Shown here: in pieces, positions 1-31,301 of the stretch | Position numbering within the stretch: the first letter of the stretch is position 1 | Layout of the letters: every line of letters begins with the position of its first letter | Source of the DNA: Propionibacterium ruminifibrarum | Lineage (GTDB): Bacteria > Actinomycetota > Actinomycetes > Propionibacteriales > Propionibacteriaceae | Reading direction: 5' to 3' | Length of the DNA: 31,301 nt | NCBI RefSeq assembly: GCF_900289195.1 | Contig: NZ_OMOH01000013.1 | Span: forward strand, 23,969 to 55,269 | Notes under the pieces: model-generated | Told to the model about the DNA's origin: nothing | Seen by the model: only the letters and a program-made list of their open reading frames with translations | Database searches by the model: none | Position numbers and translations under genes: made by a program

Positions 1-253
1 ATTTCCCCATCTATTCAGATGGGGCTCCATTGAGACAGTGGCATGTCCCCACGGTTGCGTCTGACGGGTGCGTATTTCCCCATCTATTCAGATGGGGCTC
101 CATTGAGACTCGTCGATGCGCATGGTGACGTCCCAGCCCTGCTCGCATTTCCCCATCTATTCAGATGGGGCTCCATTGAGACTTCAGCTCGTACCACGTC
201 ATCGACTGGTGCTCCTGATTTCCCCATCTACTCAGATGGGGCTCCATTGAGAT
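1..253 (+). CRISPR. CRISPR array fragment, truncated by the left window edge: four 36-bp repeats and three spacers (37, 37 and 35 bp)
   Basis: The repeat ATTTCCCCATCTATTCAGATGGGGCTCCATTGAGAC is exact at 1-36, 74-109 and 147-182. The fourth copy at 218-253 has two substitutions (T>C at 231, C>T at 253), as expected for a degenerate trailer-end repeat. The repeat contains the palindrome CCCCATCT/AGATGGGG. Its 3' end, ATTGAGAC, resembles the 8-nt 5' handle (ATTGAAAC/ATTGCGAC type) of type III/I crRNAs, which supports plus-strand transcription. Spacers lie at 37-73, 110-146 and 183-217. Confidence 0.95.
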
Positions 254-296
254 TTCGGGTTCGCCTTACGTTTTCTGCTTTTAATCTGGTTAAATG

Positions 297-340
297 AATA
301 ACGGTGGGGCTACATCATATGATGTAGCCCCACCGTTATT
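297..340. terminator. Perfect 22-bp-arm inverted repeat between the array and the cas operon; candidate bidirectional terminator
   Basis: AATAACGGTGGGGCTACATCAT (297-318) is the exact reverse complement of ATGATGTAGCCCCACCGTTATT (319-340). The flanks are A/T-rich (TTAAATG upstream, CAGTATGCTTATG downstream). It sits between the last repeat (253) and the stop of the convergent minus-strand gene (354). Confidence 0.6.
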
Positions 341-353
341 CAGTATGCTTATG

Positions 354-2550
354 CTAGTGAGAGTTGTGTCTGCGGCGCTGTTTATTTGGCCTGGGGATGA
401 TAATCGGCGTCGGAGTGTTAGCGGCCAAGTCGACGGGCGACAGGCCTCGCTTGTCTTTCGGCTTGCCAGTTTTTGAGTCGCTCTTGTTGTTCTCCTTGTT
501 CTCATCAAGGGTCATATAGCGAACCTCGGTGCCATCGCTGTAGCCGAACGCGGCACGTTGCAAGGCCTTCACCCAAGGAGTCTTCGGGAGGTTGTTGCCG
601 TTCGGTAAAGAGAATTCCGCGATCTCGGCTGGTGATGTCACGCTGCCAAGACAGCCATTCAAATTCACATAGTCGCTTGCGAGCTCTTCATTTTTAACTG
701 CACGTAGACCATTCTTGGCAATTCTTGTCTCCACAACGCCAAGACCAAATGGCTTACCCATCCCCATGCGCAAGAAACCGATGGCGCGTGGATCCTTTTG
801 TTTCTCGCTCGCTGGCACCAAGTTTTCCGGGGTCAGCAGCCAAATCAGTGCGCCAAGCTCCTCTCTGCTCAGATTGGTGAATCTCATCGTACAGCGCAAT
901 ACGCTGCCCACCTCCACCCCACGACCGCGCCGTCACTCGTACGGCCTCATTGCTATGGTCCAGGCCGGCTGATTGGGTAGAAGTGATTCCTTCCCTTGGA
1001 AAGCCTTTACGGTCCAGTAATTTTCGATGCACCGGATAGGCGGCGGCTCCGAGAGAATGATTCGCTGAAAAGAACTCGTTCCGCGCGAGCTCGGAATCGT
1101 CGTTCCTTGGTGTTTCGCCAGAACGGCTCATCGTGAGGAAACGGCGAGCCGAACTCGGCTTTGGGGACAGTAACGGTGCGAGCCGCATCGGGGGCGTCTT
1201 GTTATCGTCGGGGGCAGGGGTATCGACTTTATCGAAGGAGAGATGTCCTCGTGAGGCGACGTCCCCGCCAGTAGCACCCGCGCCAGCTTCGGGCACGACA
1301 TAGCCGAAAACCCTGTCAGCAGCCGACGCCTCAACCTTTTTTGCTACGGGTAGGACATTCTGGGCGGCGGCCAGCTCTCGAGGGGACTTGCTGTAAGGAC
1401 GGCGGCCGACCATTGTCGGGAAGACGTCCACGACCTGCGCGATGCCTGGAGACATTGGTTTGTCAGGGTCGATTGCGTCAGACAACTGGACGAAGACGAG
1501 ATCGCCTTCACTCATGTAGTCTGAAACGGATGCGGCTCGGTTGAGCACATGCTTGTCACCGCCCGGTTGTTCTCTCTGCTCGCGGTACGTGCGAAGGACC
1601 TCGGCATACCCGTCTACATGGCTGGCGCTGAGAGGAAGAATGCTCCCGGTGAGAGGCTCCCCGTTCGTGTCCGCCTTGAAGAAGAAACGTTCATAGATCT
1701 TCTCATCGTACAGTTCACGTGAGGTCTTGCCGTCTGGGCTCGTCCGGCACGGGTATCCCCACACGTCGAGAGTCCGCACGCTGTTCGCGCCAGTGATGGT
1801 GAAGAAGTTCTCGAGGTCCTCACCGTTCCACACGCCTGTGACCATGAGGTGCCTGCCAGATTTTCCCTTCTGCCATTCTGTGAGGCGGACCCTTGTCCAT
1901 TGCCCGTGAGGGGTCAGGCTGCGGAATCTCTGGAGAACTTGATTCTGGGTGATGACATTGCCGGGGCCGGTCGAGATCTCGGGATGGTTGTCGCGGACGA
2001 TGTCACCATGTCCCTTCCTCGCGTCATCGCGGATCAGGGCGCTGCGGAACTGACTGTTTTTGCCGTCAAGGATCTCCACAGCCAAGTTTCCGTCAGTGGT
2101 CGTGCAGATGCGGCCGGGGAAGAGGTTGTTGGCTGCTGCGGGATCAGCCCGGTAGGTCAGCCGCTGGGAGTGGTCGTTCTTGCTCCCCCGGAGTCCGGAC
2201 GTGTTCTCGACGGCGCCGAAGACGCGGAACCGCGAGCAGGTGAGGATCTCGAAGGCCCGCGAGATCATGCCCTTGACCATCGTCGGCGGGACCACGAGCT
2301 TGTCGTCGTCCACCATCGGGAGACTGATCTCGCCATCCTCCTGCTCCCCGAAGACCAGGGGCGTGCGGACAGTCATCTCCAGGTCGATCGATCCCGACCA
2401 GCGATCGGCGGCCAGGTGGTCGTGGCCGGTGGCCGGGCCATCGCTGAAGAGATCCTTCGGCAACAGATCCTTGCCCGCCATCTGCTGACTCGGTTGGCGC
2501 AGCACGGGAATCCTGTTGACCGCCGAGTGGAACGGTTTGAACTCACCCAT
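354..2550 (-). pseudogene. Large type III RAMP-family protein (TIGR03986/Csx10-like by motif), split by a +1 frame change near 905-932. About 731 aa if the frame is repaired.
   Basis: ORF 754-2550 begins with RAMP-type motifs (SGSIDLEMTVRTPLVFG, VVPPTMVKGMISRAFE). Its last ~55 aa read as low-quality sequence. ORF 354-917, in the adjacent frame, carries the expected RAMP C-terminus (RFTNLSREELGALIWLL ... GMGKPFGLGVVE, a G-rich loop). The downstream frame has a stop at 933-935, so the switch must lie in the G/C run at about 905-932. The ATG at 2550 lies 1 nt after the stop of the upstream gene (TGAGATG). Confidence 0.7.
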
Positions 2551-2551
2551 C

Positions 2552-3073
2552 TCAGGCCCACCTTCCCGTCATCAGCTCGTCGGTGAAGACGACATTGCCG
2601 TAGTCTTCCTCCTGCACGAACACCTCGACGCTCGTCATCCTCGGTTTCTTGTCCAGATCCGCTATGTCGCTGTGCTGCAGATAACTGTTGGTGCGGAACC
2701 AGCAGTTCTGGTCGGCTGCCGGGGCTTGTTCGTGCACGGAGATCTCCGCCGAGCCCGAGCCGTTGAGCCACCTCAGTTCACGGGCCTTCGCCCCGTCAAG
2801 CGCCTGCTGTCCCACGGCCCACAGCCGCAGCTCGTAGACGGTGCCCAGTGGTACCTCGTGGTCGGCCCCATCCAGCCTGGTCATCAGGGCCCCGGCAGAG
2901 GCCGCACGCACGGAGCGGGCCCCGGCCGTCGTATAGGCGATGCCCTGCCACTGTGGCGCGTTGCCGGTGAGTCGCGCCAAGGCCTCGCCCAGCGAGTCCT
3001 CGGTGAAGGGCGTGGAGGCCAGATGGCCCTCCTCCAGCAGGACCGGTTCGGCTTTCTCGGTGCTGGACATCAT
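2552..3073 (-). CDS. Small type III-associated subunit, 173 aa. It could be Csx19- or Cas11-like, but the family was not recognised.
   Basis: It starts at the ATGATG at 3073/3070 and overlaps the stop of the upstream gene (ATGA coupling). It sits between RAMP genes inside the operon. The longer track ORF (to 3487) is Arg/Gly-rich shadow sequence that overlaps the upstream gene. Confidence 0.65.
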   Translation of the reverse strand: MMSSTEKAEPVLLEEGHLASTPFTEDSLGEALARLTGNAPQWQGIAYTTAGARSVRAASAGALMTRLDGADHEVPLGTVYELRLWAVGQQALDGAKARELRWLNGSGSAEISVHEQAPAADQNCWFRTNSYLQHSDIADLDKKPRMTSVEVFVQEEDYGNVVFTDELMTGRWA

Positions 3074-4689
3074 GCGTCTTCCCCCTCGACGAGATAGGAC
3101 GACCAGCCGGTCCAGCCGTCGTCGCCGGCGGCCGGGTTCGGCTCGATCTGGACTTGCCTCAGCCGGGCCAGGATCTGCTCCGGCAGGGGCTCGGAGCCCT
3201 CGTCGTGAAGATCCCAGGGCTCTCCGACGATCCCCGTCCCGCCCTCGACACGGATCCGGGTGACCCGCACCTGCCCCAGGCCCCGCGTGCCACGACTGCC
3301 CAGCGGCAGGGTGCCCGCCGCGAGTTCGGCCAGCGTCAGACCCAGCAGGCACCATGCGGCCCTGCGACGGTTCAGGTCGGCTTCCTCTGGGAGCATGCCC
3401 GGATCCAGTTCGAGGTCGATGCTGTTCCAGTCGACGTCGTGCACCTCCTCGCTGTACAGGGCGCCCTCGGCGGCACCGCCGGTCCACCGGTCCCCGGCAT
3501 TGTGCGTGATCCTCCGTCCGGAAACGTGACCGGTGGCGAGGGTGTCGAGGACGGTGAGGGCGCCGCGGTGCTCGGTGCTGCCGAACAGGTCGCGCACGAG
3601 CACGGGATCATTGGCCAGCTGATCATGGACGCCGGTCTCGGACCAGTCGTGCTGGTCACCCAGCATGTCCCGGGCGGCGAGCACCGTGCGGGCGATCCGT
3701 GAGGCCCTGGACCGCAGCGCCCCGCGCACCGAGCTGCCGGGCAGCACCAGCGGATCGTTCTTGCCGGGGCCGCAGCGCAGCGGCCTGGTCGGCTCGGTCT
3801 CATTCGAGGACGGCTCCCCGTCCGCTGGTTCCCGGTCGGCTTCCTCGGCGGGCTCATTGGCCTTCTTCTCGCGAGGCTCGGCGACGAGGATCCCGCTCGG
3901 GCTGTCCCAGCCGATACTGATCCGCGCCCGCTCGTCACCCGAGCAGTCCGCGGGCCTGATGCGTTCGGTGATGTTCTGCCCGCCTGCCAGCCACGTCAAG
4001 AGCCCCTCACGCGAGCCGAGCTCGCTCCTGGTCAGCAGCCATGCCTCGTCGCCGTCGAGCTCGACGCGGCCCCAGCCGGCGTTGCGGCGCCCACCGAAAC
4101 CAACGCGCCCGGCCTTGAAAAGGCCCAGGATGAGACCGAACAACTGCTCGACCTGCTCAGGGCTCGCCCCCTGCTGCGGGGCACCGCCCCCGACGGGCGA
4201 CACCCCATCGGACGTGCCGGCCTGTGCGGTGATCGTGAGTGTGAGACTCCTGCCGGCCGGCACGTACTCGTGGGCGAAGAGCGCCGTGTCCCCGGCGGTG
4301 CCCCAGTACCGGTCGACGGCGATACCGGTGCGCCGTGCGAGCGGGCTCCGGCCCTCGTCGCCCTCGGTGCCCGCCGGATCCGTGAGGACCGCGGTCTTGT
4401 CGAGCTCGATGGCGTGGAAGGTCAGGGCAGCGGCGCGGTCCTGGTTCCCCCACAACAGCCCGAGGCCCCCGATCCGGTCACCGGCGAGTCGCTCGCAGGC
4501 CGCCCGCAGGGCGCCCTTGACCGATCGGCCCGTGATGACCGGGTTCCCGTGCCCGTCACGGGCGAAACACCGGGGTTCCGCCTCCCGGTCGGATCCGCTG
4601 CGGGAACGATCCACCGGCACGTCGACGCCGCCCGAGTGCAGCGGCGAACGGGTCACCAGGTGAACGGTCAACTCGTAGCGTGTCCTCAT
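3070..4689 (-). CDS. cas7: Cas7-Cas7 (Csm3/Cmr4-type RAMP) fusion protein, 539 aa
   Basis: Two RAMP cores are present: LVTRSPLHSGG ... PVITGRSVKGALRAACERL ... LWGNQDRAAALTFHAIEL, and PLVLPGSSVRGALRSRASRI ... LFGSTEHRGALTVLD. G-rich loops are present (GFGGRRNAGWGRV, GSRGTRGLGQV). The start overlaps the upstream stop (ATGA at 4686-4689). Confidence 0.8.
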   Translation of the reverse strand: MRTRYELTVHLVTRSPLHSGGVDVPVDRSRSGSDREAEPRCFARDGHGNPVITGRSVKGALRAACERLAGDRIGGLGLLWGNQDRAAALTFHAIELDKTAVLTDPAGTEGDEGRSPLARRTGIAVDRYWGTAGDTALFAHEYVPAGRSLTLTITAQAGTSDGVSPVGGGAPQQGASPEQVEQLFGLILGLFKAGRVGFGGRRNAGWGRVELDGDEAWLLTRSELGSREGLLTWLAGGQNITERIRPADCSGDERARISIGWDSPSGILVAEPREKKANEPAEEADREPADGEPSSNETEPTRPLRCGPGKNDPLVLPGSSVRGALRSRASRIARTVLAARDMLGDQHDWSETGVHDQLANDPVLVRDLFGSTEHRGALTVLDTLATGHVSGRRITHNAGDRWTGGAAEGALYSEEVHDVDWNSIDLELDPGMLPEEADLNRRRAAWCLLGLTLAELAAGTLPLGSRGTRGLGQVRVTRIRVEGGTGIVGEPWDLHDEGSEPLPEQILARLRQVQIEPNPAAGDDGWTGWSSYLVEGEDA

Positions 4690-6641
4690 CGCAGGCCTCC
4701 TTCAGCCGTCGGGCCGGCCTTCTGGTCGTTGCCGTCACCGCTCAGAAGGTGCTGCTGGGAAAGCCGGGTCAGGCCGAAGTCCTGCCGGCCCAGCAGCTCG
4801 TGCCCGAGGACGAATCGACCGAAACCCTGCGCTGTCAACTCCCCGAAACCGGTCACCGAGAGCCGGGCCAGCGCGGCAATCACCGCGCCGGGGTCAGCGC
4901 CGGGAACCGGCTGCACCCGCAGCACGGAACCGGCCCGGGCCGCCACGCGAGTTGCGCGCGGCTGCTGGTCGGCGGCGGACCAGGAGTCCACGCGGCGGTG
5001 CCGCACCCCGGCGGCGAGCGCGCCCTCGGCCCTGGCGAGTTCCACGTCGGCGCCCCCGCGGCCAAGGGCGGCGAGCAGATCGGACACGGTGCCGCCCGGC
5101 CCGAGGGCCCCGGATCTGGCGAGGACGTCAGAGGTGAACCACAGCGTCGTCGCGCCGTCCCCGTCCCAGGCCGGCCGGTCAGGACGGGCCGGGACGAAGT
5201 CTCCCGCCCGGCACTCCACGCGGCCGTAGGAGCCGCCCATCCGCCGGGAGCCCAGCCGGGCCGTCACCGGCTCACCGGCGGGGAACGCCTCGTGCAGGCG
5301 TTCGCCGAGGTGCTCGTGCAGCCGCTGCGACACGAGGACGGACGCCCCCATCCGCAGCCCGGCGGGCAGCGCCCGCACCAGGAACAACCGGCCCTGGCTC
5401 GCGGCGCCGGTGGCCGGGTCGTGGGCCGTGGACTGGCGCCCCACCAGGGCGGGCGCACCGAGGGACCCGGCCGACGGCATCCCAGCGGGTGCGTCCGCGG
5501 GGACGACGCCGGGGAAGACATAACCCGAACGGACCGGCACCTGCGCCCCGTCCGCGTCCTTGGCCGCGGATGAGGCGCCGAACAGCGGATTGCGCATCGG
5601 CAGGACCGCGGACCCCTGGTCGGGGGTCTTCGGCCTGGTCAGGACGAGCGGTGCCGGCAGGCCCCGCACGCCCTGGGCCATCACGGTGGCGTCGGAGACG
5701 AGCAGGTCACCGGCGACGACGGCGTCGCGCACCATCTCATCATCGGGGAAGGCCCGCCGCAGCCGGCGGTGCACCCAGGGCAGGAGCACCGTGCCGCGCA
5801 GGAAGTCCAGGGAGCGCACCTCGTTGGACAGCGGCACCTCGTAGGAGACCACCGGGGTGAGGAGCCTCAACACCAGGTCTGCCCCGACGAAGCCCGGATC
5901 ACCCGCCGCAGTGACACGGCTTGGGGTGAGGAGCGGGGCGGTGAACCCCCGGTCAGCGGCGGTCGGCGGGGTGGGTGCGGGCCCCGTCCACTCCTTGAGC
6001 CTGGTGCGGCACCACTCCCTGGCCTGCGGGGCGTCAACGGCGTCCCTGATGAGTACGTCGCACAGGCCGTCCCCGTCGGAGCGGTTGGAGCCGATACCGC
6101 GCACCAGGAGCCCCGACAGCGCCAGGATGAGCTCGGCGCCCTCCCGCTGGTCGGCCTCCCAGGTGAGGGGGCGTCCACGCAGATCGGTTTGCGACAGGCT
6201 CACCCGGCCGCGGAGGGTGCAGGCGGCCGCCCGCTCGAAGAAGCGCAGGAAATCGTTCTTGGCGGTGCCCGTGGTCTCGTCGATCGACAGCGAGACCACC
6301 TCGTGCACGGCGACGTCCGGGTCGTCGTCGGGGACGGTCGCGTCGGTGAAGCTCACCAGCCGCGGCGACTCGGGCGTGCCGAAGAGGGCGGTGGTGAAGT
6401 CGTGCCATGGGCCACGAGGGGCCTCGTCCAGGGCGCGGGCCGCGGTGGCGGCCTGCTCGCGCACCACGCCCGCCAGGACCGTGCCACGCACCACCGGCCG
6501 GCCGTTCGCGTCCTTCTCAACGACGGAATTCACCCCGCCGGCGATGCCGGTGCCCGTGCCCACACCCCAGTCGGAGCGGAAGACGACGGTGACGGGGAAC
6601 TCCAGTGCCCCTGGCTGCGGGGGCGCTGACGTACGGCTCAT
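4686..6641 (-). CDS. Multi-RAMP fusion protein, 651 aa. The N-terminus is Cas7-like, followed by at least one more RAMP domain (possibly Cas7/Cas5-like).
   Basis: N-terminal motifs: FPVTVVFRSDWGVGTG ... GRPVVRGTVLAGVVRE ... LFGTPESPRLVSFTDA ... GIGSNRSDGDG. Second module: LVLRLLTPVVSYEV ... FLRGTVLLPWVHRRL. The C-terminus has the G-rich loop TGFGELTAQGFGRFVLG. The start overlaps the cas10 stop (ATGA at 6638-6641). Confidence 0.75.
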   Translation of the reverse strand: MSRTSAPPQPGALEFPVTVVFRSDWGVGTGTGIAGGVNSVVEKDANGRPVVRGTVLAGVVREQAATAARALDEAPRGPWHDFTTALFGTPESPRLVSFTDATVPDDDPDVAVHEVVSLSIDETTGTAKNDFLRFFERAAACTLRGRVSLSQTDLRGRPLTWEADQREGAELILALSGLLVRGIGSNRSDGDGLCDVLIRDAVDAPQAREWCRTRLKEWTGPAPTPPTAADRGFTAPLLTPSRVTAAGDPGFVGADLVLRLLTPVVSYEVPLSNEVRSLDFLRGTVLLPWVHRRLRRAFPDDEMVRDAVVAGDLLVSDATVMAQGVRGLPAPLVLTRPKTPDQGSAVLPMRNPLFGASSAAKDADGAQVPVRSGYVFPGVVPADAPAGMPSAGSLGAPALVGRQSTAHDPATGAASQGRLFLVRALPAGLRMGASVLVSQRLHEHLGERLHEAFPAGEPVTARLGSRRMGGSYGRVECRAGDFVPARPDRPAWDGDGATTLWFTSDVLARSGALGPGGTVSDLLAALGRGGADVELARAEGALAAGVRHRRVDSWSAADQQPRATRVAARAGSVLRVQPVPGADPGAVIAALARLSVTGFGELTAQGFGRFVLGHELLGRQDFGLTRLSQQHLLSGDGNDQKAGPTAEGGLR

Positions 6642-8398
6642 GCCCGGCCCTCCTCAACGGTCGAGTGATCCGCGGCCGATGGCTTCCTGGCCCCGGAAGG
6701 AGGCGGGGACGCCGTGCCCAGCGGGTCGTCCAGGTACGAGGCGGGGAGCAGATCGGTCAGATCCATGAGGTCGAACATGGCCCGTTTTCCGCCGAGCCGC
6801 TTCGCATCCGGGAAATGGTCCTCGGCATCTCGCCACTCGTCCTCGGCCTGTTCCAGCAGCCGGTCGTGTTCCGCGGTGTTCCCGGCGAGTTCGGCTTGGG
6901 CGGCGTTGGACATCATCGCGCGGATGCGCGCGGCCCGGGTGCGGGGGAAGCCGTCCTGCCGGTCGTCATCGTTCTGCGAGATCGCGCCCGCGAAGAGGCG
7001 AACCTGCTCACAGACCTCCGGCCAGGCGGCATGCCCGGCGAGACCCTGCGACGAGCCGGCGGTGTCGGATCGCAAGACGAAGGGCCGGTTGCTGAGCCGC
7101 CCGTAGGCGGCGAGCAGTTCCTCGGGGTCGAGCACCGTGGTGTCGAGCAGCACGTGGTAGGTCAGTGTCGAGACCGATGGGGAAGCGGTCTTGCCGACCT
7201 CCTTGGCCTCGTCGACGAGGCGTTCGGCCAGGTCGTAGGCGAGGTGGAAGGGGAATTTGAATCGGACCACGGCTGCACCGGCGGCCGCCGTCATCGGCCC
7301 GGTCTGGCCGTCGGGGTGGTCCCCGAGGTGCCTGAGCAGGGGGTCGGCGGCAGTGGCCTGCTCGTAGTGACGCAGATAGGCGGCGGCGAACGGCAGGGCG
7401 TAGTCGCCGCTCGTGATGACGGTGACGTCATCACCGCCGAGCAGCACGGGCACGACGGGGATGACCTTGTACTCCCTGCCAGCCGTGACGGCGTCCTTCT
7501 CGGCCCAGCCGGCGACATCGCGCCAGGCCAGCCGGCAGGCCTGGCGCACGGCGCGGTCCAGGTTCTCGTTGACGGCGAGGGTGAACTTCCGAAGGGCGTC
7601 GGCGTCATCGGGTGTGCACTTGACGGCCTGCGTGAACTCCTCGCAGGGGACGCGGCGCATGGCGGCGGCGAGATCACGCATGATCGCCCCGACGCCGTTG
7701 CCGTCGATGTGGACGATGGCGACCTTCGACAGGCCGCCCTGGGAGTCGTCCTCGTTGTCGGGCTGGAGCATCCGCTCCAGCCTGGTCGGGTCGCGGGCGA
7801 GTTTCTCGTCCGCCCCCGTGGGGGCCAGGTCTTTGAGCAGCTTCGAACGCGCCGCGTGCACGGGGAGCCTCTTGTGACGTGAGGGCAGCGAGTAGGGCTC
7901 CTTCCTGTCCTCGTGGGGCTCGTCGTCCTGGTCCAGCGGGGGAGCGGCCGGCAGGGCCGAGTCGCTGGCCCCGGCAAGGAAGGGCATCCGGGCGAACCGG
8001 CCGTCGGCGGGAGGCCGCCGCAGGGCGTACTCGGCGGCGGCCTCGTTGAGGGCCCGCAGGTCGCCCGCCCCGAAGTACTCAGAACCCGTCTTCACGTAGA
8101 CGCCACTGACGTCCATTCCCGGCGCCTTGCCGAAGGCCCGCAGCGTGACATCGCGGATGATGTTCCTGGCCTCGGTCTCGTCGTCGACGGTGACGATGAC
8201 CCTGCCCGAGGAACGCGACACCCACTGATGATCATTGGTCTCACACCGATCATCGGTATCCGGCTTCTTCGGGAGGGCACAGGCTACCCAGGACTCGAGA
8301 TCGGTGATCTGGTGCGAGGCGCCGATGCTCTCCCGCAGCCGCGGGGACTCGAAGATGAAGCGCTGCTTGCTGTTGACGTCGAGGAGGACGGCGTACAT
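6638..8398 (-). CDS. cas10: Cas10-like cyclase/palm subunit lacking an HD nuclease domain, 586 aa
   Basis: The N-terminus MYAVLLDVNSKQRFIFESPRLRESIGASHQI is a Cas10 palm-entry motif with no preceding HD domain. Cyclase motifs are present: IVHIDGNGVG and VLLGGDDVTVITSG (GGDD). ATG at 8398 is preceded by GAGG, 17 nt after the upstream stop. The track ORF extension to 8725 overlaps the upstream gene and looks non-coding. Confidence 0.85.
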   Translation of the reverse strand: MYAVLLDVNSKQRFIFESPRLRESIGASHQITDLESWVACALPKKPDTDDRCETNDHQWVSRSSGRVIVTVDDETEARNIIRDVTLRAFGKAPGMDVSGVYVKTGSEYFGAGDLRALNEAAAEYALRRPPADGRFARMPFLAGASDSALPAAPPLDQDDEPHEDRKEPYSLPSRHKRLPVHAARSKLLKDLAPTGADEKLARDPTRLERMLQPDNEDDSQGGLSKVAIVHIDGNGVGAIMRDLAAAMRRVPCEEFTQAVKCTPDDADALRKFTLAVNENLDRAVRQACRLAWRDVAGWAEKDAVTAGREYKVIPVVPVLLGGDDVTVITSGDYALPFAAAYLRHYEQATAADPLLRHLGDHPDGQTGPMTAAAGAAVVRFKFPFHLAYDLAERLVDEAKEVGKTASPSVSTLTYHVLLDTTVLDPEELLAAYGRLSNRPFVLRSDTAGSSQGLAGHAAWPEVCEQVRLFAGAISQNDDDRQDGFPRTRAARIRAMMSNAAQAELAGNTAEHDRLLEQAEDEWRDAEDHFPDAKRLGGKRAMFDLMDLTDLLPASYLDDPLGTASPPPSGARKPSAADHSTVEEGRA

Positions 8399-8415
8399 GG
8401 TTCTCGCCTCGATGC

Positions 8416-9708
8416 TCAGGACTGTTCGGTGGGCTCGGGTGCGAGGACCTCCTTGATGACACCGCCGGCCCGCGCGGTGGTCACATCCAGCGCAGGGACG
8501 TACTGTGCCGTGTTCTTGTCGTACTCGTACACGGTGAAAGAGAGCGTGTTGACCAACCGACCGATGAGGAAGGCCACTGCATATGGTCCGCGCAGGAAGA
8601 GGTGCACATGAGGGATCCCATGGGCGCCGCACATGGCACGAATGTGGTCGGTGATCTGCTTCGCGATCGCAGCCCCGTCCAGAGGATCTATCCAGCCAGG
8701 CTGTGCCAGTCGCAGATGACTCCATGCGCGCAGGCGTCCCTTCATCGTGTCGAGGAAGCCATTGAAGGCCTTGTTACTAATATCGTCACGCAGGTCGACG
8801 TAGACGGCGAGCTCGCCAGATTCAGACGGGTTGTCTTCGCCAGATGCCACTTCGGTGACGAATTCGCCGGTACCGGCGGGTCCGCTGGGCCAGACCTTGT
8901 TCCAGTTGTCGGTGACCTCCGCACGCCCGATCAGGGTTTCCGGGAACTGGGCGCCCAGGGCGAACGCGACGGACAGGTGTGCATGTCCGCTCACCCTCAA
9001 CAGTGAGGCGCCGTGGTTCGCGATGGCACCACGGACGATCCCCAGCACGGCTTGAAGGTCTTCAAGGCTCTGCCGGCGGATGGGCTCATCTTCCGAATCG
9101 GGCAGGACCATGTCGAAATGGTGCTTGGCCCGTGACGAGTTCGGCGAATCATCGGGCCGTGTCTCGATGTTCAGTTCGATCGCGTCGGTGTCGGCTGCGA
9201 GCGCTGCGAGGTGATCCTTGACGTAGGCGGTGATGAATTGCTTCTGGTCCGAATCCTTCAAGCCATCAAAGGTCTTCCCATCAGGGCCCTTTTTTGCCAT
9301 GAACTGCATGATTTCAGACAATGTGCCCTCTGGTTTGCGGAGCACCCTGTCCGGTTCATTAATGTCGAGTCGTTCACCGTTTGACACGGCATTGACGAGG
9401 GTCAGCGAGAACTTCTGGTTGTTCTCAAGGAGATCGAGCAGGCCGGTGGCCTCCAGCGTCTGAATGATCTCACTGTTCTCGACGTCGGGAGTCACGACGA
9501 GGACGCCACCAGACAGTCCATTGCCCATCGCCTCCTCGATACGGGCCTCGATGGAACCGGTGGTGAGGTCCTCCTTGTCACGCCAGACCGGTATGCCCGC
9601 TGCGCGCAGCAGCCAGGCCAGTCGGTCGGCGATCTTCTCCCCATCTGAGTGACGGTACGAGATGAACACCGGCCCTCGCGCGTCGTACTTGGTTGTGACA
9701 GCGGGCAT
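8416..9708 (-). CDS. TIR-SAVED fusion effector (predicted cyclic-oligoadenylate-activated NADase), 430 aa
   Basis: The N-terminal TIR motif block is VFISYRHSDGEKIADRLAWLLRAAGIPVWRDKEDLTTGS ... GGVLVVTPDVENSEII. The C-terminal half has SAVED-like blocks (LRVSGHAHLSVAFALGAQF ... HVHLFLRGPYAVAFLIGRLVN ... FTVYEY). AGGAGG precedes the ATG at 9708. It is the first gene of the cas operon. Confidence 0.85.
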   Translation of the reverse strand: MPAVTTKYDARGPVFISYRHSDGEKIADRLAWLLRAAGIPVWRDKEDLTTGSIEARIEEAMGNGLSGGVLVVTPDVENSEIIQTLEATGLLDLLENNQKFSLTLVNAVSNGERLDINEPDRVLRKPEGTLSEIMQFMAKKGPDGKTFDGLKDSDQKQFITAYVKDHLAALAADTDAIELNIETRPDDSPNSSRAKHHFDMVLPDSEDEPIRRQSLEDLQAVLGIVRGAIANHGASLLRVSGHAHLSVAFALGAQFPETLIGRAEVTDNWNKVWPSGPAGTGEFVTEVASGEDNPSESGELAVYVDLRDDISNKAFNGFLDTMKGRLRAWSHLRLAQPGWIDPLDGAAIAKQITDHIRAMCGAHGIPHVHLFLRGPYAVAFLIGRLVNTLSFTVYEYDKNTAQYVPALDVTTARAGGVIKEVLAPEPTEQS

Positions 9709-9722
9709 GTGTCCTCCTGGGG

Positions 9723-9746
9723 CGCGGGCCCGGGTCGGGGCCCGCG
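9723..9746 (-). promoter_or_regulatory. GC-rich hairpin about 14 nt upstream of the TIR-SAVED start codon
   Basis: CGCGGGCCC (9723-9731) pairs perfectly with GGGCCCGCG (9738-9746) across a 6-nt loop. On the minus strand it lies just 5' of the AGGAGG ribosome-binding site. Its function is unknown; it could be the terminator of the upstream remnant or a 5' UTR element. Confidence 0.3.
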
Positions 9747-9774
9747 GTGGATCGGTGGTTTACCGGGCCCCGCA

Positions 9775-10149
9775 TCACGAAGGTCGTCGGCGACCACGCG
9801 AAGACGAGGCTGTCGGGGATGTCTCACGACGGACTCTACCGCTGTTGGCGATTCGGAGGCGCCGTATCACCAAGTGGTCTTCGTGCTTGTGGGGAGCAGG
9901 TTCCAGCAGGTGCGACCACTCGTGCACAGTGAAGCCACACGCCGAGGCCGCCAGGGAAACGAGCCGTTCGCGTGGGGAGGGCATGGCGCTTGCCCGCCAT
10001 CAAGTCGAACGCAGCACCGTAGCCTGCTTGGAAAGCTCGTCTTCCCCGAATGAACCGAGGATGGACTGCGAGTCGACGATGATCACTTCGTTCCGGCCGA
10101 TGATTGCGCATGCGGCGCCGATGGCGTGGTGAAGCTCATCACGACGCAT
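9775..10149 (-). pseudogene. Possible decayed nucleotidyltransferase-type (toxin-like) gene remnant
   Basis: A short ORF at 10000-10149 (MRRDELHHAIGAACAIIGRNEVIIVDSQSILGSFGEDEL) resembles the N-terminus of small nucleotidyltransferase-fold toxin-like proteins, then hits a stop. A different frame (9775-9984) continues with GFTVHEWSHLLEP ... HEDHLV. The total length is too short for an intact member. This is recognition from memory only. Confidence 0.25.
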
Positions 10150-10552
10150 AATGCTCGCGTTCCCAGTCGATGATGGCTTGCCTTTGGACAGCGGTGAGAA
10201 GGCCCGCCATGGAGAGACCTCGCGGAGCTGGCAGGAGTCCTCATCCTCGGCGCACATGCGTTCCCTCATGGCGGAGGCATCCTGGGCCTCTACCCACTTC
10301 TCCCAGCGCTCGGTGTTGGCCAGGTGCAGGGCCCCTCGATTCGCCCTGCGATTGCGGCGTATGCCGGCGCGAGCGATAGCGAGCCAGGACACGGTGTCAT
10401 CCCAGTTGACCGATGCCTCGAGCAGGCGATGCAGGAGCAGGCTGTGTCGACGCGAACGGCTGGAGGCCACACGTCTGCAGGCGCCTCGCCTATCGTTGGG
10501 GCAGGGCCCGCATGCCGGATGCGGGCCGGACAGAGCGAGGAGAACCCGCAGC

Positions 10553-11257
10553 GTGAACGCGACCACTGGCAGCGTCGTCGAGATCTACCTGGCGCGGCAC
10601 GGGCAGACGTGGTTCAACAAGCGCGACCGCGTGCAGGGCTGGTGCGACTCCCCGCTGACCGAGGCCGGCCACGAACTCGCCGCGGCGCTCGGGCGCGGGC
10701 TCGCCGGCGACGGCATCGTCCTCGACGCGGCCTACAGCGGCGACATGGTTCGCCACCACGAGACCGCCCAGGGCGTCCTCGACGCCATGGGCTCGCCCCT
10801 GCCCGTCACCCAACTCCGGGCACTGCGCGAGATGTCCTTCGGCGGCTGGGAGGGCGGCTTCGACCCGGACATGTGGCGGGCCTGCTGGGACAACCTCGGC
10901 GTCAGCACCGACGAGGAGGCCTTCGCCAGGGGGCTTCGCCTCGTCGACGTCTACGACGGCATCAGCATCACCAATCCCGACCCCGACTACCCGGCCGAGA
11001 ACACCGCGGCCGTCGCCGACCGCGCGGTCGTCGCCCTCAACGACATCGCCGACACCGAGGCGGGTCTGCGCGAACGCTCCCGCGTCCTCGTCGTGACGAG
11101 CGGCATCACCGTCGTCTGCGTGCTCACGGCGCTCGGCTTCCCGCCGAGGAACCGGGTGGGCAACGGCGCGGTCGCCCTGCTGCGCCGGGACGCCTCCGGC
11201 TGGAGCGCCGCGACCGTCAACGACATGAGTTGGGCGAAGAACGGCCGCGCCGCCTGA
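10553..11257 (+). CDS. Histidine phosphatase (phosphoglycerate-mutase-like) family protein, paralog A
   Basis: It contains VEIYLARHGQTWFNKRDRVQGWCDSPLTEAG (RHG motif) and REMSFGGWEG. GTG at 10553 is preceded by GAGGAG. The track ORF extension back to 10151 is antisense to the remnant region. Confidence 0.8.
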   Translation: MNATTGSVVEIYLARHGQTWFNKRDRVQGWCDSPLTEAGHELAAALGRGLAGDGIVLDAAYSGDMVRHHETAQGVLDAMGSPLPVTQLRALREMSFGGWEGGFDPDMWRACWDNLGVSTDEEAFARGLRLVDVYDGISITNPDPDYPAENTAAVADRAVVALNDIADTEAGLRERSRVLVVTSGITVVCVLTALGFPPRNRVGNGAVALLRRDASGWSAATVNDMSWAKNGRAA

Positions 11258-11361
11258 CGGCACCCGGTGCGGCCCTGGAGCGCCGGGCCGCCCCGTAACC
11301 AGACAGGCGCTCGGAAGACGACCCGGCGCCCCGGCGAGGGCACCGACGAAGGAGAACCGAC

Positions 11362-12069
11362 ATGACCGAGACCAAGGGGCCCGTCGAGATCTACCTGGTA
11401 CGCCACGGCGAGACCTGGTTCAACAAGCTCGACCGCGTACAGGGCTGGTGCGGCACCCCGCTCACGCCCAGGGGCTTCGCCGTCGCCCAGGCGATCGGCC
11501 GGGCCTTCGCCAGCGCCGGCATCGACTTCACGGCCGCCTACTGCGGCGACATGCTGCGCCACCACGAGACGATGACCTCGCTGCTCGCCGGCATGGGCTC
11601 CACCCTGCAGCCGATCTCGCGTTTCGGCCTGCGCGAGATGTCCTTCGGTGCCTGGGAGGGCATGCCGAACAAGCTCATGTGGGAGGCCGCGTTCCGGGAG
11701 CTGGGCGTCGCCTCGGTGCAGGAGGCCCTCGATGCCGGCCACACCCTCCTCGACATCTACGACGTCTTCAGCCGCACCAACCCCGACACCGACTACCCGT
11801 CGGACAACGTCAGGCAGGCGGCCGACCGGGCCCTGGCGACACTCGACGAGATTGCCGAGACGGAGGCCTCGCCGGGGGACACGCCCAGGGTGCTGGTGGT
11901 GAGCAGCGGCGTGACGATTGCCTGCATCGTCGACCGGCTGGGCGCCGAACTCACCGCCCCGATCCACAACGGCGGCGTGAGCCGCCTGCTGCGCGGGGAG
12001 AACGGCGACTGGACCGTGCTCGACCACGACGACGTCAGCTGGGCCGAACGGGGCGGCTGGCAGGGCTGA
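11362..12069 (+). CDS. Histidine phosphatase family protein, paralog B
   Basis: It contains VEIYLVRHGETWFNKLDRVQGWCGTPLTPRG and REMSFGAWEG. It is collinear with paralog A along its whole length. GAAGGAG precedes the ATG at 11362. Confidence 0.85.
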   Translation: MTETKGPVEIYLVRHGETWFNKLDRVQGWCGTPLTPRGFAVAQAIGRAFASAGIDFTAAYCGDMLRHHETMTSLLAGMGSTLQPISRFGLREMSFGAWEGMPNKLMWEAAFRELGVASVQEALDAGHTLLDIYDVFSRTNPDTDYPSDNVRQAADRALATLDEIAETEASPGDTPRVLVVSSGVTIACIVDRLGAELTAPIHNGGVSRLLRGENGDWTVLDHDDVSWAERGGWQG

Positions 12070-12073
12070 GTGC

Positions 12074-13873
12074 TCAGCGGAGGGCGTAGAGCCGGTTGGG
12101 CGTTGGTCGGCTTGACGGCAGGTTGACATAGACGAGGACCGCCCCGGGGACGGCGGCGAGTACCACCCCCTCGAATCGTTCACCCACCGTGTTGCGCCGG
12201 TTCATCCGTTCCAGACAGTTGTACTCCTCCATGGTGATCTCTGTTGTGCTGCTCGCCGAGCCGTTGGGTGCTGCCAGGTGCAGTCGGTACACGTAGGCGG
12301 AGTCCTCGTAGTCCTTGGTGATGTCGAACGTGGTGGCATCGACTGCGGAGGATAGTTCGATGGGGGTCGCGGTGCGGGTGGCCGGGTCGAAGACGGCGGC
12401 GGGCTGTTCCTGGGGATCGATCCTGTCCTCGCTGGGCCACATGCTTGCGATGAGGCTCGTGTGCGACAGGGCAAGGTCTGGCCCGATGGTCTGGCCGAGG
12501 TCGATGCCCTGGACGCCGGCGGTGCCGGCTGCCGCCACCTCGTCGATGCTGATGGCGGCAGCCGGACTGCCCTCGGCGTATGTGGGTTCGTCGGTGTAGT
12601 GGATCGTCCAGCCGTCGATGATCAAGGGCCGGTTGGCGCTGGTGGCCACCGTGCTGAGGTGGGTTCTTCGGTCCGGGTCGTCCTGGGGCACCAGGACGAG
12701 ATCGGTGGCCATGTCTGATCCCGGCTCACTGCGCAGGACGAATGTCGAGTGGCCCGCCGGGCCGACGTACGCAGACGGGTCGGAGCTGGTGGTTTTTTGT
12801 TCGGGCAGGGCCCATAGGGTCGTGCCGGTGGCCAGGTCGATTGCCTCGGTGCCGATGAGGGCAGCGGTGTCGGTGAGCTGGATCGGCTGGGTGCCGGGGA
12901 TCGGTTTGCCCTCTGCAGTGGCATCCATGGCGAGTGCGCGTTCGGTGACGACTCGCCCAGTGAGGGTGTCGAGGACGGTGACGAGCGTCGCGCGGGTCCA
13001 TTGTCTCGAACTGCTTCCCTGACGTCTGAGGCTGTCCTCCGGCGCCAGAGTCACGAATGACGCGTAGTGGTGGTCGGGGCCGGTGATGATCCTGGTCGGT
13101 GTGCGGACGTTTGACGCTGACAGGTTGAGCAGCTGGGCGTTGGGCCGGTGGTAGGTCCACCGGGTCGACCCGTCGGCCGGGTCGAGGCCGAGAATCCTGC
13201 TGCCGTCGGCGAGGATGGGGCCTGCGGCCCCGGCGGTGATCGTGTCGACGTCCTCGTCGAGGTCGAGGGTCCAGGCTAGGTCTCCGGCCACCGTGGCGGG
13301 CATGGCCGGGATCTCCGGCGGTTTGGGGGCGAGCTGCTGGATCGGCCGTGCCACCCAGGTGGGGACGAGTGCCACGGCCAAGGCGAGGACCACGCTGAGA
13401 AGGCCGGTGAGGGCGGTCGCGGTGTGGGACGTGGCGTCAGTGGGGAGTGGCCGCCAATGGGCCGTGTCCCGCGGGCCACCCGAGTCACGCGAGGGATGGG
13501 TGCGCAGCAGCAGGTCCGAGATGGCGAGGGCGCCGGAGCACAGGCAGACGACCCCGATGATGACAGGATGGCCGAGGAAGAACCCGGAATCAGCGGCCAC
13601 CCGTACCGAACAGCCTGTGCAGAGGGCCATGGCCGCAATCGACAGCACGGCGATGATGACTGGTGCGGTCGCCAGGTTTCCTCTGGGGCCCGGGCCGAGA
13701 TCCCAGGAGATGGTCACGCCGAAGCCCCACATGACGAGAGTGACGGGCACGAACAAGACAGCGGTTACGAGGGGCTCATTCGTGACGATGATGTCCTGCG
13801 CCAAGAACCGGACGGCCAGCACGACCAGGGCGACGATGGCGAGGAGTGCGCCGGCGCGGATGCCGCGCAGCAC
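12074..13873 (-). CDS. Polytopic membrane protein with a beta-propeller-like (PQQ/BamB-like repeat) ectodomain, paralog 1. The N-terminus is disrupted by a 1-nt deletion.
   Basis: Hydrophobic helices are followed by repeats of the type GLDPADGSTRWTY, VLDTLTGRVV and AIDLATGTTLWALP. The longest in-frame start is GTG at 13873. The family N-terminus (MNPATADGHEKQ ... MSRTR, ATG at 13998 behind GGAGGA) is in another frame, because ACCCGG-TCGGC lacks one base relative to ACCCGGATCGGC in paralogs 2 and 3. If the frame is repaired the gene spans 12074-13998. Confidence 0.75.
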   Translation of the reverse strand: MLRGIRAGALLAIVALVVLAVRFLAQDIIVTNEPLVTAVLFVPVTLVMWGFGVTISWDLGPGPRGNLATAPVIIAVLSIAAMALCTGCSVRVAADSGFFLGHPVIIGVVCLCSGALAISDLLLRTHPSRDSGGPRDTAHWRPLPTDATSHTATALTGLLSVVLALAVALVPTWVARPIQQLAPKPPEIPAMPATVAGDLAWTLDLDEDVDTITAGAAGPILADGSRILGLDPADGSTRWTYHRPNAQLLNLSASNVRTPTRIITGPDHHYASFVTLAPEDSLRRQGSSSRQWTRATLVTVLDTLTGRVVTERALAMDATAEGKPIPGTQPIQLTDTAALIGTEAIDLATGTTLWALPEQKTTSSDPSAYVGPAGHSTFVLRSEPGSDMATDLVLVPQDDPDRRTHLSTVATSANRPLIIDGWTIHYTDEPTYAEGSPAAAISIDEVAAAGTAGVQGIDLGQTIGPDLALSHTSLIASMWPSEDRIDPQEQPAAVFDPATRTATPIELSSAVDATTFDITKDYEDSAYVYRLHLAAPNGSASSTTEITMEEYNCLERMNRRNTVGERFEGVVLAAVPGAVLVYVNLPSSRPTPNRLYALR

Positions 13874-14061
13874 GCCGACCGGGTTCTGGACATAGCGGCT
13901 GCTGGTTTCTCGGTCTTGCCGGTGTCCTGGTCAGTTGTCGCGCTGGTGTCGGTGCCGGCGAGTTGCTTCTCGTGGCCATCAGCGGTGGCGGGGTTCATGG
14001 AGGTTCCTCCCGGCTGGGTCGGTTCTTTCGGGCCTGGGCGTGTCTGGTCTCTTGGGCGGGT

Positions 14062-15954
14062 TCAGCGGAGCACGTAGAGCCTGTTGACGGAGAACGGCCA
14101 CGTCAGCTCGACGCGCACCAGGATCGCTCCCGGGACCGCGGAGACCGTCGCGTCCAAGAATTGCGTGTCGGACCGATCGTTCCGGCTGGCCGCCCGGCAC
14201 AGCTCCTCGAACTCGTCATCGCTGACCGCCACGTCAGCGGTCACCGGGCCATCGGGGGAGGTCATGTGCACCTGCAGCACACGCGCGCGGCGCGCGGCCT
14301 CACTGGTGGCGTCGAGCCTGGCGGTGTCGACCGTCGCGGACTGCTCGACGGGGCTCGCGGTACGGGTGACCGGGTCGAAGACGGTGGCGGGCCGCGTCAC
14401 CGAGCGAGCGACGCTGCTGTCCGAGGCGGTCGCGATGAGGCTCGTGTGAGACCGGCGGTAATCCGGGCCCATGGTCTGTCCGAGGTTGATTCTCTGCACA
14501 CCGTCGGTGCCGCCTGCTGCCGCCACCTCGTCGATGTTGATCGCGGCCGCCGGGCCGCCGTCGTCGTACGTCGGCTCCTCGGTGTACCGGATCGTCCAGC
14601 CGTCGATGAACAAGGGGTAGAAGTCATGATCGTTGAGGCTCACGTCGTCGAGGGCCGTCGTGCGGTCCGGGTCGTCCTGGGGCGCCAGGACGAGGGACGC
14701 GGTGAGTACCGACGTGTCCACCTCCCTGTGCAGGATGAATGTCGAGTGTCCTGCCGGGCCGGCGTAGTTGGGGGCGGCCCCTGAATCGGGGAGTGTCCAG
14801 AGGGTTTTTCCGGTGGTCAGGTCGATGGCCTCGGTGCCGATGAGGGCCGCGGTGTCGGTGAGCTGTACCGAATCCCAGTCGGCAGTCGATTCGCTCGTGA
14901 TGGTGCGTTCGGCGACGACCCGCCCGGTGAGGGTGTCGAGGACGGTGACCAGTGTCCGGCGCACGGATCGCACCGAGCTCTTCATCCACCGTGTGAGGAT
15001 GCTCTGGGGCATCCTGGTGTTGAACGCGGCGTAGCGGTGGTCGGGGCCGGTGATGATCTCTCCATAGTTTCCCAGGCTGAGGAGTTCGGCGTTGGGGCGG
15101 TGGTAGGTCCACCGGGTCGATCCGTCGGTGGGGTCGAGGCCGCGAATCTGGGTGCCGGTGACGAGGATGGGGCCGGCCGCCCCGGCTGCGAGCGTGTCCT
15201 TCTCGTCGAGGTCGAGGGCCCAGGCGAGGTCTCCGGCCACCGTGGTGGGTGTGGTGTCGCGTTCGGTGGGTTCTGGTGAGAACTGCTGGATCGGCCGAGC
15301 CGCCCAGGTGGGGGCCAGCGCCACGGCCAGGATCAGGACCAGGGCGACGAGGCAGGTGAGGGCGGTTGTGACGCGGGAGGTGTCACCGGAGGCCAGTGGG
15401 CGCCAGCGGGCGATGTCGTGCGGCCCTCCCAGGCGGCGTGCCGGGTGGGTGCGCAGCAGCATGTCGGCGCCGGCGAGGACGCCGGAGCCGAGGCAGGTGG
15501 CTCCGATGGTGACCGGGTAACCGGGGAAGAAGCCGGAAGTGGACGCCGCCCTTGCCGAGGCGCCGGCGCAGACGGTCAGGGCCAGGACCGACAACACGGC
15601 GATGGCGGTCAGGGCGGTCACCCTCCTGGCCACGGCGTCGGGGACGAGATCTCCGTCGGCGGATGCGGAGGACCTCCAGACGACGAGGAGGGCGGACGCA
15701 TACAGGGCCACGACCCAGAAGGGCGTGCTCGTGGCGGCGTCGTGGCGCAGGAACCACACGGTCAGCGCCACCAGGGCGGCAGTGGCGAGGAGTGCGCCGG
15801 CGCGGATGCCGCGCAGCACGCCGATCCGTGCCCTGGTCATTGACGGCGCAGTTCTCTCGGCCCGGCTGGTTGCCGCGCCGGCGGCGTGCTGGTTCGCGTT
15901 GATGGTGGAGTCCATGGTGCCTGTCCTTGCTGCCGTGTTGGTCCTGTCGTGCAT
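14062..15954 (-). CDS. Polytopic membrane / beta-propeller-like protein, paralog 2
   Basis: It has the same architecture as paralog 1 (RIGVLRGIRAGALLAT ... LLRTHPARRLGGPHDIARWRPL ... GLDPTDGSTRWTY ... AIDLTTGKTLWTLP). An alternative start is the ATG at 15915, which has an AAGGA upstream. Confidence 0.8.
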   Translation of the reverse strand: MHDRTNTAARTGTMDSTINANQHAAGAATSRAERTAPSMTRARIGVLRGIRAGALLATAALVALTVWFLRHDAATSTPFWVVALYASALLVVWRSSASADGDLVPDAVARRVTALTAIAVLSVLALTVCAGASARAASTSGFFPGYPVTIGATCLGSGVLAGADMLLRTHPARRLGGPHDIARWRPLASGDTSRVTTALTCLVALVLILAVALAPTWAARPIQQFSPEPTERDTTPTTVAGDLAWALDLDEKDTLAAGAAGPILVTGTQIRGLDPTDGSTRWTYHRPNAELLSLGNYGEIITGPDHRYAAFNTRMPQSILTRWMKSSVRSVRRTLVTVLDTLTGRVVAERTITSESTADWDSVQLTDTAALIGTEAIDLTTGKTLWTLPDSGAAPNYAGPAGHSTFILHREVDTSVLTASLVLAPQDDPDRTTALDDVSLNDHDFYPLFIDGWTIRYTEEPTYDDGGPAAAINIDEVAAAGGTDGVQRINLGQTMGPDYRRSHTSLIATASDSSVARSVTRPATVFDPVTRTASPVEQSATVDTARLDATSEAARRARVLQVHMTSPDGPVTADVAVSDDEFEELCRAASRNDRSDTQFLDATVSAVPGAILVRVELTWPFSVNRLYVLR

Positions 15955-15971
15955 CCGGGCCGGGATCGGTG

Positions 15972-17891
15972 TCAGGGCTGACGGAGCGCACAGATCCTGG
16001 CGTCGTACTCGCCCTTGACGAACACCAGGAGCGCTCCAGGGGCCGCGATGAGCGACGCGTCACGGAATCGTTCTCCCGGCCCGTTGTTCTGGTTCTGGTA
16101 CACCAGGTTGTTGTAGCGGTCCCCGTCCGTGATCTTCAGGTCATTGGTCACCGAGCCATCGGCGGAGACCAGGTGCAGCAGGACCGTGCCCTCCTCACGG
16201 TCGAGATCTGCGGCGAATGTGGTGATGTCGACCGTTGTGGATCGCCCGGCGGGGCTCGCGGTGCGCGTGACCGGGTCGAAGACGGCGGCGGGTTGAGGTA
16301 TGGCGTCATCACGCTCGGTGGGTGGAGCGGTCGTGACAAGGCTCGTGCGGGACCGTACGAGATCCGGGCCGACCGTCCGGCCGAGGCCGATGCCCTGGAC
16401 GCCGTCGGTGCCGCCGGCCGCCACCTCGTCAAGGTTGATGGCCGCCGCCAGACTGCCCTCGGCGTATGTGGGTTCGTCGGTGTAGTGGATCGTCCAGCCG
16501 TCGATGATCAAGGGCCGGTTGGCGCTGGTGGCCACCGTGCTGAGGTGGGTTCTTCGGTCCGGGTCGTCCTGGGGCACCAGGACGAGATCGGTGGCCATGT
16601 CTGATCCCGGCTCACTGCGCAGGACGAATGTCGAGTGGCCCGCCGGGCCGACGTGTGCGGGCGTGCCGGTGGTCCCGGCGGCATCCGACTCGGGCAGTGT
16701 CCACAGGGTCGTGCCGGTGGCCAGGTCGATTGCCTCGGTGCCGATGAGGGCAGCGGTGTCGGTGAGCTGGATCGGCTGGGTGGCGGGAACCGTCGTCGCC
16801 TCGGCCGCGAGCTGCCCGGCGAGCGTGTGTTCGGCGGCGACCCGGCCGGTGAGGGTGTCGAGGACGGTGACCACCACCTGCTTCTTGGCATACCATGATT
16901 CCATCCCCAGTCCCATGGGCCCCGACGCCTGGGCCGCGAACGCGGCATAGCGGCGGTCGGGGCCGGTCATGATCCTCGTCGCCATGCCGGTGCTCGGGGC
17001 GGGCAGGTTGAGCAGCTGGGCGTTGGGCCGGTGGTAGGTCCACCGGGTTGACCCGTCGGCGGGGTCGAGGCCGAGAATCCTGCTGCCGTCGGCGAGGATG
17101 GGGCCTGCCGCGCCGGCTGCGAGCGTGTCGATCTCGTCGTCGAGGTCGAGGGTCCAGGCTAGGTCCCCGGCCACCGTGGTGGGGACGGCGGGGATCTGCG
17201 CCGGTTCGGGTGCTGTCTGCTGGATCGGCCGGGTCGCCCAGGTGGGAGCCAGCGCCATGGCCAGGGCCAGGACCAGGGTGATGAGGCAGGTCAGGGTGGT
17301 TGCGGTGCGGGAAGTGTCCGCAGTGGGGAGTGGGCGCCAGCGGGCGATGTCGTGCGGGCCTCCCGAGCGGCGTGCCGGGTGGGTGCGCAGCAGCATGTCG
17401 GCGCAGACGAGGACACCGACGCCCAGGCTGAGGGCTCCGATGGCGGCCAGGTAACCGGGGATGGTGATCTCAGAGCCCGTCACGGTCGCCGCGTGCTCGA
17501 GTTCGAAGTAGTAGATGATCGTGCAGCCGGTCCACAGCAGGGCGATGACGACCGGCCCTGCTGCTCGTTGGGCCGAGGACCCGGGGTGGAGGTCACGGGG
17601 TATTGCCGCGGCGAACCACCAGATGATGAGGGTGGTAGGCAGGTACAGCGCCACGAGTACGAGGGGAATGGTGCTGTCCGCGGCGTCGTAGGGTGTGAAC
17701 CGGACGGCAAGCACAGCCAGCACGATGGTGGCGAGGAGTGCGCCGGCGCGGGTGCCGCGCAGCACGCCGATCCGGGTTTTGGTTGTGGCGCGTGCTTGTT
17801 TCCTGGTTGTGCCGGTGTCCTGGTCGGTCGTCGTGCCGATGCCGGTGCCGGCGGGTTGCTTCTCGGGGCGATCAGTGCTGGCGGGGTTCAT
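15972..17891 (-). CDS. Polytopic membrane / beta-propeller-like protein, paralog 3
   Basis: It has the same architecture. The ATG at 17891 (MNPASTDRPEK) is preceded by GAGGA. The longer track ORF (to 17996) would overlap the 3' end of paralog 4. Confidence 0.8.
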   Translation of the reverse strand: MNPASTDRPEKQPAGTGIGTTTDQDTGTTRKQARATTKTRIGVLRGTRAGALLATIVLAVLAVRFTPYDAADSTIPLVLVALYLPTTLIIWWFAAAIPRDLHPGSSAQRAAGPVVIALLWTGCTIIYYFELEHAATVTGSEITIPGYLAAIGALSLGVGVLVCADMLLRTHPARRSGGPHDIARWRPLPTADTSRTATTLTCLITLVLALAMALAPTWATRPIQQTAPEPAQIPAVPTTVAGDLAWTLDLDDEIDTLAAGAAGPILADGSRILGLDPADGSTRWTYHRPNAQLLNLPAPSTGMATRIMTGPDRRYAAFAAQASGPMGLGMESWYAKKQVVVTVLDTLTGRVAAEHTLAGQLAAEATTVPATQPIQLTDTAALIGTEAIDLATGTTLWTLPESDAAGTTGTPAHVGPAGHSTFVLRSEPGSDMATDLVLVPQDDPDRRTHLSTVATSANRPLIIDGWTIHYTDEPTYAEGSLAAAINLDEVAAGGTDGVQGIGLGRTVGPDLVRSRTSLVTTAPPTERDDAIPQPAAVFDPVTRTASPAGRSTTVDITTFAADLDREEGTVLLHLVSADGSVTNDLKITDGDRYNNLVYQNQNNGPGERFRDASLIAAPGALLVFVKGEYDARICALRQP

Positions 17892-17955
17892 GGGGTTCCT
17901 CACGGCTGTGCTGGTTCTGTTCGGGCCTGGGCGGTTTCCGGTCTCTCGGGCGGGT

Positions 17956-19851
17956 TCAGCCGATGGCGTAGAGCCTGCTGCTGTCATAGATCTCAACGTG
18001 GACGAGGACGGCCCCGGGGACCGCGGCGAATGCCACGTCCAATCGTCCGCCGGATGCGCCGTACCGGTTCGCCAGGTGCCAATATTCCTTCTTGGTGATC
18101 CCTACCTGGCTGCTCGCCGAGCCGTCAGGCGTTGTCAAGCGCAGCCCGTATGGGGACGTGGGGTCCCTGCTGTCATAGCTGAGGTTGAACTCCGTGACGT
18201 CGACGGCGGCGGACTGTTCGATGGGGTTCGCTGTGCGGGTGGCGGGGTCGAAGACGGTGGCAGGTTCCGGTTCGGAGAGGTCGTCTTCTGGCTCAGAAGA
18301 TTCGTCACTGGTGAGTAATTCGGATGCGACGAGGCTTGTGCGTGACAGCTCGTAGTCCGGGCCGCTGGTCTGGCCGAGGTCGATGCCCTGGATATCGTCC
18401 GGGTCGCCTGCTGCCGCCACCTCATCGATGTTGATGGCGGCGGCGGGGCCGCCTTCGTCGTTGGTGGTTTCGTCTGCGTAGCGAAGCGTCCAGCCGTCGG
18501 TGACCAGAAGAGGGCGGTGAACATGGTCGAGGCTCACTCCGCTCGCGTCCGGTCTCGGGTCTGGGTCGTCCTGGGGGATCAGGGTGAGGTCGATCGTCGT
18601 GGATGGTCCCGATTCGTTGGACAGCAGGATGAATGTCGAGTGGCCTGCTGGGCCGACATATGTTGCCTGATTGTAGAAGCCCCCGGCGGTTTCTGGCTCG
18701 GGGAGTGTCCAGAGGGTCTTTCCGGTGGGCAGGTCGATGGCCTCGGTGCCGATGAGGGCCGCGGTGTCGGTGAGTTGAATCAGTCTCAGCTCACCGACCG
18801 ACTTGCGCGTGAAGATGCGTTCGGCGGCGACCCGGCCGGTAAGGGTGTCGAGGACGGTGACCAGTGTCCGGTGCACGGGTAGTTCCGGGTCGCGTCCTCG
18901 CTGTGGGTACATGCTCATGCCCGTCACGGTGATGAACGCGGCGTAGCGGTGATTGGGGCCGGTGATGATCTTGTCCTTGGAGATTCCCAGGTCGAGGAGT
19001 TCGGCGTTGGGGCGCCCGTAGGTCCATCGGGTTGATCCGTCGGCGGGGTCGAGGCCGTAGATCTCGCCACCGGCGACGACGACGGGACCTGCCGCCCCGG
19101 CGGCGATCGTGTCGATTCCGTGGTCGGTGTCGAGGTCGAGGGTCCAGGCGAGGTCTCCGGCCACCGTGGCGGGGACGGCGGGGATCTGCGCCGGTTCGGG
19201 TGCTGTCTGCTGGATCGGCCGGGTCGCCCAGAGGGGGGTGAGTGCCACGGTCAGGATCAGGGTGAGGGTGATGAGGCAGCTCAGGGTGGCTGCGGTGCGG
19301 GAGGTGTCACCGGAGGCCAGTGGGCGCCAGTGGGCGATGTCGTGCGTGCTTCTCCGATGGCGTGCCGGGTGGGTGCGCAGCAGCAGGTCCGTGATGGCGA
19401 GGGTGCCAAAGCCAAGGCAGGCGGCTCCGATGGCGACCGGGTGGCCGAGGAGAAAACCGGACTCGGACGCCAGCTCCACCGAGCTGCAGATGCAGGCGCC
19501 CAGCGCCACGACTGACAGCACGGCGATGATGGCCGGCGCGGTCAACCGGTTGCTCCGGTGTTCCGGGTTGAGTTTCCGGTGACGGACCACGCCGATGGCC
19601 CAGACGACGAGCGTGAGAAGGACAAACCAGGCGATGGTCGCGAGGGGATCACCCGAGACGATGATGTCCTTGGCAAGGAACCGCGCGGCCAGCGCAACCA
19701 GCGCGATGGTGGCGAGGAGTGCGCCGGTGCGGGTGCCGCGCAGTACGCCGACCCGGGTTCTGGTCATCTGGATCGTGGACCTGCGGGGCCGACCGGCCAT
19801 CGTGCCGGCGGGTTGCCGGCTCCCGTGATCGTCGAGAGCGGAGATGGCCAT
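17956..19851 (-). CDS. Polytopic membrane / beta-propeller-like protein, paralog 4
   Basis: It has the same architecture (RVGVLRGTRTGALLAT ... LLRTHPARHRRSTHDIAHWRPL ... GLDPADGSTRWTY ... AIDLPTGKTLWTLP). The ATG at 19851 is preceded by GAGGA. Confidence 0.8.
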   Translation of the reverse strand: MAISALDDHGSRQPAGTMAGRPRRSTIQMTRTRVGVLRGTRTGALLATIALVALAARFLAKDIIVSGDPLATIAWFVLLTLVVWAIGVVRHRKLNPEHRSNRLTAPAIIAVLSVVALGACICSSVELASESGFLLGHPVAIGAACLGFGTLAITDLLLRTHPARHRRSTHDIAHWRPLASGDTSRTAATLSCLITLTLILTVALTPLWATRPIQQTAPEPAQIPAVPATVAGDLAWTLDLDTDHGIDTIAAGAAGPVVVAGGEIYGLDPADGSTRWTYGRPNAELLDLGISKDKIITGPNHRYAAFITVTGMSMYPQRGRDPELPVHRTLVTVLDTLTGRVAAERIFTRKSVGELRLIQLTDTAALIGTEAIDLPTGKTLWTLPEPETAGGFYNQATYVGPAGHSTFILLSNESGPSTTIDLTLIPQDDPDPRPDASGVSLDHVHRPLLVTDGWTLRYADETTNDEGGPAAAINIDEVAAAGDPDDIQGIDLGQTSGPDYELSRTSLVASELLTSDESSEPEDDLSEPEPATVFDPATRTANPIEQSAAVDVTEFNLSYDSRDPTSPYGLRLTTPDGSASSQVGITKKEYWHLANRYGASGGRLDVAFAAVPGAVLVHVEIYDSSRLYAIG

Positions 19852-20145
19852 GGTATGTCCTCACTACCGTGCCGGTCCTGTTCCGAACCCGGAACTTCGG
19901 CAGGCTTGCGCAGTTCGTTCAGGTCGTCCACAGGCCCCGCGATCCCCATGGGCACGTCGCGTCTCCTGTTTGCCAACCGGGCCGCACAGAACTCCGAGGA
20001 CACGCCCATGCGAGCTGCCGAGCACCTCCAAGGAGGTTACTCAAGAACCATGCCGTGGTGAGGCCTTTCACGAGATGCAGGGGTAAATCCGGGGTTGGTT
20101 GGCTGCACCCGGCAAGATGGCCTGTGTCGTCCAAGGGACGCTAGG

Positions 20146-21234
20146 CTAGGCCGCGCCCCGGAGGGCGGCCCGCGCAGCCTCGATCGAGACGACGGCCTCG
20201 GCCAGCTCCCGCTCGTAGCGCGGCTCGAAGTGCCCCTCGACCGGCAGGCCCGCCCACAGCTCCCGGAAGCCCCAGGCGGCGCCGACGAAGGCGCCGCCCA
20301 GGATCGCCATCGAGTCGGAGTCGCCGCCGGTGTGCACCAGCCGGCGCACCGCGTCGGCCGGGTCACCGGCGTCGATGGCCCGCTGCGTCACGGCGGTCGC
20401 GGTGACCAGCGCCTCGTCGGCCACCCAGCCCTGCCCGAAGAACAGGCAGGGGTCGCCCCTGTCCGCCGCGAACTCGCCCCACAGCGCCCGCACCCTGGCG
20501 AAGCATGCGGCCAGCTCGTCGCAGGCGGCCTCGACCCCCGCGCGTTCGGCGGCCGAACCGAGCCCGGCTAGCGGCCGCACCACCTCGACGGCCCGCTCGG
20601 CCGCGCCGACCAGCCCGAAACCCCGGAGCCGGGCCGGCTCGGCCACGGCCAGGCAGTGCTGGGCGAGCAGGGCGACGACCGCTGCCGCGACCCAGCCCAT
20701 CGGGTGGTCGTGGGTGATCTGAGACTGGGCGAACGAGGCCGCCGCCGTGACCGGCCCGGGCAGCCCGAGCAGCCCGGTCCACGGGGCGCGCATCGTCGTG
20801 CCGCAGCCCTTCGAGTCGTTGCCGAGCGCGCCCTCGCGCCAGCTCCGGGCGCCGCCCGCGGCGGCCAGCAGCTCCAGTTTCCCGGTGGCCGCCAGGCACG
20901 CCCTGCCCGGGGCCCGGTCGTTGTCCGGGTCGGAGCGCCAGGCGATGTACCGGTGGGCGAAGGCCTCGCGCACGACATCCCAGCCCCGGCCGGCGGGCAG
21001 GGCGAGCAGCGCTCGCCGCCCCTCGTCGGAGGCGATGAGGCCGGTGAGCGCGGTGTTCGTCGCCAGACACATCTGGGTGTCGTCCGAGACGACCAGCGGG
21101 TCGCTCGGGGCGGGGTCGGCCTGCTCGATCTGCTCGAAACCCCAGAACTCGGTGGGGCGCCCCCAGGCGTCACCCCAGGCGGAGCCGAGGACGGCCCCGC
21201 GGATGCGGTCGTTCAGCGCGGTATCGGTGCTCAT
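20146..21234 (-). CDS. ADP-ribosylglycohydrolase family protein
   Basis: Motifs: IRGAVLGSAWGDAWG, SDDTQM, NDSKGCGTTMR, GGDSDSMA. The ATG at 21234 has an AAGGAG upstream. The track ORF N-extension to 21339 is not supported. Confidence 0.85.
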   Translation of the reverse strand: MSTDTALNDRIRGAVLGSAWGDAWGRPTEFWGFEQIEQADPAPSDPLVVSDDTQMCLATNTALTGLIASDEGRRALLALPAGRGWDVVREAFAHRYIAWRSDPDNDRAPGRACLAATGKLELLAAAGGARSWREGALGNDSKGCGTTMRAPWTGLLGLPGPVTAAASFAQSQITHDHPMGWVAAAVVALLAQHCLAVAEPARLRGFGLVGAAERAVEVVRPLAGLGSAAERAGVEAACDELAACFARVRALWGEFAADRGDPCLFFGQGWVADEALVTATAVTQRAIDAGDPADAVRRLVHTGGDSDSMAILGGAFVGAAWGFRELWAGLPVEGHFEPRYERELAEAVVSIEAARAALRGAA

Positions 21235-21421
21235 GGCGGCATGGTCTCCTTCGGCGGGTGCGGCCCAGCGTAGAACAGTCCGCCCGTTCGCGGACCCGGG
21301 GTGCGCTCGACGCCCAGGTGGCGCAGGGGCGGACCCCACCCACGGCCGCAGGCCCGGCTGCTCCGTGCGGTGCCGCTCGCCCGCCCCGGTACGGTGGGGT
21401 CATCGTCACGAAGGAGGCCCC

Positions 21422-22915
21422 ATGGCTGAGGACAAGGGAGCGGCGCACGAGGCAGGCCGGCCGACGGTGCTGCTCGGCATCAGCGCGAGCATCGCCGCGT
21501 TCAAGGCGGCCGGGCTGGCCAGCGCCCTGACGAAGGCGGGCGTCGCCGTGCAGGCCGTGATGACACCGCGCGCCACCGACTTCATCGCCCCGCTCACCCT
21601 GGAGGCACTCACCGGCAACCCGTGCCCGGTCGAGAACATCCCCACCGGGTCGGGCAGCGCGATGGAGCACATCGACCTCGCCCGGGCCGCCGATCTCGTG
21701 CTCGTCGCCCCGGCCAGCGCCGACGTCATCGGACGGATCGCCAACGGCCTGGCCGACGACCTGCTCACGACGACGATCCTCGCCTGCACCTGCCCCGTGC
21801 TCATCGCGCCGGCCATGAACACCCACATGTTCGCCAACCCCGCCGTGCAGGCCAACCTGACGCGGCTGACCGGCCTGGGCTACGAGGTGCTCGCCCCCGA
21901 CAGCGGGCTCCTGGCCTGCGGCGACATCGGTCCCGGCCGAATGCCCGACGAGCAGGTGCTCGTGGCGCGGGTGCTGAAACGCCTCGGCCTGGCCGCCGAT
22001 GCGGCAGAACCGGCCGCCGATGATGGCGGCGCCGCGCAGCTTCAGCCGGTCGAACTGGCTGACGGGGAACCAGCGACCGACAGAGCCACTGGCGATGGTG
22101 GCGCCGACCACCCCGACCCCACCGGTGGTGAGGTGCTCTCCCCGGCGGACGGAACTGATCGCGGCGGGGAATCCGCGGACCGACGTCCTGACGCCCCCGC
22201 CCCGCCGACCGCCGACCCGGCTGAAGCGCTGTCCGAGCCCGGGCTGCCGCCCCAGGGCCCCGGCGACCTGGCCGGCCTGCGGGTCCTCGTCACCGCGGGC
22301 GCCACCATCGAACGTATCGACCCGGTGCGCTACATCACCAACCACTCCACCGGCCGGATGGGTTTCGCGCTCGCCCAGGCGGCCCGCGACCGAGGCGCCC
22401 ACGTCACGCTCGTGGCCGCCGACACCGCGTCCCCGCCGCCCGCGGTGGACCACGTCGAGCGGGTCGAGTCGGCAGAGCAGATGTTCCAGGCGGTCGCCCG
22501 GCAGGCCCAGGAGACCGACGTCATCATCATGGCCGCGGCCGTTGCCGACTACCGGCCCCGGCACATCGCCGACCAGAAGATCAAGAAGGGCGACGGGCCG
22601 GCGGTGCTGGAACTGGAACGCACCCGCGACATCCTCGCCTGGCTGGGCGAGCACCGGCGCCCCGGCCAGACGCTGTGCGGCTTCTCGATGGAGACCACCG
22701 ATCTCGTCGAGAACTCGCGGCGCAAGCTGGAACGCAAGGGCCTCGACCTGATCGTCGCCAACGACCTGTCGACGCCCGGGGCCGGTTTCGGGGGCGACAC
22801 CAACATCGTGACGATCATCACCCCGGAAGCCCAGACCCAGCTGCCCCTGGCGAGCAAGCGCGACGTCGCCGACCAGGTGCTGTCGGCCATCGTGCAGGCC
22901 CGGTCCGGGCACTGA
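21422..22915 (+). CDS. coaBC: Bifunctional phosphopantothenoylcysteine decarboxylase / phosphopantothenate-cysteine ligase, with a long low-complexity interdomain linker
   Basis: The flavoprotein half has LLGISASIAAFKAAGL ... APASADVIGRIANGLADDLL ... APAMNTHM. The ligase half has VLVTAGATIERIDPVRYITNHSTGRMG ... MAAAVADYRP ... GFSMET. GAAGGAGG precedes the ATG at 21422. Confidence 0.9.
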   Translation: MAEDKGAAHEAGRPTVLLGISASIAAFKAAGLASALTKAGVAVQAVMTPRATDFIAPLTLEALTGNPCPVENIPTGSGSAMEHIDLARAADLVLVAPASADVIGRIANGLADDLLTTTILACTCPVLIAPAMNTHMFANPAVQANLTRLTGLGYEVLAPDSGLLACGDIGPGRMPDEQVLVARVLKRLGLAADAAEPAADDGGAAQLQPVELADGEPATDRATGDGGADHPDPTGGEVLSPADGTDRGGESADRRPDAPAPPTADPAEALSEPGLPPQGPGDLAGLRVLVTAGATIERIDPVRYITNHSTGRMGFALAQAARDRGAHVTLVAADTASPPPAVDHVERVESAEQMFQAVARQAQETDVIIMAAAVADYRPRHIADQKIKKGDGPAVLELERTRDILAWLGEHRRPGQTLCGFSMETTDLVENSRRKLERKGLDLIVANDLSTPGAGFGGDTNIVTIITPEAQTQLPLASKRDVADQVLSAIVQARSGH

Positions 22916-22925
22916 GCGGGCTTCA

Positions 22926-22964
22926 CCCTGCGTGTCTCGTGCGTCATTTCACAATGAACGCAGG
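22926..22964. repeat. Copy 1 of a repeated intergenic palindromic element of about 39 bp (post-stop hairpin)
   Basis: CCCTGCGTGTCTCGTGCGTCATTTCACAATGAACGCAGG starts 11 nt after the coaBC stop. CCTGCGT and ACGCAGG form the outer stem. A near-identical copy lies at 31007-31045. Confidence 0.6.
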
Positions 22965-23027
22965 CCGATCTCCAGAGCTGCGCAGTGAACCCCGCTCGAA
23001 TCCCCGCTCGGGCCGGCTCAACCGGGT

Positions 23028-23909
23028 TCAGGCCAGCGCTTCCCGCAGCGCAGCCAGTGCCCGGCCTGCATCGGCGTCCACCGTGATCGAGCGGCCGGCC
23101 AGGACGGCCGGCACACGTGCCTCGCCGAGATTGAGCTGGGCGTACGTGGCCTGCGGGTTGGTGGCCACCGCCTGCCAGAACGGGTATTTGATGATGCCCG
23201 GGGTGTTCTGGCCGACCCCCACCTCGAGGTAGACGATCCTGCCGCCGGAGCGCTCGCGGCGGTACGCGGCGTAGCGGTCGGCGGCCGCGTCCCAGCCGGC
23301 GTCCTGCACGAAGGTGTCATCGGCCCGCAGGTTCATGCTCATCGGCCGCCCGCACACCGGGCAGTACGGCAGCAGCCCGGAGGGCACCCGCAGGTCCTGC
23401 TGCTGCTCGACCATCGCGGCGACGGTCTCGTAGTTGTCATAGGTGTTCTGGTGGCAGGGCAGTGAGCACTGCCACAACCCGTAGTCGCCCTGCGTGTAGA
23501 ACAGCCGCTCCCGGTCGAAGCCGGCCCGCTGGAACTGGTGGTCGACGTTCGTCGTGAGGACGAAGTGATCCCTCCCGCGCACCACCTCGAGCAGATCCAG
23601 GTAGGGCCGACCCACCGGGCAGTCGTAACGGTTGATCCAGATCTGCCTGCTCCACCACGCCCAGTAGGTCTCGGGATCGGGGAACCGGTGGAAGCCGCCC
23701 GAGTACATGTCGGTGATGCCGAAGCGCTCGGCGAAGTCGGCGAAGTGACGCTCGAAGCGCTCGCCCGAGTAGGACAGCCCGGCCGCCGTCGACAGGCCGG
23801 CCCCGGCCCCGACGAGCACGGCGTCCGCGTCCGCGATCCGTTCCGCGAGACGGCCGATGGTCGCCTCGAAACCACCACTCGGACCAGTGATCCAGTCGTC
23901 TCCTGTCAC
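23028..23909 (-). CDS. SIR2-family NAD-dependent protein, class-M (SirTM)-like
   Basis: Motifs: GAGAGLSTAAGL, FVLTTNVDHQFQRAG, YTQGDYGLWQCS, CPVCGRPM, YLEVGVG. GTG at 23909 is preceded by GGAGGA. Confidence 0.8.
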   Translation of the reverse strand: MTGDDWITGPSGGFEATIGRLAERIADADAVLVGAGAGLSTAAGLSYSGERFERHFADFAERFGITDMYSGGFHRFPDPETYWAWWSRQIWINRYDCPVGRPYLDLLEVVRGRDHFVLTTNVDHQFQRAGFDRERLFYTQGDYGLWQCSLPCHQNTYDNYETVAAMVEQQQDLRVPSGLLPYCPVCGRPMSMNLRADDTFVQDAGWDAAADRYAAYRRERSGGRIVYLEVGVGQNTPGIIKYPFWQAVATNPQATYAQLNLGEARVPAVLAGRSITVDADAGRALAALREALA

Positions 23910-23987
23910 GTGTTCCTCCGTTCCGTCAGGGTGCGATCAGGGTTCGGAATGCCTTCCTGGGTCCACCGTCACCCCTAAAATTCAGCC

Positions 23988-24620
23988 ATGTCCTGTGTCT
24001 ACCACCCCTCGGTGCAGGCCGATCTTCTCTGCGAGAAGTGCAACGGCGGACTGTGTCAGAGCTGCGCCGGCAGACTCCGCAGACGGCGCTGCCCCAGGTG
24101 CACGATGGCTGGACTCATCGAACGTGTCCCGGACATCGTGATCGACACCATCTTGGCCATCGTCTTCTTCGTCATCGGCATGCTGATTCTCCACTGGGTG
24201 ACCAAACAGCCCTTCGGCTTCCACGGCAGCTGGCACCAGATCTCCGGCGACATCACATTCTGCGCAATGTGCGCCGGCTTCCCGCTCGGCCTGCGCATCG
24301 TGAACTCGCTACGTGTGAGAAATCTGACGTTGTGGAGTTTCAGGGGCGACTACCTCGAGCTGCTTCCCATGATGATCGTGCTCAACCTCGGGAAGTACGT
24401 CCTGATCATCGGCTTCGCCTTCATCCTTGGCGTCTTCGCGCTCATCTACACCAGCATTCACCATGCCGTGGTCCTCATCCGCATGCTGCTCCTCGGACGC
24501 AAGATCCGCAGCCTCCAGGCGATGCCCGCCGAGCTACAGGCTGTGCTGCCCGCCGAGCAGCTCGCTGTAGAGCCGCAGGTCGAGGTCCGTGAAGACATTG
24601 AGCACCACCGTGAGGGCTGA
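23988..24620 (+). CDS. B-box-type zinc-finger membrane protein
   Basis: The N-terminus is C-x2-H-x8-C-x2-C-x4-C-x2-C-x8-C-x2-C (MSCVYHPSVQADLLCEKCNGGLCQSCAGRLRRRRCPRC). It is followed by about four hydrophobic helices. The gene is noticeably more A/T-rich than its neighbours. No clear SD precedes the ATG at 23988. The 3' end overlaps the convergent macrodomain gene by 87 nt. Confidence 0.6.
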   Translation: MSCVYHPSVQADLLCEKCNGGLCQSCAGRLRRRRCPRCTMAGLIERVPDIVIDTILAIVFFVIGMLILHWVTKQPFGFHGSWHQISGDITFCAMCAGFPLGLRIVNSLRVRNLTLWSFRGDYLELLPMMIVLNLGKYVLIIGFAFILGVFALIYTSIHHAVVLIRMLLLGRKIRSLQAMPAELQAVLPAEQLAVEPQVEVREDIEHHREG

Positions 24621-25328
24621 ACCTGTCCGCCGCTTGTAGTCCCTGATCGTGCCCAGTGCGATGGCGGCCGCCGCATCGTTGGGGAAGCCGAACTCGCCGG
24701 TCGAGACGCAGCAGAAGGCGATGCTGGCCAGACCGCTCTCGTCCGCCAGCGTCAGGGTCGAGCGGTAGCAGGAAGCCAGCAGCTCACGGTGCTCGTCGGT
24801 GAGCGGGCCCGTCACGATGGGTCCGACGGTGTGGATCACGTGGCGGGACGGCAGGTTGAACCCCGGGGTGATCTTCGCCGCACCGGTCGGTTCGTCGTGC
24901 CCCTGCGCCCGCATCAGCTCGGCGCACGCCGCCCGCAGCTGGACCCCGGCGGAACTGTGAATGGCGTTGTCGATGCAGCGGTGGTTGGGCACGAAACAGC
25001 CCAGCAGTTTGCTGTTCGCCGCGTTGACGATCGCGTCCACCCTGAGCGTGGTGATGTCGCCCTGCCAGCAGAACAGGTCCGGGTCGTGCGGGGCTGCGGT
25101 CAGCTCATCGAGGCTCGTGACGCCCCTCTCGGCCGTCAGCTCGCCCAGGTAGGCGTCCTGCACTGCCAGGAAGTCCTCGCCCACCGGGGCGGGCAGGCGC
25201 ACGTTCATCAGCCCCCGCAGCAGCCGCTGCTGGTCGTCGGGCCCGGCCGGTACTACGAGGTGGGCGTACTCGGGGTCCTCCGCGAGCAGCGCATTGAGCA
25301 GCCAGCGCCTGCGCTCGGCCTGGCTCAT
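24534..25328 (-). CDS. Macrodomain protein-ADP-ribose hydrolase, of the zinc-containing SirTM-associated type
   Basis: Motifs: WQGDITTLRVDAIVNAANS, LGCFVPNHRCIDNAIHS (Cys/His cluster), FCCVSTGEFGFP, VVLNVFTDLDLRLY. It is collinear, from memory, with the staphylococcal SirTM-operon macrodomain. The ATG at 25328 was chosen by N-terminal alignment; GTG at 25349 is an alternative. Confidence 0.8.
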   Translation of the reverse strand: MSQAERRRWLLNALLAEDPEYAHLVVPAGPDDQQRLLRGLMNVRLPAPVGEDFLAVQDAYLGELTAERGVTSLDELTAAPHDPDLFCWQGDITTLRVDAIVNAANSKLLGCFVPNHRCIDNAIHSSAGVQLRAACAELMRAQGHDEPTGAAKITPGFNLPSRHVIHTVGPIVTGPLTDEHRELLASCYRSTLTLADESGLASIAFCCVSTGEFGFPNDAAAAIALGTIRDYKRRTGSALTVVLNVFTDLDLRLYSELLGGQHSL

Positions 25329-25438
25329 CGTCTGCGGATCGGTCGTCACCCCGTCAGCCTGCCGCCGCCGACGTGAGCGCACAAGACGGCACTTCGCGGT
25401 GCGGTGCTCACCCGCAGGTGACCCGGCTCCGGCCCGCC

Positions 25439-25780
25439 TCACCCGGCGACGTGCTTCTTGTACCCTTCGCCCCACTCCCTCATGGCGTCGAGGACCGGCT
25501 TCAGGCTGTGCCCGAGCTCGGTGAGCGCGTATTCCACGCGCGGCGGAACCTCGGCGTAGACCGTGCGGGTGACCAGGCCGTTCGCCTCCATCGCGCGCAG
25601 CTGCTGGGTGAGCACCTTCTGCGAGATGCCGCCGATCGAGCGCTGCAACTGGCTGAAGCGCAGTGCGCCATCGGCCAGGTCACGCAGGACGAGCACGACC
25701 CACTTGTTCCCGATGAGCGTCAGGGTGGTCTCGACGGGGCAGGAGGGCAGTTCGGCCGGCACCGTGCGCTGATGAGTCAT
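25439..25780 (-). CDS. HxlR-family (winged-helix) transcriptional regulator
   Basis: Motifs: CPVETTLTLIGNKWVVLVLRDL ... RFSQLQRSIGGISQKVLTQQLRAMEANGLV ... PPRVEYALTELG. The size (113 aa) and the divergent NAD(P)H-binding partner are typical of the family. Confidence 0.9.
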   Translation of the reverse strand: MTHQRTVPAELPSCPVETTLTLIGNKWVVLVLRDLADGALRFSQLQRSIGGISQKVLTQQLRAMEANGLVTRTVYAEVPPRVEYALTELGHSLKPVLDAMREWGEGYKKHVAG

Positions 25781-25921
25781 CGCCTGTCAACTCCAATAGT
25801 TTCTTGAAGGTTGCTACAGCACAATCTAGTGCCTTCTTACCAAAAGGCATGAATCCTCTTAATCTTCAGTTGTCAACCGTGAACCCTGAACGCGGACATC
25901 ACGACTGGAGGCAGAAGCATC
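25781..25921. promoter_or_regulatory. A/T-rich divergent promoter region between the HxlR regulator and the NAD(P)H-binding protein
   Basis: This is the most A/T-rich intergenic stretch of the right half of the window. It contains TGTCAAC twice (about 25785 and 25871). GGAGG lies 10 nt before the ATG at 25922. No -10/-35 boxes are claimed. Confidence 0.4.
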
Positions 25922-26557
25922 ATGACCAAGAAGATCGCCGTCGTCGCGGCCAACGGCAAGGCGGGCCGGCTCATCGTCGAGGAGGCCGTCAGGCGCGGCC
26001 ACGAGGTCACCGCCGTGACCCGGTCGGCCAACCAGACGGTCGCGCCCACGAGCATCATCAAGGACATCGCGGCGCTGACCGCCGAGGACCTGGCCGGTTT
26101 CGACGCCGTCGTCGACGCCTTCGGGGCCTGGACCCCCGAGACCCTGCCGCAGCACTCGACCACGCTCGCCCATCTGTGCGACATCCTGTCCGGCACGCCG
26201 ACCCGGCTCGTCGTCGTCGGCGGCGCGGGCTCGCTGTACACCAACCCCGAGCACACCGCTCGGCTCAGTGACGGGCCGGACTTCCCGGAGTCGTTCAAGC
26301 CTCTCGCTGCTGCGATGGGCGCCGCACTGGCCGATCTGCGCACGCGCACGGACGTGGACTGGACCTACATCTCGCCCGCCGCCGACTTCCAGGCCGAGGG
26401 GGAGCGCAGCGGGCGGTACATCGTGGGCGGCGAGGAACTCACGCTCAACGAGCGCGGCGAGTCGATCATCTCCTACGCCGACTACGCGATTGCCGTGGTG
26501 GACGAGATCGAGTCGGGCTCGCACAGCCGCGAACGCATCAGCGTCGTGCGCAAGTGA
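25922..26557 (+). CDS. NAD(P)H-binding (atypical SDR / NmrA-like) protein
   Basis: The N-terminus is KIAVVAANGKAGRLIVEEAVRRGHEVTAVTR (Rossmann GxxGxxG-like). It also has VVVGGAGSL and YADYAIAVVDEIE. Pairing with an HxlR regulator is classic for this family. Confidence 0.85.
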   Translation: MTKKIAVVAANGKAGRLIVEEAVRRGHEVTAVTRSANQTVAPTSIIKDIAALTAEDLAGFDAVVDAFGAWTPETLPQHSTTLAHLCDILSGTPTRLVVVGGAGSLYTNPEHTARLSDGPDFPESFKPLAAAMGAALADLRTRTDVDWTYISPAADFQAEGERSGRYIVGGEELTLNERGESIISYADYAIAVVDEIESGSHSRERISVVRK

Positions 26558-27119
26558 CCCGGACGGACCCGGCCACGGGCCGCAACCCCGCGTGAGGTCC
26601 TGCCCCGCAGGGGAGCCCGCCCGCGCGGGAGCCGCGGTCGTCGACCGGGCACGCCGTCGCGACGGACCAACGGTCCGGCCACCTGCCGAGCCGGGCCTCC
26701 CCTCGTGGACGGGGCGGACCCCGGCGGCCGGTGGGTGAGACGGTCCGGCTCCGGCTTCCGACGGGACGATCGGAGCCGGTGCCGTTCCTTCGCGAAGGGG
26801 TGTTCTCAGGGTCGGGTCCGGGTCGCCGGACACGCCGGGACTTGCCGCGAAGCCCGCTCGGGCCGGGCCCCGCGGTAGGCCCTGCACAGCCCCTCGGGCA
26901 TGCCCGATGGGTCCAGGGTGTTTCGGTGGATCACCTCGGGGGTCGTCGCTCCTATTGCCAGTTTCACAAGGTGAATCACCGTCTTGGTGGGGTCCGGGAG
27001 GGCGTTCTTCGCCGCCTTGGGCCGCGCCTGGGCCGGCACTTCCCCCACCCCCGGATCTGTGGGAATCTCTTTGTGCCCATCCCCCAATGGGAATACCTAC
27101 GATCACAAGGAGTTTTCTC

Positions 27120-27938
27120 GTGAAGAAGTCCATCCCCGCCGCCCTTGCCGGCGCAACGGCGGCGTTGCTCATCCCCTCCATGGCCTCCGCATGCCCCGCC
27201 GACTGCGGCTGGTCGGGGGACCACACCCGGGTCGACGTGAAGGACCACGCGAGCACGAAGACCGACACCACGATGGCCCAGAAGGAAGTCGACCACGCCA
27301 GGAGCTTCAAGGACGCCGGTGCGCACCTGAGCCAGTCCGAGCGTGACTGCTTCCTGGGCAAGGTGCTCGCCGGCTCGTACTACGACAAGGGCAGCCGCAC
27401 CATCCGCACCGATGTCGGCGCCCGGGTCAACGAGAGCACCGACCTCGAACACTTCTCGCACAGCGGCGGTTTCAAGGCCTCCGAGTTCTCCTACTGGCTC
27501 TACGAGCACGAGGACACCTGGTGGAGCAGCAGCTCCCACGGCTACAGCTACCAGGTGGGTGACGTGCTGTCCTTCTCGAAGAAGGGGCAGTTCACCACGA
27601 ACCAGACCAGCGCGGAGTTCTTCTCAAGCGTCACCGTGGTGGCCATCTACGTCGGTGACGGGCGGGTCATCTACTGCGCCAATGACGGATCGAGCACGCA
27701 GATCAAGGAGACCAGCATCGCCACCCTGGAGGCCGAGCTGAACATCACCGTCTCGCTCGTGTCGCGCCCCTGCGACGACGGTGACTCGTCCTCGACCCCG
27801 AGCGAGCAGTCGTCCTCGACGCCCGTCACGAACGCCGAGGACGGAACCGATGAGGATGAGGCCGATGGCGACGGTGACTCGTCCTCTCACGACGGGGACG
27901 ACGATGACGACGAGGATGGCCGGGACGAGTGCGAATGA
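27120..27938 (+). CDS. Secreted protein, paralog A. It has a signal peptide, a conserved core with a weak NlpC/P60-like C-terminal motif, and an acidic tail.
   Basis: GTG at 27120 lies behind AAGGAG. The signal peptide is KKSIPAALAGATAALLIPSMASA. The core is collinear with the 28458 gene (DVKDHAST, DCFLGKVL, WLYEHEDTW, GDVLSFS, VAIYVGDGRVIYCAN). The C-terminus is DGDDDDDEDGRDECE. Confidence 0.75.
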   Translation: MKKSIPAALAGATAALLIPSMASACPADCGWSGDHTRVDVKDHASTKTDTTMAQKEVDHARSFKDAGAHLSQSERDCFLGKVLAGSYYDKGSRTIRTDVGARVNESTDLEHFSHSGGFKASEFSYWLYEHEDTWWSSSSHGYSYQVGDVLSFSKKGQFTTNQTSAEFFSSVTVVAIYVGDGRVIYCANDGSSTQIKETSIATLEAELNITVSLVSRPCDDGDSSSTPSEQSSSTPVTNAEDGTDEDEADGDGDSSSHDGDDDDDEDGRDECE

Positions 27939-28151
27939 TTTGTCATGCAGGCGCCGGGCCGTCACGGCGAACGGCCCGCCCCGGCTCGCCGGTCACCGGG
28001 CTGTCGGTGGTTCATCGCGGCCCCGGTCGAGCCGTCCCCGCGACCCGTGTCCTCTCCGAGGGCACCTGAGGGGCCGGCTCATGGAAGGCGGCTTCGCATC
28101 CTCGTGTCTTCTGCCATAGGGGCCGCCTAAGGTGACCGTGAGCTGGTCGTA

Positions 28152-28196
28152 GGGCCTCCGTCCCCCCGATCCGGGGACGGAGGCCCGCCTTTTCTC
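28152..28196 (+). terminator. Strong rho-independent-type terminator hairpin
   Basis: GGGCCTCCGTCCCC (28152-28165) pairs perfectly with GGGGACGGAGGCCC (28173-28186) across a 7-nt loop, followed by GCCTTTTCTC. It lies about 214 nt after the stop at 27938. Confidence 0.6.
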
Positions 28197-28457
28197 GCGC
28201 CATGATTTCAGCTGGCGGTGAACATGAACCGTGGTGCGGCCGCTCCCTCAGGTGCTGGCCCCGGGTCGCCGTGAGCCGGATGGCTCGCGTCGGGGCGGGC
28301 CGCTTCGGAGTCCGGCCACCAGTGCCCACCACGCGCCGGGGCTCCGCGTCCGGTGGTGGTCCACGTTCCGGAAGGGCGGGCGCCGGGGTCCTCGGGCGCA
28401 TACAATCGACGACTGCACCCCCTAGTGGAGCGCCTCTACCCCAAGGAGCTTTTCTTC

Positions 28458-29738
28458 ATGAAGAAGTCGTTTCCTGCTGCCCTTGTGTGCGCAGCAGCCC
28501 TACTCATCCCCTCCACCGCGTACGCGTGCCCGACCGACTGCAGCACATCCGGCGGTGACAGCAGCACCCAGCTCGACGTGAAGGACCACGCGAGCACGCA
28601 GGTCGACACCGATGCGGCCCAGAAGGAGGTGGACCGTGCCAGGAGCTTCCTGGATGCCGGCGCCGATCTGAGCCAGGACGACCTCGACTGCTTCCTGAGC
28701 AAGGTGCTCGAGGGCTCGTACTACGACAAGGACAGCCGCACAGTGCGCACCGACGCCAGCGAGCGAGTGAGCGAGGACGTCGAGTCCTCGCAGAGCGGCA
28801 CCTACGACGCCTCCCGGCTCGCCCGCTGGCTCTACGAACACGAGGACACCTGGCAGAGCCTGTCCCAGGACTACAAGCTGGGCGACGTGCTGTCCTTCTC
28901 GACCCAGTCGGTCACGAGCCAGAGCAGCGCGGAGTTCTTCGCGAGCATCAAGGTCGTGGCCGTCTACGTCGGTGACGGCCGGGTCATCTACTGCGCCAAC
29001 AATGGCACCGACACCCAGGTCAGGGAGGAGAGCATCGCCACCCTGACGGCCGAACTGAACGTCACCGTCTCGCTCGTGTCGCGCCCCTGCGATCTCGACA
29101 CGTCCACGACAGCTCCCTCGGTTGCGCCGTCCGAGTCGGCGACTGACCAGTCGTGCCAGCGCACCTGCAGCTCCGAGAGCTCGCAGTCCTCGTCCGAGTC
29201 TTCCACCAACGTCTCCAATGAGAACTCGCAGAACTCCTCCTCCAACTCATCGAACACCTCGGAGTCTTCTGAGTCCACGGAGTCCTCCTCCAGCGAGAAT
29301 TCGCAGTCTTCTTCGGAGAGCACCTCCTCGTCCAACTCATCGAACACCTCGGAGTCGTCCGAGTCCACGGAGTCCTCCTCCAGTGAGAATTCGCGGTCTT
29401 CGTCCGAGTCTTCCACCAACGTCTCCAGTGAGAACTCGCAGAACTCCTCGTCTGAGTCCACCGAGTCCTCTTCCAGTGAGAACTCGCAGTCTTCTTCGGA
29501 GAACACCTCCTCCGAGTCCTCCCAGCCCTCGAGCGAATCCTCCGTGGCAGCCCCGCAGCAGAGCAGCAGTACGACGGCCCCGTCCTCGCCCTCCAGCTCC
29601 ACGTCCACGAAGTCCTCGTCACGGCCCAGCAGCCTGCCCCGGACCGGCGCCGGCGCGGTCCTGCCCGTCGCCAGCGTCGCGGTCCTCGCCGCTGCTGCCG
29701 GCGGTTCGATCCTGGCCCGTCGCCGCAGCCGCGTCTGA
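28458..29738 (+). CDS. LPXTG-anchored surface protein, paralog B of the 27120 gene, with a Ser-rich repeat stalk
   Basis: The ATG at 28458 lies behind AAGGAG. The signal peptide is MKKSFPAALVCAAALLIPSTAYA. It shares the conserved core with paralog A, then has a long S/E/N/T-rich repeat region. The C-terminus is LPRTGAG, a hydrophobic stretch, and RRRSRV, which is a sortase sorting signal. Confidence 0.85.
   Translation: MKKSFPAALVCAAALLIPSTAYACPTDCSTSGGDSSTQLDVKDHASTQVDTDAAQKEVDRARSFLDAGADLSQDDLDCFLSKVLEGSYYDKDSRTVRTDASERVSEDVESSQSGTYDASRLARWLYEHEDTWQSLSQDYKLGDVLSFSTQSVTSQSSAEFFASIKVVAVYVGDGRVIYCANNGTDTQVREESIATLTAELNVTVSLVSRPCDLDTSTTAPSVAPSESATDQSCQRTCSSESSQSSSESSTNVSNENSQNSSSNSSNTSESSESTESSSSENSQSSSESTSSSNSSNTSESSESTESSSSENSRSSSESSTNVSSENSQNSSSESTESSSSENSQSSSENTSSESSQPSSESSVAAPQQSSSTTAPSSPSSSTSTKSSSRPSSLPRTGAGAVLPVASVAVLAAAAGGSILARRRSRV
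29170..29540 (+). repeat. Nested imperfect tandem repeats encoding the Ser-rich stalk
   Basis: TCGTCCGAGTCTTCCACCAACGTCTCCA(A/G)TGAGAACTCGCAGAACTCCTC occurs at about 29190 and again at about 29399. CAACTCATCGAACACCTCGGAGTC ... GAGTCCACGGAGTCCTCCTCCAG occurs at about 29244 and again at about 29334. Confidence 0.8.
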
Positions 29739-29768
29739 CGCGTCCTGGCGCCCGCGCCTGAACAAGAA

Positions 29769-29811
29769 CAGGGAGGTCGTCACCACCGTTGCGGTGGTGA
29801 CGACCTCCCTG
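29769..29811. terminator. Perfect 19-bp stem hairpin downstream of the LPXTG gene
   Basis: CAGGGAGGTCGTCACCACC (29769-29787) pairs with GGTGGTGACGACCTCCCTG (29793-29811) across a 5-nt loop. There is no U-tract on the plus strand; the T-rich tract (TTCTTGTT) is on the minus-strand side. It is likely an I-shaped or bidirectional terminator. Confidence 0.5.
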
Positions 29812-29995
29812 CATGTGTGGTGCCGCCCACGATCCGATCGCGCCGCAGAACAGGTCACCATCGGCCGCGTCGTCGGCCAAGGGCTCTCGAAGGCCACGTC
29901 GCGCGGCTCACGGGGCAGGAGTAGCGTGGAGACATCCCCCTCATCCGTTCCCGGGTCAGTGGTGACTCCGCGGAGCGCAGTGGATTGGAGTCATC

Positions 29996-30994
29996 ATGAC
30001 CGGTGGAAATCCCGTTCCCGGTACTGGCGGGAACACCTACGTGCCCTACGAGCAGCGCGACGGCAACGAGTCCGTCGTCTACTTCACCCGAGACCTGTCC
30101 GCCTCCGGGCTGCGCAAGGCCTACACGAGGGTCGCGGGGAACATCACCGGCAAGGTCGGCGTCAAGGTGCACACCGGCGAGCCGAACGGGCCGAACATCA
30201 TCCCGCGGCCCTGGGTGAAGGAACTCGTCGAGCAGGACCTGCCCGGGGCCAACATCGTCGAGACCAATACCTACTACGAGGGCAGCCGTTTCACCACCGA
30301 GCAGCACCGTGAGGCCCTGCTGGCCAACGGCTGGACCTTCGCGCCCGTGGACATCCTCGACGAGTTGGGCACCGCCCTGCTGCCGGTGTCCGGCGGCACG
30401 TGGTTCAACGCGATGTCGGTGGGTGCCAACCTGCTCAACTACGACTCGCTGGTCACCCTGACCCACTTCAAGGGACACGCCATGGGCGGTTTCGGCGGCT
30501 CGAACAAGAACATCGGCATCGGCTGCGCCGACGGCCGTATCGGCAAGGCCTGGATCCACACCGCCCCCGGCGGCGGACAGTGGGGGATCGGCGAGGAGGA
30601 GTTCATGGAGCGCGTCGCCGAGTCCTCCAAGGCGGTCCTCGACCACTTCGGTCGGCGCATCACCTTCGTCAACGTCATGCGGAACATGTCGGTTTCGTGC
30701 GACTGCGAAGGCGTGAATGCCGCACCGGTCGTCACCCCCGATGTCGGCATCCTCGCCTCGGTGGACATGCTCGCCGTCGACCAGGCCTGCGTCGACCTCG
30801 TCTACGCCATGCCGGGCGGCGAGAACAGCGCCCTGGTGGAGCGCATCGAGTCGAGGCACGGCCTGCGCCAGCTCAGCTACATGAAGGAACTGGGCATCGG
30901 CAACGACCGTTACGTGCTCATCGACATGGACAACGGCGACACCCGTATCACCGCGGCCGACGCCGTCGAGGGGATCGTGACGTTTGACAGCTGA
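29996..30994 (+). CDS. DUF362 domain-containing protein
   Basis: VVYFTRDLSASGLRKAY ... VGVKVHTGEPNGPNIIPRPWVKELV ... NIVETNTYYEGSRFTTEQHREALLANGW matches the DUF362 N-terminal pattern as remembered. GGAG lies 6 nt before the ATG at 29996. Confidence 0.75.
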   Translation: MTGGNPVPGTGGNTYVPYEQRDGNESVVYFTRDLSASGLRKAYTRVAGNITGKVGVKVHTGEPNGPNIIPRPWVKELVEQDLPGANIVETNTYYEGSRFTTEQHREALLANGWTFAPVDILDELGTALLPVSGGTWFNAMSVGANLLNYDSLVTLTHFKGHAMGGFGGSNKNIGIGCADGRIGKAWIHTAPGGGQWGIGEEEFMERVAESSKAVLDHFGRRITFVNVMRNMSVSCDCEGVNAAPVVTPDVGILASVDMLAVDQACVDLVYAMPGGENSALVERIESRHGLRQLSYMKELGIGNDRYVLIDMDNGDTRITAADAVEGIVTFDS

Positions 30995-31006
30995 ATCCCG
31001 CGCTGG

Positions 31007-31045
31007 CCCTGCGTTTCTCGTGCGTCATTTCACGACGAGCGCAGG
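31007..31045. repeat. Copy 2 of the repeated intergenic palindromic element
   Basis: CCCTGCGTTTCTCGTGCGTCATTTCACGACGAGCGCAGG starts 13 nt after the DUF362 stop. By eye, about 34 of 39 positions are identical to 22926-22964. Confidence 0.6.
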
Positions 31046-31191
31046 GCGAAGTGGAAGGCGTGGAAGCAACGGAGCATTGTGGGAACAGGCGACAGCAGAC
31101 TGAGCGACTTCTGACCGCGTGGAATCAGTGCCTTGGCGGGGCGATGAACGCGATGGCGAACCATGCTCACCCGTCGAAGGCGCGGTAGAGC

Positions 31192-31301
31192 CTAGGTGTA
31201 CTGATCGGGGATGTTGGTTAACCGTGTGATGGGTGGGAGGTTCCCGCAGGCCGTGTGGGGTCTGTGGTGATTGTAGAAGTGGATCCAGCTGGCCAAGGCA
31301 T
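31192..31301 (-). mobile_element. 3' end of an IS481-like (rve/DDE integrase-type) transposase gene, truncated by the right window edge
   Basis: The reverse-complement translation from 31299 reads ALASWIHFYNHHRPHTACGNLPPITRLTNIPDQYT, then a stop (TAG at 31192-31194). W-x2-FYN-x2-RPH-x-A-x-G-x2-P is the conserved C-terminal motif of IS481/IS3-type DDE transposases. It is absent from the ORF track because the fragment is shorter than 60 aa. Confidence 0.7.

Follow-up and report, generated by a model that had tools for sequence, protein, structure and literature searches.

The 31,301-nt stretch of the Propionibacterium ruminifibrarum JV5 genome analyzed here (the window) carries six minus-strand genes running up to a CRISPR array. 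Judged by gene content and order, this locus is a type III-D system with fused subunits that has the gene set and order of subtype III-Dv, not those of III-D2. We consider it likely that it represents an interference and signalling module of III-Dv design, in which a cyclic oligoadenylate (cOA), most likely cA3, would activate a TIR-SAVED NADase, and that a frameshift in the cas7-insertion gene probably disables this strain's copy. The kind of locus is already known: in 2024 TIR-SAVED proteins were catalogued in III-D loci, and 2026 saw the characterization of a related effector, TSR1 (10.64898/2026.09.16.751991). The present example is probably a crippled one.

Table 1. Features of the III-D locus and its surroundings (positions in the window).
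Feature	Position	Strand	Description
CRISPR array	1..253	+	Four 36-nt repeats (ATTTCCCCATCTATTCAGATGGGGCTCCATTGAGAC), three spacers of 35-37 nt; continues past the left window edge
Palindromic hairpin	295..342		Perfect, 22-bp; between the array and the cas7-insertion stop codon
cas7-insertion	354..2550	-	TIGR03986 family; capping Cas7 with insertion domain; frameshifted
csx19 (173 aa)	2552..3073	-	Small, beta-rich; a subunit found specifically in III-D1 and III-Dv
cas7-2x (539 aa)	3070..4689	-	Two Cas7 domains fused
cas7-cas5 fusion (651 aa)	4686..6641	-	No Cas11 domain; Asn (N38) at the Cas7 catalytic Asp position
cas10 (586 aa)	6638..8398	-	Cyclase/Palm domains with GGDD, no HD, Cas11-like C-terminal region
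TIR-SAVED (430 aa)	8416..9708	-	TIR NADase domain at the N-terminus (catalytic Glu86); SAVED sensor at the C-terminus
Operon upstream region	9713..9838	-	AGGAGG Shine-Dalgarno 9713-9717; -10-like TAGAGT 9833-9838

The six genes are joined by 4-nt overlaps or gaps of 1-17 nt (ATGA overlaps at 6638-6641, 4686-4689 and 3070-3073, a 1-nt gap at 2551, and 17 nt between TIR-SAVED and cas10), which is the compact minus-strand arrangement ending at an array that the preliminary description had reported. Profile searches matched all of the expected identities (TIR-SAVED, Cas10, RAMP/Cas7, Csx19, and TIGR03986) and gave the order TIR-SAVED, cas10, cas7-cas5, cas7-2x, csx19, and cas7-insertion; this operon structure is kept in at least five Propionibacterium lineages. 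Searches with profiles and homologues found no Csm6, Csx1, Crn4, CorA, Cas6, Cas1, or Cas2 within the window, in agreement with the absence of Csm6/Csx1, Cas6, Cas1, and Cas2 noted before. A canonical ancillary nuclease together with an HD-containing Cas10 nearby had been named as the finding that would speak for an ordinary III-A/III-B fragment, and neither is present.

The locus combines a Cas10 with Palm/cyclase domains and a RAMP backbone (Cas7, Cas5) adjoining a CRISPR array, as in type III systems, with the features of III-D, namely a Csx10-type Cas5, Csx19, an all1473/TIGR03986 Cas7 with an insertion (frameshifted here), and an HD-less Cas10. The order of the five core genes is that described for III-Dv (PMC11026444). 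The one III-Dv feature not found is a Cas11 domain fused C-terminally to Cas7-Cas5: the alignment with the 791-aa Synechocystis Cas7-Cas5-Cas11 covers residues 5-594 (E 4e-39) and ends there. The Cas11 domain is missing from Cas7-Cas5 in about 120 Actinomyces and Propionibacterium relatives, with a tail of only 43-55 residues after the Cas5 glycine-rich motif across 120 relatives. An AF2 model of the window protein (pLDDT 74), whose best PDB match is 8s9x_A (TMq 0.67, TMt 0.58), has no C-terminal helical bundle in the model or in the structure comparison. Calling this protein a "multi-RAMP fusion" was right as to the fused RAMPs but too generic, as the profiles (PADLOC Cas5_IIId at residues 537-615), the alignment, and the model match identify it specifically as Cas7-Cas5. 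Position 38, an Asp in 114 of 120 relatives, is Asn in the window, and since this is the catalytic Asp of Cas7.1, one RNA-cleavage site is probably dead.

Cas10 matches the Cas10-Cmr2_palm2 profile, PADLOC Cas10 (2.5e-106), and chain 8s9t_C (1.4e-40). Its GGDD motif, at residue 321, is shared by all 120 relatives (120/120); an HD motif was not seen in its N-terminus, nor in the first 120 residues of 119 of the 120 relatives. The earlier reading of an HD-less Cas10 with intact GGDD is therefore borne out, although the missing HD domain is not the notable trait it was taken for, being the norm in III-D, where only 3% of Cas10 proteins carry HD (PMC11229360). The 539-aa protein is the Cas7-Cas7 fusion that had been proposed, with two stretches matching RAMPs (2e-34) and further matches to Cas7_IIId (2.5e-48) and Cas7-2x chain 8s9t_D (5e-22); acidic residues in it align with Synechocystis D29/D31/D33. 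The adjacent 173-aa protein, previously described only as small, can now be named Csx19 from its PADLOC matches (2e-53 and 3e-26), with no sequence match in Pfam, NCBIfam, or PDB.

The cas7-insertion gene had been described as encoding a RAMP of about 731 aa, but it is not a single open reading frame. One extra G at about 918 (TGGGGTGG here versus TGGGTGG in orthologues) splits it into an N-terminal frame at 754-2550 (598 aa) and an ORF in another frame at 354-917, with the C-terminal 180 residues read from 917 to 357. In a tblastn search, residues 1-550 of the intact 734-aa P. acidifaciens orthologue fall in one frame and residues 551-730 in another. The family assignment comes from two TIGR03986 matches (9.5e-26 and 3.7e-13) and from PADLOC Csm3/Cas7_IIId, and the P. 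acidifaciens orthologue matches Synechocystis 8s9t_E (2.7e-19). When repaired, the gene has a dN/dS of 0.22-0.28 against intact orthologues, indicating constraint until recently, and by this measure the lesion is recent. The P. australiense gene carries an IS insertion, and two P. acidifaciens assemblies have a GGA-to-TGA nonsense codon. By these comparisons, cas7-insertion is broken independently in two sister species, which suggests that its genuine loss recurs. Because the frameshift truncates the capping subunit, the module is probably disabled or badly impaired in this strain.

We regard as unlikely the alternative that the locus is fully functional in JV5, the frameshift being a sequencing or assembly error or both fragments being made and assembling. 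The lesion is indeed only one base long and lies in a short run of G, the other genes are all intact (dN/dS about 0.4), and a GTG opens the downstream frame exactly at the junction; however, sequence inspection found no convincing ribosome-binding site ahead of this GTG, a 4-base G run is in our judgement short for a homopolymer base-calling error, and cas7-insertion is also lost in the P. australiense and P. acidifaciens genomes mentioned above. Two assemblies agree on the frameshift, though both were made from one read set (ERR1938110). A III-D2-type locus signalling with SAM-AMP instead of cOA is far less probable still. The subtype guess of the preliminary description, III-D2, was correct in recognizing III-D with fused subunits, but the genes present and their order match III-Dv (PMC11026444). 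III-D2 comprises Cas7x3, Cas7-5, CorA, and a VapBC-like toxin-antitoxin module and signals with SAM-AMP (PMC13294483). Its representative from Gammaproteobacteria bacterium HyVt-522 (PMC13294483) resembles the window in its Cas7-5 fusion without Cas11, in having the Cas10 C-terminal domain as the sole Cas11-like element, in its total of four Cas7 domains, and in its HD-less Cas10, and CorA-like genes occur in Actinomyces relatives. Unlike the window, however, it has three Cas7 domains fused (Cas7x3), no Csx19, CorA and a toxin-antitoxin module, and a Cas10 with GGDE that makes SAM-AMP/SAM-AMP2. The window contains separate Cas7-2x, Csx19, and Cas7-insertion genes, GGDD in place of GGDE, no Cas7x3, CorA, or toxin-antitoxin module, and an effector with a SAVED sensor, a domain that binds cyclic oligonucleotides, all of which speaks against III-D2.

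TIR-SAVED was correctly placed at the operon head, as supported by the SAVED (1e-25) and PADLOC SAVED_TIR (5e-125) profiles. It shares its two-domain architecture and length with MkeTIR-SAVED (PDB 7QQK; 1.8e-63), a cA3-activated effector from a type II CBASS of Microbacterium ketosireducens, together with the catalytic Glu (E86, aligned with Mke E84) and the BB-loop Asp-Leu. Coupling of MkeTIR-SAVED to a type III system yielded immunity (10.1101/2022.05.04.490601). Whereas MkeTIR-SAVED comes from CBASS, where a CD-NTase accompanies it, no CD-NTase (SMODS) was found for the window TIR-SAVED, either in the window itself or in any of four related loci. It also lacks R388, W394, and Y115 (S390, Y396, and I116 here) and several conserved arginines. 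Throughout the Propionibacterium CRISPR TIR-SAVED clade, R388 and Y115 are lost, W394 is replaced by Tyr/Phe, and the conserved R153, R191, and R250 are lost as well; altogether, among 115 columns with at least 90% conservation in CBASS-type TIR-SAVED homologues, 25 are changed, including six arginines, W394, and Y115. In MkeTIR-SAVED, W394 and R388 are cA3-pocket and filament residues, R388 being needed for cA3-driven multimerization, and Y115 belongs to the NAD site. The nearest non-CRISPR homologue lies in a type II CBASS operon, and on homology the clade is derived from CBASS. It is nevertheless extremely improbable that TIR-SAVED is a stranded CBASS remnant outside the control of the neighboring cas genes. 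Its closest non-CRISPR homologues (about 40% identity) are CBASS effectors, but the gene is co-directional with cas10 at a gap of only 17 nt, is also the leading gene of this operon in P. australiense, P. acidifaciens, and two further Propionibacterium lineages, a position kept through the deep divergence of five lineages (dS up to 0.9), has a dN/dS of about 0.4, and has no CD-NTase nearby.

TSR1, a TIR-SAVED-Crn4 protein of an Arachnia propionica III-D locus (10.64898/2026.09.16.751991), is likewise a CRISPR III-D-associated TIR-SAVED NADase. It too lacks a counterpart of R388. The T/R and N/T residues through which it contacts cA3 have conserved equivalents in the window protein (Mke T174/R175 and N385/T386). 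Because the same losses occur in the TSR1 family, which is cA3-activated, those of R388, W394, and Y115 appear compatible with cA3 activation. The C-terminal Crn4 ring nuclease of TSR1 forces a dimer and self-limits signalling, and this Crn4/Unk_01 domain is present in ten TSR1-type proteins; the window TIR-SAVED ends at residue 430 with no match to it, and no Crn4 homologue occurs anywhere in the window. The two proteins share only 25-30% identity and therefore seem to have been recruited independently. Cas10 enzymes generally yield mixtures of cA3 to cA6, which we count against the alternative that TIR-SAVED is tuned to another messenger (cA4, cA5, or cA6), or to non-filament activation, matching the output of its Cas10 clade. 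We regard this alternative as rather unlikely. The changed columns listed above favor it, as does the fact that sister Cas10 proteins, at about 50% identity, are paired with Csm6-2, an effector responsive to cA5/cA6 (PMC11229360, PMC13187428), and cA4 was tentatively proposed for CRISPR-associated TIR-SAVED by Hoikkala et al. (PMC11229360). On the other hand, R388 is also missing and W394/Y115 also variable in the TSR1 family, whose tested member is nevertheless activated by cA3 (10.64898/2026.09.16.751991), and the cA3-contacting positions are kept here.

The array has repeats starting at 1, 74, 147, and 218, and the last (218-253), nearest the cas genes, is degenerate with 2 mismatches. It is most likely transcribed on the plus strand, convergent with the cas operon. 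The repeat 3' end, ATTGAGAC, resembles the 8-nt tag of Synechocystis III-Dv, ACUGAAAC (PMC11026444), the repeat has an 8-bp stem in which L013 carries a compensatory change, and an identical repeat lies in the same orientation downstream of cas2 in P. australiense. The repeats had been called type III-like but are not specific to type III, as they are common to a type I-G array in this sister species that flanks Csb2, Cas4g/Cas1g, and Cas2. Given this identity, crRNA processing and adaptation are probably borrowed from type I-G.

By homology to the Synechocystis complex, Cas10, Cas7-Cas5, Cas7-2x, Csx19, and Cas7-insertion would assemble in one copy each around a crRNA of the adjoining array, with Cas7-insertion, truncated here, capping the complex and holding the crRNA 3' end. 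Pre-crRNA would be processed (by Csb2) and new spacers acquired (by Cas4/Cas1-Cas2) through the type I-G system acting in trans. Once the complex binds a complementary transcript of foreign origin, the Palm/GGDD cyclase of Cas10 would switch on, with no HD nuclease involved; the cOA produced, most likely cA3, would bind the SAVED domain of the co-transcribed TIR-SAVED, and the TIR domains would then associate and hydrolyze NAD+, arresting the infected cell. As no ring nuclease is encoded, shut-off of the signal would rest on target-RNA cleavage by the Cas7 domains. This abortive-infection logic, from a cyclase-only Cas10 to a TIR-SAVED NADase, had been anticipated, and it is backed by homology and by operon conservation in at least five Propionibacterium lineages.

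Compared with the III-Dv system of Synechocystis sp. PCC 6803 (PDB 8S9T-8S9X; PMC11026444), whose Cas10 produces cOA upon target binding, the window has the same five genes in the same order, an equally HD-less Cas10 with GGDD, and proteins matching the corresponding chains save Csx19 (no PDB match), although sequence identity is only about 23%. The window differs in its Cas7-Cas5 without Cas11 (651 versus 791 aa), its Cas7-insertion without an N-terminal domain of about 100 residues, its TIR-SAVED in place of Csx1/Csm6, and its lack of adjoining cas6 or adaptation genes. The nearest relatives of the core genes are in Actinomyces III-D loci (PMC11229360, PMC12830947, PMC13187428), with identities of about 47-55% for Cas10 and 50-57% for Cas7-Cas5. 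These share the five-gene core without Cas11, but their effector module (Csm6-2, Crn4, and CorA) is divergently transcribed, whereas TIR-SAVED is co-transcribed here, and they have no array within 10 kb.

A bolder and, taken as a whole, improbable reading is that the Actinomyces/Propionibacterium III-D loci form an undescribed intermediate between III-Dv and III-D2, which kept Csx19 and a separate Cas7-insertion but lost Cas11, and whose core, in Propionibacterium, took over a TIR-SAVED from CBASS and remodelled it. The loss of six conserved arginines, among them the filament one, the altered BB loop, and the lack of Crn4 mean that this TIR-SAVED may use an assembly mode or messenger unlike those characterized. 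If so, the three separate knockouts of the capping subunit (frameshift, IS, and nonsense) would reflect selection for disarming an NADase module that is costly and has no ring nuclease.

The borders of the operon also carry candidate regulatory elements. When the upstream regions of five Propionibacterium operons are aligned, AGGAGG and TAGAGT are the sole invariant blocks; a generic sigma-70 scan called no promoter at 9713-9838, and we infer from the conservation that the TAGAGT region may be the operon promoter. At the opposite end, the hairpin folds at -45 and -42 kcal/mol (z-scores -8.1 and -9.4; 0 of 200 shuffles fold as well) and probably serves as a terminator acting in both directions, or as an insulator, where two convergent transcription units meet.

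All six ORFs of the minus strand were recovered, with the junctions between them, at the coordinates of the preliminary description, with ATGA overlaps at 6638-6641, 4686-4689 and 3070-3073 and a 1-nt gap at 2551, and profile searches of the encoded proteins matched SAVED, TIR, Cas10, Cas7, Csx19 and TIGR03986. Its functional logic, a type III locus signalling to a TIR-SAVED effector, was right, and the finding is real. NCBI entries of Propionibacterium ruminifibrarum match Cas10, Cas7-Cas5, and TIR-SAVED at 100% identity (the Cas10 entry has the locus tag PROPJV5_2414), and the G+C content of the window is ~65-75%, lower at the left end. TIR-SAVED matched Pfam SAVED (3.6e-22), TIR_2 (2.2e-10), and PADLOC SAVED_TIR (4.8e-125), and Cas10 matched PADLOC (2.5e-106), the Pfam second Palm domain, and chain C of the complex of III-Dv, the Synechocystis type III-D variant (1.4e-40). 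As had been described, Cas10 retains an intact GGDD (residue 321) and its N-terminus is without an HD motif; an HD domain occurs in only 3% of III-D Cas10 proteins (PMC11229360). The 651-aa protein, previously called a multi-RAMP fusion, is indeed a fusion, but specifically one in which a Cas7 domain at the N-terminus is joined to a Csx10-type Cas5 domain at the C-terminus (PADLOC). The 539-aa protein is Cas7-2x by profile and structure-chain sequence matches, the 173-aa protein is Csx19, identified by PADLOC only (2e-53) with no Pfam, NCBIfam, or PDB sequence match, and the final gene encodes a TIGR03986 Cas7-insertion protein by profile matches.

Coordinates of features in the window
Feature	Position	Strand	Remark
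CRISPR array	repeats of 36 nt at 1, 74, 147, 218		left edge; four repeats
Perfect 22-bp palindrome	295-342		
cas10	6638-8398	minus	ORF; 17-nt gap after TIR-SAVED
TIR-SAVED	8416-9708	minus	ORF
49-codon remnant	10003-10149	minus	
Two adjacent histidine-phosphatase (His_Phos_1) genes	10151-12069	plus	flank CRISPR locus
Four tandem paralogues	12074-19851	minus	
Macro-domain protein	24534-25475	minus	
90-nt (also 45-nt) tandem repeat	29226-29542		

The suggested resemblance to III-D2 (the Cas7x3, CorA, and toxin-antitoxin variant; PMC13294483) did not hold, the Cas11-less Cas7-5 being the only one of its distinguishing features shared by the window. Compared with the Synechocystis III-Dv fusion (791 aa), Cas7-Cas5 aligns to residues 5-594 only, and in 120 relatives (633-699 aa) the tail after the Cas5 glycine-rich motif is 43-55 residues long. 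The C-terminal helical bundle is likewise absent from the AF2 model of Cas7-Cas5 (pLDDT 74), whose top PDB match is 8s9x_A (TMq 0.67, TMt 0.58). A separate cas11 gene in the operon was ruled out, since the tight junctions leave no space. Because both Cas7-Cas5 and the operon are without Cas11, the C-terminal region of Cas10 would be the sole Cas11-like element, as it is in III-D2. Judged by predicted architecture, the clade is placed between III-Dv and III-D2; we found no paper placing it there, and a published survey already assigns these loci to III-D (PMC11229360). A large Actinomycetota clade has the III-Dv gene set without the Cas11 domain, which bears on the proposed route from III-D1 through III-Dv and III-D2 to III-E.

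Outside Propionibacterium, the closest core genes are those of Actinomyces (Cas10 ~47-55% identical), whose genomes share the five-gene, Cas11-less core. Their effector module is divergently transcribed and comprises Csm6-2 (CARF-HEPN-CARF-HEPN), the ring nuclease Crn4 (formerly the small protein Unk_01; PMC12830947), and CorA-like proteins, whereas Propionibacterium instead has a co-transcribed TIR-SAVED. The activator of Csm6-2 has been given as cA6 (PMC11229360) and as preferentially cA5 (PMC13187428). A homology search of the window detected no ring nuclease, Csm6-2, or CorA. In two Actinomyces loci (L008, 18304-20685; L010, 19907-21905), the Cas7-insertion gene is directly followed by that of a divergent TIGR03986-type paralogue (~27% identity).

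TIR-SAVED has been reported in 7 of 1113 type III loci, III-D among them (PMC11229360). The close homologs of the window protein (51-78% identity) all stand at the head of the same operon, and beyond the clade identity falls to ~40%, among actinobacterial proteins of ~430 aa, of which the one examined is encoded together with SMODS and ThiF genes in a type II CBASS operon. MkeTIR-SAVED of Microbacterium ketosireducens, which comes from type II CBASS and is functional with a type III system (10.1101/2022.05.04.490601), matches the window protein at E 1.8e-63. By contrast, the family of TSR1, the characterised TIR-SAVED-Crn4 effector of an Arachnia propionica III-D locus (10.64898/2026.09.16.751991), is just 25-30% identical to it, so TSR1 was recruited separately from the Propionibacterium TIR-SAVED.

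In a comparison with ~115 CBASS-type sequences, the catalytic Glu and the Asp-Leu of the BB loop are unchanged in the Propionibacterium clade, and 25 of 115 highly conserved columns are altered. In Mke numbering, Y115 is replaced by I, P, or W, R388 by S, T, or D, and W394 by Y or F; R153, R158, R191, R250, and R295 are gone, and the BB-loop Pro-Pro has become Thr-Thr. Work on MkeTIR-SAVED showed R388 and W394 to be important for binding cA3 and for the multimerisation that it drives, and Y115 for NADase activity (10.1101/2022.05.04.490601). The window protein has no R388 equivalent and no Crn4 domain for dimerisation. In the TSR1 family, R388 is likewise absent and W394 and Y115 are variable, and the tested member is activated by cA3 (10.64898/2026.09.16.751991); the equivalents of the TSR1 cA3 contacts, T189/R190 and N425/T426, are kept in all three groups, the window protein included. 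Given the conserved contacts and a cA3-activated TSR1 with the same losses, cA3 would remain the likeliest ligand of the window TIR-SAVED, a reading we somewhat favour, and the residue losses seem to be tied to CRISPR association and not to a new ligand. Both independent recruitments of TIR-SAVED into CRISPR, in this clade and in TSR1, lost the CBASS filament-forming arginine, a hint that CRISPR use generally entails retuned TIR activation.

The final gene had been described as a ~731-aa RAMP; by tblastn, it is not one ORF but is split across two frames. With an intact P. acidifaciens orthologue (734 aa, from one assembly) as query, 2550-919 matches residues 1-550, and 917-378, in a different frame, matches residues 551-730. 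The junction reads CGGTCGTGGGGTGGAGGTGGGC, compared with TCGTGGGTGGAG in two orthologues, and the window gene therefore has one surplus G. Programmed frameshifting was considered and rejected, as a slippery motif is absent and the orthologues are read in one frame. As judged from the sequence, cas7-insertion in the window is a pseudogene, whose truncated product would be without the RAMP core at its C-terminus, the glycine-rich loop included. The identical lesion is present in the Logan reassembly of ERR1938110, which is the sole Logan sample with these proteins and probably derives from the same reads as the window assembly. The lesion is recent, because dN/dS of the repaired gene against intact orthologues is 0.22-0.28, with the remaining genes at ~0.4. 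In three P. australiense assemblies, cas7-insertion is split by an IS element with a DDE_3 transposase, a GGA-to-TGA change at codon 638 interrupts it in two metagenome assemblies of P. acidifaciens, and the gene is intact in three other Propionibacterium loci (L007, L013, L014). Its length is 24% of that of the operon. Comparison of the lesions, different in each of the three species, indicates that the damage elsewhere arose independently, a recurrence of potential specialist interest. The copy of the locus in P. ruminifibrarum JV5 is probably non-functional.

One RNA-cleavage site of the complex is also probably inactive: position 38 of Cas7-Cas5, which aligns with Synechocystis D26, a residue whose mutation kills one cleavage site (PMC11026444), is occupied by Asn in the window, whereas 114 of 120 relatives have Asp and P. 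australiense has Ser. Elsewhere in the genus, the type I-G cas4g/cas1g fusion gene of P. australiense NML98A072 (L011, 99-2083) lies in two frames near 670, a second frameshifted CRISPR gene, and another P. australiense locus (L002, 16775-21761) is heavily IS-invaded, with three transposase genes (DDE_3, HTH_33-containing, and DDE_Tnp_1) between csx19 and a short array.

Synonymous divergence is mosaic across the operon (354-9708; window vs. L002, L013, L007, and L014), suggesting recombination inside it: relative to L013, cas10 has a dS of 0.16, TIR-SAVED 0.75, and cas7-insertion 0.68, and relative to P. australiense, cas7-2x has 0.06 and TIR-SAVED 0.25. Among the upstream regions of five Propionibacterium loci, the only common elements are an AGGAGG ribosome-binding site and, ~110 nt before the start codon, a TAGAGT -10-like box; a sigma-70 consensus scan detected no promoter in front of the operon, and terminators were no more frequent than in shuffles.

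The repeat folds into an 8-bp hairpin, with a compensatory stem change in L013, and the cas-proximal repeat (218) has two mismatches. A Logan contig from ERR1938110 also stops at the array. In a scan of a genome contig collection, where the window Cas10 had no match and P. ruminifibrarum is seemingly absent, the only exact repeat match was in P. australiense, as a >20-repeat array directly downstream of the Csb2 C-terminus, Cas4g/Cas1g, and Cas2. Csb2 is the type I-G Cas5-Cas6, and from the identical repeat beside these genes it follows that crRNA processing and adaptation are probably borrowed from a type I-G system. The P. australiense arrangement, a 3' end reading ATTGAGAC, and the degeneracy of the cas-proximal copy indicate that the array is transcribed on the plus strand, converging with the cas operon, from which the palindrome separates it; the convergent array is kept in P. 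australiense, L013, and L014, and missing in P. acidifaciens. Of the three spacers, only spacer 2 (110-146) had a match in the phage collection, a marginal one (29/33 nt, E 0.07) in the gene for the major capsid protein of Microbacterium phage Isperia, and no spacer matched elsewhere within the window.

The window thus presents a natural stand-alone TIR-SAVED with a fused-subunit III-D complex, a pairing that has been catalogued and never reconstituted with its own Cas10; Propionibacterium is not named in the accessible part of the supplementary text of PMC11229360. These findings do not overturn current understanding, and the Cas11-less architecture, the retuned TIR-SAVED, and the recurrent cas7-insertion loss are modest, testable additions.

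The His_Phos_1 pair, with coaBC further on, is found at this flank in every Propionibacterium locus examinable there, and the site is therefore a conserved chromosomal insertion point, whereas the Actinomyces loci lie elsewhere in the chromosome, by ftsH and folate genes. The minus-strand remnant (MRRDELHHAIGAACAIIGRNEVIIVDSQSILG...) has the appearance of a decayed gene, with its stop immediately ahead of the TIR-SAVED promoter region; it is also present in L013, with a 13-nt deletion, and neither it nor the short ORFs upstream of TIR-SAVED at 9662-10132 had a family match. The tandem paralogues (599-674 aa) have weak PQQ_2/BamB-like beta-propeller matches; a 36-nt segment that is identical at 14827 and at 18739 points to duplication or gene conversion in the recent past. 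The Ser/Glu-rich, low-complexity coding repeat (~3.5 copies) lies inside overlapping plus-strand ORFs at 28353-29738, which has no Pfam match, and 29122-30312. The Macro-domain gene lies within ~15 kb of a TIR NADase gene, and in P. australiense an ADP-ribosylglycohydrolase gene (L002, 2884-3972) lies within ~5 kb of one; both products act on ADP-ribose derivatives, and both are probably core genes.

Follow-up and report, generated by a model that had tools for sequence, protein, structure and literature searches.

The window analyzed here, a stretch of 31,301 nucleotides from Propionibacterium ruminifibrarum, encodes a genuine TIR-SAVED protein that we consider likely to be the signaling-activated effector of a type III-Dv CRISPR-Cas system, acting by the four-step mechanism described below. 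To our knowledge, the only TIR-SAVED protein characterized in its native CRISPR context is TSR1, which is fused to Crn4. The protein described here belongs to a rare, already described effector class, and CRISPR-linked TIR-SAVEDs as such are already known, both from the loci reported by Hoikkala et al. 2024 and from the Crn4-fused TSR1 (2026 preprint). What the present locus offers is a natural TIR-SAVED that comes without a ring nuclease in the window and has as its partner a type III-Dv complex with a defined structure. Such a locus could settle which cyclic oligoadenylate (cOA), cA3 or cA4, the CRISPR-linked TIR-SAVEDs read, whether CRISPR immunity can work with a TIR effector that has no off-switch, and what assembly is needed, be it filaments, dimers or some other form, considering that TSR1 is dead without Crn4 and that the filament-promoting Arg is missing here. 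If the window protein merely acts like the enzyme of PDB 7QQK, it would be a routine further example.

Identity of the TIR-SAVED protein

The gene (Table 1) starts with ATG, ends with TGA and encodes 430 aa, and every peptide block quoted in the original prediction, which had been made from the sequence alone, is found in its translation. The fusion of a TIR domain with a SAVED domain that had been read from these blocks is borne out by Pfam, NCBIfam, PADLOC and PDB 7QQK alike. The Pfam profiles TIR_2 (residues 14-81, E=2.2e-10) and SAVED (residues 223-408, E=3.6e-22) both score above the gathering cut-off, the NCBIfam SAVED profile NF033611 matches residues 192-410 (E=1.1e-25), and the full-length PADLOC model PDLC02012 'SAVED5--SAVED_TIR' spans residues 1-422 of 430 (E=4.8e-125). 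By sequence, residues 6-421 align with residues 4-427 of the chain of 7QQK, 'TIR_SAVED fusion protein' (E=1.8e-63). The AlphaFold2 model of the protein (mean pLDDT 93.2, pTM 0.92) retrieves 7qqk_A as the top PDB match in Foldseek (E=3.5e-36, TM 0.87), followed by the SAVED domains of Cap4, SAVED-CHAT and Cap5; hence, the C-terminal half has both profile matches (Pfam and NCBIfam) and structural (Foldseek) matches to SAVED, as had been predicted.

The match to TIR-SAVED far exceeds chance, and the identity of the product is confirmed; an identical protein, with Propionibacterium ruminifibrarum as the source, is present in NCBI. The catalytic residue on which the prediction of a functional TIR domain hinged is in place: E86 (codon GAG, nt 9453-9451) is aligned to E84 in 7QQK, the Microbacterium enzyme, and the position is Glu in all of 120 homologues. 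The BB-loop residues D47/L48 (nt 9570-9565) are kept as well and correspond to D45/L46 of 7QQK, an Asp-Leu pair required for NADase activity in that enzyme. Of the two ligand-contact pairs, T183/R184 is kept slightly upstream of the SAVED domain boundary and N387/T388 is kept within the SAVED domain. The protein is almost certainly a signal-activated enzyme that destroys NAD+. Its gene is under purifying selection, as indicated by dN/dS values of 0.39-0.45 against three orthologues, the same as for the neighboring cas genes.

Table 1. Features of the TIR-SAVED operon and the adjacent CRISPR array; positions are those of the window.
Feature	Position (nt)	Strand	Evidence
CRISPR array, cut by window start	1..253	+	four 36-nt repeats
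Cas7-insertion subunit (TIGR03986 RAMP), frameshifted	354..2550	-	PDB 8S9T chain E; PADLOC on both pieces
csx19, 173 aa	2552..3073	-	PADLOC Csx19 1.1e-52
Cas7-2x fusion subunit, 539 aa	3070..4689	-	PDB 8S9T chain D 5e-22; two RAMP stretches 2e-34
Cas7-Cas5-Cas11 fusion subunit, 651 aa	4686..6641	-	PDB 8S9T chain A 4.4e-39; RAMP, Cas7_IIId, Cas5_IIId profiles
cas10, 586 aa	6638..8398	-	PADLOC Cas10 1.6e-106; Pfam Cas10-Cmr2_palm2; PDB 8S9T chain C
TIR-SAVED gene, first operon cistron	8416..9708	-	ORF; Pfam/PADLOC/NCBIfam; PDB 7QQK; AF2 model
SAVED sensor domain, ~residues 192-410	8479..9135	-	NCBIfam and Pfam SAVED; column analysis
TIR (NADase) domain, ~residues 14-125	9334..9669	-	Pfam TIR_2; alignment to 7QQK tested residues E84, D45/L46
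Conserved operon 5' region	9709..9910	-	83-88% identical to upstream regions of L001, L003

The operon and the type III-Dv module

The TIR-SAVED gene is co-oriented with cas10, its stop codon lies 17 nt upstream of the cas10 ATG, and no terminator-like site was found on the coding strand between the two genes, which agrees with its predicted place as the first cistron of an effector operon. Upstream of it, a conserved AGGAGGA Shine-Dalgarno sequence precedes the ATG by 5 nt, and a conserved -10-like TAGAGT element, a motif common to all four loci compared, is located ~125 nt upstream; the conserved 5' region with this element appears to be a putative promoter.

Downstream of the effector gene, the subunits of the module can be assigned by homology. 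Cas10 matches the type III-Dv Cas10 in PDB 8S9T chain C (1.3e-40), with the GGDD motifs aligned; the GGDD cyclase motif occupies residues 321-324 (nt 7438-7427), and no HD domain was detected in this protein, the first 120 residues of which contain no HD dipeptide. The start codon of csx19 was fixed by comparison with the 173-aa orthologues, and Csx19 gave no match against PDB sequences. The last cas gene, encoding the Cas7-insertion subunit, matches PDB 8S9T chain E (7e-20) and is frameshifted. Together, Cas10, Cas7-Cas5-Cas11, Cas7-2x, Csx19 and Cas7-insertion make this, judged by sequence comparison, a type III-Dv CRISPR-Cas module. The CRISPR array comprises four copies of a 36-nt repeat, ATTTCCCCATCTATTCAGATGGGGCTCCATTGAGAC, separated by spacers of 35-37 nt, with a degenerate last repeat adjoining the cas genes, and in P. 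australiense, too, the cas genes are followed by an array homologous to this one. Neither the array nor its spacers matched any of 50,697 phage records, and an Rfam scan of the window yielded no match.

Genes for His_Phos_1, Macro and ADP-ribosylglycohydrolase proteins are also neighbors of the locus and are syntenic in P. australiense. As parts of the system they were rejected: Macro and ADP-ribosylglycohydrolase do not occur in the 10-kb flank at L004, a more distant locus, and, these being syntenic chromosomal neighbors of which two are missing there, we claim no functional link for them.

Relatives of the effector and context of the locus

The order of TIR-SAVED followed by cas10 recurs in every examined member of the clade, namely, in P. 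australiense, at two Propionibacterium loci from metagenomes and in a more distant lineage (P0053/P0066/P0082); the loci showing this order are L001, L003, L004, L087, L091 and L092/93. Other TIR-SAVED loci encode a CD-NTase in 75 of 85 cases, of the SMODS type and usually with ThiF/E2 and JAB partners. No CD-NTase was detected in the 31-kb window, either when 24 CD-NTases encoded at homologous loci served as tblastn queries or by Pfam on the window ORFs, and no E1/E2 or JAB genes were found there. The link between the TIR-SAVED protein and CRISPR is supported by the strand shared with cas10, the 17-nt gap, the recurring gene order and the lack of a CD-NTase in the window.

In the neighbor-joining tree, the window protein falls in a clade separate from the TSR1-like proteins. 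A truncated TSR1 was considered as the identity of the protein and rejected, given the separate clade and the distance of the TSR1-like representatives, which stand in here for the exact TSR1 sequence: at 28-33% identity, they are further from the window protein than the CBASS enzymes are. A Crn4 HMM built from 8 TSR1-like proteins and run on the six-frame translation of the window gave nothing below E=0.5, tblastn with these proteins recovered no Crn4 either, and Pfam and PADLOC identified no other ring nuclease in the flanking ORFs. By these comparisons, the window TIR-SAVED is part of a separate, stand-alone, Cas10-adjacent clade without Crn4. Within the locus, the TIR-SAVED gene has its own evolutionary history and a mosaic SAVED half, and the divergence between near-identical loci is sharp, mosaic and restricted to SAVED.

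Proposed mechanism and alternatives

In the first of the four steps that we propose, the crRNA-guided complex of Cas10, Cas7-Cas5-Cas11, Cas7-2x, Csx19 and Cas7-insertion would, by homology, bind a complementary foreign transcript. The GGDD site in the Palm domain of the HD-less Cas10 would then make cyclic oligoadenylate. By the precedent of 7QQK and TSR1, this oligoadenylate would be sandwiched, via T183/R184 and N387/T388, between the SAVED domains of head-to-tail TIR-SAVED molecules, bringing neighboring TIR domains together. Finally, NAD+ would be hydrolyzed in a composite active site of the TIR domains, to which E86 and the BB-loop residues D47/L48 belong, and the infected cell would be arrested. 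We consider cA3 to be the most likely ligand of the window TIR-SAVED, with modest confidence in this choice. As the window shows no ring nuclease, the response probably operates without a dedicated off-switch.

This mechanism is supported by the full-length identity with TIR-SAVED at the levels of sequence, profile and modeled fold, by the invariance of E86 and by the conservation of the contact pairs. The signaling module, too, is predicted to be competent, as the retained GGDD and missing HD of Cas10 and the subunit-by-subunit match to the Synechocystis III-Dv complex suggest. Experimental precedents are the Microbacterium TIR-SAVED and TSR1, both compared below, and the purifying selection on the gene and its link to the CRISPR operon also speak for the mechanism.

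Counted against the proposed mechanism are three alterations, because each of the residues concerned matters in the Microbacterium enzyme. The tail-face R388, the Arg for cA3-driven multimerization, the replacement of which by Glu abolishes multimerization and activity, is here S390 (nt 8541-8539). W394, which stacks on the ligand adenine in the pocket, is Y396 (nt 8523-8521), so that the aromatic character is retained. Y115, a composite NAD+-site residue whose mutation to Ala leaves 10% of the activity, is replaced by I116, in a column that is variable inside the Propionibacterium clade (I/P/I/W/W). The stand-alone Cas10-linked clade, with the window protein, also has TTG rather than the PPG of 7QQK after D47/L48 of the BB loop, and an 8-residue deletion follows the W394 strand. 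W394 is retained in all 75 CD-NTase-adjacent (CBASS-linked) homologues, compared with 1 of the 9 Cas10/Cas6-adjacent (CRISPR-linked) ones; for R388, the counts are 56 of 75 and none of 9.

The changes at W394 and R388, in the BB loop and after the W394 strand speak for a re-tuned sensor, with the clade answering to cA4 or another Cas10 product, and/or assembling into a small oligomer instead of the CBASS filament with 17 subunits per turn, a reading to which we give limited credence. It accords with the tentative suggestion of cA4 by Hoikkala 2024 (PMC11229360) and with the activation of Csx1 by the homologous III-Dv complex (PMC11026444), both of which count against the proposed mechanism; moreover, TSR1 works as a dimer, so filaments are not obligatory. 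However, the cA3-contact pairs of TSR1 (T189/R190 and N425/T426) are conserved in the window protein, TSR1 still uses cA3 without R388 and mostly without W394, a Tyr can still stack on adenine, and a structural sign of a cA4-sized pocket is absent. TSR1 from which the Crn4 domain has been removed is an inactive monomer (bioRxiv 10.64898/2026.09.16.751991), and therefore a naturally Crn4-less CRISPR version must oligomerize otherwise.

More broadly, it is conceivable, if doubtful, that the entire stand-alone Cas10-adjacent clade is a separately recruited CRISPR effector with a remodeled sensor that responds to another Cas10 product or forms a novel assembly. The clade comprises the window protein together with those of P. 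australiense, of the Propionibacterium loci from metagenomes and of the lineage P0053/P0066/P0082, and the remodeling would consist in the loss of the filament-promoting Arg, the change of the pocket Trp to Tyr, the shortened loop and the lack of a Crn4 staple. If this is the case, an assembly unlike both 7QQK and TSR1 would be possible, and the mosaic divergence restricted to SAVED would be the mark of an arms race against cOA sponges or ring nucleases of phages.

Unless it is a sequencing error, the frameshift in the Cas7-insertion gene may put the sensor complex out of action, in which case the locus would be decaying in this strain and CRISPR targeting would never trigger the TIR-SAVED effector. 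Compared with three orthologous loci, a 1-nt insertion at ~917-919 turns a gene for 722-748 aa into two ORFs, 754-2550 (598 aa) and 354-917 (187 aa); the intact orthologues align in frame -1 to nt 919 and in frame -2 from nt 917. Nevertheless, the extra base sits in a G run (GGG to GGGG), as is typical of sequencing or assembly errors, the downstream piece is conserved like the upstream one (60-66% versus 62-76% identity) and has no further lesions, and the remaining cas genes and the TIR-SAVED gene are intact, with dN/dS of ~0.4. Decay of the locus is unlikely.

Still less probable is action largely independent of Cas10, whereby the TIR-SAVED protein would respond to c-di-AMP or another nucleotide that is made by the host or induced by phage. 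There is a precedent in a haloarchaeal TIR-SAVED defense that is cyclase-independent and c-di-AMP-responsive (preprint 10.1101/2025.06.19.660554), and the separate history of the effector gene within the locus, with its mosaic SAVED half, is compatible with such autonomy, but the gene occupies a tight, conserved, translationally coupled site directly 5' of cas10 in two diverged lineages, and a clade copy away from cas10 was not found. Finally, although CBASS effectors form the majority of the homologues (a SMODS CD-NTase at 75 of 85 loci), it is highly improbable that one of these has come to lie beside a CRISPR locus by mere chance, with no CD-NTase, E1/E2 or JAB genes in the 31-kb window, an operon shared with cas10 and an arrangement kept across loci diverged to 36-51% identity.

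Comparison with known systems

The point of reference in the original prediction was a Microbacterium TIR-SAVED attributed to a type III locus. That attribution was wrong: the M. ketosireducens protein of Hogrel et al. 2022 is encoded in a CBASS operon of type II-C, and its only connection with type III was an artificial coupling to the system of M. tuberculosis, in which the TIR-SAVED together with a cOA-producing complex provided type III-dependent immunity (10.1101/2022.05.04.490601). The predicted kinship with this enzyme holds at the level of class: the two proteins share the two-domain architecture (430 aa in the window versus 433 aa, collinear throughout), the catalytic Glu, the Asp-Leu of the BB loop and, on the ligand face, the N-T and T-R motifs. 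They are not close copies of each other, with ~36% identity overall (47% in TIR and 24-38% in the SAVED halves) and with three probed residues that differ (R388S, W394Y and Y115I), in addition to the TTG BB loop and the 8-residue deletion; the partner is a CD-NTase there and Cas10 here. Given this identity and the R388, W394 and Y115 changes, filament formation and cA3 specificity should not simply be assumed by transfer from the Microbacterium enzyme.

TSR1 (TIR-SAVED-Crn4) from the type III-D system of Arachnia propionica is a cA3-activated NADase that is active as a dimer (bioRxiv 10.64898/2026.09.16.751991). Like the window protein, it is a type III-D-associated TIR-SAVED from Propionibacteriaceae, with the catalytic Glu likewise numbered E86, the T/R and N/T cA3-contact pairs kept and the tail-face Arg missing, and the gene of the TSR1-like locus L086 is likewise the first cistron ahead of the effector-complex genes. 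In contrast, the window protein lacks the Crn4 ring-nuclease/dimerization domain (430 aa versus ~600 aa), and its identity to the TSR1-like proteins (28-33%) is below that to the CBASS enzymes. The CRISPR-linked TIR-SAVEDs of Hoikkala et al. 2024 (PMC11229360), found at 7 of ~1100 loci, the seven being of types III-A/B/D, and tentatively assigned to cA4, similarly have their genes within type III loci, and their activation by cOA is predicted. Cat1 (CARF-TIR; PMC12162218) is likewise a type III CRISPR effector in which cOA gates a TIR NADase, but its sensor is a cA4-binding CARF rather than SAVED, and the sequence kinship is limited to the TIR domain.

On the side of the surveillance complex, the Synechocystis III-Dv complex (PDB 8S9T-8S9X; PMC11026444) makes cOA on target binding and activates Csx1. 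Cas10, Cas7-Cas5-Cas11, Cas7-2x and Cas7-insertion of the window each match their own chain of this complex, Csx19 is present, and Cas10 is without HD and with GGDD in both systems. The difference lies in the ancillary effector, which is the RNase Csx1 in Synechocystis and, here, a TIR-SAVED protein heading the operon.

Type III-Dv locus and its TIR-SAVED gene

The 430-residue window protein contains all the peptide blocks cited in the original prediction, and the proposed fusion of TIR and SAVED domains is borne out by profile, sequence and structure comparisons. Both the TIR_2 (residues 14-81, 2.2e-10) and the SAVED (residues 223-408, 3.6e-22) matches exceed the Pfam gathering scores, NCBIfam SAVED matches as well (1.1e-25), and the full-length PADLOC model 'SAVED5--SAVED_TIR' covers residues 1-422 (4.8e-125). 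The sole strong PDB sequence match, collinear over residues 6-421 (E=1.8e-63), is 7QQK, the 'TIR_SAVED fusion protein' of Microbacterium ketosireducens (hereinafter, the Microbacterium enzyme). The AlphaFold2 model, built from 120 homologues (mean pLDDT 93.2, pTM 0.92), has 7qqk_A as its top structural neighbour (E=3.5e-36, TM 0.87); next come Cap4, SAVED-CHAT and Cap5 with their SAVED domains. An identical protein is on record for Propionibacterium ruminifibrarum.

[quoted passage not shown] Cas10 (586 aa) carries GGDD at residues 321-324, and its N-terminus has no HD motif. Given these subunit matches, the Cas10 motifs and the CRISPR array, the locus is a type III-Dv system, in which TIR-SAVED is the only visible ancillary effector. 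The degenerate terminal repeat of the array adjoins the cas genes, and ATTGAGAC forms the end of the repeat, which makes transcription of the array towards the cas operon probable; the three spacers had no match among 50,697 phage records. One nucleotide too many within a run of G (about 917-919) breaks the Cas7-insertion gene in two; three orthologues (722-748 aa) do not have it and are intact. Conservation remains good on both sides of the break, and long-standing decay is a less likely cause than an error in sequencing or a mutation of very recent date.

Features of the window discussed here
Feature	Coordinates	Strand	Details
CRISPR array	1-253	+	36-nt repeats; cut by window edge
Cas7-insertion gene (TIGR03986 RAMP)	354-2550	-	ORFs 754-2550 and 354-917
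TIR-SAVED gene	8416-9708	-	ORF, ATG to TGA
Intergenic region	9709-10580		about 860 nt
ORF in intergenic region	10000-10566	-	188 aa, no family match
His_Phos_1 (histidine phosphatase) genes	~10580-11257; 11362-12069	+	tandem, divergent from TIR-SAVED
PQQ_2/BamB-like paralogues	12074-19851	-	four in tandem, 599-674 aa
18-nt motif GGCCGCGGTGCCGATGAG	14827; 18739		two copies
ADP-ribosylglycohydrolase gene	20146-21339	-	
Macro-domain gene	24534-25475	-	
ORF with low-complexity stretch	28353-29738		461 aa, no Pfam match
Tandem repeats in this ORF	29226-29542	+	imperfect, 90 nt (and 45 nt)

TIR-SAVED is the first gene of the minus-strand operon, in agreement with its predicted position as first cistron: 17 nt separate its TGA (8418-8416) from the cas10 ATG at 8398, no terminator-like site was found on the coding strand between the two genes, and the ~200 nt upstream are 83-88% conserved in related loci. 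An AGGAGGA Shine-Dalgarno sequence precedes the gene, and a TAGAGT element in the upstream region is common to all four loci. The intergenic region as a whole is unusually long; it is 88% conserved in L003, a metagenomic Propionibacterium locus, and poorly conserved in Propionibacterium australiense except for the 200 nt adjoining TIR-SAVED.

His_Phos_1 genes are likewise found at this position in P. australiense and in L004, another metagenomic Propionibacterium locus, and the L003 upstream flank is ~84-88% identical in nucleotides to the window across this region, so the chromosomal position of the CRISPR locus is fixed within the genus. Farther out, the four paralogues, each with a weak beta-propeller match, are represented by a single copy at this position in P. 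australiense, and the repeated 18-nt motif reflects their paralogy. The ADP-ribosylglycohydrolase and Macro genes, 11-16 kb from TIR-SAVED, are syntenic in P. australiense, but the 10 kb flanking the more distant L004 contain neither; they are probably mere chromosomal neighbours. The tandem repeats encode a Ser/Glu/Thr-rich stretch.

Relatives and evolution of the family

The closest homologue comes from P. australiense (78% identity), followed by three Propionibacterium proteins from metagenomes or MAGs (51-55%); after a gap, all others lie at 41% or below. All members of this close clade with enough flanking DNA have the same operon of TIR-SAVED, Cas10, Cas7-Cas5-Cas11, Cas7-2x, Csx19 and Cas7-insertion. 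Among 85 non-redundant TIR-SAVED loci, collected by a one-genome-per-species scan of 185,579 species and contig look-ups, 75 carry a SMODS CD-NTase nearby, mostly accompanied by ThiF/E2 and JAB genes, and are type II CBASS.

A second stand-alone lineage (P0053, P0066 and P0082, with 51-162 member sequences each) is 36% identical to the query; on metagenomic contigs (L087, L091, L092/L093), its genes are directly followed by a III-Dv-like cas10, whose product is 45-52% identical to the window Cas10. Hence stand-alone Cas10-linked TIR-SAVEDs are commoner in metagenomes than suggested by the complete-genome count of 7 loci among 1113, reported bioinformatically for type III systems (PMC11229360). 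Proteins of 586-632 aa resembling TSR1, the TIR-SAVED-Crn4 fusion of Arachnia propionica, show only 28-33% identity to the query and are encoded at the head of type III operons or beside cas6. In a midpoint-rooted neighbour-joining tree, tentative because it lacks bootstrap support, the Propionibacterium and P0053 lineages form one Cas10-linked clade nested among CBASS enzymes, and the TSR1-like proteins group apart as a clade of their own.

The dN/dS of TIR-SAVED (0.39-0.45) is indistinguishable from those of cas10 and the Cas7 fusions, so the gene is maintained by selection. Its history is unlike that of its neighbours: compared with L003, nucleotide identity is 90-95% in the upstream flank and cas10, 77-87% in the TIR half and 55-69% in the SAVED half, rising again to 93% precisely at the start codon of cas10. 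The mosaic divergence was noted on comparing window 8451-9200 with L003 2000-2915. Protein identity is 70% for TIR and 47-56% for SAVED, and dS is 0.74 for TIR-SAVED and 0.16 for cas10. This mosaic suggests that the sensor half may have been replaced by recombination.

Functional residues

Alignment with the Microbacterium enzyme shows the predicted catalytic glutamate to be present; the E86Q variant of TSR1 loses immunity (10.64898/2026.09.16.751991).

Experimentally tested residues and their window counterparts (Microbacterium enzyme, 10.1101/2022.05.04.490601; TSR1, 10.64898/2026.09.16.751991)
Tested	Window	State	Effect of mutation
Microbacterium E84	E86	conserved	E84Q: NADase activity lost
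Microbacterium D45/L46 (BB loop)	D47/L48	conserved	D45A/L46A: activity lost
Microbacterium Y115	I116	changed	Y115A: 10% activity remains
Microbacterium R388	S390	changed	R388E: no multimerisation, no activity
Microbacterium W394	Y396	changed	W394A: weaker cA3 binding
TSR1 T189/R190	T183/R184	conserved	T189E/R190E: function lost
TSR1 N425/T426	N387/T388	conserved	N425E/T426E: function lost

The three changes recur beyond the window protein. CD-NTase-adjacent homologues keep W394 in 75/75, R388 in 56/75 and Y115 in 70/75 cases, and the Cas10/Cas6-adjacent ones in 1/9, 0/9 and 4/9, respectively, the latter nine standing for two or three lineages rather than nine independent events.

Proposed mechanism and comparison with known systems

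The best-supported reading, at each step by homology, is the standard type III signalling route. The III-Dv complex would bind target RNA and the GGDD Palm site of Cas10 would make cyclic oligoadenylate (cOA); head-to-tail SAVED domains would sandwich the cOA, neighbouring TIR domains would complete a shared active site, and NAD+ hydrolysis would lead to growth arrest. In the Synechocystis III-Dv complex, target RNA binding elicits cOA synthesis, which Palm-site mutations abolish (PMC11026444).

The ligand would be cA3 by a modest preference, because both characterised relatives use cA3 and the window protein retains the TSR1 contact pairs. cA4 is plausible, given that Hoikkala et al. tentatively suggested it for CRISPR-linked TIR-SAVEDs (PMC11229360) and that the Synechocystis III-Dv homologue activates a Csx1 (PMC11026444). 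As for assembly, the filament-promoting Arg of the Microbacterium enzyme is absent from the window protein, and no Crn4 staple was found in it; removal of Crn4 leaves TSR1 monomeric and inactive (10.64898/2026.09.16.751991). A remodelled sensor or assembly mode in the stand-alone Cas10-adjacent clade is conceivable, if rather unlikely.

The original prediction placed the enzyme of Hogrel et al. in a Microbacterium type III locus; it actually derives from a CBASS operon and was artificially coupled to a mycobacterial type III system (10.1101/2022.05.04.490601). With this correction, the interpretation of the window protein as a type III CRISPR effector holds. The Crn4-fused TSR1 has already been characterised (10.64898/2026.09.16.751991), and we found no published biochemical characterisation of the stand-alone Cas10-adjacent clade. 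TSR1 is 'self-limiting', whereas no ring nuclease was detected across the 31-kb window. The window gene belongs to this stand-alone clade, with systematic changes at experimentally important residues; in the Propionibacterium clade the BB loop reads TTG, against PPG in the Microbacterium enzyme, and the W394 strand is followed by a deletion of 8 residues.
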